64,000 nt of DNA, taken from positions 203,951 through 267,950 of the forward strand of contig SVSP01000001.1 of the NCBI GenBank assembly GCA_015064255.1, written 5' to 3'. The notes beneath the pieces were generated by a model. The model did not search any database. It saw only the letters and a program-made list of their open reading frames with translations, and had not been told where the DNA came from. The position numbers were made by a program, and so were the translations under genes. This document shows positions 1-64,000 of the stretch, one piece after another. This stretch comes from Oscillospiraceae bacterium. GTDB lineage: Bacteria > Bacillota > Clostridia > Oscillospirales > CAG-272. The number at the start of each line of letters is the position of its first letter. Within the stretch, counting starts at the first letter, position 1.

Positions 1-501
1 GATAAAGCGTGTAAGGCATATATATTCGCACTCGGAGTAAACGACGTGCTTAATCAGGGGCAACCCTTCGGAACCTTTGACGATATTTGCCTTGAAGATT
101 ACAGAAAAAATGCAAATACCTTTATAGGAAGATACGGCGAGATCGTGCAAAGACTCAAGGAAATATCTCCCGATGCGAAATTCTTCTTTATGACTATGCC
201 AGATGAAGACGTACCCGAACCGAGAAAAAGCAGAATGATAGAGCACCGCGAGGTTATTTATAAGATGGCTGAATTTTTCAGTAATTCCTACGTTATAGAC
301 CTTATGCAGTACGGCCCTAAATACGATGCTGAATTCAAGAAGAATTTCTATCTCGGCGGACACCTCAGCGCGTGCGGATATTTCCTTACCGCTAAAATGG
401 TAGCTTCCTATATTGACTACATAATTCGTCATAATATGGACGATTTCAGACAGATAGGCTTCGTCGGTACGCCGTTCAGAAATGCAAATTATAAATTCTG
501 A
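1..501 (+). CDS. SGNH/GDSL-family hydrolase, C-terminal part (5' end outside window)
   Basis: Frame 1 is open from base 1 (DKACKAYIFALGVNDV...), so ORF 46..501 is only the Met-bounded tail. The 'GVND' block and C-terminal 'GGHLSACGY' resemble SGNH blocks. Confidence 0.5.
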   Translation, partial: DKACKAYIFALGVNDVLNQGQPFGTFDDICLEDYRKNANTFIGRYGEIVQRLKEISPDAKFFFMTMPDEDVPEPRKSRMIEHREVIYKMAEFFSNSYVIDLMQYGPKYDAEFKKNFYLGGHLSACGYFLTAKMVASYIDYIIRHNMDDFRQIGFVGTPFRNANYKF

Positions 502-511
502 AATAAAAAAG

Positions 512-536
512 GCTTTTGATTTTTAAAATCAAAAGC
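512..536. terminator. AT-rich 12-bp-stem hairpin in a convergent intergenic region
   Basis: GCTTTTGATTTT-t-AAAATCAAAAGC is a perfect palindrome. The T-tract lies on the minus-strand side (rc of aaataaaaaagg). Confidence 0.5.
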
Positions 537-560
537 AGACTGAATACAAAATAATAAAAG

Positions 561-610
561 AAAAGCTTTCAGCCAAGGAAACGTCTTTGGTAAAAGCTTT
601 TTTTATTTTT
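561..610. terminator. Bidirectional intrinsic terminator
   Basis: AAAAGCTTT-cag-CCAAGG-aaacgt-CTTTGG-ta-AAAGCTTTT is followed by TTTTTTTATTTTT on the plus strand. A T-rich run also follows on the minus strand. Confidence 0.6.
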
Positions 611-617
611 ATATTGA

Positions 618-1937
618 TCACCAAATGCATTTATCCGGATTTTCGCTGATCACTCCGTCAGTTATCGTATATGTCAGACATCCTCGGAAGTTGGTGTCGA
701 GGAAAGGAGTGTTTTTGGATTTGCTCTTTACGTTCTTGCTCTGAAATATCGTGTCGTAGTCAAGAGATATAACGTTGAGATATGCCCTTTGTCCGACGGC
801 TATGTCATATCCGACGCCGATTATTTTTGCGGGAACGTCGGTAAACATAGAAATGAGTCGGAAAATATCGATATGCTCGTCCATAACAAGCCTATCAAGC
901 GCGAGCGTGAAAGCGGTCTGCAAGCCTGTTATTCCCGAAAGGGCGCTTGAAAGATCGTGAGGCTTTTCACTTTCTGTCCTCGGAGTATGGTCGGAGCATA
1001 TACAGTCTATCGTACCGTCACGTATAGCTTCGATTATTGCACTGATGTCCGCGCTTGTACGAAGAGGGGGCATAACCTTTGCGTTTTCGCTGTAAAAGAT
1101 TATATCGTTTTCGGAAAGTGTAAAATACTGCGGTGCAGTATCGCAGGTGACTCGAACCCCCGCCTTTTTTGCCTGTCTTATGATCTCTGCCGATTTTGCC
1201 GTGCTTATGTGGGAAATGTGTATCCGACAACCCGTCTGACTTGCGAGAAGAATGTTTTTCGCGACAGCGATCTCTTCGGCACACGAAGGAATACCGCCCA
1301 GTCCGAGCATAGAAGAAACAGATCCTTCATTCATAACTCGATCCTTGGTAAGCGATTTTTCTTCGCAGTGAAGAATAAAAAGATAATCCTTATTTGCGCA
1401 TGAGCGCATAGCTTCGAGCATAGAAGCGGTTTCTGCGCTTCCGTCATCTCCGAAGGCAGCCGCACCGCAAGCTGTCAGCTTGTCGAAATCTACAGTTTTT
1501 TGTGGTGAATTTCGCTGAGTCACGGGCGCACTCGGGAGTATTTTTACTCCGTTTGTGCGGATTTCGTTTTCAAGAATATAGGCGATTACCGTTTCCGGCG
1601 CAGCGTCTATTTCGACTATCGGGATTGAAACGATAGCTCCGAATCCGCCGGAGGAAGCCGCCTTTCCGAGTGTAGAAAGGTCTTCGCGGTATCTGTTACC
1701 CGGCTCGCAAATGTCGCAGCGCATATCTACAAACGACGGGCAGACTATCTGACCGTTAAGATTAAACGTGCGGATCATTACGTTTGGTCCGGACGGAAGA
1801 TCAATGTTATCTCCGATAGCGACGATCTCACTCGGAGCGTTTTCAGTACGTGTCCGTATTAGAATATCAGAGTCCCTGAAACGGGACGAACTTGTTTCTG
1901 CGATGCGTGCGTTTTGCAGGAAAATATAACGTTCCAT
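618..1937 (-). CDS. Dihydroorotase-like cyclic amidohydrolase with a degenerate HxH metal motif
   Basis: DHOase-type blocks are present: 'AFGDDG', 'HCEE', 'HISHIST', 'KVMPPLR', 'CSDHTP'. The N-terminal 'D-x-H-x-H-LREPG' position reads 'VDMRCDICEPG'. Confidence 0.6.
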   Translation of the reverse strand: MERYIFLQNARIAETSSSRFRDSDILIRTRTENAPSEIVAIGDNIDLPSGPNVMIRTFNLNGQIVCPSFVDMRCDICEPGNRYREDLSTLGKAASSGGFGAIVSIPIVEIDAAPETVIAYILENEIRTNGVKILPSAPVTQRNSPQKTVDFDKLTACGAAAFGDDGSAETASMLEAMRSCANKDYLFILHCEEKSLTKDRVMNEGSVSSMLGLGGIPSCAEEIAVAKNILLASQTGCRIHISHISTAKSAEIIRQAKKAGVRVTCDTAPQYFTLSENDIIFYSENAKVMPPLRTSADISAIIEAIRDGTIDCICSDHTPRTESEKPHDLSSALSGITGLQTAFTLALDRLVMDEHIDIFRLISMFTDVPAKIIGVGYDIAVGQRAYLNVISLDYDTIFQSKNVKSKSKNTPFLDTNFRGCLTYTITDGVISENPDKCIW

Positions 1938-1974
1938 CAGGGACTCCTTTCGTTTTGATACTGTATTTTATCTG

Positions 1975-2838
1975 TTATATGTTAGCAAGACGCTTGATGT
2001 TGCCTGCGCTTATTTCGATTGCACGGAGAGGATCTTCCATACCTTCAAATTCGAGCGCGAGATATCCGTCATATCCGTTTCTTGCAAGAGTTTCGATACA
2101 CTGTCTTACGCGCACTACGCCGTGACCGAGTATGGCACCGCGGAGATAGTTGCCCGAAAGTGTTTTGAACCAGCCTTCGCCGGGTGCGTCAAGAGAACCG
2201 TCACGGAAGTGGAAATCCTTAACGTGCGCGTGGAAAGCGTATGGCGCGAGAATTCCGACAGCCTGTGTCGATTCCTCATCTGCGCACATAAAGTTTCCGA
2301 TATCAACGAGCGCACCGAAATTCTTGTGTCCGACAGCGTTTATAAGTGCTTCAACGCGCGAGGACTGCTGAACGAAAAATCCGTGATTTTCAACGCAGGT
2401 CTTTATTCCGAGAGTTTCCGCATATTCCGTTACGCTTCTGTAAGATTCGGCGAGAATGGGGAGAAGATCGTTAAATCCGCGCTTTGTTTTTACGGAAGGC
2501 GGAAGTCCTCTCGTTGCGTCGTGACGCATAAACTCACATCCGAGCGAAGCCGCAACCTCGGCAAGGAATTTCACACGGTCAACCTCGCTTGAGGCACAGT
2601 TATTTACAAAATCCGAGCCCACACAGAAACAAGCGGCATCCATACCGAGCTCTTTGCAGAAATTGCCGATATCTGCGGCGTATTTCAGGTATTCACTGCG
2701 TGAAGCGGGATCACCGAATTCAACGAAATCAAGACCTGTGTAACCGAGTGATTTTGCCTTTTCAATACAACCCTTCATACCGAGAGAATCATCGGATCTG
2801 TATTTGTGAAAACTGTATAAGCTTACTCCTGCTTTCAT
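1975..2838 (-). CDS. Sugar phosphate isomerase/epimerase (xylose-isomerase-like TIM barrel)
   Basis: 287 aa, no signal peptide. The overall pattern (GLDFVEF..., ENHG, HVKD, ALEFEG) is typical of the AP-endonuclease-2/xylose-isomerase-like barrel family. Confidence 0.55.
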   Translation of the reverse strand: MKAGVSLYSFHKYRSDDSLGMKGCIEKAKSLGYTGLDFVEFGDPASRSEYLKYAADIGNFCKELGMDAACFCVGSDFVNNCASSEVDRVKFLAEVAASLGCEFMRHDATRGLPPSVKTKRGFNDLLPILAESYRSVTEYAETLGIKTCVENHGFFVQQSSRVEALINAVGHKNFGALVDIGNFMCADEESTQAVGILAPYAFHAHVKDFHFRDGSLDAPGEGWFKTLSGNYLRGAILGHGVVRVRQCIETLARNGYDGYLALEFEGMEDPLRAIEISAGNIKRLANI

Positions 2839-2871
2839 ATAAATAATTCCTTTCGATAAAATTGGTTTCTA

Positions 2872-3735
2872 TTACTTTTTAATTTCGAAATTTTCGATAG
2901 CTTCAACAGCCTGTTCGAGATAATCGTTTTCCATAAGCTCAAGAGCACCCTTGTCGCAAAGAGCCGCAAGACGGTGGTCGATCGGAATCTTTGCAAGTAC
3001 GGGAAGACCGTATTTTTCCGCGATCTCGTCAATGTGGCTTTCGCCGAAGGGATAAAGCTTCTTTCCGCAGTCGGGGCATTCCATATAGCTCATATTTTCA
3101 ACAAGACCGATGATCGGAATGTGCATCATTTCTGCCATTTCAACAGCCTTGGCAACGATCATGGAAACGAGCTCCTGAGGAGAAGCAACGATGATTATTC
3201 CCGAAATGGGAAGTGACTGGAATACTGTGAGGGGAACGTCGCCTGTTCCGGGAGGCATATCAACGTACATATAATCTACGTCGCCCCAGCATACGTCGGT
3301 CCAGAACTGCTTAACAGTTCCTGCGATAACGGGACCTCTCCAAAGAACGGGAGAAGTTTCGTTTTCGAGAAGAAGGTTTATACTCATTACTCTGATGCCT
3401 GTCTTGGTCTGGAGAGGGAACATTCCGTATTCGCAGCCTGTAACCTCACCCTTGACACCGAAGATCTTGGGAATGGAGGGACCTGTGATGTCGGCATCGA
3501 GAAGTGCCGCTGTGCTTCCGCGTCTTGAAGTCATAACAGAAAGCATAGAGGAAACGAGCGATTTACCGACACCGCCCTTTCCGCTTACAACAGCGATAAC
3601 CTTCTTTACGTTGCTGAGCTGGTTTTGTGATTCGATAAGACTTGCGGGGTCCTTTTTCGAAGGACAGTTAGCACCGCAGGTCGAGCAGTCGTGAGTGCAG
3701 TTTTCCTGACTTACATTTTTTTCATTGTCTGCCAT
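2872..3735 (-). CDS. Mrp/NBP35-family P-loop ATPase (Fe-S cluster carrier type)
   Basis: Deviant Walker A 'VSGKGGVGKS', N-terminal Cys cluster 'CTHDCSTCGANC' and C-terminal 'CPDCG'. The start is moved to the ATG at 3735, preceded by AAAGGA; the listed 3753 is a TTG. Confidence 0.8.
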   Translation of the reverse strand: MADNEKNVSQENCTHDCSTCGANCPSKKDPASLIESQNQLSNVKKVIAVVSGKGGVGKSLVSSMLSVMTSRRGSTAALLDADITGPSIPKIFGVKGEVTGCEYGMFPLQTKTGIRVMSINLLLENETSPVLWRGPVIAGTVKQFWTDVCWGDVDYMYVDMPPGTGDVPLTVFQSLPISGIIIVASPQELVSMIVAKAVEMAEMMHIPIIGLVENMSYMECPDCGKKLYPFGESHIDEIAEKYGLPVLAKIPIDHRLAALCDKGALELMENDYLEQAVEAIENFEIKK

Positions 3736-3977
3736 ATTTATATTTCCTTTCAAAAAGTTATGATATATTAGTTTATACTATATAGTATAGCACTAAAAAA
3801 ATATTTTTCAAGTATTAAAGAAAAATTTAACAAACGCGAAAAAACTATAGACTTTTTGAGAGTTTTGTTATATAATACAGACAAGAACTCTGCCGTGACT
3901 GAAAAAACGGTGTGTTGAAGCGTATAGTGCGTTATTTTGGAATTATTTGGCTGTTATAAAACAGTATGGAGGTATAT

Positions 3978-4334
3978 ATGAAAATAAAGGAAATGGCTGA
4001 ACTGCTCGGTGCAGAGGTCCTTTGCGGAGAAGATATGCTTGATAAAGAAGTGAAATCCGCATGCGGCTGTGATATGATGAGCGACGTGCTTGCTTTCGTT
4101 AAGGAACAGGCTGTGCTTATTACCGGACTTTGCAATCCTCAGGTGGTGCGTACCGCACAGATGATGGATATGGTTTGTATCGTGTTCGTCAGAGGAAAAA
4201 GACCGCCCGCAGAGGTTATTGAACTCGCAAAGGAAGAAGAAATCGTTGTTCTTGCAACGACCGAGAGAATGTACGTTGCCTGCGGAAAGCTCTATCAGAA
4301 CGGTCTGTCTGGAGGTAGTCTCGTAAATGGATGA
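3978..4334 (+). CDS. DRTGG-domain-like small protein (hydrogenase-associated)
   Basis: About 118 aa. Start chosen at ATG 3978, 5 nt after GGAGG. Similar in size and pattern to the second copy at 6204. Confidence 0.5.
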   Translation: MKIKEMAELLGAEVLCGEDMLDKEVKSACGCDMMSDVLAFVKEQAVLITGLCNPQVVRTAQMMDMVCIVFVRGKRPPAEVIELAKEEEIVVLATTERMYVACGKLYQNGLSGGSLVNG

Positions 4335-4749
4335 TTTCGTAAGACTTAAATATGATATAGACGGCGAGAACTTTACTTCGGCGGGAGAAGCATCAACGAT
4401 GGTGAAGAGAAATTTAAGACAGATGGGCTTTTCCCCCGAAACTATACGTAAAGTATCGGTCGCGATGTACGAGGGCGAAATAAATATGGTCATACACGCT
4501 AAGGGCGGTGTTGCTACCGTTGACGTTTATGACGATAAGATCGTTATCGTTCTCGCTGACGAAGGACCGGGTATTCCCGACGTTGCACTTGCAATGCAGG
4601 CGGGATATTCAACTGCACCCGAAAATATCCGTTCGCTCGGTTTCGGCGCAGGTATGGGACTTCCGAATATGAAAAAATATACCGACGAAATGAAGATAGA
4701 TACAGTCGTAGGTCAGGGTACAACCGTTACTATGACCGTTTACGTATGA
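4327..4749 (+). CDS. GHKL-type ATP-binding protein (anti-sigma-factor/serine-kinase-like)
   Basis: 'EGEINMVIHA' (N-box-like), 'DEGPGIPD' (G1) and 'GFGAGMGLPNM' (G2). Overlaps the upstream gene by 8 nt. Confidence 0.65.
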   Translation: MDDFVRLKYDIDGENFTSAGEASTMVKRNLRQMGFSPETIRKVSVAMYEGEINMVIHAKGGVATVDVYDDKIVIVLADEGPGIPDVALAMQAGYSTAPENIRSLGFGAGMGLPNMKKYTDEMKIDTVVGQGTTVTMTVYV

Positions 4750-4800
4750 GTTTTTGGACTGTGTCCGATTTTTAAATTTCAAGAGAAAGGAGCAGTTATT

Positions 4801-6189
4801 ATGGGCGAAAAAGATAAGAATACTGTCGGAAACGATAATATAAATACATATGGCGAAGTTATAAATCATTCGGTAACCCTCGATATAAGCAAATGTAAGG
4901 GCTGTACAAACTGTATAAAGCGATGTCCGACAGAAGCAATAAGAGTACGTGACAATCACGCACAGATAGAAAATGCAAGATGTATCGACTGCGGCGAATG
5001 TATAAGGACCTGCCCGTATAAGGCTAAAAAGGCTATATACGATAAATTCGAGGATTTTGAAAATTATAAATATAAGATAGCATTACCCGCGCCCGCACTT
5101 TACGGTCAGTTTGAAGAGCTTACTGATATGGATTATCTCCTTACCGCACTTGTGGAATGTGGCTTTGACGAGGTCTTTGAGGTTGCAAGAGCAGCCGAAA
5201 TAGCTTCGGAATATACAAGGAAATTCCTTGAGGAGAACGGTCCCGAGAGCTTCCCGAGACCTGTTATATCGTCGGCTTGTCCTGTGGTCGTGCGTCTTAT
5301 CGCTATAAGATACCCGTTGCTTCGCGAACAGGTGCTTCCTGTGTTTGCACCGATAGAAATAGCGGCAAGAATAGCGAAGAAAGAAGCACTTGAAAAACAT
5401 CCCGAGCTTAGTCCTGAGGATATTTGCGTTCTATTTATTTCTCCCTGTCCCGCAAAGGTCAGTTATGTAAAGAGCCCTCTCGGTACAAGCAGAAGCGCGG
5501 TTGACGGAGCACTTTCGATAAGCGATTTCTTCTTTAAGTTGCGTTCAAAAATAAATGCGATAAAAGAACCGTACGTCGATTCCAAATCGGGTATAATCGG
5601 TATAAGCTGGGCAAGTACGGGCGGAGAAGCGCGTGCGCTCTTCAATGATAAATATCTTGCGGCAGACGGAATAGAAAACGTTATCAAAGTACTTGACGAA
5701 ATTGATAACAGCAATATAAGAAACGTTGATTTTGTTGAGCTTAACGCGTGCAGCGGAGGTTGCGTTGGCGGTGTTCTCAATATAGAAAATCCGTATATTG
5801 CAAAGGCAAGACTTCAGACCCTCAGAAGATATTTGCCCGTTTCGATGAACAGAGATAATACGAGCAATATAAGCTATGATTGGGATGAAGAAATAAGCTA
5901 CGACAGCGTTTCAAAGCTTTCAAACGACAGACACGAGGCTATGCGTAAGATGCGCGAAATAGAGGAAATATCCGCAAAGCTTCCTCAGATAGATTGCGGT
6001 TCATGCGGAGCCCCGACATGCCGCGCACTTGCAGAGGATATCGTAAAGGGTAAAGCAAAGATGGAAAACTGCGTTATAGTTATGAGAAATAAGCTCGTTG
6101 AATTTTTTCGTAACCATAATGAAATAGATCCCGATGAGCTCGGCCTTGAAAATATCTTTGGGGATGCTTCGGATAAATCTAAAGAATAA
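4801..6189 (+). CDS. HydS-like [FeFe]-hydrogenase-related Fe-S protein (putative sensor)
   Basis: Two ferredoxin motifs (CKGCTNCIKRCP, CIDCGECIRTCP). H-cluster-like motifs 'SSACPVV', 'SPCPAKV' and 'ELNACSGGCVGG'. C-terminal 'CGSCGAPTCRALAEDIV' Fe-S motif. Confidence 0.65.
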   Translation: MGEKDKNTVGNDNINTYGEVINHSVTLDISKCKGCTNCIKRCPTEAIRVRDNHAQIENARCIDCGECIRTCPYKAKKAIYDKFEDFENYKYKIALPAPALYGQFEELTDMDYLLTALVECGFDEVFEVARAAEIASEYTRKFLEENGPESFPRPVISSACPVVVRLIAIRYPLLREQVLPVFAPIEIAARIAKKEALEKHPELSPEDICVLFISPCPAKVSYVKSPLGTSRSAVDGALSISDFFFKLRSKINAIKEPYVDSKSGIIGISWASTGGEARALFNDKYLAADGIENVIKVLDEIDNSNIRNVDFVELNACSGGCVGGVLNIENPYIAKARLQTLRRYLPVSMNRDNTSNISYDWDEEISYDSVSKLSNDRHEAMRKMREIEEISAKLPQIDCGSCGAPTCRALAEDIVKGKAKMENCVIVMRNKLVEFFRNHNEIDPDELGLENIFGDASDKSKE

Positions 6190-6203
6190 AAGGATAAATA
6201 AAA

Positions 6204-6530
6204 ATGACGGTAAAGGAACTTGCCGAAAGGCTTTCACTTAAAATACTGACAGCGCCCGATGATGCGAGAGAGGTCTGCGGATGTTATGCGGGCGACCTTC
6301 TCAGTTGGGTTATGGGCAGAGCACAGTCGGACGATGCTTGGATAACCATAATGACAAACGTCAATATCGTAGCGGTTGCAATGCTTGCTGATGTGAGCTG
6401 TGTGATTGTTGCCGAAAACGCGGAAATAGAAAATGACGTTGTGGAAAAAGCCGCGGAAAAGGGAATAAATCTGTATACAAGCGATAAAACGATATATCAG
6501 CTTTGCGCCGAGATTTCGAAAGTTATTTAA
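6204..6530 (+). CDS. DRTGG-domain-like small protein (second copy)
   Basis: 108 aa, RBS AAAGGA. Same architecture as 3978..4334. Confidence 0.5.
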   Translation: MTVKELAERLSLKILTAPDDAREVCGCYAGDLLSWVMGRAQSDDAWITIMTNVNIVAVAMLADVSCVIVAENAEIENDVVEKAAEKGINLYTSDKTIYQLCAEISKVI

Positions 6531-6548
6531 GAAAAGCTTTTGAAGATT

Positions 6549-6668
6549 GTTAAGAAACTTTTCACGAAAAGTTTCTTAACCGGGTGTTAGGGCAGAGCCC
6601 TGAGAAAACATCGTTTAAGAAAAGTTTTTGGAGATACTTAAGAACCTTTTTTCAAAAAGGTTCTTAAG
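6549..6668. repeat. Two perfect 15-bp-stem palindromes built from TTAAGAA(A/C)CTTTT words
   Basis: GTTAAGAAACTTTTC-ac-GAAAAGTTTCTTAAC (6549-6580) and CTTAAGAACCTTTTT-tc-AAAAAGGTTCTTAAG (6637-6668). A half-copy 'TTTAAGAAAAGTTTTTGG' lies at 6614-6631. Confidence 0.8.
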
Positions 6669-6682
6669 TAAAAAAACAAAAA

Positions 6683-7420
6683 ATGATTTTTTATGATTTT
6701 CATATACATTCGTGTCTGTCACCGTGCGCGGATGACGATATGACACCGCAGAATATAGCGGGAATGGGATTTATAAAAGGACTCGGTGCGATGGCACTTA
6801 CAGACCATAATAGCTGTAAGAACTGTCCTGCTTTCTTTAAGGCGTGTGAAAGCTTCGGAATAGTGCCGATAGCCGGTATGGAGCTTTCAACTGCAGAAGA
6901 CGTACATGTGGTCTGCCTGTTTCCGACACTTGAAAGCGCACTTGCCTTTGACAGTGAGCTTGATAAGCATAGAATGCCGATAGATAACCGTCCGGAAATT
7001 TTCGGAAATCAGCTTATTATGGATGAAAACGATGAAAACGTCGGAACTTTCGATAAGCTTCTTATAGCCGCTACCGACCTTTGGATGGGCGATGCGGTCG
7101 ATCTTGCACGGTCATTCGGCGCGATAGTCTATCCCGCTCATATAGACAGAACTTCAAACGGTATAATATCCGTGCTCGGCGATTTTCCGACAGATTACGA
7201 CTTTAAGTGTATGGAAATGGCGGACAGAAATAACTACGAAAAGTATGTTCAGACGTATCCTCAGATAAAAGATAACGCACTGCTCGTTTGTTCGGACGCG
7301 CATAGCCTCGGAAATATATCGGAGGCGGAAAATTCTCTCAATATTACTTGTGAAGATGCTCAAATTGACGCAAAGAGAGTCGAAATATTTAGTTATATTA
7401 ATAAAAGTGTAAAAAAATAA
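6683..7420 (+). CDS. PHP-domain (polymerase/histidinol-phosphatase-like) metal-dependent phosphoesterase
   Basis: N-terminal 'FYDFHIHSCLSPCADD' and 'ALTDHNS', later 'YPAHID' and 'CSDAHS'. Confidence 0.65.
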   Translation: MIFYDFHIHSCLSPCADDDMTPQNIAGMGFIKGLGAMALTDHNSCKNCPAFFKACESFGIVPIAGMELSTAEDVHVVCLFPTLESALAFDSELDKHRMPIDNRPEIFGNQLIMDENDENVGTFDKLLIAATDLWMGDAVDLARSFGAIVYPAHIDRTSNGIISVLGDFPTDYDFKCMEMADRNNYEKYVQTYPQIKDNALLVCSDAHSLGNISEAENSLNITCEDAQIDAKRVEIFSYINKSVKK

Positions 7421-7524
7421 TTAAGATTGATATTTTTTTGATAAAAGCTATTGAAAAAATAAAAAAACGAGAGTATAATAATACTAATCGTGATTTAAAA
7501 TACAGTCAGAAGGAGTATTCCAAA

Positions 7525-8019
7525 ATGAAAAAGAAATTAACCACAGTTACTTTTCACGGTACCAAGGAACAGGAAGAGCAGCTTCTTGCAATAATCGCTA
7601 AGCACCGTGATACCCCCGGAGCTTTGATGCCTGTTCTTCAGGAGGCTCAGGAAGTCTACGGATATCTTCCCGTAGAAGTACAGAAGATCATCGCTAAAGG
7701 CCTTGATGTTTCCTATGAAGAAGTATTCGGAGTAGCAACATTCTATTCTCAGTTCGCTCTTAATCCTAAGGGTGAAGTTGCAATAGCAGTTTGCCTCGGT
7801 ACAGCTTGCTATGTTAAGGGTAGCGCAAAGCTTCTTGAGAAGATCACAGAAGTTATCGGCGTTGAAGCAGGCGCAACATCTGCAGACGGTAAGTTCTCGG
7901 TAGAAGCAACACGTTGTATAGGTGCGTGCGGACTTGCCCCCGTTCTTACAATCAATAACGAAGTTTACGGAAGACTTGTTCCCGCAGATATGCCCGGAAT
8001 TCTTGAAAAGTACATGTAA
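7525..8019 (+). CDS. hydC: NuoE-like thioredoxin-fold [2Fe-2S] subunit of the NADH-dependent hydrogenase
   Basis: 'CLGTACYVKG...CIGACGLAP' four-Cys pattern. Start moved to ATG 7525, 9 nt after GAAGGAG; the listed 7438 is a TTG. Confidence 0.8.
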   Translation: MKKKLTTVTFHGTKEQEEQLLAIIAKHRDTPGALMPVLQEAQEVYGYLPVEVQKIIAKGLDVSYEEVFGVATFYSQFALNPKGEVAIAVCLGTACYVKGSAKLLEKITEVIGVEAGATSADGKFSVEATRCIGACGLAPVLTINNEVYGRLVPADMPGILEKYM

Positions 8020-8031
8020 TATGTACAACGT

Positions 8032-8574
8032 ATGAAAGAACTTTCGCTTAATATACTTGATATAACCAAAAATTCAACCGCGGCACGTGCGACCGATATT
8101 ACAATATCGCTCGTTACCGACGCAAAAGGGATTTTGACACTGACGATCTCCGATAACGGCTGCGGAATGGATGAAGAAACAATAAAGAGAGTTTCGGATC
8201 CGTTCTATACAACGAGAACGACGAGAAAGGTCGGACTCGGAATACCGCTGCTGAGACTTGCGGCAGAGCAGACGGGCGGAAATGTTAAAATAGAATCCAC
8301 AACGGATGAAAATTGCCACGGAACAAAGATCACTGCGACCTTTGATACCACGCATATAGATTTCTGTCCGGTGGGTGATATTGTTTCAAGTATATGTGTT
8401 TTGATTTCCGGAAATCCCGAAGTTGATTTCGTCTTCATTGACGAAACACCCGAAAGATGCGTAAGCCTTGATACAAAAGAGCTTCGCGCAGTTCTCGGTG
8501 ACGTTTCGCTTGCAGAATATGAGGTCATTAAGTGGATAGAGGAATATTTGAAAAGTCAGTATAACCAGGAATAA
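8032..8574 (+). CDS. Stand-alone HATPase_c (histidine-kinase-like ATPase) protein
   Basis: 'LNILDITKNS' (N box), 'DNGCGMDEE' (G1) and 'GLGIPLL' (G2). No DHp, sensor or TM region. Confidence 0.65.
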   Translation: MKELSLNILDITKNSTAARATDITISLVTDAKGILTLTISDNGCGMDEETIKRVSDPFYTTRTTRKVGLGIPLLRLAAEQTGGNVKIESTTDENCHGTKITATFDTTHIDFCPVGDIVSSICVLISGNPEVDFVFIDETPERCVSLDTKELRAVLGDVSLAEYEVIKWIEEYLKSQYNQE

Positions 8575-8606
8575 TATTTAAAAGTTATAATTATGGAGGA
8601 ACAGAT

Positions 8607-8978
8607 ATGATATCTCTCGAACAACTTGCTGCTATAAGAGACAAGATGAAAGACAAGGTTGTGATTCGTGAAGGCGCAGCCGAAACAAGAGTAGTTGTCG
8701 GAATGGCAACATGCGGAATCGCTGCAGGTGCAAGACCGATCCTCAACGCATTCGTTGACGGTGTTGCAAAGGAAGGACTTAATGACAAGGTTACCGTTTC
8801 TCAGACCGGTTGCATAGGAATTTGTCAGTATGAGCCCGTTGTAGAAGTATTCGAAAGCGGAAAAGAAAAGGTTACATATGTAAAGCTTACCGCTGAAAAG
8901 GTTGAAAAGATCATAAAAGAACATCTCGTAGGCGGAAACGTAGTAACTGAATATACTATCGGCGCTATTAATAAGTAA
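8607..8978 (+). CDS. Thioredoxin-like [2Fe-2S] ferredoxin
   Basis: 123 aa, 'GMATCGIAAGA ... TGCIGICQYEP' pattern. RBS GGAGG. Confidence 0.7.
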   Translation: MISLEQLAAIRDKMKDKVVIREGAAETRVVVGMATCGIAAGARPILNAFVDGVAKEGLNDKVTVSQTGCIGICQYEPVVEVFESGKEKVTYVKLTAEKVEKIIKEHLVGGNVVTEYTIGAINK

Positions 8979-9000
8979 AAACAGAAAGGAATAGAAACAA

Positions 9001-10794
9001 ATGGTACGTTCACATGTATTGGTTTGCGGCGGAACCGGCTGTACTTCTTCGGGAAGTGCTAAGGTAATTGATGCTCTTAATGCAGAAATCGCGGCAAAAG
9101 GACTTGCAGATGAAATAAAGGTTGTTAAGACCGGTTGCTTCGGACTTTGTGCACTCGGTCCGATCATGATAGTTTATCCCGAGGGAACATTCTATCACAG
9201 CGTAAAGGCAGAAGATATTGCAGAGATCGTTGAGGAGCATTTCCTTAAGGGTCGTCCCGTTGCAAGACTCGTATATCACGAGAAGGAAGCAGAAGTAGCT
9301 GTTGCTACATCGCTCAGCGATACTGCATTCTATAAGAAACAGAAGAGAGTTGCTCTTCGTAACTGCGGTGTTATTAACCCCGAAAATATTGAAGAATACA
9401 TAGCTGTTGACGGTTATCAGGCACTTGGTAAGGTTCTTACCGAAATGACTCCCGATGACGTTATTCAGACAGTTCTCGACTCCGGACTTCGCGGACGCGG
9501 AGGCGGCGGATTCCCCACAGGTCTTAAGTGGAAGTTCGCTTCCGGCAACAGAGGCAACGTAAAGAAGTATGTTGCTTGTAACGCCGACGAAGGTGACCCC
9601 GGTGCATTTATGGACCGTTCTATCCTTGAAGGCGACCCCCATGCAGTTATCGAAGCTATGGCTATCGCAGGATATGCTATCGGTGCTGATGAAGGTTACG
9701 TATATGTTCGTGCTGAATATCCTATCGCTATTCACCGTCTTGAAATTGCTATCAAGCAGGCTCACGAGTACGGACTCCTCGGCGAAAACATTTTCGGTAC
9801 AGGCTTTAACTTTGACGTTAAGATCCGTTTCGGTGCAGGTGCATTCGTATGCGGAGAAGAAACAGCTCTTATGACCTCTATTGAGGGTAACAGAGGTGAG
9901 CCCAGACCTCGTCCTCCGTTCCCTGCAGTTAAGGGTCTTTTCGGACAGCCTACCGTACTTAACAACGTTGAAACATACGCAAATATTCCTCAGATCATAC
10001 TCAAGGGTGTAGAATGGTTCACATCTATGGGTACTGAAAAGTCCAAGGGAACAAAGGTATTCGCACTCGGCGGAAACATCACTAACACAGGTCTTGTTGA
10101 AGTTCCTATGGGAACAACACTCCGTGAAGTTGTTGAAGAGATCGGCGGCGGTATCCCCGGCGGCAAGAAGTTCAAGGCAGCTCAGACAGGTGGTCCTTCG
10201 GGCGGATGTATCACAGCAGAAAACCTCGATACACCTATCGACTACGATAACCTTATAGCTCTCGGCTCTATGATGGGTTCGGGCGGACTTATCGTTATGG
10301 ACGAAGACAACTGTATGGTTGACATAGCTCGTTTCTTCCTTGACTTTACAGTTGATGAATCTTGCGGTAAGTGTACACCTTGCCGTGTAGGTACAAAGAG
10401 AATGCTTGAGATCCTCGATAAGATCATCGCAGGTAACGGTACTCTTGAAGACCTTGATAAGCTCGAAGAGCTTGCTAACTACATTAAGTCTGCATCGCTT
10501 TGCGGTCTCGGACAGACAGCTCCTAACCCTGTAATCTCTACTCTCCGCAACTTCAGAGATGAATACGTTGCTCACGTAGTTGATAAGAAGTGTCCCGCGG
10601 GCGTATGTAAAAATCTGCTTCAGTACGTTATCGATGCTGATAAGTGTAAGGGATGTACTCTCTGTGCAAGAAAGTGTCCTGTAAACGCTATCTCCGGTAC
10701 AGTTAAGCAGCCTCATGTAATCGACTCGTCCAAGTGCGTTAAGTGTGGCGTATGTATGTCCACATGTAAGTTCGGCGCAATAAGCAAACAGTAA
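9001..10794 (+). CDS. hydB: NuoF-like FMN/NADH-binding flavoprotein subunit
   Basis: N-terminal 2Fe-2S fold (VCGGTGC...GCFGLCALGP), 'GRGGGGFPTG' FMN site, 'ESCGKCTPCR' cluster, and two C-terminal 4Fe-4S motifs (CKGCTLCARKCP, CVKCGVCMSTC). Confidence 0.9.
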   Translation: MVRSHVLVCGGTGCTSSGSAKVIDALNAEIAAKGLADEIKVVKTGCFGLCALGPIMIVYPEGTFYHSVKAEDIAEIVEEHFLKGRPVARLVYHEKEAEVAVATSLSDTAFYKKQKRVALRNCGVINPENIEEYIAVDGYQALGKVLTEMTPDDVIQTVLDSGLRGRGGGGFPTGLKWKFASGNRGNVKKYVACNADEGDPGAFMDRSILEGDPHAVIEAMAIAGYAIGADEGYVYVRAEYPIAIHRLEIAIKQAHEYGLLGENIFGTGFNFDVKIRFGAGAFVCGEETALMTSIEGNRGEPRPRPPFPAVKGLFGQPTVLNNVETYANIPQIILKGVEWFTSMGTEKSKGTKVFALGGNITNTGLVEVPMGTTLREVVEEIGGGIPGGKKFKAAQTGGPSGGCITAENLDTPIDYDNLIALGSMMGSGGLIVMDEDNCMVDIARFFLDFTVDESCGKCTPCRVGTKRMLEILDKIIAGNGTLEDLDKLEELANYIKSASLCGLGQTAPNPVISTLRNFRDEYVAHVVDKKCPAGVCKNLLQYVIDADKCKGCTLCARKCPVNAISGTVKQPHVIDSSKCVKCGVCMSTCKFGAISKQ

Positions 10795-10810
10795 GGAGGA
10801 GACGGACGAT

Positions 10811-12550
10811 ATGGAAATGATTAATATTAAAATAAACGGCAAGGATTACACTGTTCCGAAGGGAATTACTGTTCTCGAAGCCGCAAAAATGGCAAATATA
10901 GATATCCCCACTCTCTGCTACCTCAAGGATATAAACGAGATCGGTGCTTGCCGTCTCTGCCTTGTTGAAGTAAAGGGCGCAAGAGGTCTCGTTACCGCTT
11001 GTGTATATCCCGTTGACCGTGACGGAATGGAGATCGTTACAAACTCTCCCGCAATTATGAAATCCAGAAAGATGAACCTCGAGCTTCTTCTTTCTAACCA
11101 CGACAGAAAGTGCCTCTCCTGCGTACGTTCCACAACGTGCGAACTTCAGAAGCTCTGCCGTGAATATGAGGTTGACGAAGAATATTTCTCGGGCGATAAG
11201 ACCGAAAAGTATTTCGATACCTCTTCTGCAGCTATCGTACGTGATTCCAGCAAATGTATCCTTTGCCGCCGCTGCTCCGCAGTATGTAACAAGGTACAGG
11301 GAATCGGCGTAATCGGTGCTAACGACCGTGGTTTCGATACACATATCGGATGCACGTTCGATACAAACCTCGGTGATACATCTTGTATCAACTGCGGACA
11401 GTGCGTAGTTGCTTGTCCTACAGGTGCACTTTATGAAGTTGACCATACCGAAAAGGTATTCGAGGCTATTTCCGATCCTACAAAGCACGTAGCTATCTGC
11501 TGCGCACCTTCGGTTCGTGCACAGATCGGCGAATGCTTCGGATATGCTCCCGGAACAGATACAGAAGGAAAGATGATCACAGCTATCAAGGCTCTCGGCT
11601 TTGACGGTGTTTACGATATGAACCTTACCGCTGACCTCACCATTATGGAAGAGGCTACCGAATTCCTCGGCAGAGTTAAGAACGGCGGAAAGCTTCCTAT
11701 GATCACATCTTGCTCACCCGGATGGATCAAGTTCTGCGAACATTACTTCCCCGAAATGACAGAAAACCTTTCTACATGTAAGTCTCCTCAGCAGATGTTC
11801 GGTGCTATGTATAAGACATACTATGCACAGAAGGTAGGACTCGATCCTAAGGACATCGTATTCGTATCTGCAATTCCTTGTACAGCTAAGAAGTTCGAGG
11901 TAGGCAGAGACGGACAGAACGCAGCAGGCGTTCCTGACGTTGACTACGCTATCACAACACGTGAGCTCGGCAGAATGATCCAGAAGGCTGGTATCGACTT
12001 CTGTGCTCTTGAAGACGGTCAGTTCGATAATCCCTTTGATATCGGATCGGGCGCAGGCGTTATCTTCGGTGCAACAGGCGGCGTTATGGAAGCTGCTCTT
12101 CGTACAGCAGCTGAAGTTATCGAAGGCAAGCCTCTCGAAAAGCTTGAATTTGAAGACGTTCGCGGAACAGAAGGTATCAAGTTTGCTTCCTATAAGCTCG
12201 GCGATATGACTCTTAACGTTGCAGTTACTTCGGGTACAGCAAATGCTAAGAAGCTTCTTCGTGACGTTCAGGCAGGCAAGGTAGACGTTCAGTTTATCGA
12301 AGTTATGGCGTGCCCCGGCGGTTGCGTAAACGGTGGTGGACAGCCTTATCAGCCCGCTTCTGTTCGTAACTCTGTTGATCTCAGAGCACTCCGTGCGGCA
12401 GTTCTTTACAACGACGATAAGAACGCAGATCTTCGTAAGTCTCACGAAAACAGCGCAGTTAAGAAGCTTTATGAAGAATACTTCGGTGAGCCTAACAGCC
12501 ATAAGGCACACGAAATTCTCCATACACACTACGTAAAGCGCGGTCTTTAA
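10811..12550 (+). CDS. hydA: [FeFe]-hydrogenase catalytic subunit, multimeric NADH-dependent/bifurcating type
   Basis: N-terminal 2Fe-2S and ferredoxin-like Cys clusters. H-cluster motifs 'IPCTAKKFE' and 'EVMACPGGCVNGGGQP'. The L1 motif reads 'TSCSPGW'. Confidence 0.9.
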   Translation: MEMINIKINGKDYTVPKGITVLEAAKMANIDIPTLCYLKDINEIGACRLCLVEVKGARGLVTACVYPVDRDGMEIVTNSPAIMKSRKMNLELLLSNHDRKCLSCVRSTTCELQKLCREYEVDEEYFSGDKTEKYFDTSSAAIVRDSSKCILCRRCSAVCNKVQGIGVIGANDRGFDTHIGCTFDTNLGDTSCINCGQCVVACPTGALYEVDHTEKVFEAISDPTKHVAICCAPSVRAQIGECFGYAPGTDTEGKMITAIKALGFDGVYDMNLTADLTIMEEATEFLGRVKNGGKLPMITSCSPGWIKFCEHYFPEMTENLSTCKSPQQMFGAMYKTYYAQKVGLDPKDIVFVSAIPCTAKKFEVGRDGQNAAGVPDVDYAITTRELGRMIQKAGIDFCALEDGQFDNPFDIGSGAGVIFGATGGVMEAALRTAAEVIEGKPLEKLEFEDVRGTEGIKFASYKLGDMTLNVAVTSGTANAKKLLRDVQAGKVDVQFIEVMACPGGCVNGGGQPYQPASVRNSVDLRALRAAVLYNDDKNADLRKSHENSAVKKLYEEYFGEPNSHKAHEILHTHYVKRGL

Positions 12551-12563
12551 TCTTTAAACTATG

Positions 12564-12601
12564 CAAATCCACAGATTTTTCGTCTGTGGATTTGTTTTTT
12601 T
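12564..12601 (+). terminator. Intrinsic terminator of the hyd operon
   Basis: CAAATCCACAGA-tttttcg-TCTGTGGATTTG followed by TTTTTTT. Confidence 0.85.
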
Positions 12602-12673
12602 GATATAAATCTTGCATTCGCGGTATTTTTGTGATATCATAAAAATATAATAACTGTAAACGGAGGACGTTTT

Positions 12674-13903
12674 ATGATAGTTAAGCAGTATATAAAAGAT
12701 TTTGAAAATCTCGGAATAGGAATGTTCGTTCATTTTGGTCTGTATAGCTTGATCGGAAAGGGCGAATGGGTAAGGCATTTGCATAATATTCCGGCTGAAG
12801 AATACGAGGTTCTCAGAGATAAGTTTGCTCCGAAGGAAACTTGGGCAAAAGAGCTTGTAGCAACAGCCAAAAAAGCGGGATGTAAATATATTACCATCAC
12901 AGCCCGCCATCACGACGGATTTTCTCTGTACGATACCTGCGGACTCAGCGAATTCGATGCACCGCATGGTTGCGGACGTGACCTTATTCGCGAATTTGTT
13001 GATGCTTGCCGTGAAAATGATATAATTCCGTTCTTCTACCATACGCTTCTTGACTGGCATGCACCCGATTATAATGCGGATTTTCCGAAATATCTCGAAT
13101 ATCTTCGTAAAAGCGTAGAAATTCTATGCAAAAACTACGGTAAGATAGGCGGAATGTGGTTTGACGGAATGTGGAACAAATGGGGGTCGGATTGGGAAGA
13201 AGACGCACTCTACTCAATGATGCGTTCATATCAGCCTGAAATGATGATAATAAATAATACGGGTCTTGATAAACGAGGCGCACTTGGCCATATAGAGCTT
13301 GACAGCGTTACGTTTGAAGCGGGAAGACCGCAGAGAATAAACCTTGAGGGTTCACCTAAGTATATTGCAAGCGAAATGTGTCAGACGCTTGAACAGCATT
13401 GGGGATACGCTAAAAAGGATCTTAACTATAAGTCGCTCGCAACTCTTATAGAGGATCTCGCGTCCTGCCGTAAGGTTGGCTCGAACTATCTTCTTAACGT
13501 CGGCCCTATGGGTGACGGAATCCTCAGACCTCTTGATAAAGCACTGCTTGAAACTCTTGGCGAATGGGTGGAAATGAACGACGAATCACTTCGCTCGCCG
13601 CGTCCTACCGATATAAAGGTAGACGAAAACGAAAAGGACTTCGTGCTTGATGACGGAAACGGAAACTCTTATCTCTTCGTACACGATCTCGGCACTCTTG
13701 CAGATCCTAACGTAATGGTCCCGAGAGAGGCAAAATATATGCGAAGCTTTGCCTTTGATAAGAAGATAAAAGAGGTAAAATGGCTTGATAACGGTCAGAT
13801 ACTTGATTTTGTTCAGAATGAAGATAAGACTTCGATAGTCACAAGACCTTACGCATACGGCGAAAATACGGTAATAAGAGTGGCAAAAATAATAAGTGAA
13901 TAA
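12674..13903 (+). CDS. Alpha-L-fucosidase (GH29-like), cytoplasmic
   Basis: 'GMFVHFGLYS' and 'TARHHDGFSLYDT' GH29 signature blocks. No signal peptide. Confidence 0.75.
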   Translation: MIVKQYIKDFENLGIGMFVHFGLYSLIGKGEWVRHLHNIPAEEYEVLRDKFAPKETWAKELVATAKKAGCKYITITARHHDGFSLYDTCGLSEFDAPHGCGRDLIREFVDACRENDIIPFFYHTLLDWHAPDYNADFPKYLEYLRKSVEILCKNYGKIGGMWFDGMWNKWGSDWEEDALYSMMRSYQPEMMIINNTGLDKRGALGHIELDSVTFEAGRPQRINLEGSPKYIASEMCQTLEQHWGYAKKDLNYKSLATLIEDLASCRKVGSNYLLNVGPMGDGILRPLDKALLETLGEWVEMNDESLRSPRPTDIKVDENEKDFVLDDGNGNSYLFVHDLGTLADPNVMVPREAKYMRSFAFDKKIKEVKWLDNGQILDFVQNEDKTSIVTRPYAYGENTVIRVAKIISE

Positions 13904-13940
13904 AAATATATAAAAAAACTGTTTTTTACCAAATTATTAC

Positions 13941-13969
13941 TTGACTTTAAACAAAGTGTATGGTACAAT
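13941..13969 (+). promoter_or_regulatory. Sigma-A type promoter
   Basis: TTGACT, 17 nt spacer, TACAAT. Confidence 0.55.
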
Positions 13970-14023
13970 ATACCCAATGGTACGTATGTATCAAAAAATG
14001 TATTTTTGAAGGGAAAAATAACA

Positions 14024-14638
14024 ATGAAAAGAATTTTAGCAATTTTGTTACTCGCATCTATGATGCTCGTTATGGCAAGCTGCGGAGCTTCCGGTCCTGA
14101 AAAGACTGTTGAAAAGTATGTAGAATCTATCCTTGATTATGATTTCAAGAAGGCTTCCAAGTACGTTGCAGTTGACTACAAGGATATGTTCGAAATGATG
14201 ATTGCTCAGAGAATGGAAGAGGGCGAAATCAGCAAGAAGGAAGTTTATGAAGAACTTTCCGAAGAACTTGATGCTGACATAAAGAGCTACAACGACTACA
14301 TTAAGTATCTCAAGAAGACAGCTAAGGAATCTATGGAAGAAGAATTCGACGGCAAGTACGATATCGAAGTTTCTGTAGTAGCTTCTGAAATTCTTGAAGA
14401 AGATGCAAAGTATGCAGCACTCAAGTCTGCTTCCGCTACGTATGATTCGAGCAAGATAATTCTTTCCGAAGAAATCAACCTCGCAAAGGTTAAGGAATGC
14501 CGCAAGGTAACAGTTAAGGCTTACTTCTATGAAGATAAGTCTGATGTGTTCTCGTATGCTCAGTCTCTTGAAGTTACCGTTGTTAAGATCGGCAGCAAGT
14601 GGATCATTCTTGACGGCGGAATGGGAATGATGGGTTAA
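14024..14638 (+). CDS. Putative lipoprotein of unknown function
   Basis: Signal peptide with lipobox 'LVMASCG'. Start taken at ATG 14024; the listed 14006 is a TTG. Confidence 0.6.
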   Translation: MKRILAILLLASMMLVMASCGASGPEKTVEKYVESILDYDFKKASKYVAVDYKDMFEMMIAQRMEEGEISKKEVYEELSEELDADIKSYNDYIKYLKKTAKESMEEEFDGKYDIEVSVVASEILEEDAKYAALKSASATYDSSKIILSEEINLAKVKECRKVTVKAYFYEDKSDVFSYAQSLEVTVVKIGSKWIILDGGMGMMG

Positions 14639-14653
14639 TTAAAATACTCAAAT

Positions 14654-14687
14654 AAAATACGGCTTCATTTTGAAGCCGTATTTTTTT
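14654..14687. terminator. Bidirectional terminator between convergent genes
   Basis: ATACGGCTTCA-ttt-TGAAGCCGTAT flanked by an A-run and a T-run. Confidence 0.8.
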
Positions 14688-15594
14688 ACTCATTTATGTT
14701 CAAATTTCCGTTAATGTGCAGATTAGAGTAGGTCTTTCTGTAAGCACCCGGACTTATGTCGCACATCTTTTTGAATACGCGGAAAAAATATTTGTCGTCG
14801 GAAAATCCGCACTTGTACGCAATCTCGCTTATTTCGAGATTGGTACTTCTCAGAAGCTTTTTGGCAAGATTTATCCTGCTTTCTGTTATGTGATCAACAA
14901 GCGATTTTGCCGTTATTTTTTTTACGAGTGTGGTAAGATATTCGCTGTTGTATCCGAAATAATCGGCGACATCGCTGACACGCTTTATTTCGGAAGCGTT
15001 GAGGCGTATCCATTCAATAATATTTGCAACGGTTGCTTCCTGCGAAAGGGAAGCGTTGTCATCACACATTGTGCCGCTGAAAGCAAGCTCTTCGATTATT
15101 ATTTCTAAAAAATTTCCGCAAATAGTTTTGGATAAGGGTGAAGGTGAGCGCGAAGAATCAATGAGTTGATGAAATAACAGGTGCATTTTTTCGTGCGCAG
15201 TTACCTTGCCGAAAAGAGGAATACTGATTGCCGAATTTTCTCCGAATGTCAGTATTTGGTTATGCACGGCATCTTCATCTATGCTGTAATTACCGCGGAT
15301 GTAAAAGTGACACCAGTAATACGAAACTCCGGGGGGAGATTCTTCTGTTCCGTAGTGCTCGCGCATAGCAGGTAAGATTATATAGTCATTTGGAGATAGC
15401 GAATAATTGTTTACGCTGTTGTTAATATGAACTGTGCCGCTTACTCCGTAAAGAATAACAAAGCTGTCGATGGTTCTGCGCTGATGCAGCATAGGTTGCT
15501 TTTCGGAAACGAATTTTCCTGCGGTACAGTATTCCGTTAGCGTTGCACCGGGCTTTAATGCTATAGTTGAAGACATGATATAATAATTTTCCAC
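14686..15594 (-). CDS. AraC-family transcriptional regulator
   Basis: N-terminal cupin-like sensor and C-terminal double HTH ('SEIAYKCGFSDDKYFFRVFKK'). Start is uncertain: GTG 15594 or ATG 15576. Confidence 0.8.
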   Translation of the reverse strand: MENYYIMSSTIALKPGATLTEYCTAGKFVSEKQPMLHQRRTIDSFVILYGVSGTVHINNSVNNYSLSPNDYIILPAMREHYGTEESPPGVSYYWCHFYIRGNYSIDEDAVHNQILTFGENSAISIPLFGKVTAHEKMHLLFHQLIDSSRSPSPLSKTICGNFLEIIIEELAFSGTMCDDNASLSQEATVANIIEWIRLNASEIKRVSDVADYFGYNSEYLTTLVKKITAKSLVDHITESRINLAKKLLRSTNLEISEIAYKCGFSDDKYFFRVFKKMCDISPGAYRKTYSNLHINGNLNINE

Positions 15595-15718
15595 CTATTC
15601 TGTGTATATTTACGTTGACCTGAAAAAATAAATATTATATACTAAAGCTGTAAGATAAATATATCTTAATACTTTTACAGAGTAATGTCAAGTATATTTT
15701 TGAGAAAAGGGTATAAAA

Positions 15719-17617
15719 ATGAAAGGAGTTAAAATAAAAATGAAAAATACTTCAAAGAATATTTTACCTGCATATCCCGAGCTTAAAAGAGTATCACTTA
15801 ACGGAGGCTTCTTTGGAGAGTGGTCAAAAATGATAAGTACCGTGTCTGCTAAAGACATACTGTACAAATTCAATTCGGAAGGCGCACTCGCCAATTATGA
15901 ACGTGTTGCCCGCGGCGAGAGTAAAGGCCATGTCGGTCCGCCTTGGTATCACGGACTTATTTGCGAATGTATAAGAGGTATTTCAGACCTTCTTGTTCAC
16001 TCGTATGATAAGGAGCTTGATGATGAGCTTGACAGAATAATTGCGCTTATGAAAAAGGCACAGGACGCAGATCCCGAAAACTATATAAATCCTTATACTA
16101 CGCTTGAACGCCCGAATCAGCGTTGGGGTGATAACGGCGGAGATATACTTTTTCAGCACGAAACTTATAACACGGGTGCACTTGCAGAAGCCGGTGTTCA
16201 CCACTATATCGCAACGGGTAAGACGTCTGTTCTTGAAATTGCGGTTAAAATGTGTAACTATCTTGCGGATTTTGTAGGAGATGCACCGAAGCATAACGTG
16301 GTTGGTGAGCATTCTATATCGGAAGAATCGTTTATAAAGCTCTGTCATTTGTTCAGAGAAAACAAAGAGCTTTCCGATAAGCTTGGGGCGCGCCCCGAAG
16401 AATATCTTCGCGTAGCGAGATATTTCGTCGATCATAAGGGTGATAACGAAACGAGATATACATCTCCGAAATTCCTCCGCGAATACGCACAGGATCATAG
16501 ACCTGCGCGTGAGCAGAGAGAAGCGATAGGACACGCAGTACGCGCAACACTTTTCTATACGGGTATGGCTACTCTTGCGCTTGAAGATCAGGACGAAGAG
16601 CTTGCCAACGCTTGTAAGACGATATGGAAGGACGTTGTAGAAACCAAGCTTCACATCAACGGCTCGGTCGGCGCACACAGACACGAGGAAAAATTCGGAA
16701 TTCAGTATGCACTTCCCAACGACGCATATCTTGAAACCTGCGCGGGTGTAGGACTTGTTTTCTGGGGAAGTGAACTCTTTAAGATAACTCCCACCGCATC
16801 AATATGGGAAACGGTAGAAGCTACCGTATATAATCTTATGCCGGCATCCGTTTCGGAGGATGGAGTAAGATACACATATGAGAATCCGCTTGAAAGCCGC
16901 GGCAACTATGACCGCTGGGAGTGGCACGGATGTCCTTGCTGTCCTCCGATGCTTCTGAAAATTGCAGGATTCCTTCCGAGAATGATATTTGCCGAAAACG
17001 GTAATAATATCTGGCTGAATCTCTATATTGACAGTATTCTTAAACGTGACGATGCGACAGTTACTCTTAAAGAAAACAAAATTACGGTAAATACCGAAAA
17101 CGGCAGTACAAATCTTACTTTCAGAATAAGAATCCCCGAGTGGTCGAGAAATTTCAAACTTACATATAACGGCGAGGCTTGCGATTTTGAAAGTGAAGAC
17201 GGATATGCGGTAATAAGTAAGAACTTCTCGGATGGCGATACTGTTTGTATGATATACGATACGCCGATAGTAAAATATATGGCACATCCGTACGTAAGAG
17301 CAGACGTAAACAGAGTTGCAATAAAGCACGGACCGCTTCTTTACTGCGCTGAAAGCATCGATAACGGTAAATACGAGGTATGGGAAGATCTTGATTTCGA
17401 TATTTCCGAGGATGCAGAGCTTGTGCTTGAAGAAAACGGAAATATTACGGGTAAGCGGGTAAACGGTGAAAGCTTCACGCTTATTCCTTACCGCCACTGG
17501 AATAACAGAGGCGCACATCCGATGCGTATATGGTTTAAGCAGAAGGGCTATACTACCGATCCTATGAATACAGAAGGCTGGGATGGCAAGCTTTACCGTC
17601 CGTATGCCGAATATTAA
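15719..17617 (+). CDS. GH127-like beta-L-arabinofuranosidase family protein (DUF1680)
   Basis: 'LETCAGVG' and 'WHGCPCCPP' match the Glu/Cys Zn-site and Cys-nucleophile blocks of GH127. No signal peptide. Confidence 0.75.
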   Translation: MKGVKIKMKNTSKNILPAYPELKRVSLNGGFFGEWSKMISTVSAKDILYKFNSEGALANYERVARGESKGHVGPPWYHGLICECIRGISDLLVHSYDKELDDELDRIIALMKKAQDADPENYINPYTTLERPNQRWGDNGGDILFQHETYNTGALAEAGVHHYIATGKTSVLEIAVKMCNYLADFVGDAPKHNVVGEHSISEESFIKLCHLFRENKELSDKLGARPEEYLRVARYFVDHKGDNETRYTSPKFLREYAQDHRPAREQREAIGHAVRATLFYTGMATLALEDQDEELANACKTIWKDVVETKLHINGSVGAHRHEEKFGIQYALPNDAYLETCAGVGLVFWGSELFKITPTASIWETVEATVYNLMPASVSEDGVRYTYENPLESRGNYDRWEWHGCPCCPPMLLKIAGFLPRMIFAENGNNIWLNLYIDSILKRDDATVTLKENKITVNTENGSTNLTFRIRIPEWSRNFKLTYNGEACDFESEDGYAVISKNFSDGDTVCMIYDTPIVKYMAHPYVRADVNRVAIKHGPLLYCAESIDNGKYEVWEDLDFDISEDAELVLEENGNITGKRVNGESFTLIPYRHWNNRGAHPMRIWFKQKGYTTDPMNTEGWDGKLYRPYAEY

Positions 17618-17624
17618 GTTAAAA

Positions 17625-17668
17625 AAACAGAGTGCGGAACTTAAAATCCACACTCTGTTTGTCTTTTT
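17625..17668 (+). terminator. Intrinsic terminator
   Basis: AAACAGAGTG...CACTCTGTTT followed by GTCTTTTT. Confidence 0.7.
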
Positions 17669-17765
17669 GGCAAAGTAAAATCAAAAATGGACTTTGTCTT
17701 ATTTTTAACATAAAAGTCAACAAATAAGAGTATAAAAGCTCTGCTTTTTTGTTGCTTATTGGCAC

Positions 17766-17794
17766 TTGACATAAATGCATTTAAGTGGTAATAT
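17766..17794 (+). promoter_or_regulatory. Sigma-A type promoter
   Basis: TTGACA, 17 nt spacer, TAATAT. Confidence 0.55.
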
Positions 17795-17880
17795 TAGCAG
17801 TGGTTTGTTTTGTGTTCAGACCTATTAATTTATGAAATGAGGCGTTTTTTACGAATACTATACTTTCTATTGCAGTAGCT

Positions 17881-19140
17881 TTGCTCGCAGGACTTCTTAT
17901 GTCACGTCCCGCGAAGCTTTTGAGGCTTCCAGCCGTAACCGCATACCTTATTGCAGGTATATTTATCGGACCGTTCTGCCTTGGTCTTCTCGGAATTGAA
18001 GGCATAGGATTTTCTTCGATAGAAGAGGTTGCAGGTCTTAAAATTATTTCGGACGTTGCACTTGGATTTATTGCTTTCTCAATAGGTAACGAATTCAGAC
18101 TTTCGCAGCTTAAAAAGACGGGAAGGCAGGCAACGATAATAGGAATACTTCAGGCTGTTGTTACTACACTTCTTGTAGATGCAGTTCTTGTTACATTCGC
18201 AATTACAACAGGTAAGATATCGGTTTCTGTTGCGATCGTTCTCGGTGCGATAGCTTCGGCAACTGCACCCGCGGCTACTCTTATGGTAGTAAAGCAGTAT
18301 AAGGCTAAGGGACCGCTTACAGACATTCTTCTTCCGGTAGTTGCACTTGACGACGCTGTCGGTCTTGTTATTTTTGCAGTTTCATTCGGTGTTGCAAAGG
18401 CACTTTCTGTCGGCGGAGATATAAGCATAGCATCGGTTGTACTTAATCCGCTTATAGAAATAACAGCATCTCTCCTTCTCGGATTTATTATGGGTGCAAT
18501 ATTTAACTTTACCGAAAAATTCTTCGAGTCGAACAGTAAGCGTCTTTCGATTTCAATAACCTTCGTTCTTCTTACAGTTGCACTTTCGATGCTCGATATT
18601 CCTCTCGGCGGCGGAATTCATATCAGTTTCTCTTCGCTTCTTGTATGTATGATGCTCGGAACGGTATTTTGCAATCTCTGCGATTTTTCCGAGGAGCTTA
18701 TGGAAAGAGCAGACAGATGGACAGCGCCTCTCTTTATTCTCTTCTTCGTGCTCAGCGGTGCGGAGCTTGATTTCTCTGTTTTCGGAAGCATATACGTAAT
18801 TATCGTCGGCGTTCTCTACATTCTCTCACGTTCTGCGGGTAAGTATTTCGGTGCGTACGGAAGTGCACTTATTTCGGGAACAACACCTACAATAAAGAAA
18901 TATCTCGGTGTAACCCTTCTTCCTCAGGCGGGAGTTGCACTTGGTATGTCACTTCAGGCAGAGCAGGTACTCGGCAGTGACGGTCTTCTTATAAGAAATA
19001 TTATACTCTTCTCGGTTCTTATATACGAGATTATCGGACCGACACTCACAAAGATCGCACTCACCAAAGCGGGCGACATTACCCCCGGTGCAGTCAGTGC
19101 ACGTGTACATAACGACGAAAAGAAAAAGCATAAGGCATAA
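17881..19140 (+). CDS. Cation:proton antiporter (CPA2/Kef-like membrane domain)
   Basis: Polytopic, with 'LPAVTAYLIAGIFIGP' typical of TM1-2. The frame stays open upstream to 17836 and encodes helix-like 'NTILSIAVA'. The true start may be the ACG at 17851, 8 nt after GAGG. Confidence 0.75.
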   Translation: MLAGLLMSRPAKLLRLPAVTAYLIAGIFIGPFCLGLLGIEGIGFSSIEEVAGLKIISDVALGFIAFSIGNEFRLSQLKKTGRQATIIGILQAVVTTLLVDAVLVTFAITTGKISVSVAIVLGAIASATAPAATLMVVKQYKAKGPLTDILLPVVALDDAVGLVIFAVSFGVAKALSVGGDISIASVVLNPLIEITASLLLGFIMGAIFNFTEKFFESNSKRLSISITFVLLTVALSMLDIPLGGGIHISFSSLLVCMMLGTVFCNLCDFSEELMERADRWTAPLFILFFVLSGAELDFSVFGSIYVIIVGVLYILSRSAGKYFGAYGSALISGTTPTIKKYLGVTLLPQAGVALGMSLQAEQVLGSDGLLIRNIILFSVLIYEIIGPTLTKIALTKAGDITPGAVSARVHNDEKKKHKA

Positions 19141-19157
19141 ATTTATTGACGTTTAAA

Positions 19158-19187
19158 TAATCGGCAGAGAAATTTCTCTGCCGATTA
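19158..19187. terminator. Bidirectional terminator
   Basis: AATCGGCAGAGAAATTTCTCTGCCGATT is a perfect palindrome flanked by A/T runs. Confidence 0.75.
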
Positions 19188-19249
19188 TTTTATATGGTAT
19201 AAAAAAGTCATCACACCTGTTTTGCAACCGTTTGTGATGACTTTTGGTT

Positions 19250-20692
19250 TTAAATTTTGATACCGATCCATTTTCCTGTTGCAAACCGTGCAAGAGAAAA
19301 TATCATTCGGGCGATTATATCGGCATACATTCCGAGCCATGCTCCGTAAACACCCATATCTAAAACGTAGATACATATAGCAGCAATAGCAGGTCGTACA
19401 ACTGCGATGGTTACCATAGTAACGGAGGAAACAAATTTTGTGTCACCCGCACCGCGTAAACTACCCATTCCTACAACTGCGCACATCTGGAATGGTTGGA
19501 AGAATGCAACCCAAAGCATAATTATCGCACACATTGATATTACCGCGGGGTCACTTTTTGATGTAAAGAGCGATATAAACTGGTATCGGAATATTATCGT
19601 TACCGTTACAAGGGCAAATGACGCAGCCAAAGCGACACGCTGTGCGGCTTTTCCGTACAGCATAGACAGATCGGGACGTTTTCGACCTAAATTCTGACCT
19701 ACAAGACTGGTAGCTGCTATTGAAAAACCTTCGGACACAGTCCACGTCAGATTCAGCATTTGCATACAGATATTGTGTGCCGCCATAGTGTGAGTACCGA
19801 GATGTGCTATCATTTTTGCGGAAAGGAAGAAACCTATTCGCATAGCCATCTGCTCAATAATAGCATTTCCGCCAACTTTTGTTACGGCGTGTATGATTTC
19901 TTTGTTGGGAATCCAAGTCTTGCGGAATGATATTCTGAGATAGGATTTAGGCAACTGCACAGAAATTATAATACCTATTGCGGAAACGCAGACTCCGATT
20001 GCAGAGGCTATTGCCGCACCTGCAACACCCATAGCGGGCATACCCAAGTTTCCGTGGATAAGAAGCCAGTTCATAAAGACGTTGACAAGGTTGCCGACGA
20101 TGTTGACGTACATTACAACAGCAGTGTTACCAATGCCTCGTTGTGATGCACTTAGTACCATAAGTAATACTTGTACCGGAGTTACAGCTATGAAAATACG
20201 AAAATATGTACAAGATAGCGATAAAGTGTCTTCGTTGGCACCGGCGAATATCATAAGCGGTTCTGAAATGACTTCCGCAAGAACGGTTACACCTATCGAC
20301 GCAAGTACCATAATCCAAAGAATAGAACGAAGTGTGTGCTGTGCATCCTCTTGCCTGCCTTCGCCCTTTCGTCGAGCAAGCGTAGCAGTAATACCTACGT
20401 TTAGCGCCATAAAGATGCTCAGTACAAGCATACGCGGCTGTGCAACCAATGAAACCGCGGCAATAGCGGCATCACCAAGTCCCGAAACCATTTGAGTATC
20501 GACCATACCGATAAGGCTGGTAAGTACAAGCTCTGCGACAGACGGTGCTGCGATTTTAAAAAGTCTGCCGTACGTTTGCTTTGAGCTTGGAAGTTCTCCC
20601 TGCACGAAGTTTGCGGGAAGCATAGTGGAAACCGCAAAAGGGTTACGCACGTTTATCATCTTCTTTCTTGTGTTTTGCATCTGTTCACACAA
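19250..20692 (-). CDS. MATE-family efflux transporter
   Basis: 480 aa, 12-TM-like, with typical MATE N-terminus 'LFKIAAPSVAELVLTSLIGMVDTQMV'. Confidence 0.8.
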   Translation of the reverse strand: MCEQMQNTRKKMINVRNPFAVSTMLPANFVQGELPSSKQTYGRLFKIAAPSVAELVLTSLIGMVDTQMVSGLGDAAIAAVSLVAQPRMLVLSIFMALNVGITATLARRKGEGRQEDAQHTLRSILWIMVLASIGVTVLAEVISEPLMIFAGANEDTLSLSCTYFRIFIAVTPVQVLLMVLSASQRGIGNTAVVMYVNIVGNLVNVFMNWLLIHGNLGMPAMGVAGAAIASAIGVCVSAIGIIISVQLPKSYLRISFRKTWIPNKEIIHAVTKVGGNAIIEQMAMRIGFFLSAKMIAHLGTHTMAAHNICMQMLNLTWTVSEGFSIAATSLVGQNLGRKRPDLSMLYGKAAQRVALAASFALVTVTIIFRYQFISLFTSKSDPAVISMCAIIMLWVAFFQPFQMCAVVGMGSLRGAGDTKFVSSVTMVTIAVVRPAIAAICIYVLDMGVYGAWLGMYADIIARMIFSLARFATGKWIGIKI

Positions 20693-20923
20693 AAAATATT
20701 ATATCAAATATACGAAAAAATGGCAAGTGTTTTCTTCGAGTTCATAAAAATTTAAAATGTAGATCGGTATTTTATATAGGGCTTGAAAATAATTTGATGG
20801 AGAGTAGTGTGAAAAAAAGGTCAGAAAAGCAGACTTCTCATAAGGACGTTTGCACCTGATTGTAGGGATAGGCGTTCTCGACTGCCTGTAAATGCATAAT
20901 TGTAAGGCAGAAAACAAAGAGAT

Positions 20924-20956
20924 AACCCCGACAGATTTTTGAGTTCTGTCGGGGTT
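20924..20956 (-). terminator. Hairpin downstream of the gpsA-like gene
   Basis: AACCCCGACAGA-tttttgagt-TCTGTCGGGGTT. Confidence 0.55.
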
Positions 20957-21006
20957 GTCTTTGCTCGGCAAACTTTTCTCCTTTTTCAGAAAATTTTTTG
21001 AGGGTT

Positions 21007-21038
21007 TTTAGGGAACTTTTTTTAAAAAGTTCCCTAAA
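21007..21038. repeat. 15-bp-stem palindrome related to the 6.5-kb TTAAGAA-type hairpins
   Basis: TTTAGGGAACTTTTT-tt-AAAAAGTTCCCTAAA, immediately 3' of the minus-strand gene ending at 21043. Confidence 0.7.
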
Positions 21039-21042
21039 CCAA

Positions 21043-22089
21043 TTATTTCTCAAAAGTAAAGGCGTCCCAAGGGATATTTACGGGGAGCTTGTCGGTGAGT
21101 ATCTCGTCGATGTGGAGAAGGAGAGGGAAGTTTTCGGCAGAAAGTGTGCCGTCCTCAATGCGCTTCTTTACAGCTCTTGCAACGCGAACAGCCACTACAA
21201 GAGATTCGAGTGTAACGCCGTTTAGCTCTGCTTTTGCCTCGTCGATGTTAAGACCGCGTCCGAGAAGTATTCCGACAAGACGGGTGCGTCCGCCGTAAAC
21301 GGTTACGTAAAGATCGCCCGCACCGACGGCAAGATTGTCAAGCGTTGCCGTGCCTTGATATTCGAGCAGACGGTACATTTCCTTTACACTCTGACCGAAA
21401 ACTGCAGCTTGCGAGTTGAAATGAAGCTCGCTGTCAAGTCCGAAGGCTTTCTGGTTAAGACCTATTGTGAGCGCAATTCCGAGCGCGTAGCCGTTTTTGA
21501 GTGCGACGGCACTCTCTATACCAACAACGTCGGTAGAAAGGCTTACGTGGTAATAATCGGTCGCCATAATGGCTTTGAGCTTCTTAAGTACTTCTATGTC
21601 TTCTCCGCAGAAAGCTACCTCGCTTTGGTCGTGAGCTACAAGCTCGTAGCTTGTGCAAGGACCGCCGATTGCATTGATCGAGCGATCGATTCCTTTTTCC
21701 TTGAGTCTTGCCTTCCAAAGGTCGGGATAAGTTATAAGACGTCCGTCGGGAGTATCCCAAAGCCCTTTGGTTACAGAAAGTACGGGGATATCAAGCGGAA
21801 TTTTGGGAAGAACGTAGTCGCCAAACCAATCAACTCCGAAGCTGCTTACCCCGCCGATTATCATATCAGCACCGTTGATCGCGCTTTCCATATCTTCAAC
21901 CTGATAATATTTTATTCCTTCGGGGAAATCACGGGTGAATTTTGGGTGGCGGTTTGTTTTTTTGCAGGTATCAATGATCTCTCTGTCGAGAGGAGTGCCT
22001 ACGAGTCTTACCTCGTTTCCGTTTTCTCTTGCAGGAAATGCGAGAGCAGAACCCATCATACCCGAGCCTATAATAGTAACTGTTGCCAT
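21043..22089 (-). CDS. NAD(P)-dependent glycerol-3-phosphate dehydrogenase (GpsA)-family protein
   Basis: Rossmann 'IIGSGMMGSALA' and C-terminal 'DVVGIESAVALKNGYALGIAL'. Start moved to ATG 22089 (RBS GGAGGC); the 39 upstream codons of the listed ORF look like AT-rich non-coding sequence. Confidence 0.6.
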   Translation of the reverse strand: MATVTIIGSGMMGSALAFPARENGNEVRLVGTPLDREIIDTCKKTNRHPKFTRDFPEGIKYYQVEDMESAINGADMIIGGVSSFGVDWFGDYVLPKIPLDIPVLSVTKGLWDTPDGRLITYPDLWKARLKEKGIDRSINAIGGPCTSYELVAHDQSEVAFCGEDIEVLKKLKAIMATDYYHVSLSTDVVGIESAVALKNGYALGIALTIGLNQKAFGLDSELHFNSQAAVFGQSVKEMYRLLEYQGTATLDNLAVGAGDLYVTVYGGRTRLVGILLGRGLNIDEAKAELNGVTLESLVVAVRVARAVKKRIEDGTLSAENFPLLLHIDEILTDKLPVNIPWDAFTFEK

Positions 22090-22343
22090 ATTAGCCTCCA
22101 AATAGTAAATTATAAAATAAAATTCAGCAAATTGTTGAAAAAGTTTGAAAAACACGGTATAATGATAAACATAAAATGTATTTTGCATAAACCGTAGATT
22201 TTTCATAATATTTCACACTTGCTATTATATTACTTAGCGCTTCACTTGTCAAGCACCTGTGTTTATTTTGAAAGATTTCCGATTTTTACAGCAAACTTTT
22301 TCAAACTTTTTCACAAATTTGCAACTATACGGAGGGTATGCCT

Positions 22344-23057
22344 GTGATAAGCTTCGAAAGAAAACAAAACGTTCTGAAATACATAGAAGAAAAGCAGAGT
22401 GCAACGGTAAAGGAGCTTGCTTACGCTCTTTGCACAAGCGAGGCATCGGTGAGGCGCGATATCGAGCTATTGGAGCGCGAAGGCTTTGTCAAAAAGGTGT
22501 ACGGCGGAGTGATACTCGCAAGCAGAATAAATGACATAGTTCCGATATCACTGCGCGACAGCGAAAATGCGTCAGCGAAGGAACAGATAGCGCGAAAAGC
22601 TTCGGAGCTTATCGGCGACGACGCTACGATCATACTCGATGCATCATCTACGGCGCGCCGAATAGTAAAATATATAGAAAACCGCCGTAACTTGAGGATA
22701 TTCACGAATAACCTTAAAATTTTCAACGAGCTTGCTAACTGCAAAGCAAAGATATATTGCACAGGCGGAGCTTTTAACGTGAAGAATAGTGCCTTTGTCG
22801 GTCCTATGGCTGAGGAATTTTTGCGCTCTGTTTCGGCGGATATGCTTTTCTTTTCAAGTCAAGGAATAAGTGATGAGGGCGAAATCTCGGACGTTTCTGA
22901 GGAAGAAACGTCGATACGTAAGGTAATGCTTTCGCGTGCAAAATACAAAGTCTTTCTCTGTGACTCGTCAAAGGTTGGCATTCAACGCCCGTTTACCCTG
23001 TGCACAAAGGATGATGTGGATAAGATCATATCGGACACCAAGCTTCCGTGGGAGTAA
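22344..23057 (+). CDS. DeoR/GlpR-family transcriptional regulator
   Basis: HTH 'ATVKELAYALCTSEASVRRDIELLEREG' plus a sugar-phosphate-binding C-domain. GTG 22344 sits 8 nt after GGAGG, whereas ATG 22338 is only 2 nt away. Confidence 0.8.
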   Translation: MISFERKQNVLKYIEEKQSATVKELAYALCTSEASVRRDIELLEREGFVKKVYGGVILASRINDIVPISLRDSENASAKEQIARKASELIGDDATIILDASSTARRIVKYIENRRNLRIFTNNLKIFNELANCKAKIYCTGGAFNVKNSAFVGPMAEEFLRSVSADMLFFSSQGISDEGEISDVSEEETSIRKVMLSRAKYKVFLCDSSKVGIQRPFTLCTKDDVDKIISDTKLPWE

Positions 23058-23077
23058 AGTGCAGTAAATAAATTTAA

Positions 23078-23104
23078 AGCTCCCGACATAATCTGTCGGG
23101 AGCT
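23078..23104. terminator. Hairpin between convergent genes
   Basis: AGCTCCCGACA-taatc-TGTCGGGAGCT. Confidence 0.7.
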
Positions 23105-23119
23105 CAATATTTTGGATAG

Positions 23120-24196
23120 TTATTTCAGCTTTTTGTCTGCGAAGCGGATGTAAGCATTCCAGTCTGTACGGCTGAGGAAGTGCGCACCTGCGCGGAGATG
23201 GTAAGCGATGTTACCGCCGTCAAGGTTGGAACCAAGCTCTGGAAGAGGAGCATCCTCGGGATAAATAAGACCGTGAATACCGAGACGCTCATAAATCTTG
23301 CTTGCGGCACGGCAGCATTCAAGCTCGGATGCGGGATAAGCCCAAAGGTCTTCGTCTGCGCTTCCGACAGCAACGGGACGCGGTGCGATAGCGCCTACGA
23401 GGAAGTGCTGGTCGCAGGGAAGTGCCTCTTCGTTGTCTATGTACTTGGAATAGTTCTTGCAGAACCAGAAGGGGAATCTGTTATAGATTATGTTAATGTT
23501 TTCAGCCTTGTCAAACTGAGCGTTCATTCTGGAGAGTGCGTCACCGGAGCATCCTGCGTTGTTCGAGCAAGCCATAGCAAAACGGGAATCCTGTGCAACA
23601 GTCCAAAGGGCTGTCTTTCCGAGACGGGAGTGTCCGATAACGATTACCTTTTCCTTGTCGATCTCGTCGAGTGTTTCAAGATAGTCCATAACTCGGCTGA
23701 GAGCGAAAGCCCACATAGATATCTTGCCCCAACCGTTGTCGGGACGGTTTTCAGCAGAGTACATACCTGCAAGACCGTTTGTCATATCGTTGTTGTCAGA
23801 AGTAATGTCCTGATAATAAACGCGGGCACAAGCATAACCTGCGTCAACAACTTCTTCCTGAGGATAATATTTGTCGGGAAGATTAGGACTGAAGTTTATC
23901 AGAAGAAATACAGCGGGTTTTTCAACGTGCTTCGGTATAGTAAGTACAACGGGGAAGGTGAAAACTCCGCCGGGTGTGTCAAAAGAGATGTTTACGCTTC
24001 TCTGAATAGCCTTGTTTGCAAGAACGCTTTCTTCGGAAACCACCTGTGCAGTAACCTTGTCGGGAGCTTTCGGAGAAAATCCGTAAACGTTTTCGCGGAG
24101 AATATCGAGTATTTCCTGTCTGCGGTTTTCCCACGCATCAAGAGAAACAGGACCGTTTCCTTCATATATTTCGGGGAGTTTAAAATTTACAGCCAT
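23120..24196 (-). CDS. CE15-like glucuronoyl esterase (alpha/beta hydrolase)
   Basis: 'IGHSRLGKTALW' resembles the G-x-S-R-x-G nucleophile motif of CE15. No signal peptide. Start at ATG 24196 (RBS AAAGGA). Confidence 0.55.
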   Translation of the reverse strand: MAVNFKLPEIYEGNGPVSLDAWENRRQEILDILRENVYGFSPKAPDKVTAQVVSEESVLANKAIQRSVNISFDTPGGVFTFPVVLTIPKHVEKPAVFLLINFSPNLPDKYYPQEEVVDAGYACARVYYQDITSDNNDMTNGLAGMYSAENRPDNGWGKISMWAFALSRVMDYLETLDEIDKEKVIVIGHSRLGKTALWTVAQDSRFAMACSNNAGCSGDALSRMNAQFDKAENINIIYNRFPFWFCKNYSKYIDNEEALPCDQHFLVGAIAPRPVAVGSADEDLWAYPASELECCRAASKIYERLGIHGLIYPEDAPLPELGSNLDGGNIAYHLRAGAHFLSRTDWNAYIRFADKKLK

Positions 24197-24250
24197 AATT
24201 TTTATTCCTTTCAGCTTGTAAGATTTTATTTTACAAGAAGATAATAACAC

Positions 24251-24289
24251 AAAACAGGGCGAAAATCAATAGATTTTGCCCTGTTTTTT
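24251..24289 (-). terminator. Long hairpin between the DUF5107-like gene and the CE15-like gene (terminator/attenuator)
   Basis: AAAACAGGGCGAAAATC-aata-GATTTTGCCCTGTTTT. Confidence 0.6.
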
Positions 24290-24306
24290 CAGTATGTGAA
24301 AATTTA

Positions 24307-27300
24307 TTAAGCGAAAAGTGCCTTGTAAGCGTGAATTTCAAATGCGTAAGGAGATATTTCCTCGGCGAGCGAAATATATTTGTCGGCTTCTTCGCAGTTT
24401 CCGTTTGCACGGAGTGCGAATGCTTTGAGAATATATCCGCTGAGCAGATTGTTCTTCACGATATTGTTTTCAAAAGGCATCGGAGAGGGTGATCCTACTC
24501 CGTAATAGGTACGAAGATCGTTGTTTTTGATGCGGTCGTCGGCAACGGCGATCATTTCTGACGTAACATCGTCTGCTTCATTGTTTCTGCCGAGCTTTCT
24601 GAGTGCAAGCGCGCGGAAAGCGGAAAGCTCGGAAACTGCCGCTTTGTATATGGCAGCTTCTTCAAAAGCTTTAAGCGCATCGTCGTTTCTGCCAAGCTTT
24701 TCAAGCATATTACCAAGATAGAAATAGATGTGTGCCTCCTGATTGAAGAACGTCTTCGCTTCTCCGTAGCTCTTCGGGACGATAGTAGCACGTCTGAAAT
24801 AATCTTCAGCTTCATCCGTACGGCCTGCATTTTCAAGTGTGAGCGCATAGAGAAGGAACATCCAGGAGTGTTGCTTGGTAAGACGTCCCTCACCGCCCTC
24901 GTAAATGTGGAAACGTTTGCTTGCGGCGAGGTCAATCGACTCCTTGTAGCAGCCCTTGAGAGTGAGAAGGATCACTTTGTCAAGATAGCAGTCGTCGCGC
25001 TTTTCAAAGAGCTCGGGATATTTTTCGTAAACGTCAAGACGCTCATCGGGGGTGGCATTTGAGTTTTTGAGCAGCTGTTGATATTCCATAAGCATTCTCG
25101 GCGAAGTCTTTTTGGTATCAAGTGCGGTCTTCATACAGAGTTTTGCTTTTTCAATATCTCCGCGCTTGTCAAAATATGCAAGTGCGAGATTTCTGTAAGC
25201 TTCTGCTTTTTCGGGATTAATAGCAACACATCTTTCCCAAGCTGAAACAGCGTCGTCATAGCGCTCCTTGTGATAGAAAAGACATCCGAGATAATAGCTT
25301 GCGTTGGATGCGTTTTTGTAAGCGGAGATCGCATATTCAAGTACGGTAATGTCGCTGATTCTGTTAGGGAAGCAGTATCCGTGATGGCAGGCTTCTGCTT
25401 TCGTTATTTCGTATATGCTGTCCTTGCCCATAAGCGAAAGCGTATAAGCGCGGTAGTAGGATACGAGAGGATAGTCCTGCGGTGCAAAATCAAGCGAATA
25501 AAGTGCATCCTCGTAAAGTCCTTCCGAAATATAATCACAAGCAATATCTATGATATTTTCTGCTTTTTCGGCGAAATAAGCAATTTTATCGCTCATATTT
25601 TCAAAATGTGAAAGCTCGAAAATTGCACGGAGATCAAGTGTGTCATATAAGCGGAATTCTTCTGCTACAGCCTTTGCTTTGTCGGCTTTGCCGAGCTTGC
25701 GGAGAATGGCAGCCTTAAGTCCGCCTGCGCGGGAATTGTGCTTTCCGAGAGAAAGCACGACCTCTGTTTTTTCAAGAGCATCTGCGTATCTGCCTTCCGC
25801 ACAGTCGAGCGATGCAAGCTCAAAATATGCCGCTGCACGGTGGCTGTAATTCCAACCTGCACGGAAAAGTGTATCGTAAGCCTCGGAGCTTCTGCCGAGT
25901 TCTTTGAGTGCAAGTCCCTTTAAGTAGAACGCTTCTGTGTCGGTAGGGTGCTGATTTCTCGATGTAAGGCGCTCGATAGCTTTGCCTGCATATTCGATGC
26001 ACTTTTCAAATTCACCCTTGCGGTATGAAAGGCGAGCCATAGAAGTGTTGCATCTGATATCACCGGGATCGCGGGCAAGTCCTTCAAGATAGTAATCCTC
26101 GGGTCTGTAATTATGCTGCTTGTACTGCTCGAGATGATAACCGTTGATGTAAAGCTCTTCAACAGTTGCGATCTCACAGGGGCGCGCAACAGGCTTTCTT
26201 ACTTCGATAGGCTGCTTCTGACCTCTTACGTAAGGCGTATATGAAACGAGCGTCTTTCCTTCGCAGGATACAAGCGAAACTGTAATATCGTTTATGTCTG
26301 AATCGCACGCGGAAATAGTTTTTGTATATGCCTTGTCGGGTGTAAGACTTGCATTTTCGCTGTATATTACGCTGTTTTTATCTTTTACGGTGATTGCTGC
26401 GTTTTCAAAACAGCCCGTTACGTTAAATCCGATAAATATTTCGTTGCCGCGCTTTTCAAGATTTACAGCGGCGTCTATCGTAGCATTTTTCACGTCACCG
26501 ATGTCGCGGATAGGATACCAGTACTGCTCAAATTCGCGGCTCTCGTAAGGAGCGAGCCACGTAAAGTCGGGCTGATTGTCGGTATAAACACCTGTCATAA
26601 GCTCGATGTACGGACCGTTTTTGTCGGTGAGGTTGGAGCACCACATATCTCCGAAATCACCGATACCCCAATGCCAGAGCTTCTTACCGGGGGAAATGTG
26701 GTGATCGGCAACAGTAACGATACCTTTGTTTATTCCTTCGTCGTATCCCGCAACGAAGTCCATATCGGACTGTCCTTGCGAAATGAGGAAAGAAGAGGGA
26801 ACCTTTACTGAGTCGTAACGTGAAATATCAGTACCTTCACCGTAATTAAAGGGACGTGCGGTCTTATACAGACCTTTTGCAACAGGCCAAGAGAGTACGG
26901 CGCGTCTGTCGTGGTCGTTTACCCATTCAACGTCGGGCGGGAATATAGTGCGGTAATCTTTGTTTGCAGGTGCGGCAAGGTTTGCCCACCACATAAATGT
27001 CTGAGGAAGATTCGTGCGGTTATATACCTTTATTTTGGCCTTTATGAAGCTTCTACCGGGGCATACCGTGATACCTGCCATACCCTTCATTCTGTTCATA
27101 GGCTCAACCTCGCCTACCCATACGGTCTTGCTTCCGTCGGGTGCTTCCTCGACAGAGGCTTCAAGCGGCATATACGTTGTGGGGCGGTGATGCTGAGGCC
27201 AGTTGAATTCGATTCCACCCGATATCCAAGGACCGGCAAGACCTACAAGTGCGGGCTTTATAACCTCGTTGTAGTAAATGAAATCGTAGCTTCCGACCTT

Positions 27301-27552
27301 GTCGTATCCGCGGAGTATCTTTCCGCCGATCTCGGGAAGTATATCTGTTTTAACGTATTCGTTTTCAAGAGTATAGACGTCGTATTTTACATCCTCGCAG
27401 GTATCGGAAACCGAATCGGAATAGGGAATAGGATAAACCTTTCCGCTTGCACCCTGATAAGGGCGGTTTTCGAAGAACATAGGAAGCTCTTCTGCTTTTC
27501 CGGGAACATACGTGGGTATAATTCTTTTTTCTTTATTAAGTATGACCTTCAT
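24307..27552 (-). CDS. DUF5107-like N-terminal domain fused to a long TPR array (1081 aa)
   Basis: N-terminal ~350 aa contain the conserved 'SGGIEFNWPQHHRP' block shared with the paralog at 39251. The remainder is TPR-like repeats. No signal peptide. Confidence 0.55.
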   Translation of the reverse strand: MKVILNKEKRIIPTYVPGKAEELPMFFENRPYQGASGKVYPIPYSDSVSDTCEDVKYDVYTLENEYVKTDILPEIGGKILRGYDKVGSYDFIYYNEVIKPALVGLAGPWISGGIEFNWPQHHRPTTYMPLEASVEEAPDGSKTVWVGEVEPMNRMKGMAGITVCPGRSFIKAKIKVYNRTNLPQTFMWWANLAAPANKDYRTIFPPDVEWVNDHDRRAVLSWPVAKGLYKTARPFNYGEGTDISRYDSVKVPSSFLISQGQSDMDFVAGYDEGINKGIVTVADHHISPGKKLWHWGIGDFGDMWCSNLTDKNGPYIELMTGVYTDNQPDFTWLAPYESREFEQYWYPIRDIGDVKNATIDAAVNLEKRGNEIFIGFNVTGCFENAAITVKDKNSVIYSENASLTPDKAYTKTISACDSDINDITVSLVSCEGKTLVSYTPYVRGQKQPIEVRKPVARPCEIATVEELYINGYHLEQYKQHNYRPEDYYLEGLARDPGDIRCNTSMARLSYRKGEFEKCIEYAGKAIERLTSRNQHPTDTEAFYLKGLALKELGRSSEAYDTLFRAGWNYSHRAAAYFELASLDCAEGRYADALEKTEVVLSLGKHNSRAGGLKAAILRKLGKADKAKAVAEEFRLYDTLDLRAIFELSHFENMSDKIAYFAEKAENIIDIACDYISEGLYEDALYSLDFAPQDYPLVSYYRAYTLSLMGKDSIYEITKAEACHHGYCFPNRISDITVLEYAISAYKNASNASYYLGCLFYHKERYDDAVSAWERCVAINPEKAEAYRNLALAYFDKRGDIEKAKLCMKTALDTKKTSPRMLMEYQQLLKNSNATPDERLDVYEKYPELFEKRDDCYLDKVILLTLKGCYKESIDLAASKRFHIYEGGEGRLTKQHSWMFLLYALTLENAGRTDEAEDYFRRATIVPKSYGEAKTFFNQEAHIYFYLGNMLEKLGRNDDALKAFEEAAIYKAAVSELSAFRALALRKLGRNNEADDVTSEMIAVADDRIKNNDLRTYYGVGSPSPMPFENNIVKNNLLSGYILKAFALRANGNCEEADKYISLAEEISPYAFEIHAYKALFA

Positions 27553-27731
27553 CTGTTTTCTCCTTAAAAAATTTTAAAGCTACTTTAATTTTATTAAATT
27601 ATCTTTAATATGTCAAGCCAAATAAAAAAAGATAAAATCATAATTTATTTGTACTTTTATTTTGTATATCTCCTTGATTTTGTAAAAAACAAATGATATA
27701 CTGAAAATATAAAGCATTCGGGAGTTTGAAA

Positions 27732-28829
27732 ATGAAGATTTATATGATAATAGAAGAAGATTTTGCCGAAACTGTGTGGGGCAAGGCGATACTCGAAGGA
27801 ATGAAACACAAATCTGCGGCACTTAAGCACGAGCTGTGCGAAATAAAGAGCTACGATATTGATTTCGGTGAGCAGAAGAGAATAGTAGTGCTTGTCGGTA
27901 CCGCAAATTCGTGGATAAATAAAACGCTCAGAGAGCTGTCAAGATACGATATAAGAGGAATAGTTCTCAACTGTCAGCCGACAGAGCTTGTACCGGGAAC
28001 GAGTTATATACTTATAGATTATGCCTGCGCTACGTACGGCTGTATCGAATATCTTCATTCCTGTGAGCGTAAAAATATCGCTCTCTTTGCCATAAATCCC
28101 AACTCTATTACAGATTCCACCAAACACAGAAGCTTCCTTGAATTCGGACTCAGTGAGTCTGATATCTATATAAGCGACGATTCTCTTTCCGAATGTTATA
28201 AAAGACTTTATGCGAATATAGGAAAATATAATGCCGTAATATGTGCAAACGATATAGCGGCTATAGCTTTGATAAGAAGACTTGAAAAGGATAATATAAG
28301 AGTGCCCGAGGATATTTATATCGTAAGCTTCGGTAATCTCCTTATAGGACGTTATTTTTCCTACCCGCTTACGACAATGACTCTTAACGATGAGGAACTT
28401 GGTCGGCAGGCCGTGGCGATGTACGCTTATCTTGTCAAGAGCGAGGTTGATATAAATATTCAGATGACGATACCGTGTCAGCTTGTCTTAGGTGTCACTA
28501 CCGAATACCGCGAAATGGGCAAGCAGAGCTTCGGAATATCTCTTCATACAGCCGACGATAATTATTTTTATAACGATGCCGATGTCAGCGAGATGATGAA
28601 GATAGAGAATTTCCTCGTCCGCTGTGACGAAACCGATATGAAGATAATCAGCGGTATGCTTTCAAACGTTTCGTATGCAAAAATAGGCGAGAATGCTTAC
28701 ATATCCGAAAATGCGGTCAAATACCGTGTAAAAAGAATGCTTCAAAGCATAAATATTGAATCCAAAACAGAGTTTTGCAATATTATGAAAACCTATTGTA
28801 TGAATATTTCTGAAAAGTTTGAATTTTAA
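27732..28829 (+). CDS. Hybrid regulator: LacI-type sugar-binding domain without N-terminal HTH, plus C-terminal LuxR/GerE-type HTH
   Basis: The periplasmic-binding-protein-like core ('AVICANDIAAIALIRRLEKDNIRVPEDIYIVSFGN') starts at residue 1. The C-terminus 'YAKIGENAYISENAVKYRVKRMLQSINIESKTEF' fits a GerE HTH. Confidence 0.6.
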   Translation: MKIYMIIEEDFAETVWGKAILEGMKHKSAALKHELCEIKSYDIDFGEQKRIVVLVGTANSWINKTLRELSRYDIRGIVLNCQPTELVPGTSYILIDYACATYGCIEYLHSCERKNIALFAINPNSITDSTKHRSFLEFGLSESDIYISDDSLSECYKRLYANIGKYNAVICANDIAAIALIRRLEKDNIRVPEDIYIVSFGNLLIGRYFSYPLTTMTLNDEELGRQAVAMYAYLVKSEVDINIQMTIPCQLVLGVTTEYREMGKQSFGISLHTADDNYFYNDADVSEMMKIENFLVRCDETDMKIISGMLSNVSYAKIGENAYISENAVKYRVKRMLQSINIESKTEFCNIMKTYCMNISEKFEF

Positions 28830-28841
28830 AGGAGAATAACG

Positions 28842-29408
28842 ATGGAATACAGAAAATATATTGAATTTCTAAACGTAATTGAAAAGCTGAAATGCAATAC
28901 CCGCCATTCATGGACGTCAAGCGGCAGACAGGAATCGGTTGCGGAGCATTCGTGGAGACTTGCCGTTATGGCGATGCTTTGTGCCGGCGAGTATCACGAG
29001 CTTGATATAAATAAAGTCATAAAAATGTGTCTGATACACGATTTTGGAGAAGCTATAACGGGCGATATTCCGGCTTTTGTCAAAACCGAGGAAAACGAAA
29101 AGAGCGAGGAAAAAGCAATAGTAACCTTGCTCGAGCTACTCCCCGATCTCGAAAAAGAAGAGCTTGCTTTGCTTTTTGAAGAGATGAACGCACTTGAAAC
29201 GAAAGAAGCGAAACTCTATAAGGCTCTCGACAATATAGAGGCACTTATATCGCATAATGAGGCGGATATTTCAACCTGGCTTCCGCTTGAATATACCGAA
29301 AATCTCGTGTACGGTCAGAAAAATTCCGAGTGGTCAGAGTGGACGAAAGGTCTGCGTGAAAAAGTGAAACAGGATAGTATCAAAAAAATAAATCAAAGCA
29401 AACAGTAA
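28842..29408 (+). CDS. HD-domain phosphohydrolase (YfbR-like 5'-nucleotidase family)
   Basis: 'ESVAEHSWRLAVMA' and 'IHDFGEAITGDIP' HD-motif blocks. Confidence 0.7.
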   Translation: MEYRKYIEFLNVIEKLKCNTRHSWTSSGRQESVAEHSWRLAVMAMLCAGEYHELDINKVIKMCLIHDFGEAITGDIPAFVKTEENEKSEEKAIVTLLELLPDLEKEELALLFEEMNALETKEAKLYKALDNIEALISHNEADISTWLPLEYTENLVYGQKNSEWSEWTKGLREKVKQDSIKKINQSKQ

Positions 29409-29410
29409 AA

Positions 29411-29616
29411 AACAACCCGATAGATTTAATCTATCGGGTTGCTCAGACTGAAGATAAAATAATAAAAGAGAAGTTTTTAGCCAAGGAAATGGGATTAGAG
29501 TCTGAGAGAAGGGGAAAAACTTCGGCGTTTGAGATGGTTTTACCCTTCTCTCAGTTAATGTTTGTGAGTTTGTCTACACTTTGAACAACCCGATAGATTT
29601 AATCTATCGGGTTGCT
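29411..29616. repeat. 33-nt direct repeat (each a perfect 14-bp-stem hairpin) flanking a 140-bp insert
   Basis: AACAACCCGATAGATTTAATCTATCGGGTTGCT occurs at 29411-29443 and again, identical, at 29584-29616. Confidence 0.9.
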
Positions 29617-29627
29617 GTTTATGTGTG

Positions 29628-31832
29628 TTAATCCTGCTTTGCAAGCTCAGCCATACGTTGTGCCATAACGAGCTTGTAGTAGAAGCCTTTCTTGTCGAGA
29701 AGCTCTGCGTGAGTTCCGTATTCAACGACCTTACCTCTGTTAAGAACGAGAAGCTTGTCGGCGTTTCGGAGTGTCGAGAGTCTGTGTGCAATAGCGAATG
29801 TAGTTCTGCCGACAGAAAGGTTGTTAAGAGCATCCTGAATGAGCTTTTCTGTTTCTGTGTCGAGAGCAGCAGTTGCTTCGTCGAGAATAAGTATCTTGGG
29901 GTTGTGAATAACCGCACGCGCGATAGCAATTCTCTGACGTTCACCACCCGAAAGGGAAAGACCTTTTTCACCGACGATGGTGTTATATCCTTGCGGAAGC
30001 TTCATTATGAAGTCGTGCGCGTTGGCTGTTCTTGCAGCCTCAATTACCTCTTCGTTGGAAGCAAGCGGCTTGGAATAACGGATATTGTCGCGAATAGAAC
30101 CGGAGAAAAGGTGTGTTTCCTGAAGAACTACACCGATCTGGGAACGAAGTGCGTTTTGCGAAATATCCTTGATGTTTACGTCGTCAATTTCGATAGCACC
30201 CTCGGTGACGTCGTACAGACGCATTATAAGGTTAATAAGCGTCGTTTTACCGCAACCGGAGTGACCAACGATACCTACGAATTCACCCTTCTTAACTTCA
30301 AGATTGATGTTTTCAAGAACGGGGTTGTAGCTGTCGTATCCGAATGTAACGTTTTTAATGTTGATATCGCCTTCGATTCTGATGTCGATAGGCATTTCAA
30401 TATCGGCAACGTCGGGCTCTTCTTCGAGGATCTCAAGAATCTTCGAGAAGGATGTGATAAATGCCGAAATGTTACGGGGAATAGCGGTTATCTGCATAAG
30501 AGGCTCGTAAATGATGCCCGAATAGCTTGTGAACTGAGAAAGCTCACCGACGTTCATATGACCGCCGAAAAGCATAAGGTTACCGTAGAGAAGAATGAAG
30601 TAGCTACCGAGTCTTATTGTGAAACCTACGAAGGGGAAGACTGTATCGAAGAGCTTCGCGTTGCTTTCTTCCTTCTGAGCCTGAGCTTCGGCATATTTTT
30701 CGAAATCGTCTATCGCCTGTTCTTCCTTACCGAAAGCCTTTACAACACGTATACCGTTAAGGTTATCCTGAAGATAGATGTTAGTTCTGTGAGCGAGTAT
30801 CCAACCGTGAACGTTTCTCTTGTTCATCATGCTCCAGAACTTTGTAATAAAGAATATTGCAAAGGGAAGAGGAATGAATACGAAAAGACACATAAAGGGA
30901 TTGAGCCAAAGAAGAAGTATAAGTGCGAGTATGAACGAGAACGCCTGCGCAACGTATGTGGGGAGAAGGTTCGTTATGAAGTTCTGAACGACAGAAACGT
31001 CATTGTTGATTCTTCCCATAAGGTCACCGGTGGATTTCTTCTGAATCGAAGACATCGAAAGGTTTTCGATCTTTTCGAAGAGAAGTGCGCGAAGCATACG
31101 CATAAATCTGTTACCGGATATCGCAGCAAGACGACCCTGAATAACGTTGATCGCACGGCTTATGAGGTCGAAGGTAATTATCGCGGCAACGATAACGAAG
31201 AATTCCGTGATGTGGTCTTTTCCGTTTTCGGCGAGAATATATTTGTCGATCGCAATTCTCTGAACAGCGGGAACAACAAATCTGAAGATCATAGCGATAA
31301 TAGCTGTGAGAAGCGGGAAGAGCATCATAAGACGCAGACCCTTGGTCATACCCCAAAGCTTTTTGTAGATCTCTTTTTTGTCCTGACAGAAAGGACAGAT
31401 CTTTGTGTGTGCAACGAATGGACGGTTACATTTTGGACAGAATCTCTCGGGTTCATTTGATGTGAGAGGCTCTTTCTTTCCGTGCTTTACGATAAGGTCA
31501 CAACCTGTAGCAACGACTGCATATCTCGGAAGATTTCGTCCTGAGATAAACAGGCAGAGCAGAGTCGATATACCGTCTTTCTTTGCATAGAATCCGCATA
31601 TACCGTACTGTACTTCGGTAGAAAACTCGCTGAGTGAGTAAATATCATACTTGAACAGTAGTTCTCCGTCCAAAAGCTTGTAAATAAATTTGTCGGTAAC
31701 GACTACAAAGCCGTTTACCCTTTTTTCACCCTCAAAGTTGTAAGGCAAACAGTACATTACCTTTTCATCTTCGGCGACAGACGCGTCAAAGGTGGCTTGA
31801 TCCTTTTCGGGCAGGTCAAAAAGAAGTTTCAT
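29628..31832 (-). CDS. ABC exporter (TMD-NBD fusion) with ~150-aa cytoplasmic N-terminal extension ending in a zinc ribbon
   Basis: Walker A 'GHSGCGKTT', signature 'LSGGERQR', Walker B 'ILILDEAT', and N-terminal 'CPKCNRPFVAHTKICPFCQ'. Confidence 0.85.
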   Translation of the reverse strand: MKLLFDLPEKDQATFDASVAEDEKVMYCLPYNFEGEKRVNGFVVVTDKFIYKLLDGELLFKYDIYSLSEFSTEVQYGICGFYAKKDGISTLLCLFISGRNLPRYAVVATGCDLIVKHGKKEPLTSNEPERFCPKCNRPFVAHTKICPFCQDKKEIYKKLWGMTKGLRLMMLFPLLTAIIAMIFRFVVPAVQRIAIDKYILAENGKDHITEFFVIVAAIITFDLISRAINVIQGRLAAISGNRFMRMLRALLFEKIENLSMSSIQKKSTGDLMGRINNDVSVVQNFITNLLPTYVAQAFSFILALILLLWLNPFMCLFVFIPLPFAIFFITKFWSMMNKRNVHGWILAHRTNIYLQDNLNGIRVVKAFGKEEQAIDDFEKYAEAQAQKEESNAKLFDTVFPFVGFTIRLGSYFILLYGNLMLFGGHMNVGELSQFTSYSGIIYEPLMQITAIPRNISAFITSFSKILEILEEEPDVADIEMPIDIRIEGDINIKNVTFGYDSYNPVLENINLEVKKGEFVGIVGHSGCGKTTLINLIMRLYDVTEGAIEIDDVNIKDISQNALRSQIGVVLQETHLFSGSIRDNIRYSKPLASNEEVIEAARTANAHDFIMKLPQGYNTIVGEKGLSLSGGERQRIAIARAVIHNPKILILDEATAALDTETEKLIQDALNNLSVGRTTFAIAHRLSTLRNADKLLVLNRGKVVEYGTHAELLDKKGFYYKLVMAQRMAELAKQD

Positions 31833-31888
31833 AACTGAAGTCCTCTTGTTTTATAAAAAGTATTTCGATTTTTGTGATTTTTAAGATT

Positions 31889-32455
31889 TTACAGATATAT
31901 TTCAATCTTCTTGTAGCTTGCCTTGTCGATCTTGAGGGGATCGTGAATTGAGAAGCAGTTTCCGTCGATATCGGTCATAAGAACGCTGTCGTCCTCAAGT
32001 ATTCTGATATTTGACATAGGGTTGCTCATAACAAAGCTTACCTTGCCGGCACTTGTTTCCGCTTCAAAGTAGCAGTAGCCGAATTTTTCTTTGAGAGAAT
32101 TGATCTTTTTGATTTCGGGGATAAAGTAACGTCTGTCGAGCTCCTCGTTAAGAAGTGCTACGGTATCTGCGTCAAAATCGGAAAGTCTTCTTATAAATCC
32201 GATTTCTGCACCCTTTCCTTTTTCCTTTGATTCGGGCTCTCTGATAGAGATAAACTCATCGGGATCCGAGAGAGGAAATGCTCTTACGGGAACTATTCTT
32301 TCGAATGTCTCGATTTCTCCGTCTTCTTTTGTAAGCTCCAAGGAAATAAGATTTCCTTCAGAACGGAAGAAACGGGAGTTTTCCATTGTAAGGTCTATTG
32401 ATTTGCGTACCGAAAATAAATTTTCATCAAGTTCATTTAATTCCTGATCGGTCAT
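31889..32455 (-). CDS. DUF1854-like protein (ABC-transporter-associated, unknown function)
   Basis: 188-aa acidic soluble protein sandwiched between two ABC exporter genes, the usual context of DUF1854. Assigned from memory of the family. Confidence 0.5.
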   Translation of the reverse strand: MTDQELNELDENLFSVRKSIDLTMENSRFFRSEGNLISLELTKEDGEIETFERIVPVRAFPLSDPDEFISIREPESKEKGKGAEIGFIRRLSDFDADTVALLNEELDRRYFIPEIKKINSLKEKFGYCYFEAETSAGKVSFVMSNPMSNIRILEDDSVLMTDIDGNCFSIHDPLKIDKASYKKIEIYL

Positions 32456-32492
32456 GACTGAAATTCCATCCTTTCTAAAATAACTGAAGTGA

Positions 32493-34841
32493 TCAGCGGC
32501 CCTCTGCGACCTGTTTCATCTGTTCGGTCTGAAGTGTCCACAGCTTGTAATATACGCCCTTCTTTGCGAGAAGTTCCTCTTCCGTACCCATCTCGGCGAT
32601 TTCTCCATCCTCGATAGCCATAAGGATATCGCTGTTGCGGAGTGTTGCAAGACGGTGGGCGATAGTTATTGTTGTTCTGCCTTCGACAAGCTTGTCGATA
32701 GCTTCACTGATCAGTTTTTCGGTTTGAGTGTCCATAGCCGCCGTTGCTTCGTCAAGAATAAGAAGTGAGGGCGAGAGCAGAAGTGCTCTTGCAATAGAGA
32801 TTCTCTGTCTTTCTCCTCCGGAAAGGGTTCTGTATCCGATTCCTATTCGTGTTTCGTAGCCTTCGGGCAGACGCATTATGAAGTCGTGAGCATTTGCGGC
32901 GCGTGCAGCGTTTATGACTTCTTCCATAGTCGCGTCGGGACGCGCGTATCTTATGTTATCTGCAATAGTACCGCGGAAAAGGTATATTTCCTGAGAAACT
33001 ATCGCGATGTTCTTTCTGAGAGAATCGATCTTGATCTTTTTGATCTCGTGACCGTCTATTGAGATCGAACCGCTGATAACGTCGTACATTCTCGTTATCA
33101 GATTTGCTATCGTAGTCTTTCCGCTACCCGTGTGACCTACAAGACCGATATGCTGACCGGCTTTTATTTCAAAGGAAACGTCTTTAAGAATAGGACGGTT
33201 GGGAACGTAGTGGAAGCATACTTTGTCGAACGTAAGACTGCCCTTGACCTCGTCAAGTGTTACTGCTTCGGGATCGTCAGCTATTTCGGGGATCATATCG
33301 ATCGTTTCGAAGTATCTCTGCGAAGAGTTTATAGTATCTGTGATGATGTTTGTGAACGTTGAGAAGAAGTTAAGGGGACCGAATATCATACCGGTGTAAC
33401 CGATGTAGGTTGTAAGTTCACCGTATGTCATACGCTGTTCCATAATTTCGATACCGCCCACACCCCAGATTGCCGTACTCGAGATACCGATAAGAAGACC
33501 GACTACGGGGAAAATCATAAGGGAAATGATGTTTGAACGCAGGTTAGCTTCAAAGAGCTTTGTGGAGAATTCGTAGAAACGCGCACTTTCTTCGGCTTCC
33601 TTTGCAAACGCCTTTACAACTCGTACACCGTTGAGCGAGTCACCGAGCATAGAGTTGAGTGAGGAAGAACGTCTGTAAACGTGAGAGAAGGAACGCCAAA
33701 GCTTAGGAAGCATTATCTTGAATATACACACGATGATAGGAACGGGTATAAAGACTATAAGAGTTAGCTTCCAGTTAAGTATAAACAGGAAGACAGCAAC
33801 ACCGATAAAGTTTACAACGTTTATAACAAGATGGGGAAGACCGTCTATGTAAAAGCTTCGTATTCTTGTAGCATCGTAATTTACTCGGTTGATAAGACGA
33901 CCGGTTGAGTTGTTGTTGAAGAAGGAAAGCGAAAGACGTTGCATCGCATCAAAAACATAGTTCTTCATGTTTTTGGTAACGTGTGTTGACATATATGCGT
34001 TTGCACGGTTTTGGAGTATGCCGATTCCGAGTGAGAAAAGCGCAAGACCGACTATCAGACCGACAACGATATACACGTATTTTTCTTCGTGGAGAAGACC
34101 GGTTATCTGCGTGCCGCTTTCATCGTATGTAGGCTGTGCGATTACCTGGTCGTAAAGTATCTTACCGCTTATAAACGGAGAAGATAGCGACACGGCGGAA
34201 GAAAGCAGCATACAGATGATTACGAGCGTAAATTGGAACTTAAAGTCCTTGAAGTACTGCAGAAGCCGTATAAGAGTGCCCTTTCGGTTTGCACAGTTTT
34301 CGCAGATCTTTCTGTTCTGGTCGGGATATACCGTTCCGCACTTCGGACACTTTGCGTTGAACTGCTCAAAGAGAGGATCGTCTTCCGAAACGGTTTCTCC
34401 GCGGACGATTCTTTCCCAAATAGTTATAAAGGCAAAGAGGCGTCGTTTTATCGAGTTTGTACCGCAGCAGAGGATAATGGTTTCGGTATCCTTTGCCTTG
34501 TGGTACTGATGAAGTCTTTTTTTGTAATCCTCGTCAGCCTCGCCTTCTTCGCGTGACGGAATCTTATCCTTGTGAAGAAGAGCGAGCATACGGTTGGTGG
34601 TCATAAAGTTATCGACGTAGGGCGCGGAAACGTAGTCGAGATCAAAGCTTTCTGCCGAATTATCCTTGGCATTAAATCTCCAGAGCGTTTTCGCATCTGC
34701 CGTGATAGCAAGCCACATACTTTGGAAGCATTCGTTTGTATCAAGGTCGAGGTGAAGCGCGACGACAAAGTCATCTTTGTTCATCGAGTTCGCCTCAAGT
34801 ATGGCGTACAGTTCGTCATACGATTTTTCAAGAGGCAACAT
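32493..34841 (-). CDS. ABC exporter (TMD-NBD fusion) with ~190-aa N-terminal extension ending in a zinc ribbon
   Basis: 'GHTGSGKTT', 'LSGGERQR', 'LLILDEAT', and N-terminal 'CPKCGTVYPDQNRKICENC'. Confidence 0.85.
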   Translation of the reverse strand: MLPLEKSYDELYAILEANSMNKDDFVVALHLDLDTNECFQSMWLAITADAKTLWRFNAKDNSAESFDLDYVSAPYVDNFMTTNRMLALLHKDKIPSREEGEADEDYKKRLHQYHKAKDTETIILCCGTNSIKRRLFAFITIWERIVRGETVSEDDPLFEQFNAKCPKCGTVYPDQNRKICENCANRKGTLIRLLQYFKDFKFQFTLVIICMLLSSAVSLSSPFISGKILYDQVIAQPTYDESGTQITGLLHEEKYVYIVVGLIVGLALFSLGIGILQNRANAYMSTHVTKNMKNYVFDAMQRLSLSFFNNNSTGRLINRVNYDATRIRSFYIDGLPHLVINVVNFIGVAVFLFILNWKLTLIVFIPVPIIVCIFKIMLPKLWRSFSHVYRRSSSLNSMLGDSLNGVRVVKAFAKEAEESARFYEFSTKLFEANLRSNIISLMIFPVVGLLIGISSTAIWGVGGIEIMEQRMTYGELTTYIGYTGMIFGPLNFFSTFTNIITDTINSSQRYFETIDMIPEIADDPEAVTLDEVKGSLTFDKVCFHYVPNRPILKDVSFEIKAGQHIGLVGHTGSGKTTIANLITRMYDVISGSISIDGHEIKKIKIDSLRKNIAIVSQEIYLFRGTIADNIRYARPDATMEEVINAARAANAHDFIMRLPEGYETRIGIGYRTLSGGERQRISIARALLLSPSLLILDEATAAMDTQTEKLISEAIDKLVEGRTTITIAHRLATLRNSDILMAIEDGEIAEMGTEEELLAKKGVYYKLWTLQTEQMKQVAEGR

Positions 34842-35223
34842 AATGAATAATCCTTTCGGTTTATATACGCATAGATATAGATTTTATTCAATCCATTACA
34901 AAGTAATTATACCATAGCCAAAACGTTGTCAATTCCAAAACTAAACATTAACTCAAATTGTACGATATGCATATTTTTGACTGTGTTATTTTGGTTATAT
35001 TGATGTAAAAACGATACGATTTTCAGACCTTAAATACGAAAAAGCGCCGATTTGAAAATGAAAAATCAAGAAATAAATCCCACGAAAGCAAATTAAAGCT
35101 CGAAAAAAGGTAAAAGACAAGCAAAAAAAGCGGTTAAAAGATTTTACTAGCAAACAAATACCCAAATCCAATAATTTATTAAAAAACGTAGAGAAATGTA
35201 GGGAATTATTTTTTGAAAATCTA

Positions 35224-35252
35224 TTGACGAGCGAATAAAAAAGTTGTATAAT
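35224..35252 (+). promoter_or_regulatory. Near-consensus sigma-A promoter in front of the IS1634-like gene
   Basis: TTGACG, 17 nt spacer, TATAAT. It lies 35 nt upstream of the ATG (RBS GGGAGG). Confidence 0.6.
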
Positions 35253-35286
35253 CAAGTCAGTAAAAATCTTTTGGGAGGTAATATTT

Positions 35287-36903
35287 ATGACGGTAAAATA
35301 TGTTAAAAGCGGAAACGATTTTCGCGTTTATATCGTTGAATCTTACAGAGTTCCCGGAGAGCAAAATCCCAAATCAAGAACACTTCTGAAGCTCGGACTT
35401 TTGTCTGAACTGAAAAAGAAACACGAAAATTTCGAAGAGTATATAGAAAATATCATCGCTCGTCTTTCTGCAGAGCAAAAGGCGCATCGTGACAACAAGG
35501 ATTCCGAATTTTCATCCGTCCTTGATGAACTTGAATATGGCGGGAAATCTTATTCCGAAGAATATCATATCGGTCATATGCTCTTGAAAAAAGTGTGGGA
35601 TGAGCTTAATTTGCCTTACTTTTTCAGGTATTACGGTTCAAAAATGATGGTCGGCGGTGCTGATATCGAGCACGCGGCATTTGCATTCTGCGCAGAAGCT
35701 TTTTATGAGCTCGGACCGCAGAGAGATGTCTGGGACAGAGAAAAATGCTTTATCGAAAACGATATATCCGAATTCGGAAACGTGATGAAAATGCTCGATA
35801 TTTTCGATACCGTAAGAGATAAGCTTTTTTCTTACATAGACAAGAAAAACGATATAAGGGAGAAAAACGCGGTGGATTTTATCCACGTTTTCCCGAGTGT
35901 TTTTGAGTGTGAATCGTCACAGGGCGGAAATCTTAAATATACGGAAACGCCCGCACTCTGCTATATGCACGCAAATAAGGACGGTATAGTATATTCGGGT
36001 GAGGTTTCGGTCGGAAATTCAAAGATCACCGACGAATTTCTTGATAAGAAAAGTAAAAATGATAAAACGGGCAATAAGCACGCAAGTAATTCGATATTCG
36101 TTTCAAACAGATTTGCACCCGAGTACAGTGACCTTATAAAAATAAGGGAAAAAGGGCACGGATATATTACGTATAACAGAATAAAAACGCTGTCGAGAAG
36201 TATTCAAAACGATATGCTCGCATCTGAAAACTATACGGCAATAAACAGCGATTTTAAGTATAAGGTTCGTACGAGAAGTGAAGAACTCAGATATAATATG
36301 CAGGATATCCTTCTTGAAGAAAAGTATATCTACACGTATTCTCAGAAGCGTTTTAAAAAGGAAAGAAACGACAGACTTTCCCTTTTGGCAAGAACCTTGC
36401 CCTTTGCGACGGATGTTGTCAAAAACCATACGTCTTCGGATGATAATGAGATCGATAAGCAGTTTGACGGATACAGATGTATAAGATCTTCGGGGTGCCG
36501 TATGGCAAACAGCGAAATAATTGACGTGTGCAGACTTTGCGCGCGCCTTGAAGATTACGTCAGAAGCATCAGAAGCGTCGTTGAAGCGCGTCAGAGCGTT
36601 GTGTGGAATACAAAAAGAATACGCGGATTTTTCACGTTTGCATTTTTGGTGGTGCGCCTTCTCAATATGATAGAGCTTAAGGTCAGTACGCTTGCGGAAA
36701 ATAAATTATCGTACGACAGAATAATATCCGCAATAACGGACGCTAAGGTAATTCCTGTCGATAAAAACGGCAAGGTATGGAAAACCGCTAATATAAGTGA
36801 TGATTTCAGACAGATCGCAGAAGCGCTCGGAGCAGAACAGCTTTCTGATATGTATTTGGCGCAAACACTGAAAAAAGTAAGCGGATTTACGATAAGACTT
36901 TGA
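35287..36903 (+). CDS. IS1634-family transposase-like protein, apparently degenerate/domesticated
   Basis: The N-terminus 'FRVYIVESYRVPGEQNPKSRTLLKLGLLSEL' and C-terminal 'FDGYRCI...LCARLEDYVRSIRS' parallel IS1634 (IS4-like DDE) transposases. I found no terminal inverted repeats. Confidence 0.55.
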   Translation: MTVKYVKSGNDFRVYIVESYRVPGEQNPKSRTLLKLGLLSELKKKHENFEEYIENIIARLSAEQKAHRDNKDSEFSSVLDELEYGGKSYSEEYHIGHMLLKKVWDELNLPYFFRYYGSKMMVGGADIEHAAFAFCAEAFYELGPQRDVWDREKCFIENDISEFGNVMKMLDIFDTVRDKLFSYIDKKNDIREKNAVDFIHVFPSVFECESSQGGNLKYTETPALCYMHANKDGIVYSGEVSVGNSKITDEFLDKKSKNDKTGNKHASNSIFVSNRFAPEYSDLIKIREKGHGYITYNRIKTLSRSIQNDMLASENYTAINSDFKYKVRTRSEELRYNMQDILLEEKYIYTYSQKRFKKERNDRLSLLARTLPFATDVVKNHTSSDDNEIDKQFDGYRCIRSSGCRMANSEIIDVCRLCARLEDYVRSIRSVVEARQSVVWNTKRIRGFFTFAFLVVRLLNMIELKVSTLAENKLSYDRIISAITDAKVIPVDKNGKVWKTANISDDFRQIAEALGAEQLSDMYLAQTLKKVSGFTIRL

Positions 36904-36958
36904 AATTTGACCGTGAAAGCGGCAATTTATAAAAGAAAAAATCAAAGGAGATTTGATT

Positions 36959-37993
36959 ATGAACACATCGGAAGTAAAATATTTTTCTTGGAAAGACGGC
37001 ACACAGGTGACTGTAAATAACGGAAGCGGATATCCCAGACTTTTCAAACTCAAGGACGGACGTCTTGCCTGCGCATTTGATGGTATGTACGTAAAATTCA
37101 GCTCGGATGACGGCCTCACCTGGTCGGATGCGGTAGCGGCAAGTAAATTTCCCGAATACGAAGGACTATTCTGCGCAAACGCAGCACTCTGGCAGCTTGA
37201 TGACGGGGAAATTTTCCTCGCATACCGTGCAAACGGAAGAAAATCGACTACAAAAAACGGTGAACATTATACATCTATTCAGGTGAGCGCAAGTAAGGAC
37301 AACGGAAAAACTTGGTATCACCATTCGACAGTTTACGAGCACTCGGGAAAGGGCGGAGTTTATGAGCCTCATTTTGAGCTTATGGACGGAAAAGTTACCG
37401 TTTTTTATGCTAACGATACGGAAGAGGTAAACGTCCTTCCTTATCAGTACATCGAATATAAGCAGTGGATAAACGGTGAGTGGACAAACCGCACGGTGGT
37501 TTGCGACGGCGGAAAGCATAAATCAAGAGACGGTATGCCCGTATGGCTTCAGCTTCGCGACGGAACTTACGCTTGTATAATCGAAGCCTGGAATACAAGC
37601 GGCAACGGACATATGATGATAAAGCTCGTTACCTCCAAAGACGGAAAAGAATGGTCGGAGCCTGTTGATATCTACACCTCAAAGAAGGGTAAGGCAGGCG
37701 CGCCCTATCTTGCAGAGCTTCCGAGCGGTCAGCTTATGGTTGCTTTCCAGACAGACGAGGATATGACGACCGAGGGCGATATGTATTCGGCGATGAAGAC
37801 GATAATCTCCGACCTCACACCTGCCGATAAGCTTACTGCGGCAAACTTCAGTGAGCCCGATATGCCGTTTGAAACACCCGACGGATATCACAGCATATGG
37901 AACGGACTTTACGTAAGCGGAAACTACGTTTATGCTATCACGGGAACGAACTATCCGAGCGGACAGATAAGACTTAACAGATATGAATGGTAA
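36959..37993 (+). CDS. BNR/Asp-box six-bladed beta-propeller, sialidase-like glycosidase (copy 1)
   Basis: Asp-boxes 'SSDDGLTWS', 'SKDNGKTWY' and 'SKDGKEWS'. No signal peptide. Start at ATG 36959, 8 nt after AAAGGAG. Confidence 0.65.
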   Translation: MNTSEVKYFSWKDGTQVTVNNGSGYPRLFKLKDGRLACAFDGMYVKFSSDDGLTWSDAVAASKFPEYEGLFCANAALWQLDDGEIFLAYRANGRKSTTKNGEHYTSIQVSASKDNGKTWYHHSTVYEHSGKGGVYEPHFELMDGKVTVFYANDTEEVNVLPYQYIEYKQWINGEWTNRTVVCDGGKHKSRDGMPVWLQLRDGTYACIIEAWNTSGNGHMMIKLVTSKDGKEWSEPVDIYTSKKGKAGAPYLAELPSGQLMVAFQTDEDMTTEGDMYSAMKTIISDLTPADKLTAANFSEPDMPFETPDGYHSIWNGLYVSGNYVYAITGTNYPSGQIRLNRYEW

Positions 37994-38017
37994 GGTATCT
38001 TTTTAGAGGTAGTATTA

Positions 38018-39061
38018 ATGAAAACAAAGCATTTTTCTTGGAATGACGGAATACAGACCGTTGTAAATAACGATAAAGGCTATCCGCGTCTGCTTAAGTT
38101 ATCCGACGGTCGTCTTGCCTGTGCATTTGACGGTATGTTCGTGAAATTCAGCTCGGATGACGGTCTTACTTGGTCGGATGCCGTAGCGGCAAGTAATTTT
38201 GCCGAATACGAGGGACTCGTGTGCGCAAATGCTGCACTTTGGCAGCTTGAGAACGGCGAGATACTTCTCGCATACCGCGCAAACGGTAAAAAAACGGGAA
38301 CTCCCGATGGCTCGTACTATTCGTCGATACAGGTAAGTGCAAGTAAGGATAACGGAGAAACCTGGTATCACCATTCGACGATCTATGAAAATCTTGAGCT
38401 GTCGGGCGCATACAAGGGCGTCTGGGAGCCTCATTTCGGTATGCTGAACGGAGTTCTTACCTGCTTTTACGCAAATGACTCAACGAATTTGATCACGACC
38501 TATCAGTATATCGAATATAAGCAGTGGATAAACGGTGAGTGGATAAACCGTACCGTTGTCTGCGACGGTGAAAAGCATAAATCAAGAGACGGTATGCCCG
38601 TATGGCAGCAGCTTCGCGACGGTACTTACGTTTGCATAATAGAAGGCTGGAATACTGCGGGTAACGGAAAAATGATGATAAAGCTCGTTACCTCAATGGA
38701 CGGAATAAAGTGGTCTGAGCCTGTCGATATTTACGTTCCCAAAAAGGGAGTTGCGGGAGCACCGTATATAGCAGAGCTTCCAAACGGACAGCTTATGGTT
38801 GCTTTTCAGACGGACGAGGATATGACAAAGGGGGCGGGAGCGCGTTTTGCCTCGATGAAGACGATAATATCAGACTTTACGCCCGCGTGTGAGCTTACAG
38901 CGGAAAATTTCAGCGAGCCCGAAATGCCCTTTGAAACACCCGACGGATATCACAGCAACTGGAATGGACTTTACGTCAGCGGAAATTACGTTTACGCGGT
39001 TACGACCACAGACTATCCCGAGCGTCAGATAAGACTTAACAGATATAAATTTGAAGAATAA
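38018..39061 (+). CDS. BNR/Asp-box sialidase-like glycosidase (copy 2, tandem paralog)
   Basis: Collinear with copy 1 over its whole length ('SSDDGLTWS', 'SKDNGETWY', 'SMDGIKWS'). Long stretches of near-identical DNA. Confidence 0.65.
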   Translation: MKTKHFSWNDGIQTVVNNDKGYPRLLKLSDGRLACAFDGMFVKFSSDDGLTWSDAVAASNFAEYEGLVCANAALWQLENGEILLAYRANGKKTGTPDGSYYSSIQVSASKDNGETWYHHSTIYENLELSGAYKGVWEPHFGMLNGVLTCFYANDSTNLITTYQYIEYKQWINGEWINRTVVCDGEKHKSRDGMPVWQQLRDGTYVCIIEGWNTAGNGKMMIKLVTSMDGIKWSEPVDIYVPKKGVAGAPYIAELPNGQLMVAFQTDEDMTKGAGARFASMKTIISDFTPACELTAENFSEPEMPFETPDGYHSNWNGLYVSGNYVYAVTTTDYPERQIRLNRYKFEE

Positions 39062-39173
39062 ACAAATACCCGATGGCTCGATATGAACCGTCGGGTATTA
39101 AAACATTATGATACCATATCCGAGACGTTTTGTCAATACAAAAACGATATTTGAAAAAAGTATTCTTTTTATC

Positions 39174-39202
39174 TTGAAAGAATGGTAAAGTCAAGCTATA
39201 AT
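39174..39202 (+). promoter_or_regulatory. Sigma-A type promoter
   Basis: TTGAAA, 17 nt spacer, TATAAT. Confidence 0.55.
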
Positions 39203-39250
39203 TGAACTATGGAAATATAAATCAAAAAACAGAATTTACGGAGGACATTT

Positions 39251-42200
39251 ATGGTAAACTGCAAAGAAATCAAGATGACTATACCGACCTACTGCGAAGC
39301 GCCCTATGAAGAGCTTCCGATATACGCAGAGGGAAGAACTCATCAGCGTACGGCAGGAAATCCCTATCCGAATAAGGTCATAATACACACCTATGACAGA
39401 GAAAAAAAGGACGTTGAATATAATGCGATAGTTCTCGAAAACGAATATATCGAGCTTATAATTCTCCCCGAGCTCGGCGGAAGAATTTTCTCGGCATACG
39501 ATAAGAGAACAGACTACTATTTCTTCTACCGTCAGCACGTTATTAAGCCCGCACTTATAGGCGATCTCGGATCGTGGATATCGGGCGGAATAGAATTCAA
39601 CTTTCCTTTCCATCACAGACCGTCAACCTTTATGCCTGTCGATTATTCGATCGAAGAAACTGAAAGCGGCGGAAAGATCGTATGGATGAGCGAGCACGAT
39701 CCCTTTGACCGACTTAAAGGTATGGTAGGAATATGCCTCGAACCCGGTCAGGCATATTTTGAAACAAGAATGAAGGTCTATAATCGCACACCGCTTCGCA
39801 GAACGTTCCTTTGGTGGGAAAACACCGCAGTTCCGGTAAATCCGCAGTATGAGATATTCTTCCCGGAGGACGTTGATCACGTGTGGTTCCATTACCGCGA
39901 TTCGGTTACGGGATTCCCTATGGCAAGCGGAAGCTTCAACGGATATCTTTACGGTGACGGAACGGATATAAGTAAGCACTTTAACACAAAGCACGCGACA
40001 TCTTACTTTGCGGCGGCATCTGAATACGATTATTTCGGAGGTTATGATAACGGAAAAGAGTGTGGCGTAGTTCATATCGGCGACGCGTATATTTCTCCCG
40101 GTAAAAAGATGTTTACATGGGGATACGAACAGCTCTCGCGCTCTTGGGAAAGAGCACTCACAGACGAGGACGGCGCATATGCCGAGCTTATGGCAGGCTC
40201 GTATTCTGACAATCAGCCCGACTTTGCGTGGATAGAGCCTTATGAAACAAAGAATTTCTCACAGTGCTGGTATCCTATAACAAAGATAGGCGTTCCTGAT
40301 TTTGCAAACCTTAAAGTGGCGTATTCGATAAAGGACTCAAAGCTCTATATTCAGCCGACAGTCAGCGAAAATGACGTTAAGATCAGCGTAAGCGACGCAA
40401 AGGGAAACAAATTCGAAGCAACGGTAGATCTTTCTCCCGATAACGTGACAATTCTTGAAATAGGCGATTTCGATAAATTCGGAAGCCGCGTAGTGATAGG
40501 CGATCTTATTTCGCATTGTCGCGAAAAGACAGAGCAGAGAGAACTTCCCGAGCTTGCAGTTAAAAAGCCGACTCCCGATGCGATAGACGATCCCTATACT
40601 CTCGTTCAGACGGCAGTTCATCTTACACAGTACCGCGATCCGATCGCAGATCCCGCGAAATACTGCCTCAGAGCACTTGAAATAAGGCCGAATTATGCTC
40701 CCGCACTTGAGTTTCTCGGAGAGCTTGCTCTGCGTAAAAACGAGTTTGCAGAGGCGGCAGACTATTTCGAAAAGGCACTTAAGGAAAAATACCGCTATAA
40801 CAGACACGCAGAAAGCGGACGTACAGAATATCTTATCGGATATGCTTACGAAATGCTCGGTGAGCTTGATAAGGCTTATTCGCACTACAGATTCTCGGCG
40901 TGGAATGCAGATACCTTTGCCTGTGCTATGACGCGTGCGGCGGCTGTATCGCTGAAGTCGGGCAATCTTGACAGAGCAGAGAAATTCTCGCTTGAAGCAA
41001 TCGAGCGCGGAGTTGAAAACTCGTACGCTATGCTCGTTCTTGCAGCGACAAACATTAAGCTTGGCAGAAATGAACTTGCCGCAGAGGTTCTTTGGGCAGT
41101 TGACGATTACGATAAGCTCTATCACAGCGCAAGATATCTGCTTATGCTTATAGGTGAGATAGAAGAGAGCGAATTCTATACGGCGCTTCACTCCTCTCCG
41201 TCGCAGACCTGCCTCGACATATACGAAGACCTTACGGCAGCAGGACTTGACGAGGAAGCGAAAGCACTTCTTGAAAAGCTTCCCGAATACACAAAGGATA
41301 TTGCGCCGACAGTCGCATACCTTATAGGAAAGGGCGAGCTTCTCAGCCGCGAACACAGGACCTTCCCGTTCAGAGATATTGACAGAAAGGTGCTTCTTGC
41401 CGAGGACGCAAAAGGAAACACCTACGCATCGTATCTTTACGGTTGTCAGCTCTTCTCGACACAAAAATACGATGAAGCGGCAACATATTTTGCAAAATAC
41501 GACGGCTACGAGGGCAAGCGTAATCTCGCGGTATATTATTACCGAAAGAAGGATTACGATAAGTGCCTTGAAAATCTTGAGGCGGCACTTGAGAAGAATC
41601 CGAGAAACGAACAGCTCGTATTCGAAAAGGCGTACGTAAGAAATCATATCGGATATGACTACAGAGAAACAGCAGAGTTCATACTTGCAAATATAGATTC
41701 TATTGAAAAAACAAGAGATGATATCTGCGCGGAGCTTGCGGGCGCATACAGTTCGTGCGGTGAATATGAAAAGGCACTTGACGTACTGTCAAAGCACGTG
41801 TTTATCGTCTGCGAGGGCGGTGAGACCTTCTACGCAGGAAAATATATAAGCGCGTGGGCAGGTATCGGTGAAAAGCTTGCCGCAGAGGGTAAATATAAAG
41901 AAGCCGCAGAAGCATTTGCGAAAGCGCAGGTCATTCCAGAAAATATAGGCGCGGGAATATGGCATATCGGTGTTCTTGTACCCGTTAAATACCGTCAGGC
42001 AGAATGTCTTGAAAAAATCGGTGAGAATGATATTCCGAATGAGGTATATGACCTTATAGACAGCATACATATAGACTTCTTCTCGGATAAATATCTCCCC
42101 GAGCTTGCATATTATAAGGCCATGGCTAAATATAAGAGGGGCGATAGATCGGGCGCGCTCGAAATACTCGAAGCGTTCGAAGAGAAGATAAACGACGGAC

Positions 42201-42337
42201 TTTCTCATACGGATAGCGGATGGTTTGCGGCGTATGCGTTGCTTATATCCTATCCCGATCTTGCAGTCGATGCAAGAAAGAATTATTACGGCAGACTTGC
42301 ATCTCTTTGTAAGGATGCACGCAAAAGGATAAACTAA
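39251..42337 (+). CDS. DUF5107-like N-terminal domain plus TPR array (1028 aa), paralog of 24307..27552
   Basis: 'SGGIEFNFPFHHRP', 'VLENEYIELIILPELGGRI' and 'YNRTPLRRTFLWWEN' align with the other copy. C-terminal TPR-like repeats. Confidence 0.55.
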   Translation: MVNCKEIKMTIPTYCEAPYEELPIYAEGRTHQRTAGNPYPNKVIIHTYDREKKDVEYNAIVLENEYIELIILPELGGRIFSAYDKRTDYYFFYRQHVIKPALIGDLGSWISGGIEFNFPFHHRPSTFMPVDYSIEETESGGKIVWMSEHDPFDRLKGMVGICLEPGQAYFETRMKVYNRTPLRRTFLWWENTAVPVNPQYEIFFPEDVDHVWFHYRDSVTGFPMASGSFNGYLYGDGTDISKHFNTKHATSYFAAASEYDYFGGYDNGKECGVVHIGDAYISPGKKMFTWGYEQLSRSWERALTDEDGAYAELMAGSYSDNQPDFAWIEPYETKNFSQCWYPITKIGVPDFANLKVAYSIKDSKLYIQPTVSENDVKISVSDAKGNKFEATVDLSPDNVTILEIGDFDKFGSRVVIGDLISHCREKTEQRELPELAVKKPTPDAIDDPYTLVQTAVHLTQYRDPIADPAKYCLRALEIRPNYAPALEFLGELALRKNEFAEAADYFEKALKEKYRYNRHAESGRTEYLIGYAYEMLGELDKAYSHYRFSAWNADTFACAMTRAAAVSLKSGNLDRAEKFSLEAIERGVENSYAMLVLAATNIKLGRNELAAEVLWAVDDYDKLYHSARYLLMLIGEIEESEFYTALHSSPSQTCLDIYEDLTAAGLDEEAKALLEKLPEYTKDIAPTVAYLIGKGELLSREHRTFPFRDIDRKVLLAEDAKGNTYASYLYGCQLFSTQKYDEAATYFAKYDGYEGKRNLAVYYYRKKDYDKCLENLEAALEKNPRNEQLVFEKAYVRNHIGYDYRETAEFILANIDSIEKTRDDICAELAGAYSSCGEYEKALDVLSKHVFIVCEGGETFYAGKYISAWAGIGEKLAAEGKYKEAAEAFAKAQVIPENIGAGIWHIGVLVPVKYRQAECLEKIGENDIPNEVYDLIDSIHIDFFSDKYLPELAYYKAMAKYKRGDRSGALEILEAFEEKINDGLSHTDSGWFAAYALLISYPDLAVDARKNYYGRLASLCKDARKRIN

Positions 42338-42379
42338 GGCTGTTTAAAATCAGATAAAAGCAGAAGGAAGGTATTGAAA

Positions 42380-43474
42380 ATGGCAAAAGTACAGTGGACG
42401 AAAGAAGAGGCATGGGAATGGTATAATGCGCATCCGTGGATAAGAGGCTGTAACTTTATCGGAAGCGACTGCGCAAACAGAAGAGATCAGTGGCAGAGCT
42501 ACGGAAGAGAAGAAAGAATGAAGATTGCTGACAGCGAAATGGCACTTGCCGAAAAGATAGGCTTTAACTCGGTACGTCTTATCGTCGATTTCGACGTGTG
42601 GCTCCAGGAAAGAGAAAGCTATATGAGCGTGCTTGAAGAGTATATTTCGATTGCGGCTTCGCACGGACTTTCGGTAATGTACGTTCTTGCGCTTGAGGCA
42701 CAGCTTCCGAGGGGAATAGACGAGGAATTTGTTCCCAAAGTACTCGGCGAACAGATATATGCAAAGGGATATCATCAGGGACGCTTCCCGCTTACACCCG
42801 AAGAGCTTGCGAAGAAGCCTTATCACTATCTTGAAAGAGAAGGACTTCGTGAAAAGTACCTTGAAATGGTTACCGAGATAGTTACAAAATATGCAAACGA
42901 CGAGAGAATCCTCTGCTGGAACGTTTACAACGAGCCAGGTAACGTAATAGGTAACAGATCTATTCCTCTTCTCGACGTTCTTTTCGAAACTGTAAGAGCG
43001 TGTGATCCCATTCAGCCTCTTACGGCAGATATATGGAGAAAGGTTGTTGACGGCAAGGCGAGGTTCGAAGAAGAACAGCACGCTTTCGAGCTTTCAGACG
43101 TAGTAAGCTTCCACTATTACGGCTCGTATCTTGAAACCGTGCTTCAGATCGAAGAAATGAGAAAGCTTGAACGTCCGCTTATGTGCACGGAGTGGCTCAA
43201 CCGCATTATGTATAACGACGTAAAAGAGATCTATCCGCTGTTCTATCTTGAAAATATCGCTTGCTACTGCTGGGGATTCGTAGTAGGTAAGACGCAGACT
43301 CACGAGCCGTGGGAATCGCTTTGGAACGATTATTATAATCCGAACAAGAACGTCGATTATGATTTCACAAAGTGGCAGCACGATCTTTTCAGAATAAATC
43401 AGCGTCCTTACGATCCCAAGGAAATAGAGATCATAGAGAAGTTCAATAAAATAGCAGACAGCCACAAAAAGTAA
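42380..43474 (+). CDS. Clan GH-A (beta/alpha)8 glycoside hydrolase (GH5-like)
   Basis: 'WNVYNEPG' (acid/base NEP block) and 'MCTEW' (nucleophile-type Glu). No signal peptide. Confidence 0.55.
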   Translation: MAKVQWTKEEAWEWYNAHPWIRGCNFIGSDCANRRDQWQSYGREERMKIADSEMALAEKIGFNSVRLIVDFDVWLQERESYMSVLEEYISIAASHGLSVMYVLALEAQLPRGIDEEFVPKVLGEQIYAKGYHQGRFPLTPEELAKKPYHYLEREGLREKYLEMVTEIVTKYANDERILCWNVYNEPGNVIGNRSIPLLDVLFETVRACDPIQPLTADIWRKVVDGKARFEEEQHAFELSDVVSFHYYGSYLETVLQIEEMRKLERPLMCTEWLNRIMYNDVKEIYPLFYLENIACYCWGFVVGKTQTHEPWESLWNDYYNPNKNVDYDFTKWQHDLFRINQRPYDPKEIEIIEKFNKIADSHKK

Positions 43475-43482
43475 ATAAATAT

Positions 43483-43518
43483 AAAAGCAGATGATTTTTC
43501 ATCTGCTTTTATGTTTTT
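43483..43518 (+). terminator. Intrinsic terminator
   Basis: AAAAGCAGATGA-tttt-TCATCTGCTTTT followed by ATGTTTTT. Confidence 0.8.
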
Positions 43519-43602
43519 GTACGAAAGTAATTAACTCGGAATCACACGAATATAATAGGAGCAAAGTCATACCGAAAAAATGAAAGGAATGATTACTCCG
43601 AT

Positions 43603-46248
43603 ATGCTTGGAAGAGTGGAAAATAATATAAAAAAAGGCGGTCTTTCCGCAAAGGAAGTGGAAATATCGAGAGAAAAATACGGAAGCAATAAGCTTGCAAA
43701 GACAAAGCAAAAAGGCTTTCTCGCAAGACTTCTCTCTAATCTTTCGGACCCGATAATAAAGATTTTGATCGGTGCACTCGCGGTTAATGTCGTCTTTATG
43801 CTCGGAAGCCTTGATCCGATAGAAACGTTCGGTATAGTTGCGGCGATCCTGATATCGACTTTTGTTTCAACGGCATCCGAATACGGCAGCGAAAAAGCCT
43901 TTGAAAAACTCAGAAGCGAGGGTACAGTCGAATATTTCAGAGTGATACGTGACGGTGAAGTCAGAGAAATACATATACACGATATAGTGGTTGACGATAT
44001 AATATTTCTTTCTGCAGGTGAGCGTGTCCCGGCGGACGGAATAATTATTTCGGGAGAGCTTTCTCTTGACGAGTCGGCAATAACGGGCGAAAGTATAGAG
44101 GTAAAAAAATGTGCTGTGCCCGAAGAAAATAAGATATTCCGCGGAAGTGTCGTATGTATCGGTCAGGCGACTATGCAGGTAAGTGCGGTAGGTGATTCGA
44201 CTCTTTACGGCGGTGCGGCAAGTGAGCTGGCATCCGAAACGAGAGAAAGTCCGCTGAAGCTTCGGCTTGCGCACCTTGCAAAGCAGATAAGCCGCATAGG
44301 ATACGTAGCGGCGATAGGGGTGTCCGTGGCATATTTTTTTAACGATATTTTCATAGACAGCGGATTTGACAAAAATATTATTCTTTCAAAGCTCGGCGAT
44401 TTTTCATATGTCTATAATCGCCTTATGCATTGTCTTACGCTTGCTGTTACGGTAGTCGTGGTATCTGTGCCCGAAGGACTTCCGATGATGATAACCGTAG
44501 TTCTTTCGTCAAATATGAAAAAAATGATGAGGGACAATATCCTCGTGCGAAAACTTGTCGGTATAGAAACGGCGGGAAGTATGAATATACTTTTTTGCGA
44601 TAAAACGGGTACGCTCACAACGGGAAAACAGAGCGTTTGCGAAATAATATCGGGTGATATGTCGGTATTTAAAAGCGAAAGAGGACTTCTGCAAAACGGA
44701 GGCGCGGTCTACGATGCCCTTGCACTTGACTCGGTATATAATACCGAAAGTGTGCTGTCGGGAAACAGGACACTCGGAGGAAACGCAACAGATAGAGCAT
44801 TCAGAAGCTTTTTCAGATCTCCGATAAACAGAAACGGTCTGATATGCGGCAGAAAAATTCCGTTTACAAGCGACAAAAAATATTCGGCGGTAGAGCTTTC
44901 ATCCAAGGAAAACAATAAAAAATTCACTATAGTCCGCGGTGCGCCCGAGATTATACTTCCAAACGTTGAGAGTGTACTTCTTTCAAACGGAAAAAAAGAA
45001 ACAAATTTTGATAAAAATAAAATAAACACGAAGCTTCACGAGTTGACCTCGCAGGCGGTAAGGGTTCTTGCGGTCGCGATCTGCGAAAAGCTTCCCGAAA
45101 AGAGTCTGACGGAAGAAAAATTCACTCTCGTTGCACTTGTGGGTGTCAGAGACAGGGTTCGAAAAGAGGCGCGCGATGCGGTCGGGGAAATTCACGGGGC
45201 GGGTGTGCAGGTGGTAATGCTTACCGGAGATAATCCCGAAACGGCAAGCGCTGTGGCGCGTGAATGCGGCATAATAGGCAAATTTTCCGATTCTCTCGTG
45301 CTTACAAGCGAAGAACTGTCGAGAATGAGTGATGGTGAAATCTCCGAAAAGCTTCACAAAATAGCGGTAATAGCGCGCGCACTTCCGAGCGATAAAAGCA
45401 GACTTGTAAGGATAGCGCAGGAAAAAGAGCTCGTAGTCGGAATGACGGGCGACGGAGTAAACGATGCTCCCGCACTCAAAAAAGCGGATATCGGTTTTGC
45501 GATGGGAAGCGGAACTGACATTGCAAAAGAGGCGGGCGATATAGTCATTCTCGATAACAATTTTAAATCTATCGTCAAAGCCGTTCTCTACGGACGTACT
45601 ATATTTGCAAGTATAAGGAAATTTATAACCTTTCAGCTTACGATGAATCTCTGTGCTGTACTCGTCAGCCTTATAGGACCTTTTGTCGGTGTTGATACTC
45701 CGGTTACCGTCGTGCAGATGCTCTGGATAAATATCATTATGGACACTCTCGGCGGGCTTGCGTTTGCGGGCGAGGCGGCGGTAAAGGAGATAATGAAGGA
45801 AAAACCGAAAAAACGAAATGAAAGCCTGCTGAGCAGATATATGATAGGACATATAATCTTTTCGGGAATGTTTACGGTAGCAATATGTCTTAACTTTCTT
45901 TGCAGTGATAGAATAAGAGCATTTTACGGCGTGTCGGAAGATCCCGTGAAGCATCTTGGGGCATTTTTCGGACTGTTCATTTTCCTCGGTATCTTCAACT
46001 GCTTTACTGCACGAACAGAGCGCATAAATCTCGGCGCACATATAGGGAAAAATAAGATGTTTCTTTTCATAATGGCGTTTGTAGCCGTTATACAGACCTT
46101 TATGATATATTTCGGCGGAAATCTCTTCCGCACGGTGCCTCTTTCTTTTATGGAAATGGCGTTTGTTATGGCACTCGCTTTCCTCATAATTCCTGCGGAT
46201 TTCCTTCATAAAATCTTTTTGCGACTGAAAAATAACAAAAAGAAATAA
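43603..46248 (+). CDS. P-type cation-transporting ATPase (Ca2+-ATPase-like, type II)
   Basis: Phosphorylation motif 'CDKTGTLT', 'TGES', hinge 'MTGDGVNDAPALKKADIG', about 10 TM segments. Confidence 0.85.
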   Translation: MLGRVENNIKKGGLSAKEVEISREKYGSNKLAKTKQKGFLARLLSNLSDPIIKILIGALAVNVVFMLGSLDPIETFGIVAAILISTFVSTASEYGSEKAFEKLRSEGTVEYFRVIRDGEVREIHIHDIVVDDIIFLSAGERVPADGIIISGELSLDESAITGESIEVKKCAVPEENKIFRGSVVCIGQATMQVSAVGDSTLYGGAASELASETRESPLKLRLAHLAKQISRIGYVAAIGVSVAYFFNDIFIDSGFDKNIILSKLGDFSYVYNRLMHCLTLAVTVVVVSVPEGLPMMITVVLSSNMKKMMRDNILVRKLVGIETAGSMNILFCDKTGTLTTGKQSVCEIISGDMSVFKSERGLLQNGGAVYDALALDSVYNTESVLSGNRTLGGNATDRAFRSFFRSPINRNGLICGRKIPFTSDKKYSAVELSSKENNKKFTIVRGAPEIILPNVESVLLSNGKKETNFDKNKINTKLHELTSQAVRVLAVAICEKLPEKSLTEEKFTLVALVGVRDRVRKEARDAVGEIHGAGVQVVMLTGDNPETASAVARECGIIGKFSDSLVLTSEELSRMSDGEISEKLHKIAVIARALPSDKSRLVRIAQEKELVVGMTGDGVNDAPALKKADIGFAMGSGTDIAKEAGDIVILDNNFKSIVKAVLYGRTIFASIRKFITFQLTMNLCAVLVSLIGPFVGVDTPVTVVQMLWINIIMDTLGGLAFAGEAAVKEIMKEKPKKRNESLLSRYMIGHIIFSGMFTVAICLNFLCSDRIRAFYGVSEDPVKHLGAFFGLFIFLGIFNCFTARTERINLGAHIGKNKMFLFIMAFVAVIQTFMIYFGGNLFRTVPLSFMEMAFVMALAFLIIPADFLHKIFLRLKNNKKK

Positions 46249-46261
46249 AAAAATAAAGCTC

Positions 46262-46290
46262 TTGACAAGACTTTGAGGAAATGTTAAAAT
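46262..46290 (+). promoter_or_regulatory. Sigma-A type promoter
   Basis: TTGACA, 17 nt spacer, TAAAAT. Confidence 0.6.
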
Positions 46291-46338
46291 ACAACAGACT
46301 TATACGAAATTAAAAAGAAAATAAGAGGAGTTAAAATA

Positions 46339-46716
46339 ATGAGCAGTAAGATCCATACAGACAAGGCACCCGCGGCAATCGGACCGTATTCACAGGCAGT
46401 AGTTATCGGAAACGTAGTTTTCACATCAGGACAGATCCCACTTGACCCCGTAACAGGCGAGATGGTGGGAACGAATATCACAGAGCAGACGCACCGTGTT
46501 TGCAAAAATCTTGAAGCCGTTCTGAAAGAGGCGGGAAGTTCGCTCGAAAAGGTTGTAAAAACGACCTGCTTCCTCAGTACTATGGCTGACTTTGCAGAGT
46601 TCAATGCTGTTTACGCACAGTATTTCACAGAAAAGCCCGCACGCTCGTGCGTCGCTGTAAAAGAGCTTCCCAAGGGTTCTCTTGTAGAGGTTGAGGTTGT
46701 TGCGGAAATAGAGTAA
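46339..46716 (+). CDS. ridA: RidA/YjgF-family reactive-intermediate deaminase
   Basis: 125 aa, with '[12 protein letters not shown]', 'SGQIPLDP' and '[14 protein letters not shown]...VEVE'. Confidence 0.85.
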
Positions 46717-46762
46717 AACGGTAGATTTTGCATATATTATCGTAAATATTACCGTTATATAA

Positions 46763-46793
46763 AAAAGGACAGAGATTAATTCTCTGTCCTTTT
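46763..46793. terminator. Bidirectional terminator
   Basis: AAAAGGACAGAGA-ttaat-TCTCTGTCCTTTT. Confidence 0.8.
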
Positions 46794-46812
46794 CGTGTGT
46801 TTGGCGAAAAAT

Positions 46813-47745
46813 TCAAATGCTTATTTTATCTTCGATTTCCTTTGCATATCCGAGTGCCTGATCGGCTTCGACGTCATATCCGTTTTTGCGGTGGATGTCC
46901 GCAATCTCTAAATATACCTGATATGCTTCATTAAATTTTTCAAGCTTACGGTAACACCAAGCTATTTGATACTTTTCGTCGCAAAAAGGTGTTCCTATTT
47001 CTCCTGATTTTTCATAACACTCGATAGCCTTTTCATATTTTTCCATACTGAAATAAACAAGTCCCTCAAGCAGATACAATTCCCAATTGTCAGGGTACTT
47101 TTGTAATGCATCCGTGCAAGTAGAAATTGCCTTTTCATACTGTTCTGCTGAATCGTATGCCTCTATAAGAAGACACCATTCTCTCTCGTCAAGATCTCCG
47201 TTTGCTTCGTCCATTTCACGCTGACGCTCTTTCAAAATTTCCTCTCCTTTTCCGAAAGAAAACAGCATACCCTGTTTCATTGTCGCCGAGCGTCTGTACG
47301 GTAATGAATTTTTATCCGTTTTGTCAGCTAAAACCGCGTCAAACCATTTGAGTGCTTCCTCTTTGCAATAATACATCATCGCCATATGGAGCCAGCCATA
47401 GTCCCACTTCTCGTACGTTGAAAGCTCGCCTGACCTCATTATTTTCTGATATTCCAGACGGCATCTTAAAAAGTCCTCGGGGTCCTTGCTCGTGTCATAG
47501 AGAGCAGACAGTCTTTGCGCGTAATTTTCGTAAGCGACCGAATGTTTCTTAAAAAGATCATCTACCATAACCCCGTAAAGCTTGGCAATTTCGGGAAGGA
47601 GCAGTACGTCGGGCAGGGTAGTTCCGCACTCCCAACGGGATACGCTTTGAGCCGTTACGGAAAGCTTTTCTGCAACCTCTTCCTGAGTGTATTTTCTTGC
47701 TATTCTGAATTTTTTCATATTTTCGGAAAATACGGTTGTGTTCAT
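46813..47745 (-). CDS. XRE-family HTH plus TPR regulator
   Basis: N-terminal 'RKYTQEEVAEKLSVTAQSVSRWECG' HTH, with TPR-like repeats in the remaining ~240 aa. Confidence 0.7.
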   Translation of the reverse strand: MNTTVFSENMKKFRIARKYTQEEVAEKLSVTAQSVSRWECGTTLPDVLLLPEIAKLYGVMVDDLFKKHSVAYENYAQRLSALYDTSKDPEDFLRCRLEYQKIMRSGELSTYEKWDYGWLHMAMMYYCKEEALKWFDAVLADKTDKNSLPYRRSATMKQGMLFSFGKGEEILKERQREMDEANGDLDEREWCLLIEAYDSAEQYEKAISTCTDALQKYPDNWELYLLEGLVYFSMEKYEKAIECYEKSGEIGTPFCDEKYQIAWCYRKLEKFNEAYQVYLEIADIHRKNGYDVEADQALGYAKEIEDKISI

Positions 47746-47978
47746 ATAAAATCCTCTCTTTGTCTGGTTTTCGTAAGCTTACGGTCTTATTATATCAATA
47801 ATAAAACAAAATAACAATATCTCATTTTATGAGTTGACTCTCATTTTCTGCACAGAAAATATAAAATGCCGAGAGCAGCTTTTAGGTTGCCCTCGGCGAT
47901 ATGATCGGTTACAGCGAATGATGGTGGTTTGTTTTCAAAAAAGTTTTTAATCGGGTTCCAAGGACAAAACCCTTGCCG

Positions 47979-49379
47979 TCACTCCTCAAGTGCCATAACT
48001 TCACTCACAAAGAAGTTGCCGCGTACCTCGAAATTCTTGAACGCGTCAAAGCTTGCACACGCAGGGGAGAGAAGTACGATATCTCCGACTGTCGCAATTT
48101 CGGAGGCGACCTTGACCGACTGACCGAGATTTTCTGTTTCGTATATCACAGGACGCTCTGACGACTCTGCATATTCTATCGAATTTATAAGCGCAGATTT
48201 TATCTTGTCTTTGGTAGCACCGCAGAGGATAACCGCTTTGGCTTTTTCACAAAGAGGGGCTGCAAGAGGCTCAAAGGGAATGTTTTTGTCGTATCCTCCG
48301 CAAAGAACGATGACCTTCTGCGGGAAATTCGATAGAGCCGCGGCGGTTCTTGTCGGACTCGAATCTATCGAGCTGTTGTAATATTTTACTCCGCGGCGCT
48401 CGCGTACGAACTGACATCTGTGAGCAACTCCGCCGAAATTCTTGGCAACAGACTGTATCGACTCATTCGAAACGATGCCGTAAAGCGCACCGATTGCCGC
48501 CATATAGTTTTCAACGTTGTGGCGTCCGGGAATCTTTATATCTGCGGTCTTGAGAACTGCATCATCGTTGTAATATATGACTCCGTCTTTTTCGTAAACT
48601 CGGTTTTCACAGTTGGGAATACACTTTGACGAGAAGTAAACGACTTCGCCCTTGACAGTACTTCCAAGCTCTTTAGTGATGCTGTTTTCACAATTTAGTA
48701 CAGTTCGTGAGCCTTCATTCTGATATTTCAGAATGTTTGCCTTGGCATCAATGTATTCCTCCATTCCGAGATGGTAGTCGAGATGGTTGGGCGTTATGTT
48801 GGTTATAACCGCGACGTCGGGCGATTTTGTCATAGTATGGAGCTGAAATGAAGAAAGCTCTGCGACAGAATAACTGCCATTGTCCATATCATCTACACGG
48901 GGAAGAAGGGGAAATCCGATATTTCCGCCGAGAAATGTCTTTTTGCCGTCTTCTTCAAGTATTTTGCTTATTACCGTTGTGGTGGTCGATTTGCCGTCGC
49001 TTCCCGTAATACCTATCGTGTGCGTGGGCGTAATGTCGAAGAAGAGCTGCATTTCGGAAGTAATAAGCGCACCGCGATTTGCCGCTTCTATAAGAGAAGG
49101 CTTGTCGAAACGTATGCCGGGTGAACGGAATACGATATCCTCGGTAATATTATCAAGATAATTTTCTCCGCAGATGAGAGTAACACCCTTTTCTTCAAGA
49201 GAGGCGGCAAGCTCATTCCCGAGTGCTTCGCGCTTTTTCATATCGCGGGCAATTACCTTTGCGTTGCGCTCAAGTAAAAAGTCGATAAGCGGAAGATTGG
49301 AAACACCGATACCGAGTACGGCAGCTGTTTTATTTTCAAGCATATTTTTGAGATAAAGTTCTCGAGTAGTTTTGTTCAC
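47979..49379 (-). CDS. murD: UDP-N-acetylmuramoyl-L-alanine--D-glutamate ligase
   Basis: 466 aa, Mur ligase P-loop 'GITGSDGKSTTT' and a typical MurD N-terminal Rossmann ('AVLGIGVSNLPL'). Confidence 0.8.
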   Translation of the reverse strand: MNKTTRELYLKNMLENKTAAVLGIGVSNLPLIDFLLERNAKVIARDMKKREALGNELAASLEEKGVTLICGENYLDNITEDIVFRSPGIRFDKPSLIEAANRGALITSEMQLFFDITPTHTIGITGSDGKSTTTTVISKILEEDGKKTFLGGNIGFPLLPRVDDMDNGSYSVAELSSFQLHTMTKSPDVAVITNITPNHLDYHLGMEEYIDAKANILKYQNEGSRTVLNCENSITKELGSTVKGEVVYFSSKCIPNCENRVYEKDGVIYYNDDAVLKTADIKIPGRHNVENYMAAIGALYGIVSNESIQSVAKNFGGVAHRCQFVRERRGVKYYNSSIDSSPTRTAAALSNFPQKVIVLCGGYDKNIPFEPLAAPLCEKAKAVILCGATKDKIKSALINSIEYAESSERPVIYETENLGQSVKVASEIATVGDIVLLSPACASFDAFKNFEVRGNFFVSEVMALEE

Positions 49380-49595
49380 GGCGGATATCCTTTCAAAACA
49401 GAAATCTTTTTATAAGCCTGTGTATAATATTCAGGCAGATGATATATATTATATTATACATTCAAAGGTGAGCGATATCAACAGCTTTTTATATATTTTT
49501 TTGATTTTTTGATAAAAGAAAAAAGCACTTTGATATCCGCGGAAAATAAGCGCAAAATTTTTTTAAAAAATTTTAAAAAAACTTGCCGAAAGCTG

Positions 49596-49624
49596 TTGAC
49601 AAATCGAAATTGATGTGCTATAAT
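49596..49624 (+). promoter_or_regulatory. Consensus sigma-A promoter of tRNA-Gln
   Basis: TTGACA, 17 nt spacer, TATAAT with an extended -10 TG (gtGcTATAAT). It lies 39 nt upstream of the tRNA. Confidence 0.75.
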
Positions 49625-49663
49625 GCATAACGTTGTGAGGGAACTCACAGAACAGTAAAATGT

Positions 49664-49734
49664 TGGGGAATTGTGTAACGGTAGCACAGCAGACTCTGAC
49701 TCTGTATGTTGGGGTTCGAATCCCTATTCCCCAG
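49664..49734 (+). tRNA. tRNA-Gln (anticodon CUG)
   Basis: Hand-folded cloverleaf: acceptor TGGGGAA/TTCCCCA, D-arm GTGT/GCAC, anticodon arm GCAGA-CTCTGAC-TCTGT, 4-nt variable loop, T-arm TGGGG-TTCGAAT-CCCTA, discriminator G. No encoded CCA. Confidence 0.85.
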
Positions 49735-50099
49735 TAAAACAAAAGACACGCCAATGGCGTGTCTTTTTGTTTTACTATGAGCAGAAAATGATGAGAACCC
49801 CGCAAATTCGCAGGATTTGCTGAAGCGGACGGGAAAGGGGATAAAGGGAAAATGATACACGACGTCCGCTTTGGGTTCAGAATCCCTATTCCTCAGTAAA
49901 ACAACAAAACACGCCATATGGCGTGTTTTTTGTTTTACTATTAGCAGAAAATGATGAGAACCCCGCAAATCCGCAGGATTTGCTGAAGCGGACGGGAAAG
50001 GGGATAAAGGGAAAATGATACACGACGTCCGCTTTGGGTTCAGAATCCCTATTCCCCAGTAAAACAAAACACGCCATAGGGCGTGTTTTTTGTTTTACT
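49708..50099 (+). repeat. Tandem repeat of about 2.4 copies with a 162-163 bp period
   Basis: Each unit has the tRNA-Gln T-arm/acceptor 3' fragment, a terminator hairpin and a ~100-nt spacer. Fragment copies end at 49734 (the real tRNA), 49896 (gggttcagaatccctattcctcag) and 50059 (gggttcagaatccctattccccag). Each is followed by an AAAACAAAA(G)ACACGCC...GGCGTGT(C)TTTTTGTTTT hairpin, and the spacers are near-identical. Confidence 0.9.
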
Positions 50100-50158
50100 C
50101 AAGGTACTTGCAATCTCCTCGATTTCATGCTATACTAACCTCGAAAGGAAGTGATAAT

Positions 50159-50722
50159 ATGCCCAAAAAGCAAATCTTAACAAAAGCAAATATGGAAACA
50201 GATATAAAGAACGTTCTCAAAAATCCGGCGAATATGTCACGCTTTGAGTACCGTAAATCTGTTACTCCGCCGCTGATATTTTCGGCAATCGCGCTTGTAG
50301 TAATGCTTGTTTTTCAACAATACTATAAGCTCGTATTGTTGGTTTCTCTGATTTTTATCGCAGTATATCTATTGGTCGGTTATATCATCCAAACAAACAG
50401 CATAAAAAATGTATCGCTCGACGATTATGAAGTGAGTGAAGAAGTCGTTTTGAACGTCATAGAGGACACATACAGTACAAATAACAGAAGCTATATAAAT
50501 AAAAAACTGAGCGAAGTGCGTGCTTATATAATGCGCTTTGAAAACGGTAAAAGCTGGAATATACCTGATGACAACTATGTTTGGAGCGTAGAGTGTTCTA
50601 TGTCGGATAAAACTTTGTATCAACTTGCAAAAGAAGGAGATGTCTTTATCGTTGTAACTAAAAAAGATACCTTTGATATCGTTGTGGCATATCCCGCTGA
50701 GTATTTTGAATATAAAAATTAA
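50159..50722 (+). CDS. Hypothetical membrane protein (2 TM plus C-terminal soluble domain)
   Basis: Start at ATG 50159 after AAGGAAG. Upstream TTGCAA-17-TATACT promoter-like sequence at 50108-50136. No recognisable motif. Confidence 0.5.
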   Translation: MPKKQILTKANMETDIKNVLKNPANMSRFEYRKSVTPPLIFSAIALVVMLVFQQYYKLVLLVSLIFIAVYLLVGYIIQTNSIKNVSLDDYEVSEEVVLNVIEDTYSTNNRSYINKKLSEVRAYIMRFENGKSWNIPDDNYVWSVECSMSDKTLYQLAKEGDVFIVVTKKDTFDIVVAYPAEYFEYKN

Positions 50723-50792
50723 TGTCATTTGAATTAACCGTACATCATAAAAACCGAAAGCCTTTGCCTCGGGTGCTAAAGGACAGTTAAAA

Positions 50793-50828
50793 AGCCGATA
50801 TGGATTTTATTCCGTATCGGCTCTTTTC
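50793..50828 (+). terminator. Intrinsic terminator
   Basis: AGCCGATA...TATCGGCT followed by CTTTTCC. Confidence 0.55.
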
Positions 50829-50882
50829 CATTGTACTACCACTTGGGGTGGTGAATAAGTGCGCTCTTCCTGATAGTTTTTG

Positions 50883-50993
50883 AGTGATATGCTGTCTACG
50901 AAAGCGTGATATTTTTGCTTCCGCAAAAGTTATATTGCTCTGTAAACAGAGCAGTTATATTCTATTCGCCTCAAAAGCGAATGGGGTTATAAA
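50883..50993. repeat. Array of short hairpins, each preceded by a G(T)(G/T)ATAT word
   Basis: Units: GTGATAT, then GTGATAT-TTTTGC/GCAAAA, GTTATAT-TGCTCTG/CAGAGCA, GTTATAT-ATTCGC/GCGAAT, then TTATAAAG. Confidence 0.6.
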
Positions 50994-51097
50994 GATGGCG
51001 ATGCTGATGTAATAGACGTAGAGCGAAAAAAGGAAGCATTGAGAAAGTGATACATAGCCCTTGTTTGCAAATATAGCGTTAAAAATACGGATAACTA

Positions 51098-51126
51098 TTG
51101 AAAAATGACAGGATATGTGCTACAAT
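51098..51126 (+). promoter_or_regulatory. Sigma-A type promoter
   Basis: TTGAAA, 17 nt spacer, TACAAT with an extended -10 TG. Confidence 0.55.
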
Positions 51127-51166
51127 AAAGTAGTAAAGCCAAGCATTCAAAGGAGAGGGTTCCGAA

Positions 51167-51466
51167 ATGAAAAAAATACTTTTATTATTAACGCTTACAT
51201 CACTCTTATTAGCTCTGACATCGTGCAAGGTGAACTGGTTTACGACAACGGTTGATGTTCCGTGGTATTTCATTGCAATTCCCGTAGCTTTGATTTTCGT
51301 TGTTTCGTATTTTATACTGATGAATATAACCTTCGTTTGTCCCGAATGTAAGACCGAATTTAAGCCTAAGTGGTATCAGCTTTCGGTATGCTTCCACTTT
51401 ATGGGTAAAAGATACGCAAAATGTCCGAAATGCGGCAGTAAAGGCTTTTTCGAGAGAAAAAGATAA
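51167..51466 (+). CDS. Small lipoprotein-like membrane protein with a cytoplasmic zinc ribbon
   Basis: Lipobox 'LALTSC', one further TM segment, then 'CPECK...CPKCG'. Strong RBS AAAGGAGAGGG. Confidence 0.55.
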   Translation: MKKILLLLTLTSLLLALTSCKVNWFTTTVDVPWYFIAIPVALIFVVSYFILMNITFVCPECKTEFKPKWYQLSVCFHFMGKRYAKCPKCGSKGFFERKR

Positions 51467-51489
51467 TTTTATCTACGTAAATGTAAAAA

Positions 51490-51538
51490 CAGGCAGAGAA
51501 AATCGCAGTATATAAATGCGTTCTCTGCCTGCTTTTTT
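51490..51538 (+). terminator. Intrinsic terminator
   Basis: CAGGCAGAGAA...TTCTCTGCCTG followed by CTTTTTT. Confidence 0.8.
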
Positions 51539-51620
51539 GTAAAATGCGGTTGATTTTCAGAAAATATTATGCTAAAATTTGCTTGTAAGATTCTTTTGTT
51601 ATATAAAGGAGATTTTTGAT

Positions 51621-53837
51621 ATGACACAGTCTTATTTCTTTAAAGATGCCGCGTGGGTAGGCAAAAAAGAGAGAACTAAGAGTTCGTTTTCTGTTTTGCG
51701 CGGTCATTTCGAAGTTGAAAATATAAACAAGGTATCCCTTAACGTTTTGGGACTTGGATTTTTTAAATGCTATATTAACGGCGTTTGCATAAATCCAGAT
51801 ACGTTTTTGCCGCTTTCATCAGATTTTGAGGCAAGCTGTGACCCGGCAGGCGAGATACTTGCAGGGCATAGAATTTACGTTCCTCAGTTTGATATAACGC
51901 CCTTTGTTAAGGTCGGAGATAACGTTATCGCACTCCATTTCGGCGGCGGTTGGTACACTCACAAATGCCGTGTCTTCGGTCTTCCCAAAGCTGTTTATTG
52001 CGTGTCGGTCGAATGTGCAGATGAAACAAAGTACTTCGTGTCGGATGAAAATTGCCGTATAGCCGGCGGATACGTATCGGATTACAATTTTGTGACCTTT
52101 GAAACACAAAATTACAGTAATTGGAATGATTGTTTTGATGAAAATTTTGATGATTCATCTTGGGAATATGCAGTAAGATGCGAGGCACTCGACAGCGAGT
52201 ATTGTGCAACGGACTGTCCTGCAGATGCACTTATTGAAGAACTGCCGATCAAAAAGATAGGCGTCGGGAAAGCGGGTATAATATACGACTGCGGACAAAA
52301 TACGACGGGTTACCCTGTTTTAAATATTACGGCAAGCGCGGGCGAAAATATAAAGGTCGTCTTTTCCGAGAGTATTCTTGCAGACGGCAGTGCGCTTGAT
52401 ATGTCACACGCGCACGGACAGACCTTTAACGTAATTTCGGACGGAAAGGGACGTACCGTTCAGCCGGAATTTACGTGGTTTGGCTTCAGATATTTTGAAG
52501 TGATCGGTGACGCTGTGCCTGAATATGTGAAGGTCATACACGCGGACGTGCCGAGCGCATCTTCCTTTGACTGCGATAATGAAACTCTCAACTGGACGTA
52601 TAAGACGTTTATCCATACGATGCTTTGCAATATGCATACCGGTCATCCGTCAGACTGCCCGCATATTGAGCGACGCGGCTATACGGGCGACGGTCAGCTT
52701 ACCTGTCACGCAGTTTTGTCCGTGCTTGACGCGAGAGCTTTTTATGAAAAATGGATGCAGGATATCGGAGACTGTCAGGACACTTTAAGCGGTCATATAC
52801 AGTACACAGCACCCTACATACGAAGCGGCGGCGGTCCCGGCGGATGGGGAAGCGCGATAGTAGAGGTGCCTTATCAGCTTTATAAGCATTACGGTGATAA
52901 AAACATACTTTCAAAGTATTATGAAAATATGAAACGTTATATCGACTATCTCGAGGCGCATTCGGAATTCAACCTCGTTACAAGCGATAAAAAGGGCGAA
53001 TGGTGCCTTGGAGATTGGTGCGGACCGAATATTCTCTATCCTGACAGAGATATAACATGTGGGGAACAGCAGATGCTTCTTCCCGCACCGATGGTGAACA
53101 CCTATTTTATGGTTAAAACACTTAAGAAAATGTCAGAAATAGCTCATATAATCGGAAAAGACGAGGATATCGGCATTTACAAGGAAAAGGCTGAAATTCG
53201 CTCTGACGCTATAAGAGGTGCATACTTCAATACCTTTGACGGAAATTTCATTATGAACGTACAGGGAGCAAATGCATATGCTGTCGATATTGGACTCGGA
53301 AACGAAGAGACTTATCAGAATATGGTAAGATATTACTCAAAGCTCGGATATTACGATACGGGAATTTTTGCTACAGATATTCTGACACGTGTGCTGTTCG
53401 AAAAAGGAAACGCGGAGCTTGCGGTTGATCTTCTTATGAATAACGGTTTGCAGGGCTACGAGCATTGGCGACGGAACGGAGCAACGACCTTCCATGAGTA
53501 TTGGGACAGTAACAGAAGCCGTTCGCATAATCATCCGATGTTCGGCGCACCTATTGCATATTTCTTTGAATATTTGCTCGGAATAAAGCAAAAAGAGGGA
53601 ACTGCGGGTTATAAATCTCTTGTAATTGCGCCGCAGGCAACCTCAAAATTCGGAAGAATGGCGGGAAGTATGAAGACATCTGGCGGTGACGTTTCTGTAA
53701 GCTATACGAAAGAAGATGACCGTATTTTCTTCAGGATCGAAATTCCGTCGGGAACAGAAGCCACTTTCGTATATTCGGATAAGGAATATTCTCTTGAAAA
53801 CGGAGTAAATGAGATCTTCATAGAGCTTTGCCGATAG
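51621..53837 (+). CDS. Alpha-L-rhamnosidase (GH78-like), cytoplasmic
   Basis: 'HPSDCPHIERRGYTGDGQ' matches the GH78 'DCP-x-RE-R-x-G-W/Y-TGD' block. Start at ATG 51621 after AAGGAG. Confidence 0.75.
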   Translation: MTQSYFFKDAAWVGKKERTKSSFSVLRGHFEVENINKVSLNVLGLGFFKCYINGVCINPDTFLPLSSDFEASCDPAGEILAGHRIYVPQFDITPFVKVGDNVIALHFGGGWYTHKCRVFGLPKAVYCVSVECADETKYFVSDENCRIAGGYVSDYNFVTFETQNYSNWNDCFDENFDDSSWEYAVRCEALDSEYCATDCPADALIEELPIKKIGVGKAGIIYDCGQNTTGYPVLNITASAGENIKVVFSESILADGSALDMSHAHGQTFNVISDGKGRTVQPEFTWFGFRYFEVIGDAVPEYVKVIHADVPSASSFDCDNETLNWTYKTFIHTMLCNMHTGHPSDCPHIERRGYTGDGQLTCHAVLSVLDARAFYEKWMQDIGDCQDTLSGHIQYTAPYIRSGGGPGGWGSAIVEVPYQLYKHYGDKNILSKYYENMKRYIDYLEAHSEFNLVTSDKKGEWCLGDWCGPNILYPDRDITCGEQQMLLPAPMVNTYFMVKTLKKMSEIAHIIGKDEDIGIYKEKAEIRSDAIRGAYFNTFDGNFIMNVQGANAYAVDIGLGNEETYQNMVRYYSKLGYYDTGIFATDILTRVLFEKGNAELAVDLLMNNGLQGYEHWRRNGATTFHEYWDSNRSRSHNHPMFGAPIAYFFEYLLGIKQKEGTAGYKSLVIAPQATSKFGRMAGSMKTSGGDVSVSYTKEDDRIFFRIEIPSGTEATFVYSDKEYSLENGVNEIFIELCR

Positions 53838-53851
53838 ATTAGGAGGCGTTT

Positions 53852-55279
53852 ATGTATAGCACTTTTGAATCTGATAAGAAACTCGTAAAATATCATCCTT
53901 CTGCGCGTCAGCTCGAAGTGGAAAAAATGGAGTTTTATGCTTTCGCACATTTTACGGTAAATACCTTTACTGATTTGGAATGGGGAAACGGAACCGAACC
54001 CGAAGAAATTTTTAATCCTACAGAGTTTGATGCAAATCAATGGGTAAACGCACTTAAAAGTGCGGGTATAAAAGGGCTTATACTTACCTGTAAGCATCAC
54101 GACGGATTTTGTCTGTGGCCGTCCGCATATACCGAGCACAGCGTAAAGAACAGTCCGTTCAAACACGGTAAAGGCGACGTCGTTCGCGAAGTCAGCGAGG
54201 CTTGCGCAAGAGGAAATATAAAATTCGGGGTATATCTCTCTCCGTGGGACAGAAACTGTCCTCTTTACGGACAGGGAAAAGCCTACGACGACTATTTCTG
54301 TAGTCAACTTACAGAGCTTCTTACGCAGTACGGTGAGCTTTTCTCGGTATGGTTTGACGGTGCTTGCGGAGAAGGACCTAACGGTAAACGACAGATATAC
54401 GATTGGGAAAGATATTACGCGCTGATACGTAAGCTTCAGCCGAATGCCTGTATATCAATATCGGGTCCCGACATTCGTTGGTGCGGTAACGAATCGGGAC
54501 AGACAAGAGAAAGCGAATGGTCGGTACTGCCGACTGAGTTTTATACACCCGAAGAAGTTGCGGCTAACAGCCAAAAGAGCGACGACACGTCTTTCAGAGA
54601 GAAGAAAGTGGATTGTATGGCGCGTGATCTCGGGAGCAGAGAATTTCTCGAGGGTGCGAAGGATTACAGATGGTATCCGTCGGAAACTGACGTTTCTATC
54701 AGACCGGGATGGTTTTATCACGCAAGTGAGGATGACCGTGTGCGCTCTGCCGAAAATCTTATTGATATATGGTACCGTACGGTAGGCGGAAATTCGATGC
54801 TTCTTCTTAATATTCCGCCGGACAGACGGGGACTTTTCCACGAAACCGACGTACAGCGACTTCGTGAAATGGGTGAATATATCGACAGAACGTTTGCTGT
54901 AAATCTTGCCGAAAACGCAACCGTTACGTCGGATAAAGACGACGGCTATCATACGGCGGATGCACTGAAAACAGACAGCTACGACGAATATTTCAAGACC
55001 TTTGACGGAGAAAATACCGCAGAGATCTTAATAGAGCTCGCAAAGAAGAGTGACGTTACTCACATTGTTATGAAGGAACACATACCGATGGGTCAGAGAA
55101 TAGAAAAATACACCGTTTATGCAGAGCTTGAAAACGGTGTATGGAAGACTGTTGAATCGGGAACTACGGTCGGTTATAAAAGGATAATGAAATTTGACAG
55201 CGTGCATACCGATAAGATACGTATAAGTATTACCGATTCGCGCATATGCCCGATACTGTCTTTTGTTGGCGTATATTAA
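53852..55279 (+). CDS. Alpha-L-fucosidase (GH29-like) with C-terminal discoidin (F5/8 type C)-like domain
   Basis: 'FAHFTVNTF' and 'TCKHHDGFCLWPS'. The C-terminal ~130 aa look like a beta-sandwich. Confidence 0.75.
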   Translation: MYSTFESDKKLVKYHPSARQLEVEKMEFYAFAHFTVNTFTDLEWGNGTEPEEIFNPTEFDANQWVNALKSAGIKGLILTCKHHDGFCLWPSAYTEHSVKNSPFKHGKGDVVREVSEACARGNIKFGVYLSPWDRNCPLYGQGKAYDDYFCSQLTELLTQYGELFSVWFDGACGEGPNGKRQIYDWERYYALIRKLQPNACISISGPDIRWCGNESGQTRESEWSVLPTEFYTPEEVAANSQKSDDTSFREKKVDCMARDLGSREFLEGAKDYRWYPSETDVSIRPGWFYHASEDDRVRSAENLIDIWYRTVGGNSMLLLNIPPDRRGLFHETDVQRLREMGEYIDRTFAVNLAENATVTSDKDDGYHTADALKTDSYDEYFKTFDGENTAEILIELAKKSDVTHIVMKEHIPMGQRIEKYTVYAELENGVWKTVESGTTVGYKRIMKFDSVHTDKIRISITDSRICPILSFVGVY

Positions 55280-55314
55280 ATTCTATGAAATATTTGCTTG
55301 ACTGACAAACGGAA

Positions 55315-56079
55315 TTATTTGCATTTTTTGTATTCTCTGTACTTTCTCGGAGAAACAGAAAAATTCTTTTTGAAGCAACGGCTGAAATAAAACGGATCGT
55401 CAAAACCGCATCGCTCGCTTATTTGTGATATTTGAAGATCGGTTTCGCTGAGCAGATCGCGTGCGAGCTCAAGACGCAGATTTGTGATGTACTGAAGAGG
55501 CGTAGTACCCGTAATATTGCGGAAATTTTGCAGAAATACGCTCTTTTTTATGCCAACACGCTCGAGCATATCGTTCAGAGTATATTCTCGGCAGGGATCT
55601 TCGTGAATGTATTCAAGGATTTTGCGGATCCGCATAACGCTTATCGGCTCGGTGTTCGTGTGAAGCCTTGTAAGATGCTCGCATATTATCTGCTGGAGTA
55701 TGATATTCAGCTTCCATCTGCGCAGATAATTGTTTTGCAGATATTCATCGTTCAGACGCTTGAAAAGAATATCGGCAAAGTGATGGTCTTCAAGATGTAC
55801 GTGTTCGGGAATATCGTCGATTATTTCATCACTTTCGCAGGTGAAATGTACTCCGTAAAGCACCATGTAGGGCTTTCGGGTGATCCATAGACTGTGCTTT
55901 ACGCCCGGTCTGAAAAATATCATATCTCCGGCACTTACCTGAATGTGTTTTTCTTCGATCGTGATGTCGCCGTAACCGCTTGCTATATATACTATCTCGT
56001 ACTCATTTATATATCTCGGAGCGATCTTCCATCCGTCAAAAGTGCTTCGGCGTATCATATGCTTTATTTGTACGTCCAA
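55315..56079 (-). CDS. AraC-family transcriptional regulator
   Basis: Cupin-like N-domain and C-terminal 'ISQISERCGFDDPFYFSRCFKK' HTH. Divergent from the URO-D-like gene. Confidence 0.8.
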   Translation of the reverse strand: MDVQIKHMIRRSTFDGWKIAPRYINEYEIVYIASGYGDITIEEKHIQVSAGDMIFFRPGVKHSLWITRKPYMVLYGVHFTCESDEIIDDIPEHVHLEDHHFADILFKRLNDEYLQNNYLRRWKLNIILQQIICEHLTRLHTNTEPISVMRIRKILEYIHEDPCREYTLNDMLERVGIKKSVFLQNFRNITGTTPLQYITNLRLELARDLLSETDLQISQISERCGFDDPFYFSRCFKKNFSVSPRKYREYKKCK

Positions 56080-56213
56080 AATTTTCCTACCTTCCGTCTT
56101 TTACTTGGATCATTATATCGGAATTTTGTCCATTTGTCAATCAAATTTATATGGAATTTTAAATGATTTGAGTTATAATAAAACTATGCTGATATACTTG
56201 GAGGTGTAACGCT

Positions 56214-57329
56214 ATGATTTGGAACAGAGAACAGTATATTGCTCACTGTAATTTTGAATTTACGGGCAGAGAATTTTTCTGTGAGCTTTTCGGACCGCTT
56301 ATCGGACTTGACGACGAGTGGAGAGCACAGGGCGCAAGCGAAAAAGAAATTGCTATGACCGCGTTTGATTGGGACTACGTTAAATATACGTGGCTTGCTG
56401 CGGGCGCGGGCGCAGTAACGGGACTGAGCCCTGTGATACTTGAGGATACTCCCGAATATACCATATCGGTAGACCGTATGGGACGTAAGCAGAAGCTTAT
56501 TAAAAAGAGTGCGACAATACCGCTTCCCGTATCTTTCCCCGTAGAAACGATGGATGATTGGCTTAAAATCAAGCATTGGTACACATTCGATGAGTCGAGA
56601 ATCAGTTATGAAAAGCTGAAATACCAAAAAGAGCTTCGTGATAAAGGTTGTCTTACACTTTGGGGAATTCCGGGAGGATTTGATGAGCCGAGAGAGCTTA
56701 TGGGCGAAGAAAATCTGTGTATCGCATACTACGAAGAGCCCGAGCTTATCAAGGATATGCTTGATACTTTCACCGATACCGCAATTAAGATCATTGAACG
56801 TATCTGCGAGATAGTACCGATAGATAATCTTTCTATCCACGAGGATATGGCAGGAAAATCGGGACCTCTTGCGGGACCGCTTCAGATAAAAGAGTTTATG
56901 CAGCCTTATTACAACAAGGTATGGGACTGCGCAAAGTCATACGGCGCAAAGATCTTTTCGCAGGACAGCGACGGCGATATGACTCCGGTAATCGATGCAT
57001 TTCTCGATTGCGGAATAAACTGCTTCTATCCGCTTGAGCCTGCGGCAGGAATGGATATGGTAGAGCTTCGTAAGAAATACGGTAAACAGTTCTGCTGTAA
57101 AGGCGGAATAGATAAGCACGTGCTTCGCCGCAGTAAAGAAGAAATACGCGCAGAACTTGAATATAAGATGTCAGAGCCTATGCGCGGCGGAGGTACGATA
57201 TTTGCACTTGACCACCGTATTCCCAACGGAGTACCGATCGAAAATTACCGTTACTACGTAAACTACGGAAGAGAACTTCTCGGATTGCCCCCGATCAGCG
57301 AAGAGGGATGGGCAAGAATGGCGTTTTAA
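56214..57329 (+). CDS. Uroporphyrinogen-decarboxylase (URO-D) superfamily protein of unknown substrate
   Basis: 371 aa TIM-barrel-like protein with the pattern 'LSIHEDMAGKSGPL ... SQDSDGD ... FYPLEP ... FALDHRIPNG', typical of non-heme URO-D/MtaA-like paralogs. Confidence 0.55.
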   Translation: MIWNREQYIAHCNFEFTGREFFCELFGPLIGLDDEWRAQGASEKEIAMTAFDWDYVKYTWLAAGAGAVTGLSPVILEDTPEYTISVDRMGRKQKLIKKSATIPLPVSFPVETMDDWLKIKHWYTFDESRISYEKLKYQKELRDKGCLTLWGIPGGFDEPRELMGEENLCIAYYEEPELIKDMLDTFTDTAIKIIERICEIVPIDNLSIHEDMAGKSGPLAGPLQIKEFMQPYYNKVWDCAKSYGAKIFSQDSDGDMTPVIDAFLDCGINCFYPLEPAAGMDMVELRKKYGKQFCCKGGIDKHVLRRSKEEIRAELEYKMSEPMRGGGTIFALDHRIPNGVPIENYRYYVNYGRELLGLPPISEEGWARMAF

Positions 57330-57350
57330 TTTCGCCTGATTATTTTGATA

Positions 57351-57386
57351 AAAGCTCTTACAGCAGACAGCTGTAGGAGCTTTTTT
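57351..57386 (+). terminator. Strong intrinsic terminator between the URO-D-like gene and the GRE activase
   Basis: AAAGCTCTTACAGC-agaca-GCTGTAGGAGCTTT followed by TTTTTT. Confidence 0.8.
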
Positions 57387-57399
57387 GTATTGACGTATA

Positions 57400-57428
57400 T
57401 TGACATCGCTGATGAATGATGATATAAT
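57400..57428 (+). promoter_or_regulatory. Consensus sigma-A promoter of the activase-GRE operon
   Basis: TTGACA, 17 nt spacer, TATAAT, 31 nt upstream of the ATG at 57459. Confidence 0.7.
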
Positions 57429-57458
57429 TTCGGTAGAGATTGTATTTGCGGTGAGGTG

Positions 57459-58292
57459 ATGACCTTGAAGGGTACTGTTTTTGATATACAGCGTTTTTCG
57501 GTGCACGACGGTCCGGGAATAAGGACTACTGTCTTTATGAAGGGATGTCCGCTTCGCTGCAGATGGTGTCATAACCCCGAAGGACTTTGCAGAGGGCTTC
57601 AGCTTCAGTTTTTTGAAGAAAAATGTATAGGATGCCGCAGATGCGGAAAGCGTGAAACTCTCGCTGATGCGGAAAAATGTCCTGCAGAAGCGCTCAAGGT
57701 CTGCGGAAGAGAAATATATGAAGATGAAATCATAAGCGAGATATTGAAGGACCGCATATTTTACGGAGAAAATGGCGGAGTCACATTTTCGGGCGGAGAA
57801 TGTCTTCTTCAAGCTGATTTTGTTGCATCTGTGCTGAAAAAAGTAAAATCACTCGGACTTCATACGGCAGTAGATACGTCGGGATGCGTAGCGTGGAGCG
57901 AAATCGGAAAAACGCTTGATTTTTGCGACCTTTATCTGTATGACGTGAAATGTATAGACTCTTCGGTGCATAAAGAATATACGGGCGCAGATAACTCTCT
58001 TATCCTTGAAAATCTGAAAAAGCTGTCAGATACGGGAAAAGATATATGGATTCGTGTGCCCGTGATTCCCGATTTTAATAACAGCGTCGGAGAAATGACA
58101 AATATAGCCGACCTTGTAAAAGAACTGACATCGGTAAGCCAAGTGACACTTATGCCGTATCATACACTCGGAGCAAGTAAATACAGAACGCTCGGTATGA
58201 AATATCGGTACGATGCTTCAAAAAAAATATCAGCCGAGGAGCTTGAAGCATATCGAAAAATATTTATTGACAGAAATCTTGCCTTGACATAA
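57459..58292 (+). CDS. Glycyl-radical enzyme activating protein (radical SAM)
   Basis: 'FSVHDGPGIRTTVFMKGCPLRCRWCHNPE' (CxxxCxxC) plus one ferredoxin-like insert 'CIGCRRCGK...KCP'. Confidence 0.85.
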   Translation: MTLKGTVFDIQRFSVHDGPGIRTTVFMKGCPLRCRWCHNPEGLCRGLQLQFFEEKCIGCRRCGKRETLADAEKCPAEALKVCGREIYEDEIISEILKDRIFYGENGGVTFSGGECLLQADFVASVLKKVKSLGLHTAVDTSGCVAWSEIGKTLDFCDLYLYDVKCIDSSVHKEYTGADNSLILENLKKLSDTGKDIWIRVPVIPDFNNSVGEMTNIADLVKELTSVSQVTLMPYHTLGASKYRTLGMKYRYDASKKISAEELEAYRKIFIDRNLALT

Positions 58293-58307
58293 CTGAGGAG
58301 GTTTAAA

Positions 58308-60500
58308 ATGACGAGAACAGAATTTTTAAGAGAACAGACCGTTTCGGGCGCAAACAAATGCAGAAGAACGCCATATACGCATATGTCCGTGGCTGATGAA
58401 AATTGCGGAATTGTCGAAAGAAAGGCACTTGCTCTGAAAAAGCTTTTTGACAATATGCCGGTATATATAGGTCCAAAAGAGCTTATAGTCGGAACAAGAA
58501 CGCTTTTTCCCGCAAATCGCGGAAACGAAGACGGTCACAGCTGCTTTGAGTACGGACTCGGCACACCTGTTGAATATATAAACAGTCAGGATATTGAGCT
58601 TTTCGGATGTAATCAGAGCTACAGAAATAAAACTCATTTCGCTCCCGATTTTTCTATAATACTCGATAAGGGTATTGACGGCATTATAAACGAGGCAAAT
58701 GAAAAGAAAAAAGAAGAAGGACTCAATTACGTAAATGTTGATTTTCTCTCGGGTGTCGCTGTTGCTTACAGCGGACTTAAGGGACTTATTCTCAAGTATG
58801 AAAAAGAAGCGCTTTCTCTTGCGGAAAAAGCGGACGGCGATGATAAAGCCGAGCTTCTTGAAATAGCGAGAATTTGCGGGAAAATAAGCGGAGAGAAGCC
58901 CGAAAGCTTTCGTGAAGCCGTTCAGCTTCTTTGGTTTACGCATCTCGGAACGATAATAGAAAGCTTTGAGTTTATAAACTACGGCAGGCTTGACGTTATT
59001 CTCGGTAAATTCCTTGGAGATACAGACAGGGAAGAGGCACAGCAGATAATAGAATGTCTGCTTCTTAAGATGTATGACCAGGCTGATCTTGTTGCTACGT
59101 ATCTTAAAAACTACGCCGCACAGCTTGTAGTTACACTCGGAGGCGTTTTGCCAAACGGTGAAAATGCGGTAAACGAAGTTACGATGATCTTCCTCGAAGC
59201 AATAAAAAAAGTTCACCTTCCCGAGCCTGAATTCAATTTGCGTATAAACAGTAAAAATCCGCCCGAATTTCTCGATAAAGCCTCAGAAGTTTCTCTTTCG
59301 GGATGCAACCACGTGTCGTATTATAATGATGATATGTTCATTGAAAGTATGTGCATAGCAGGTGTTGCGCCGGAATATGCGCGCGACTACGGATTTGATC
59401 TTTGTCAGGATATGAATATACCGGGAAAGAGCGATTTCTATCTTATAGGAAGTACGTCGCTTGCATATCTGCTTATGGATTTTCTTAAAGCCAAACGCAA
59501 TTTTGACAGCTTTGAAGATCTTCTTGCGGAATACAAAGCAAAAATGGCAGAGCATATCGCTTTTGTGATAAACAGATATAATGATGCAGAGGCACATCTT
59601 GCACTTTACGCCGAAGGAAAGTTTGACGAGTATTTTGACGGCATAAAAAATCACGGAAAGCCTGTTGATTGCGGAGGAAGAAGTCCGATGGCACCGCTTC
59701 CACTTATCAGCGTACTCTATGAAGGCTGTATGGAAAAGGCACTCGACCTAAATCTTGATCCGCTTCCGATAACGGAAAAAGGATATATGCTCGGCACTCC
59801 GACAGAAGCAATAAACTCGCTTGCGGCAATAAAGAAGACCGTTTTTGACGATAAACGCTATACTCTTGATGAAATATTTACCGCTTGCGAATCAAATTTC
59901 GATGGCGAGAACGGTGAGATCATAAAAAATGTTCTTCGCTCCTGCCCTAAATGGGGTAACGACGATGATTACGTTGACAGCATCGCAAAGGATATTCTTG
60001 AGTTCGGTCTCAGAGAATGTGATAAATATAAGACTTCAAAAGGCGGTCAGGTGCTTGGAGGAATACATCAGCCTCACCCCGTTTCAACCGGTTGGGGACT
60101 TATGGCAACTCCGGACGGAAGACCAAGCGGTGCTCCCGTTGCGGTGACTCTTACTCCGGCAAGCGGAACTATGAAGAACGGACCGACGGCGGCACTTGCA
60201 TCGGCATCGAAGATAGACCCGATGCTCGTTAAATGGAATTACTGCGTAATGGTAAATTATTTCGCTTCGGTATTCAAGGGAAATAACGGAAAGGAAATAT
60301 TCAAAACACTTCTGAGAGGATATTTCAAAGCGGGCGGACTTCAGCATCAGCCGAACATTTCGGACGTTGAGGAACTTAAAAAAGCACAGCTTGAGCCCGA
60401 AAAATATAAAGACCTTATCGTTCGTCTTTGGGGCGTTTCGGCTCACTTTGTAGATCTTTCAAAAGAATTACAGGACGAAATGATAGCAAGATTTGCCTGA
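58308..60500 (+). CDS. Glycyl-radical enzyme (PFL2/dehydratase-like clade), substrate unknown
   Basis: C-terminal glycyl motif 'IVRLWGVSAHF' (Gly709, nt 60432-60434), 'ATPDGRPSGAP' block, and Cys loop 'ARDYGFDLCQDMNIPGK' (Cys366, nt 59403-59405). Confidence 0.85.
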   Translation: MTRTEFLREQTVSGANKCRRTPYTHMSVADENCGIVERKALALKKLFDNMPVYIGPKELIVGTRTLFPANRGNEDGHSCFEYGLGTPVEYINSQDIELFGCNQSYRNKTHFAPDFSIILDKGIDGIINEANEKKKEEGLNYVNVDFLSGVAVAYSGLKGLILKYEKEALSLAEKADGDDKAELLEIARICGKISGEKPESFREAVQLLWFTHLGTIIESFEFINYGRLDVILGKFLGDTDREEAQQIIECLLLKMYDQADLVATYLKNYAAQLVVTLGGVLPNGENAVNEVTMIFLEAIKKVHLPEPEFNLRINSKNPPEFLDKASEVSLSGCNHVSYYNDDMFIESMCIAGVAPEYARDYGFDLCQDMNIPGKSDFYLIGSTSLAYLLMDFLKAKRNFDSFEDLLAEYKAKMAEHIAFVINRYNDAEAHLALYAEGKFDEYFDGIKNHGKPVDCGGRSPMAPLPLISVLYEGCMEKALDLNLDPLPITEKGYMLGTPTEAINSLAAIKKTVFDDKRYTLDEIFTACESNFDGENGEIIKNVLRSCPKWGNDDDYVDSIAKDILEFGLRECDKYKTSKGGQVLGGIHQPHPVSTGWGLMATPDGRPSGAPVAVTLTPASGTMKNGPTAALASASKIDPMLVKWNYCVMVNYFASVFKGNNGKEIFKTLLRGYFKAGGLQHQPNISDVEELKKAQLEPEKYKDLIVRLWGVSAHFVDLSKELQDEMIARFA

Positions 60501-60525
60501 GTGAAATACGGTTGTAAATAAAACT

Positions 60526-60554
60526 AAAGGATGAGATTTTTCTCATCCTTTTTC
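60526..60554 (+). terminator. Intrinsic terminator of the GRE operon
   Basis: AAAGGATGAGA-ttttt-CTCATCCTTT followed by TTC. Confidence 0.8.
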
Positions 60555-60594
60555 GTTTGCGGAATTTGAATATCCATAATAAACCAAAATTATA

Positions 60595-60624
60595 TTGACT
60601 TATAAAATAAATGTGTGCTATAAT
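60595..60624 (+). promoter_or_regulatory. Sigma-A type promoter
   Basis: TTGACT, 18 nt spacer, TATAAT with an extended -10 TG. Confidence 0.55.
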
Positions 60625-60668
60625 AAACTGAAATAAGTTTATATTGACGTTACGGTAAGGAAAAGCAA

Positions 60669-61727
60669 ATGGAAAAAATATTTGACATTACAAAGTTCGG
60701 TGCGGTTGGTGACGGAGTCTTCGACTCGACCGAGGCAATACAAAACGCTCTCGATGAAGCTTCAAAATGTATGGGTAGCGTTATCGTGCCTCCGGGAAAA
60801 TATATGGTTTCAAAGCTTAAAATGTACGGTCAGGGAGTCTCTCTCGTCGGAACTTCGGCGTGGAGCTTCAGAAGCGACGGAGCAAGTGTGCTTCTCCTTA
60901 ATGACAAAAACGTTGACTGCCTTATCGATATCAGCGGTGCTTTTGGGTGCAGTATAAAAGGAATATGCCTTGATGGAAGAAATCTCGGCAATAATATTCA
61001 CGGTATAAAGCTTTATTGGGATAAATACAATGGCGGCTCGGAAGAGGATACTCCTACGGTCGATGATTGCCGAATAGGTAGCTTTTCGGGTGACGGTCTT
61101 CATTTTGAGCACGTTTGGTGCTTTTCTGTCAGACATTCAATGATCCATAGAAATGGCGGAGCAGGTCTGTATATAGACGGCTGGGATGCGTTTGTCCTCG
61201 ACAATTGGTTTACGGCAAATAAAAACGGCGGAATTATGGGTGGTCCGGTAGTTGCCTCTGTTACTTGTACGGGAAATCGCGTTGAATGGAACCGTCGCGG
61301 CGGCTTTATTCTTCCGAGCGGTGATAGCTATAATATTACAGGTAATTTCTTTGACAGAAGCTTCGGACCTGCACTTGAACTCGGAAGTGAAAATAAAAAG
61401 GTGCATACCGTTGCCGTAACAGGCAATATATTCAGAAGAAGCGGTGCACTTGCAGACGGGGAATCTTTTGAAGAAGCTTGCCACAGCTCACACGTTTATA
61501 TGAGAAACTGTATCGGAACGGTCGTGAGTGCAAATACTATGCGTGTCGGACGCAACGATAACGGCAAGGGCGTGGAAAGTCCCGATTACAGCTTCATAAT
61601 AGAAAACTGTGAAAACTGCGTTATAAAGGATAATACTATGTACTACGGTGCGCTTGCACAGAATATCGTTCTGCGCGGTAATAACGAGTCGTGCGTTATA
61701 TCAGATAATATAGGAAACGTGAAATAA
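60669..61727 (+). CDS. Right-handed parallel beta-helix protein (pectate-lyase-3/GH28-related fold)
   Basis: N-terminal 'ITKFGAVGDGVFDSTEAIQNALDEA' and repeated 'G..I..N' coil pattern. No signal peptide. Confidence 0.6.
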   Translation: MEKIFDITKFGAVGDGVFDSTEAIQNALDEASKCMGSVIVPPGKYMVSKLKMYGQGVSLVGTSAWSFRSDGASVLLLNDKNVDCLIDISGAFGCSIKGICLDGRNLGNNIHGIKLYWDKYNGGSEEDTPTVDDCRIGSFSGDGLHFEHVWCFSVRHSMIHRNGGAGLYIDGWDAFVLDNWFTANKNGGIMGGPVVASVTCTGNRVEWNRRGGFILPSGDSYNITGNFFDRSFGPALELGSENKKVHTVAVTGNIFRRSGALADGESFEEACHSSHVYMRNCIGTVVSANTMRVGRNDNGKGVESPDYSFIIENCENCVIKDNTMYYGALAQNIVLRGNNESCVISDNIGNVK

Positions 61728-61771
61728 TTATCCCACATAATATTTTTTAATAATGTTAGAAAGACAAAAAT

Positions 61772-63121
61772 ATGTTGTTTACAAAAGATAAAAGCTTCTA
61801 TAAAAATCTTTTTCTGCTTGCGCTTCCGATAGCACTTCAGAATTTCGTTACCTTTTCTGTGAACCTTGCGGACAGCGTAATGGTTGGCTCACTCGGCGAT
61901 GCGGCTGTCGGAGGAATGTATATGGGCAATCAGATACAGACTCTTCTGCAGGTCTTCAGCGGCGGTATTGAAGGCGCGATACTTATACTTGCGGCGCAGT
62001 ATTGGGGAAAACGGGATACCGCATCAATACGAAAGATAGTCGGTATAGGTATCAAGTTTTCGCTGGCGGTCGGGGCGCTTCTTACCGTCATATGCGCGAT
62101 AATTCCCAAAACCGTCATATCACTTTTCACAAATGACGGCGCGGCGATAAAAACGGGCGCAGAGTATCTCGGCATAGTTTGCTTCTCGTATATCTTTTTC
62201 TGTATTACACAGTCGCTTATCGCGGCTATGCGAAGCGTTGAGATCGCAAGAATAGGTCTTTACGTTTCTCTTTGTTCACTTGTAACAAACGTAGGACTTA
62301 ATTACCTGCTTATTTACGGAAAACTCGGATTTCCCGAGCTCGGCGTAAAAGGTGCGGCAATAGCAACGCTTGCGGCGAGAATGCTCGAAACCGCTATTAT
62401 TGCATTTTACGTTTTCGTGCACGATAAGCGTCTTAATCTGCGTATTAAAGATATTCGCGGAATGGACAAGGCTCTTTTGCGTGATTTTATAAAATACGGC
62501 TCGCCGATAATTGCAGGACAGCTCGTGTGGGCAACGAATATGCTTGCAAACTCTGCGATAATGGGCAGACAGACAGAAGAAGGCGTAGTTGCCGCGATGA
62601 GTATAGCGGGTACCGTAAATAATCTCGCGTACGTCGTTATGAACGGAATGTCGGGTGCTGTCGGTATAATAACGGGCAAGACGATAGGTGCGGGACTTGA
62701 AGAAAAAATGCGTGAATACGCAAAGACCGTGCAGATAATATTCATTTCTCTCGGTGTTCTTACCGGACTTACGGTATTTCTTATAAAAGATCCGTTTATA
62801 TCTATGTACGGCGTAAGCGCCGCTGCCGTTGCGGAAGCAAGAAAATATATAAACGTGCTTTCGGTGACTCTTATAGGTACTTGCTATCAGGCTGCCTGCC
62901 TTTTCGGACTTGTAAAAAGCGGCGGAGATATTTCGTTTGTGTTCAAAAACGATTTTATTTTCGTGTTTTTCGTCGTGCTTCCGTCAGCTCTGATAGCGAC
63001 AAGCCTCGGCGCACCTGCGTGGGTGGTATTTGCCTGCCTTAAGTGCGATCAGATACTGAAATGCTTTGTGGCGGTAGTAAAAATCAACCGATATAATTGG
63101 ATGAAAAATCTTACGAGATAA
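61772..63121 (+). CDS. MATE-family efflux transporter
   Basis: 449 aa, with 'LALPIALQNFVTFSVNLADSVMVGSLG'. 12-TM-like. Confidence 0.8.
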   Translation: MLFTKDKSFYKNLFLLALPIALQNFVTFSVNLADSVMVGSLGDAAVGGMYMGNQIQTLLQVFSGGIEGAILILAAQYWGKRDTASIRKIVGIGIKFSLAVGALLTVICAIIPKTVISLFTNDGAAIKTGAEYLGIVCFSYIFFCITQSLIAAMRSVEIARIGLYVSLCSLVTNVGLNYLLIYGKLGFPELGVKGAAIATLAARMLETAIIAFYVFVHDKRLNLRIKDIRGMDKALLRDFIKYGSPIIAGQLVWATNMLANSAIMGRQTEEGVVAAMSIAGTVNNLAYVVMNGMSGAVGIITGKTIGAGLEEKMREYAKTVQIIFISLGVLTGLTVFLIKDPFISMYGVSAAAVAEARKYINVLSVTLIGTCYQAACLFGLVKSGGDISFVFKNDFIFVFFVVLPSALIATSLGAPAWVVFACLKCDQILKCFVAVVKINRYNWMKNLTR

Positions 63122-63149
63122 AATAATATCATATATAGGAGAAATCAAA

Positions 63150-64000
63150 GTGAAAAAGATAAGAATAGCACAAATAGGAGTTAACAGATTAAGCCACGCT
63201 CCCGAAATTTTTACTACGCTGAAATCGCTTCCCGAAATTTTCGATGTTGCGGGATATGCCATTGTCGAAGACGAAAGAGAAACCTGTGCAAATAAGATGT
63301 GGTGCTTCGAGGGGTATCCCGAGCTTACTCTCGACGAGATACTGAACGACCCGACAATAGAAGCCGTGACGATCGAAACCGACGAGATACATATTACAAA
63401 ATATGCGCAGATGGCGGCAGAGCACGGAAAGCATATACATATGGAAAAGCCGGGCAGTCAGTCGCTTGCTGATTTTGAAAAGCTTATCGAAACAGTAAAG
63501 GCAAACGGCAAAGTCTTTCATATAGGCTATATGTACCGATACAATCCGTATATAAGCGATGCGATAAGCAGAGCAAAAAACGGAGATTTCGGAAAAGTTT
63601 TCAGCGTTGAAGCACAGATGAGCCGTATGGACAGCGAAGATAACCGTAAATGGCTCGGAAGCTTCAAGGGCGGTCATATGTTCTATCTCGGATGCCATCT
63701 AATTGACCTTGTGCTTCAGGTGCAGGGTGAGCCCGATAATATTATACCGCTTAACTGCTCGATAGATCCGGAAAATATAGGTACGGAAGATTATGCGATT
63801 GCCCTTATGCAGTATCCGAACGGCGTTTCTTTTGTGAAGATCGCGACAGAGGTGGCGGGCTTTATTCGCAGACAGCTCGTAATCAGCGGAACCAAGGGAA
63901 CAGCCGAGATAAAGCCGCTTGAGATCGGTGTAAAAAGAGAAGAGGGTATGGTGCCTTATCCCAACCGTACGCAGAGAAGAATATCCTTTAGTGATAGCGA
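63150..64000 (+). CDS. Gfo/Idh/MocA-family oxidoreductase, N-terminal part (3' end outside window)
   Basis: Not in the ORF track because it has no stop. GTG at 63150, 7 nt after AGGAG. My translation reads VKKIRIAQIGVNRLSHAPE...HIHMEKPG... and stays open to the window end. Confidence 0.7.
   Translation, partial: MKKIRIAQIGVNRLSHAPEIFTTLKSLPEIFDVAGYAIVEDERETCANKMWCFEGYPELTLDEILNDPTIEAVTIETDEIHITKYAQMAAEHGKHIHMEKPGSQSLADFEKLIETVKANGKVFHIGYMYRYNPYISDAISRAKNGDFGKVFSVEAQMSRMDSEDNRKWLGSFKGGHMFYLGCHLIDLVLQVQGEPDNIIPLNCSIDPENIGTEDYAIALMQYPNGVSFVKIATEVAGFIRRQLVISGTKGTAEIKPLEIGVKREEGMVPYPNRTQRRISFSDS

Follow-up and report, generated by a model that had tools for sequence, protein, structure and literature searches.

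Three adjacent minus-strand genes in a window of 64,000 nucleotides from an Oscillospiraceae contig encode a Clostridia variant, predicted to be heterodimeric and independent of cyanophycin, of a catalogued but uncharacterised ABC exporter family. Two half-transporters, which we call ABC-A and ABC-B, enclose a small protein of the DUF1854 family, and each of them carries an additional N-terminal head that ends in a putative zinc ribbon. The positions of all features are collected in Table 1.

Table 1. Features of the three-gene unit, with positions in the window
Feature	Positions	Strand	Description	Basis
ABC-A half-transporter	32493-34841	-	782 aa; N-domain, zinc ribbon, type-I exporter membrane domain, ATPase domain	ORF
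DUF1854 protein	31889-32455	-	188 aa, acidic, soluble	ORF and PF08909 match
ABC-B half-transporter	29628-31832	-	734 aa; PH-like domain, zinc ribbon, membrane domain, ATPase domain	ORF
Promoter-like site 5' of ABC-A	34906-34932	-	TTGACA 34932-34927, 15-nt spacer, TGg-TATAAT 34914-34906 (extended -10)	Read from sequence
RBS of ABC-A, GAAAGGA	34851-34857	-	9 nt ahead of ATG	Sequence
Palindromic hairpin	29586-29614		Directly 3' of ABC-B stop	Terminator-like scan
Second copy of the hairpin downstream of ABC-B	29410-29444	-	Followed by T-run on minus strand; terminator-like	Terminator-like scan
ABC-B PH-like domain, residues 1-128	31449-31832	-	Predicted: one helix, seven strands, long C-terminal helix	AlphaFold2 model
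ABC-A N-domain, residues 1-160	34362-34841	-	Putative divergent counterpart of ABC-B PH-like domain; poorly conserved insert at about 88-120	Profile alignment, conservation profile
ABC-A putative zinc ribbon CPKCGTVYPDQNRKICENC	34293-34349	-	C165, C168, C180, C183	Conservation
ABC-B putative zinc ribbon CPKCNRPFVAHTKICPFC	31386-31439	-	C132, C135, C146, C149	Conservation

The three-gene unit and its conservation

The genes follow each other in the order ABC-A, DUF1854, ABC-B with intergenic gaps of 37 and 56 bp, in agreement with the apparent short-gap minus-strand operon described in the earlier note. The TTGACA hexamer and the TGgTATAAT element lying 5' of ABC-A may serve as its promoter; this site is missing from the list of a simple promoter scan because the scan accepts spacers of 16-18 nt only. 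ABC-B has its own ribosome-binding site (AAGAGGA, 8 nt ahead of the ATG), and the hairpin next to its stop codon likely marks the end of the transcription unit.

How stable is this arrangement across genomes? At the 80 related genome loci the order A-DUF1854-B was kept without exception as far as the contigs extend, and the flanking genes vary. The same order is found in distant homologues, in which the N-domain is 29-32% identical to that of ABC-B. Clustering of the neighbours at the related loci revealed no further conserved family, and no biosynthetic one. Every DUF1854-adjacent ABC protein examined in the phylum, at trio loci as well as at loci with an ABC-DUF1854 pair, has the CxxC...CxxC ribbon before TM1, with one exception, an 889-aa ORF (locus L125) that was scanned over its first 260 residues only. 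The distribution is patchy, since the unit was detected in 23 of 41 relatives and in 14 of 301 genomes of the phylum. The A-DUF1854-B trio is real, and it is strongly conserved as a unit in Clostridia of the gut and rumen.

Transporter halves, N-terminal heads and the DUF1854 protein

With an ABC_membrane and an ABC_tran domain in each protein and two paralogous genes in the unit, ABC-A and ABC-B are type-I ABC exporter halves, and the ORFs, Pfam matches and motifs agree with the exporter pair that had been proposed around DUF1854. In ABC-A, PF00664 covers residues 205-490 and PF00005 residues 552-701; the corresponding regions of ABC-B are residues 174-444 and 506-655. The two proteins are paralogous, with 35% identity over 711 aligned positions, and may form a heterodimer. 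ABC-A has the Walker A motif GHTGSGKTT, the signature LSGGERQR, the Walker B motif LLILDEATAAMD and the H-loop IAHRL, while ABC-B has GHSGCGKTT, LSGGERQR, ILILDEATAALD and IAHRL, respectively. The Walker A Lys, Q-loop Gln, LSGGE, Walker B Asp-Glu and H-loop His are kept at 97-100% in both subunits (66-74 relatives), so the canonical motifs named in the earlier note are confirmed. Judged by these residues, both ATP sites are consensus sites and none is degenerate. From the hydrophobic segments, the outside loops of both halves are predicted to be short.

Both proteins begin with an N-terminal extension. No Pfam family covers the N-domain of ABC-B in a scan of the isolated N-domains. An AlphaFold2 model of its residues 1-128, built on a 75-sequence alignment, had a pLDDT of 90.1 and a pTM of 0.80, with strands at residues 25-96 and a helix at 97-117. 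A Foldseek search of this model against the PDB gave mostly PH, PTB and FERM-F3 domains as top matches, including the bacterial PH domain 3dcx, with probabilities near 1.0, a best E of 3.5e-3 and target TM-scores that reach 0.70, and in the structural alignments identity to the PH/PTB neighbours was 8-17%. As modelled, the ABC-B N-domain has a PH/PTB-like fold, by which no common ancestry is claimed. With the ribbon included, a profile-profile alignment related the N-extension of ABC-A to that of ABC-B at 97% probability (E=5.7e-11); without the ribbon the value was E=0.0088, which is not significant. The ABC-A N-domain may likewise be PH-like. The PH-like part ahead of the ribbon was absent from the earlier description of the extensions.

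Both ribbons were found before TM1 exactly as quoted earlier, and fit the pattern of a putative Cys4 zinc ribbon with two CxxC knuckles 10-15 residues apart. Their cysteines are 99-100% conserved in ABC-A (66 relatives) and 100% conserved in ABC-B (74 relatives), and those of ABC-B are present in distant homologues too. Pfam zinc-ribbon models match them weakly and at sub-threshold level only. The first hydrophobic segment begins past the ribbons, near residue 200 in ABC-A and near residue 164 in ABC-B. The heads are most probably cytoplasmic because no signal peptide or membrane segment precedes TM1, a Lys/Arg-rich stretch lies just ahead of it, zinc ribbons are cytoplasmic modules, and the topology of ABC exporters is known.

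The small protein was correctly described before as acidic: its pI is 4.60, with 39 D+E against 25 K+R, and it has no hydrophobic segment. Its suggested membership in DUF1854 was borne out by an HMM match to PF08909 with 136.5 bits (cut-off 26.8; E=6.4e-40) over profile positions 1-128 of 130. The AlphaFold2 model (pLDDT 89.4, pTM 0.63) predicts two beta-rich lobes, for which no convincing structural neighbour was detected in the PDB. The gene is single-copy in the genome. Its mean pairwise distance is 0.36, a degree of conservation that equals that of the membrane domains and exceeds that of the PH domains. In one natural read-through fusion (P0094) a homologue of ABC-B carries DUF1854 fused at its N-terminal end, and ABC-DUF1854 fusions have been noted by Pfam curators and by Price et al. 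(bioRxiv 10.1101/072470). Mirror-tree analysis singled out no ABC domain as the DUF1854 contact.

Relation to catalogued families and other transporters

The best-scoring family was NF052233, "cyanophycin metabolism-associated ABC transporter", for ABC-A (529.8 bits) and ABC-B (501.9 bits), both below the curated cut-off of 880 bits of this equivalog model. For the DUF1854 protein it was NF052234, "cyanophycin metabolism-associated DUF1854 family protein", likewise an equivalog model, with 89.1 bits against a cut-off of 150. The order of N-extension with zinc ribbon, exporter membrane domain and ATPase domain is common to NF052233 and our proteins, and the alignment of ABC-B, N-extension included, runs over residues 7-727 of the protein and positions 15-745 of the 766 in the profile. 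The PH-like region and CxxC...CxxC are present in every distant homologue that has NF052233 as its best family. The NF052234 gene directly adjoins the ABC gene, as here. However, the catalogued system is proteobacterial and has one ABC gene, whereas here two paralogous half-transporters surround DUF1854 and the host belongs to a gut or rumen Clostridia lineage.

Price et al. (bioRxiv 10.1101/072470) had earlier proposed that DUF1854 is one of the subunits of an ABC exporter. According to the same work, in beta-proteobacteria the DUF1854-linked ABC exporter family adjoins cphA/cphA', in Acidovorax and Cupriavidus the genes for DUF1854, the ABC transporter and two cphA-like proteins are cofit, and export of an amino-acid polymer was proposed. 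The N-extension, which the earlier note called unusual, matches no characterised regulatory domain, but the architecture was already recorded in NF052233/NF052234, and the DUF1854 link by Price et al. In the 2.5-Mb, 94.5%-complete genome the best match to TIGR02068 reached 100.6 bits (cut-off 850) and included the Mur-ligase part only, and a cyanophycin synthetase was found neither in the window nor at the related loci. Since the genome is without this enzyme, the cargo here would not be cyanophycin.

Other transporters also have an extra cytoplasmic N-terminal domain before TM1, for example HlyB-type exporters of type I secretion and peptidase-containing ABC exporters (PCAT), in which a C39 or C39-like domain recognises the cargo. 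The ABC halves are good core relatives of the HlyB subfamily model (338-387 bits). In contrast to the papain-like C39 domain of HlyB/PCAT, the present heads consist of a predicted PH-like sandwich and a zinc ribbon, and Peptidase_C39 gave no match at E<=0.1 for the whole proteins or at E<=10 for the isolated N-domains. The unit also differs in having no membrane-fusion or outer-membrane partner and no leader-peptide gene, and in the addition of the soluble DUF1854 subunit.

The mycobacterial IrtAB is an exporter-fold heterodimeric importer with a FAD-binding siderophore-interaction (reductase-fold) domain at the cytoplasmic N-terminus of one subunit only. It resembles our pair in having two full half-transporters and a fused cytoplasmic N-terminal domain. 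Here, however, both subunits are predicted to have a PH/zinc-ribbon head and there is no flavin-binding signature. In its predicted fold, which has seven strands and a C-terminal helix as the cap, the ABC-B N-domain is similar to bacterial PH domains (for example DUF1696, PDB 3dcx) and to eukaryotic PH, PTB and FERM-F3 domains; these domains are not known to occur in fusion with a zinc ribbon and an ABC exporter, and no sequence similarity to the ABC-B N-domain is detectable.

Possible function of the trio

On balance, we favour the view that the trio encodes one machine, composed of the ABC-A/ABC-B exporter and DUF1854, in which the heads and DUF1854 capture or gate cargo for export. ABC-A and ABC-B would form a heterodimeric type-I exporter with two catalytically competent ATP sites, and DUF1854 may bind it as a soluble cytoplasmic partner. 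Each half would contribute a cytoplasmic PH-like beta-sandwich followed by a Cys4 zinc ribbon directly before the elbow helix and TM1, and the two heads together with DUF1854 would build a cytoplasmic platform below the ATPase domains. This platform could capture or gate a cargo of cytoplasmic origin and pass it to the membrane domains for export driven by ATP. A peptide or polymer would be the most plausible cargo because PH/PTB folds commonly bind peptides. Near the trio we found no small Asn/Gln-rich ORF and no conserved biosynthetic neighbour as a candidate for cargo gene. A further-reaching suggestion, which is tentative and rather doubtful, is that the two PH-like heads, together with the soluble subunit and its two lobes, define a mechanistically distinct exporter class with a cytoplasmic chamber for cargo capture and gating, by which gut Clostridia export a cytoplasm-made peptide or polymer without cyanophycin synthetase. 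If true, the exported material could be of importance to the cell envelope or to interactions within the gut.

It is unlikely, yet deserves consideration, that the trio is instead an ordinary lipid or drug exporter whose ATPase cycle is switched on and off by DUF1854 and the heads in response to a metabolite, a second messenger or the redox/zinc state. MsbA-type lipid exporters are indeed the top-scoring characterised relatives after NF052233, PH-like domains are generally able to bind small ligands and lipids, and Cys4 sites can be redox-sensitive. However, the genetics of the family in beta-proteobacteria link it to polymer synthesis and not to lipid or drug phenotypes (bioRxiv 10.1101/072470), and the patchy distribution argues against a housekeeping lipid flippase. 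As to a second-messenger input, the genome contains no PF06153-type receptor for c-di-AMP.

The direction of transport in the one-machine reading is an assumption, because exporter-fold ABC proteins may also be importers, as IrtAB and YbtPQ are. An importer of this kind, with N-domains and DUF1854 receiving or processing the incoming substrate, would fit the heterodimeric IrtAB precedent, the cytoplasmic position of the N-domains and the lack of a linked cargo-synthesis gene. We regard it as quite improbable, since nothing similar to a siderophore-interaction or reductase domain was detected, no gene for a binding protein or receptor lies nearby, and the only genetic data for the family favour export (bioRxiv 10.1101/072470). 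The non-transport mechanotransduction role that had also been offered, in which ATP would be spent on work outside the membrane as in MacB, FtsEX or LolCDE, is hardly credible. Apart from the extra domains as such, nothing speaks for it. No conserved periplasmic or extracellular partner gene accompanies the trio, the membrane domain is of the six-helix exporter type PF00664 and not of the FtsX/MacB type, and the motifs of both ATP sites are canonical. In addition, the outside loops are predicted to be short, and the extra domains are on the cytoplasmic side.

The trio and its organization

The gene order ABC-A, DUF1854, ABC-B (two ABC exporter halves flanking a small protein) is kept on one strand in 80 loci from species-representative genomes, wherever the contig is long enough. 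All these loci come from MAGs of Clostridia that live in gut, rumen or digesters (Oscillospiraceae, Candidatus Flemingiibacterium, 'Eubacteriales'); the closest one, a Clostridia MAG from sheep rectum, shows 92-95% identity at the protein level. The same trio is present on contigs with more distant homologues. The genes flanking the trio vary between loci, while its own order does not, so the trio is conserved as a unit.

In the species-representative genome collection 290 relatives were confirmed. The module has two architectures: the trio, or a pair in which one ABC gene is followed by DUF1854. Most single ABC genes of the pairs are closer to ABC-A than to ABC-B. DUF1854 was detected in 14 of 301 sampled genomes of the phylum, in 23 of 41 close relatives and in five of eight genomes of the same genus. 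Uncultured Clostridia of gut and rumen carry the module widely, yet it is uncommon and patchy across the phylum. The control genome of the archaeon Sulfolobus acidocaldarius also contained DUF1854 (PF08909) above the cut-off, so the domain extends well beyond Bacteria.

The ORFs found for the three genes coincide exactly with the positions proposed in the earlier note, and the intergenic gaps are 37 and 56 bp. The promoter-like site upstream of ABC-A is a plausible candidate for an extended -10 promoter; a simple promoter scan accepts spacers of 16-18 nt only and therefore does not list it. Two copies of a palindromic hairpin, about 175 bp apart, lie between the ABC-B stop codon and a convergent HD-domain gene, with a minus-strand T-run after the copy at 29410-29444. 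With the promoter-like site, the ribosome-binding sites (RBS; good ones before ABC-A and ABC-B), the short gaps and the downstream hairpins, the three genes look like one operon, as predicted from these sequence signals.

Coordinates of the trio, its signals and neighbouring genes (window positions unless a related locus, L, or a contig of the own genome, G000, is named)
Feature	Position	Strand	Description
ABC-A	32493-34841	-	ORF, 782 aa
DUF1854 protein	31889-32455	-	ORF, 188 aa
ABC-B	29628-31832	-	ORF, 734 aa
ABC-A RBS		-	GAAAGGA, 9 nt before ATG; read from sequence
DUF1854 gene RBS-like site		-	AAAGGA, ~13 nt upstream; read from sequence
ABC-B RBS		-	AAGAGGA, 8 nt before ATG; read from sequence
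Promoter-like site 5' of ABC-A	34932-34906	-	TTGACA, 15-nt spacer, TGgTATAAT; read from sequence
Palindromic hairpin, two copies	29586-29614 and 29410-29444		CAACCCGATAGATTtAATCTATCGGGTTG; downstream of ABC-B; terminator-like scan
IS1634-like gene	35287-36903	+	divergent from ABC-A
Tandem paralogues	36953-37993 and 38018-39061	+	~346 aa
Longer relative of the paralogues	L140:3287-4882	-	contig C15
Orphan ~110-aa gene, trio-linked	L102:3741-4091; L010:4138-4476; L013:7258-7602	-	related loci
Orphan ~110-aa homologue, own genome	G000:C15:43941-44270 = L140:6942-7274	+ (L140)	unlinked to trio

The ABC halves, their heads and the DUF1854 protein

A Pfam search identified ABC_membrane (PF00664) and ABC_tran (PF00005) in both ABC-A and ABC-B, which share 35% identity over 711 aligned positions. 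Walker A, Q-loop, LSGGE signature, Walker B with the catalytic Glu and H-loop are canonical in both, and the key ATPase residues are 97-100% conserved among 66-74 relatives. Many bacterial heterodimeric exporters have one degenerate ATP site, whereas here neither is degenerate. ABC-A and ABC-B would be expected to form a heterodimer.

No Pfam family covers the N-terminal extension (head) of either half: searches with the isolated N-domains returned sub-threshold zinc-ribbon models only, and PDB searches with their sequences and profiles gave only weak zinc-finger noise. The ribbon cysteines (C165/C168/C180/C183 in ABC-A, C132/C135/C146/C149 in ABC-B) are 99-100% conserved among relatives and are retained in distant homologues with N-domain identity of only 23-36%. 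The ribbon was found in every DUF1854-adjacent ABC protein examined across the phylum, with the sole exception of an 889-aa ORF in locus L125, of which the scan covered the first 260 residues. Judging from sequence, both heads must be cytoplasmic, because no hydrophobic segment lies ahead of TM1, the residues just before it are rich in Lys/Arg, and the N-terminus of type-I exporters lies in the cytoplasm.

The AlphaFold2 model of ABC-B residues 1-165 (75-sequence alignment; pLDDT 90.1, pTM 0.80) consists of one helix, seven strands and a long C-terminal helix. Foldseek matched it in the PDB mainly to PH, PTB and FERM-F3 domains, including the bacterial PH domain 3dcx, with probability near 1, a modest best E-value of 3.5e-3 and identity of about 10%. 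In view of these modest E-values and this low identity we call the modelled head PH-like with respect to fold only and claim no ancestry. Profile-profile comparison of the two N-extensions gave 97% probability with the ribbon and no significant result without it; the ABC-A head, which contains a poorly conserved insert at about residues 88-120, may be PH-like as well. Four further cysteines of the ABC-B head (C28, C79, C93 and C111; window 31832-31449) are 85-100% conserved in close relatives. A second metal site was rejected here, as distant homologues have Ala, Ser or Leu in place of C28 and C93, and the four are probably core residues.

The earlier note had taken the small protein for a DUF1854-like one, and the Pfam search bears this out (PF08909, E=6.4e-40). 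With a pI of 4.6 the protein is acidic, and it lacks hydrophobic segments. Its model, locally confident (pLDDT 89.4) but with a pTM of 0.63, has two beta-rich lobes with a helix after each. A fold search of the PDB with this model gave no convincing match (best TM-score about 0.25); HIN-200 and Rtt106 double-barrel proteins appeared with low probability and are not interpretable as fold neighbours. Single-sequence and profile searches found no PDB sequence relatives of DUF1854, and a profile homology test against the PH-like heads gave no signal (probability <1%).

DUF1854 is under strong constraint. Its mean pairwise distance over 63 loci is 0.36, close to that of the membrane domains, and the heads have higher values (0.50-0.60). 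Mirror-tree analysis with partial correlations, aimed at finding the ABC domain that co-evolves with DUF1854, singled out no domain: all correlations were 0.6-0.86 and partial correlations did not exceed 0.31. One homologue (P0094, 939 aa, on a 3-kb ENA contig) has DUF1854 fused by read-through to the N-terminus of an ABC-B homologue via a linker of seven residues (...EIYL-LYRRNAD-MKLLFDL...), which may be genuine or may stem from a sequencing error in the stop codon. ABC-DUF1854 fusions have also been recorded by Pfam curators and Price et al. (bioRxiv 10.1101/072470), and in the Rosetta-stone sense all these fusions hint at physical association.

Relation to known exporters and possible cargo

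Does the trio represent a new kind of system? It does not, and its value is limited by the fact that Pfam and NCBIfam already have models of the family. The best curated family is NF052233, 'cyanophycin metabolism-associated ABC transporter', for both ABC proteins and NF052234 for the small one, with scores far below the equivalog cut-offs (530 for ABC-A and 502 for ABC-B vs 880; 89 vs 150). The NF052233 alignment of ABC-B begins at profile position 15, indicating that this family shares the N-extension.

Fitness data from Acidovorax and Cupriavidus show cofitness of DUF1854 with two cphA-like genes and an ABC transporter, and DUF1854 was proposed to be a subunit of a transporter exporting an amino-acid polymer (Price et al., bioRxiv 10.1101/072470). 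The proteobacterial version is thus tied to cyanophycin-synthetase-like genes, whereas the Clostridia version lies in a genome (2.5 Mb, 94.5% complete) where no cyanophycin synthetase was found; the best TIGR02068 match there, confined to the Mur-ligase region, reaches 100.6 bits (cut-off 850). Consequently, either the cargo is different or the function of the family is broader than its database name. Our literature search found no functional study beyond that of Price et al., and no biochemical or structural work on DUF1854, PF08909 or the cyanophycin-linked ABC transporter. The module is a Clostridia variant, presumably heterodimeric and independent of cyanophycin, of a catalogued, biochemically unstudied exporter family, and its cargo is other than cyanophycin.

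What the comparisons establish at the sequence level is a compact conserved three-gene unit with two exporter-type ATPase halves, predicted to be competent, two conserved zinc-ribbon heads and a constrained soluble partner. DUF1854 may dock on the cytoplasmic face of the ABC-A/ABC-B heterodimer together with both heads. This assembly would select or gate cargo made in the cytoplasm, and the heterodimer would export it at the expense of ATP. Peptides are common ligands of PH/PTB folds, and a polyamide is what the genetics of the proteobacterial version suggest, for which reasons a peptide or polymer is our best guess for the cargo. That the module instead acts as a switch that regulates an ordinary pump for lipids or drugs appears rather unlikely, and an importer with an exporter fold quite improbable. 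The observation of the earlier note, an exporter pair with ribbon-bearing N-extensions around a small protein, was confirmed, and its interpretation stands in part: both the PF00664 membrane domain and the shortness of the outside loops contradict the mechanotransduction role that it offered beside regulated export, and we give that role hardly any credence.

Few ABC exporters have fused cytoplasmic recognition domains. The C39 domains of bacteriocin/toxin exporters and the reductase domain of IrtAB are examples, and each has been informative on cargo selection. In contrast to these, selective export by the trio would involve a PH-like head with its zinc ribbon, together with a soluble subunit dedicated to the task, which would add another solution to cargo selection among ABC exporters and makes the module a reasonable target for structural and genetic study.

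Genes around the trio

Clustering of all neighbouring ORFs in the 80 loci revealed a single recurrent neighbour, an orphan protein family of about 110-116 aa ending in ...AYYTYYRK, and no other widely shared gene. The family has no Pfam, NCBIfam or PDB match. In about 25 of the 80 loci, and on two further contigs, its gene lies upstream of ABC-A in divergent orientation; the homologue in the own genome is on another contig and adjoins a TypA/BipA-like GTPase gene. Among close relatives, 21 of 23 carriers have this protein and DUF1854 together. In the phylum sample a profile search detected it in one genome lacking DUF1854, and none of the 13 other genomes with DUF1854 gave a hit; it was rejected as a core part of the module, and the pattern indicates clade-limited synteny. 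No small Asn/Gln-rich ORF was found around the operon, and no PF06153 c-di-AMP receptor in the own genome.

The IS1634-like gene is not a recent insertion: locus L023 of the sister species stays collinear with window 24908-37993 through this gene without a break, and nucleotide identity is about 83%. The tandem paralogues have a BNR/sialidase-like look and no signal peptide, and their third, longer relative lies beside the orphan gene of the own genome.

Follow-up and report, generated by a model that had tools for sequence, protein, structure and literature searches.

What reaction is carried out by a glycyl radical enzyme (GRE) whose thiyl-radical loop departs from the pattern of its relatives? 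GREs perform chemically hard anaerobic reactions, and each GRE clade that was newly assigned has brought to light another pathway of the gut or the environment, as with choline, hydroxyproline, isethionate and anhydro-sugars. The question is raised here by a two-gene cassette in a 64,000-nucleotide stretch of an Oscillospiraceae genome, which as a whole we refer to as the window.

A GRE and its activase in a predicted transcription unit of their own

The cassette, like every feature placed below, lies on the forward strand. It comprises an activase gene (57456-58292; an ORF of 278 aa counted from GTG, or 277 aa in the public gene call, which starts one codon later) and a gene for a PFL-like GRE of what we call the 'CQD' clade (58308-60500; an ORF of 730 aa). 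Both ORFs, which a first-pass annotation had paired, are confirmed, full-length and gap-free. In a domain search, the 730-aa protein matched the Pfam PFL-like domain (PF02901, 341 bits) and Gly_radical (PF01228, 65 bits), and the 278-aa protein scored 316 bits on the NCBIfam model for GRE activases, TIGR02494, well above its cut-off of 174; these matches bear out the glycyl-radical C terminus and the cognate radical-SAM activase that had been claimed. The AF2 model of the GRE (pLDDT 93.2, pTM 0.93) has the ten-stranded GRE barrel fold, every one of the best 50 Foldseek matches listed is a GRE (TM up to 0.82, for glycerol dehydratase) and Cys366, the thiyl residue, aligns with C433 of glycerol dehydratase, which places the protein in the GRE superfamily. 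On sequence grounds, we identify the pair as a bona fide GRE, predicted to be sensitive to oxygen, and its cognate activase.

An intrinsic-terminator-like hairpin (15-bp stem and T run, 57350..57384) stands at the 3' end of the upstream URO-D-like gene, followed by a sigma-70-type promoter that matches consensus at 12/12 positions (TTGACA-17-TATAAT with an extended -10 TG, 57400..57428), and a bidirectional terminator-like hairpin (11-bp stem and T run, 60526..60551) closes the cassette. Near-consensus promoters of similar type lie 5' of the activase in loci L001, L002, L005, L020 and L024. These signals predict that the activase and the GRE form a separate transcription unit, bounded by terminators and driven from a consensus promoter of its own.

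The rhamnosidase, fucosidase and URO-D-like neighbors reported earlier are indeed present, together with an AraC gene, but the function drawn from them does not hold: neither the two glycosidase genes nor the URO-D-like gene are conserved companions of the cassette in other loci. The terminator and the separate promoter split the URO-D-like gene from the cassette, and the AraC/URO-D pair forms a module of its own, which also occurs where the CQD GRE does not. As annotated, no microcompartment shell-protein or aldehyde-dehydrogenase genes occur within 10 kb of the cassette. The 64-kb window holds no kinase or DERA homologue, the cassette stands alone amid unrelated genes here and in most core-family loci, and no neighbor family is enriched (104 neighbors represent 141 Pfam families, each in at most four loci). 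This isolation counts against the pathway reading developed below.

Remodeled radical loops set the enzyme apart from characterized GREs

The Cys loop, L365-C366-Q367-D368 (59400..59411, checked by translation), carries the thiyl-radical Cys, a clade-specific Gln and an Asp that replaces the general-base Glu. In HMMER alignments without gaps, glycerol dehydratase (1r8w), CutC and HypD each match ARDYGIIGCVEPQKPGK or its equivalent to ARDYGFDLCQDMNIPGK of the query. The Cys is thus kept at position 366, Gly becomes Leu365 and Glu becomes Asp368, just as the first-pass annotation had read the loop; misalignment of a canonical GCxE is excluded, as all three give LCQD, and the reported lack of a PFL-type Cys-Cys pair is seen in the alignments too. 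The Gly loop, RLWGVSAHF (60423..60449, also checked by translation), contains radical site Gly709, preceded by Trp708 instead of Ala/Ser. Its motif had been called unmistakable: it is homologous but not canonical, as RLWGV differs from the fingerprint RVxG[FWY] at two fixed positions, having L for V and V for the aromatic residue, with Trp at the x that in other GREs is mostly Ala or Ser.

Within the clade, Gly709, Cys366 and His110 are invariant; the last of these (58635..58637) aligns with His164 of glycerol dehydratase, the proposed general acid on the first barrel strand. At least 14 residues are clade-specific, several of them polar (Q367, D368, H587, Q588 and N644) and none of them Arg or Lys. 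They include His587-Gln588 (60066..60071), in place of the aromatic and Ser/Thr pair of other GREs, and Trp643, a one-residue insertion, with Asn644, which is Gly in other GREs (60234..60239). His587-Gln588 probably sit on a strand of the barrel that forms part of the active-site lining in related enzymes, and alignment likewise underlies the other active-site roles that we propose for CQD-clade residues.

According to a June-2026 review, all eliminases and isomerases retain CXE. In GRE 1,2-eliminases, the Glu of this motif hydrogen-bonds to and deprotonates the substrate hydroxyl. The window GRE has C-Q-D, with Asp368 for Glu, in place of the CXE that defines the 1,2-eliminases (GD, PD, HypD, HpfG, CutC, IslA/IseG and HpsG), and the presence of CXE in every known GRE dehydratase counts against reading it as a dehydratase. 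An Asp one methylene shorter, with a non-Gly residue before the Cys, may support different chemistry.

The suggestion that the protein falls outside characterized GRE clades fared well: it misses all NCBIfam equivalog models, scoring a factor of 2-14 below cut-off, and its nearest solved structure, glycerol dehydratase, is 28% identical. It reached 349 bits against a cut-off of 678 for TIGR01774, with lower scores for the eliminase models (bits/cut-off: HypD 297/1100, CutC 269/1050, HpsG 263/1000 and HpfG 237/1000) and the decarboxylase models (IAD 206/1100 and HPAD 181/1150). The CQD loop and a PflD-model score (PRK09983) of 280 bits against 1109 separate it from the isomerases YbiW, PflD and HplG, and a single loop Cys and a TIGR01255 score of 69 bits against 994 separate it from the formate lyases PFL and TdcE. 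It is no aminoacyl radical enzyme (AARE) either, with Gly709 kept where those have Ala, Ser or Thr at the radical site. At 730 aa, it is also shorter than the usual ~780-850 aa, as noted earlier.

A large clade in gut Clostridia with a reduced activase

Among close relatives alone (60-91% identical), homologues of the GRE form at least 120 clusters at 90% identity. Of the homologues listed, 120/120 have the C-Q-D loop or one very close to it and 117/120 have R[LM]WG[VI]S..F, and the CQD clade was recovered in 98/100 NJ bootstraps. Judged from these sequences, its hallmark is x-C-Q-D on the Cys loop with R-[LMV]-W-G on the Gly loop. The homologues come from ruminant and animal gut Clostridia, NCBI annotates clade members as 'hypothetical protein', and we found no description of the clade in the literature. 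Decayed copies exist as well (L026, and P0139 without both motifs). A clade that is large and common in ruminant and animal gut Clostridia breaks the CXE rule that now holds for all eliminases and isomerases.

The activase carries the radical-SAM cluster motif CPLRCRWC (C31, C35 and C38; 57546..57569) and a shortened ferredoxin-like insert, CIGCRRCG-x11-CP-x7-C (57624..57704; Cx2Cx2C...CP). The Cys left in the insert are C57, C60, C63 and C75-Pro, four of the usual eight of the ferredoxin domain, plus C83, in line with the single auxiliary-cluster-like motif first described. The insert is ~20 residues shorter than in the 8-Cys activases of more distant relatives (L021, L024, L088 and L095), and the protein lacks the eight conserved Cys of the three-cluster ferredoxin-domain type. 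Four Cys would suffice for one [4Fe-4S] cluster; the second set is deleted. The reduced set is common to 14 core-family activases, the activase adjoins the GRE in 18/21 loci and its CX3CX2C is invariant across more than 120 clusters (60-91% identity). The role of the ferredoxin domain in GRE activases is listed as unknown in a 2026 review, and this natural minimal variant could help to settle what the domain does.

Orthologues share operons with a kinase and a DERA-type aldolase

The first-pass annotation had labeled the enzyme an orphan, a label at odds with orthologues whose operons also encode an FGGY kinase, a DERA-type aldolase and an Fe-alcohol dehydrogenase (Fe-ADH). Kinase/DERA/GntR operons accompany orthologues 64-70% identical to the window GRE and a sister subclade 43% identical. 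Among core-family loci, L007 has the order gntR, DERA, FGGY kinase, activase, GRE, with genes that overlap or nearly abut; L014 and L175 have DERA, kinase, Fe-ADH, activase, GRE; L013/L174 carries the kinase/DERA module 11.5 kb off on the same contig; and L026 has a decayed copy. In the sister subclade, L087 encodes activase, XylF-like binding protein, ATPase, permease, GRE, kinase and DERA, and L088 encodes binding protein, ATPase, permease, activase, GRE and kinase. Some operons thus include an XylF-like ABC importer or the Fe-ADH. Between subclades, the kinases are 43-59% identical, the DERA proteins 58-61% and the GntR proteins 37-53%, and we judge the module to be orthologous across both despite its rearranged gene order.

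The FGGY kinase of these operons is xylulokinase-like. PDB matches of the aldolase are all DERA (E = 4e-39), NCBI names its cluster members deoxyribose-phosphate aldolase and, as read from the alignment, it appears to carry the catalytic Lys motifs of DERA. The binding protein scores 367 bits for XylF and 50 bits for RhaS, and the Fe-ADH shows weak lactaldehyde-reductase similarity (124 bits). The pairing of a GRE dehydratase with an Fe-ADH is established for glycerol and propanediol dehydratases (June-2026 review). At L021, the GRE is found with a different kinase (XylB-type), and no DERA was seen at the locus; a putative SIS-type isomerase is encoded there as well, judged by eye from its translated N terminus.

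A radical sugar or polyol dehydratase as the best reading

Our best reading, held tentatively and with somewhat less than even confidence, is that the window encodes a functional, separately transcribed activase-GRE pair and that the GRE is a 1,2-dehydratase that converts a sugar or polyol to a 2-deoxy-aldose, which is then phosphorylated and cleaved. By homology, the activase, with its radical-SAM cluster and single auxiliary cluster, would put the radical on Gly709, and the radical would pass from there to Cys366. The motifs suggest that the Cys366 thiyl could abstract a hydrogen from a carbinol carbon of a neutral sugar or polyol, or of its phosphate; Asp368 would deprotonate the substrate hydroxyl, His110 would protonate the neighboring hydroxyl and water would be expelled, after which Cys366 would give back the hydrogen atom, completing a glycerol-dehydratase-like 1,2-elimination to the 2-deoxy-aldose. 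The later steps are suggested by the gene context of orthologues, not by the window: the xylulokinase-like FGGY kinase would phosphorylate the product (or else the substrate first), the DERA-type aldolase would cleave it to acetaldehyde and a triose or aldose phosphate and the Fe-ADH would reduce the aldehyde. A pentitol, a hexitol or a xylose-like sugar is a possible substrate.

The earlier proposal of a deoxy-sugar metabolite as substrate survives in part: its sugar link is plausible, but the DERA, kinase and Fe-ADH context suggests that the GRE makes a deoxy-sugar rather than consuming one derived from fucose or rhamnose. XylF-like binding proteins usually bind pyranoses, not polyols, which counts against a polyol substrate, and the different kinase, the putative SIS-type isomerase and the lack of any DERA seen at L021 count against the reading as a whole.

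The same operons could instead end a fucose- or rhamnose-like route, with the kinase and aldolase yielding lactaldehyde or glycolaldehyde, the Fe-ADH forming 1,2-propanediol or ethylene glycol and the GRE dehydrating that diol as a microcompartment-free variant of propanediol dehydratase. The kinase, aldolase, reductase, dehydratase logic is known from FucK/FucA/FucO with propanediol dehydratase, and the operons parallel it; the weakly lactaldehyde-reductase-like Fe-ADH (124 bits), fucosidase or rhamnosidase genes near the cassette in the window, L003, L018, L020 and L026, top structural matches to glycerol and propanediol dehydratases and the conserved His110 agree with it. We nonetheless consider this distinctly unlikely: the aldolase is of the acetaldehyde-donor DERA type and not a DHAP-dependent fuculose- or rhamnulose-phosphate aldolase, the binding protein is XylF-like and not RhaS (367 versus 50 bits), identity to PD and GD is just 26-28%, the dehydratase GCVE and pocket residues are replaced (S282 by F222, D447 by I380 and Y by H587) and the operons lack a sugar isomerase, with shell and aldehyde-dehydrogenase genes also absent. 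That XylF-like protein suggests a pyranose-shaped ligand, as would suit a redox-neutral ring-opening isomerase (YbiW, PflD, HplG-like) turning an unphosphorylated 1,5-anhydro-alditol-type sugar into a 1-deoxy-ketose for the xylulokinase-like kinase and the aldolase. E. coli xylulokinase phosphorylates 1-deoxy-xylulose, which speaks for this idea, as do GFO/IDH/MocA oxidoreductase genes near some members (L090, and two genes downstream in L085/L086). GRE isomerases on sugar derivatives whose products feed an aldolase do exist, but the known ones keep CXE (review); with a PflD-model score of 280 bits against a cut-off of 1109, a DERA-type aldolase that is unexpected for a 1-deoxy-ketose phosphate and a rumen supply of such anhydro-pentitols that is without support, we find the idea quite improbable.

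Pectin- and RG-II-type glycosidase genes that recur nearby (GH78, GH29, GH106, apiosidase-like, arabinopyranosidase-like and beta-helix proteins) raise the thought of an eliminase that acts on a rare sugar of the plant wall and has a leaving group that is not water, such as methanol from the 2-O-methyl-xylose or 2-O-methyl-fucose of rhamnogalacturonan II, and GRE eliminases are already known to use the same ketyl mechanism on C-N and C-S bonds (June-2026 review). This is very improbable, as it draws on context in genomes rich in such glycosidases everywhere, has no enriched neighbor family behind it and predicts a product that is not obviously a DERA substrate. We give more weight, while still thinking it unlikely, to another reaction class altogether (a decarboxylase, a C-C lyase or a new radical reaction), for which the kinase/DERA link would be mechanistically uninformative for the window orthologue. 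Remodeling affects the two radical loops and at least 14 positions, and the cassette is usually autonomous with a strong promoter, like two-gene decarboxylase or PFL cassettes, and often sits amid housekeeping genes (DNA ligase, GlgB and tRNA synthetases). Yet the kinase/DERA module is kept across two subclades with rearranged gene order, the Cys-Cys pair is absent and the dehydratase His110 is kept. HPAD-type decarboxylases have a small-subunit gene, and an HPAD-like one lies next to the GRE in 0 of the loci examined. That the protein is a catalytically dead relic is hardly credible: its canonical fingerprints are broken, NCBI calls members 'hypothetical protein' and L026 and P0139 (without both motifs) are decayed, but Gly709, Cys366 and the activase CX3CX2C are invariant in more than 120 clusters at 60-91% identity, and the gap-free, full-length ORFs have a dedicated promoter and terminator.

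Returning to the dehydratase reading, the kinase and aldolase operons of relatives point to a radical step, so far undescribed, by which sugars are broken down anaerobically in animal guts. A bolder and rather doubtful extension is that the CQD clade constitutes a new functional GRE class that uses a Cys/Asp dyad (with Gln367, His110 and His587) in place of Cys/Glu to convert a free sugar (alcohol) to a 2-deoxy-aldose, has a one-auxiliary-cluster activase and initiates a redox-balanced route of GRE, FGGY kinase, DERA and Fe-ADH, widespread among the Clostridia of ruminant and animal guts. If true, this would be a previously unknown 'radical deoxy-sugar' fermentation route. An 'unknown GRE' gains a concrete hypothesis from its conserved association with a kinase, a DERA-type aldolase and an alcohol dehydrogenase, which also provide coupling enzymes for a substrate screen. 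Because DERA chemistry is already in industrial use, enzymatic access to 2-deoxy-aldoses would also interest biocatalysis.

Comparison with known systems

The best sequence and fold matches are glycerol dehydratase of Clostridium butyricum (1R8W/1R9D) and propanediol dehydratase of Roseburia inulinivorans (5I2G) (E = 6e-89, Foldseek TM 0.82, 26-28% identity). The window GRE shares with them the barrel, the Cys and Gly finger loops, the His164 equivalent, a dedicated radical-SAM activase and, in some orthologous operons, an Fe-ADH partner. They have GCVE and RVAGY where the CQD clade has [L/A/V]CQD and RLWGV, and the window GRE is ~55 residues shorter, reaches half of the TIGR01774 cut-off and, in the HMMER alignment, has replaced S282 and D447, which we take to be substrate-binding residues of glycerol dehydratase. 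The CQD system, moreover, has neither a microcompartment nor a CoA-acylating aldehyde dehydrogenase; its partners are a kinase and DERA.

YbiW/PflD, which open the ring of 1,5-anhydrohexitol-6-phosphate in 'anhydroglycolysis', resemble our proposal of a sugar-derivative GRE that feeds an aldolase (TM 0.80-0.82), but they keep CXE, use PTS-phosphorylated substrates and are 22-24% identical (PflD model 280 versus 1109). Nearest outside the clade, at 31-36% identity, are the 'W-G' GREs of Bathyarchaeia and other archaea and bacteria (GC[Q/S/T/W]E and RVWGFSAYF) and the Archaeoglobus fulgidus PFL2 2F3O. They resemble the clade in the Trp before the radical Gly, in a short length of ~700-750 aa and, in some cases, in the Gln that follows the Cys, whereas they keep Glu as the base and Gly ahead of the Cys, have different neighborhoods and lie apart in the NJ tree. 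Finally, Spirochaetota and other anaerobes have a canonical GCVE GRE (L045/L113 type) whose gene accompanies those for an FGGY kinase that is orthologous (48% identical), an OYE reductase, a sugar ABC importer and a DeoC that passes TIGR00126. That GRE differs from ours in its 801 aa, normal GCVE and RVAGY loops, passing TIGR01774 score and ~29% identity, and its locus, by gene content, looks like a parallel GRE-kinase-DERA pathway.

A two-gene cassette with remodelled radical loops

The cassette encodes a 278-aa activase (57456–58292, + strand; 316 bits against a cut-off of 174 for the NCBIfam GRE-activase model TIGR02494) and, 16 nt downstream in the same orientation, a 730-aa glycyl radical enzyme (GRE; 58308–60500, + strand; Pfam PFL-like 341 bits, Gly_radical 65 bits). 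In a pattern scan, the upstream URO-D-like gene is directly followed by a terminator with a 15-bp stem (57350–57384). A TTGACA-17-TATAAT promoter that matches the consensus perfectly and has an extended −10 lies at 57400–57428, and a second terminator occupies 60526–60551. Because of these flanking terminators and its own promoter, the activase–GRE pair looks like a separate bicistronic unit, and near-consensus promoters of similar kind precede the activase in several relatives. We found no riboswitch or other known RNA upstream of the cassette; the sole Rfam match in the window is a tRNA gene (49664–49734, + strand), overlapped on the opposite strand by a spurious 140-aa ORF.

The Cys loop was aligned by HMMER to glycerol dehydratase (1r8w), CutC and HypD (ARDYGFDLCQDMNIPGK in the window enzyme versus ARDYGIIGCVEPQKPGK). 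These alignments contain no gap across the loop, with ARDYG and PGK anchoring its two ends, so Cys366 is kept, the Gly before it has become Leu365 and the catalytic Glu has become Asp368, with coordinates confirmed by translation. Three such independent alignments rule out a misaligned canonical GCxE, and the LCQD reading of the first-pass annotation is borne out. The window enzyme also keeps His110, which corresponds to His164 of glycerol dehydratase; all residue roles given here are assigned from alignments. The Gly loop, RLWGVSAHF, keeps Gly709 and departs twice from the published fingerprint RVxG[FWY]; in addition, a position that is mostly Ala or Ser in other GREs is Trp.

The activase retains its CX3CX2C radical-SAM motif. 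At about 20 residues below the usual length, its ferredoxin-like insert has only C57, C60, C63 and C75, the last followed by Pro (Cx2Cx2C...CP), plus C83, which upholds the earlier description of a single auxiliary-cluster-like motif. This Cx2Cx2C...CP set could bind one [4Fe-4S] cluster. More distant relatives, in contrast, have activases with the normal eight Cys, and according to a June 2026 review GRE activases carry either eight extra Cys or none.

A widespread clade outside the characterised families

The window GRE widely misses every curated model: TIGR01774 (349 bits against a cut-off of 678), HypD (297 against 1100), PflD (280 against 1109), CutC (269 against 1050), HpsG (263 against 1000), IAD (206 against 1100), HPAD (181 against 1150) and PFL (69 against 994). 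Its AlphaFold2 model (pLDDT 93.2, pTM 0.93) resembles solved GREs about equally (TM 0.75–0.82, 20–28% identity), with glycerol dehydratase best. These scores and low PDB identities, together with the neighbour-joining (NJ) grouping described below, rule out membership of a characterised clade; because the NJ tree was built without characterised GRE sequences, placement rests on the curated-model scores and PDB identities. We found no paper describing these enzymes in the literature on GREs and their sugar or polyol links, and the same review notes that whole GRE clades are still unassigned.

Among the 120 best homologues (60–91% identity), all have a C-Q-D loop or a very close variant, 117 have R[LM]WG[VI]S..F and nearly all are 727–738 aa long. 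Most belong to uncultured Clostridia, Oscillospiraceae and Eubacteriales from the guts of ruminants and other animals, and their NCBI name is 'hypothetical protein'. Among 1.84 billion cluster representatives searched, about 13 full-length clusters at 50% identity carry x-C-Q-D; x varies among L, V, A, W and Q but is never G, and R-x-W-G is present in every one. The next nearest enzymes, mostly from archaea (Bathyarchaeia), have GC[Q/S/T/W]E and RVWGFSAYF, and farther out lie canonical GCVE/RVAGY enzymes. In the NJ tree, the CQD sequences group in 98 of 100 bootstraps, a degenerate member (P0139) included; P0140, which has ACQD, lies outside this group. The clade has fourteen invariant residues that are seldom seen elsewhere: T65, Y90, Q367, D368, G437, W549, L583, H587, Q588, V613, P638, W643, N644 and W708. 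The window enzyme is a member of this uncharacterised GRE clade, which is widespread and combines remodelled radical loops with a reduced activase.

Several related sequences are unusual in other ways. P0139 (734 aa) lacks the Cys-loop motif, has YYKNQ in place of RLWGV and is probably a non-radical paralogue or a pseudogene product. Four further cluster representatives (P0171, P0202, P0215 and P0261) carry Thr or Ala at the radical site (RVATY, RVSTW, RVAAY) and match the recently described aminoacyl radical enzymes. A Sumerlaeia metagenome-assembled genome (L095, 385–13148) encodes four GRE paralogues of 768, 745, 820 and 774 aa followed by one activase gene; three are consecutive and the fourth is set apart by an opposite-strand 782-aa ORF.

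Immediate neighbours are not conserved

Across about 19 species-level loci, only the activase–GRE pair is conserved. Neither clustering nor a pooled Pfam scan revealed an enriched neighbour family among 104 neighbours (141 families, each in at most 4 loci). Fucosidase and rhamnosidase genes each occur in about 3 of the 19 loci, which rules them out as conserved partners, and many cassettes adjoin housekeeping genes (DNA ligase, GlgB, adenine deaminase, tRNA synthetases). The URO-D-like gene (56214–57329, + strand; 371 aa, more than 3,600 homologues, the closest at 67–91% identity) is likewise rejected as a partner: only L085 and L086, the closest relatives, share its position next to the cassette. 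It forms one module (55315–57329) with a divergent AraC-type regulator (55315–56079, − strand), whose promoter matches the consensus at 12 of 12 positions in a pattern scan (56140–56112). In other Clostridia this divergent pair stands independently, without this GRE, adjoining a canonical PFL once and a corrinoid methyltransferase set once; between it and the cassette, the window has a terminator and a promoter. The first-pass reasoning from fucosidase, rhamnosidase and URO-D-like neighbours to a substrate therefore fails.

Other features of the surroundings deserve mention. Directly downstream of the cassette lies a pectate-lyase-like beta-helix protein (60669–61727, + strand), to which a protein downstream of another cassette (L017, 12226–13362) is weakly similar. 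Plant-glycan enzymes are abundant in the window (a CE15-like glucuronyl esterase at 23120–24250, two BNR_2 proteins at 36953–39061, a GH78 rhamnosidase and a GH29 fucosidase), which also encodes two large paralogous DUF5107 and TPR proteins (24307–27552, − strand, 1081 aa; 39251–42337, + strand, 1028 aa).

A kinase–aldolase module in relatives

The 64-kb window contains no kinase or aldolase of the kind described here, and most CQD cassettes are solitary. Several relatives, however, place the GRE beside a sugar module, whose genes we located by tblastn with the proteins of a Spirochaetota locus as queries. Locus L007 (GRE 70% identical to the window enzyme) reads gntR, deoxyribose-phosphate aldolase (DERA)-like aldolase, FGGY kinase, activase, GRE; L014 (64%) adds an Fe-alcohol dehydrogenase (Fe-ADH) between kinase and activase; and L175 (66%, gap-free) reads DERA, kinase, Fe-ADH, activase, GRE. 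Genes in these three loci overlap or lie at most about 45 nt apart. In L013 and L174 (66%), a gntR, DERA, kinase and Fe-ADH module lies 11.5 kb upstream on the same contig and in the same orientation. The cultured Merdimmobilis hominis An559 (L026, 7163–13306) has a decayed operon: a GntR regulator, a 107-aa DERA remnant, an intact FGGY kinase and the C-terminal 339 aa of a GRE (61% over the remnant), then an alpha-L-fucosidase, with no activase and no Cys loop in the GRE remnant.

The module recurs in a sister subclade 43% identical to the window GRE, as measured on L021. There, L087 (GLCQD) reads activase, XylF-like binding protein, ATPase, permease, GRE, kinase, DERA; L088 has gntR on the opposite strand, then binding protein, ATPase, permease, activase, GRE and kinase; and in L021 the GRE sits within a xylFGH-like operon with a PBP sensor, histidine kinase, AraC-type regulator, true XylB-type kinase and, by eye from the translation, a putative SIS-type isomerase. 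Despite differing gene order, the module is orthologous in both subclades, judging from identities of 43–59% for kinases, 58–61% for aldolases and 37–53% for GntR regulators. PDB matches of the aldolase are all deoxyribose-phosphate aldolases (best E = 4e-39), as are the NCBI names of its cluster members, and the DERA catalytic Lys motifs can be read from the alignment. The kinase is closest to xylulokinase, yet below its cut-off (316–340 versus 380 bits), and the XylF-like protein scores 367 bits against a cut-off of 504. The longest contigs of four further aldolase clusters equal in length those of GRE clusters among the best homologues, which hints that more such pairs may lie together. The sugar link drawn in the first-pass annotation is thus supported, by this conserved module in relatives and not by the fucosidase, rhamnosidase and URO-D neighbours from which it had been drawn.

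A different carbohydrate context surrounds another CQD-clade GRE (L090, 2305–18885; 48% identical to the L021 enzyme), which lies in a long same-strand row with an apiosidase-like glycosidase, a sulfatase, a GFO/IDH/MocA oxidoreductase, a xylose-isomerase-like TIM-barrel protein and an OYE reductase.

Proposed reaction and alternatives

From homology, we expect the activase to install a radical on Gly709 that would be relayed to Cys366. Motifs suggest that Cys366 would then abstract hydrogen from a carbinol carbon of the substrate, with Asp368 deprotonating and His110 protonating the neighbouring leaving group, followed by elimination and return of the hydrogen. Gene context in orthologues points to a 2-deoxy-aldose as product, phosphorylated after the GRE step, or before it as a polyol phosphate; the DERA-type aldolase would cleave the phosphorylated compound to acetaldehyde and a phosphorylated aldehyde, and the Fe-ADH would remove aldehyde. 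With a polyol entering this route, fermentation would be redox-balanced. A neutral, xylose-sized ligand would suit the XylF-like binding protein and those clade-specific residues that are polar and uncharged.

Other readings of the same genes have to be weighed. An unrelated reaction class is unlikely. A small-diol dehydratase closing a fucose-like route would agree with the combination of kinase, aldolase, Fe-ADH and GRE and with the fucosidase neighbours of some cassettes. With an aldolase of the wrong class and a different predicted pocket, however, we consider it quite improbable. A YbiW-like isomerase opening the ring of unphosphorylated anhydro-sugars is a longer shot still, and an eliminase that releases methanol, or some other group, from rare sugars of pectin has only a slim chance of being right. 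That the gene is a dead relic of a GRE is very unlikely because of its strong conservation.

Comparison with known systems

A GRE-kinase-DERA arrangement is also encoded in Spirochaetota (L045, 8487–21911, and L113), where a canonical 801-aa GRE (GCVE/RVAGYSAFF), matched by no characterised family model, occurs with a Zn-ADH, an activase, a ribose-type ABC importer, an OYE reductase, a bona fide DeoC and an FGGY kinase 48% identical to the CQD-linked kinase. This looks like a second, independent pathway, which suggests more than one origin of the arrangement. The steps proposed for the CQD enzymes take as their template the current glycerol-dehydratase mechanism in the June 2026 review. In that review, which nowhere mentions a CXD variant, all six C–O eliminases, CutC, the C–S lyases and the three isomerases keep CXE. 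Reaction chemistry in the CQD clade may differ, given that Asp replaces Glu and the residue before the Cys is not Gly.
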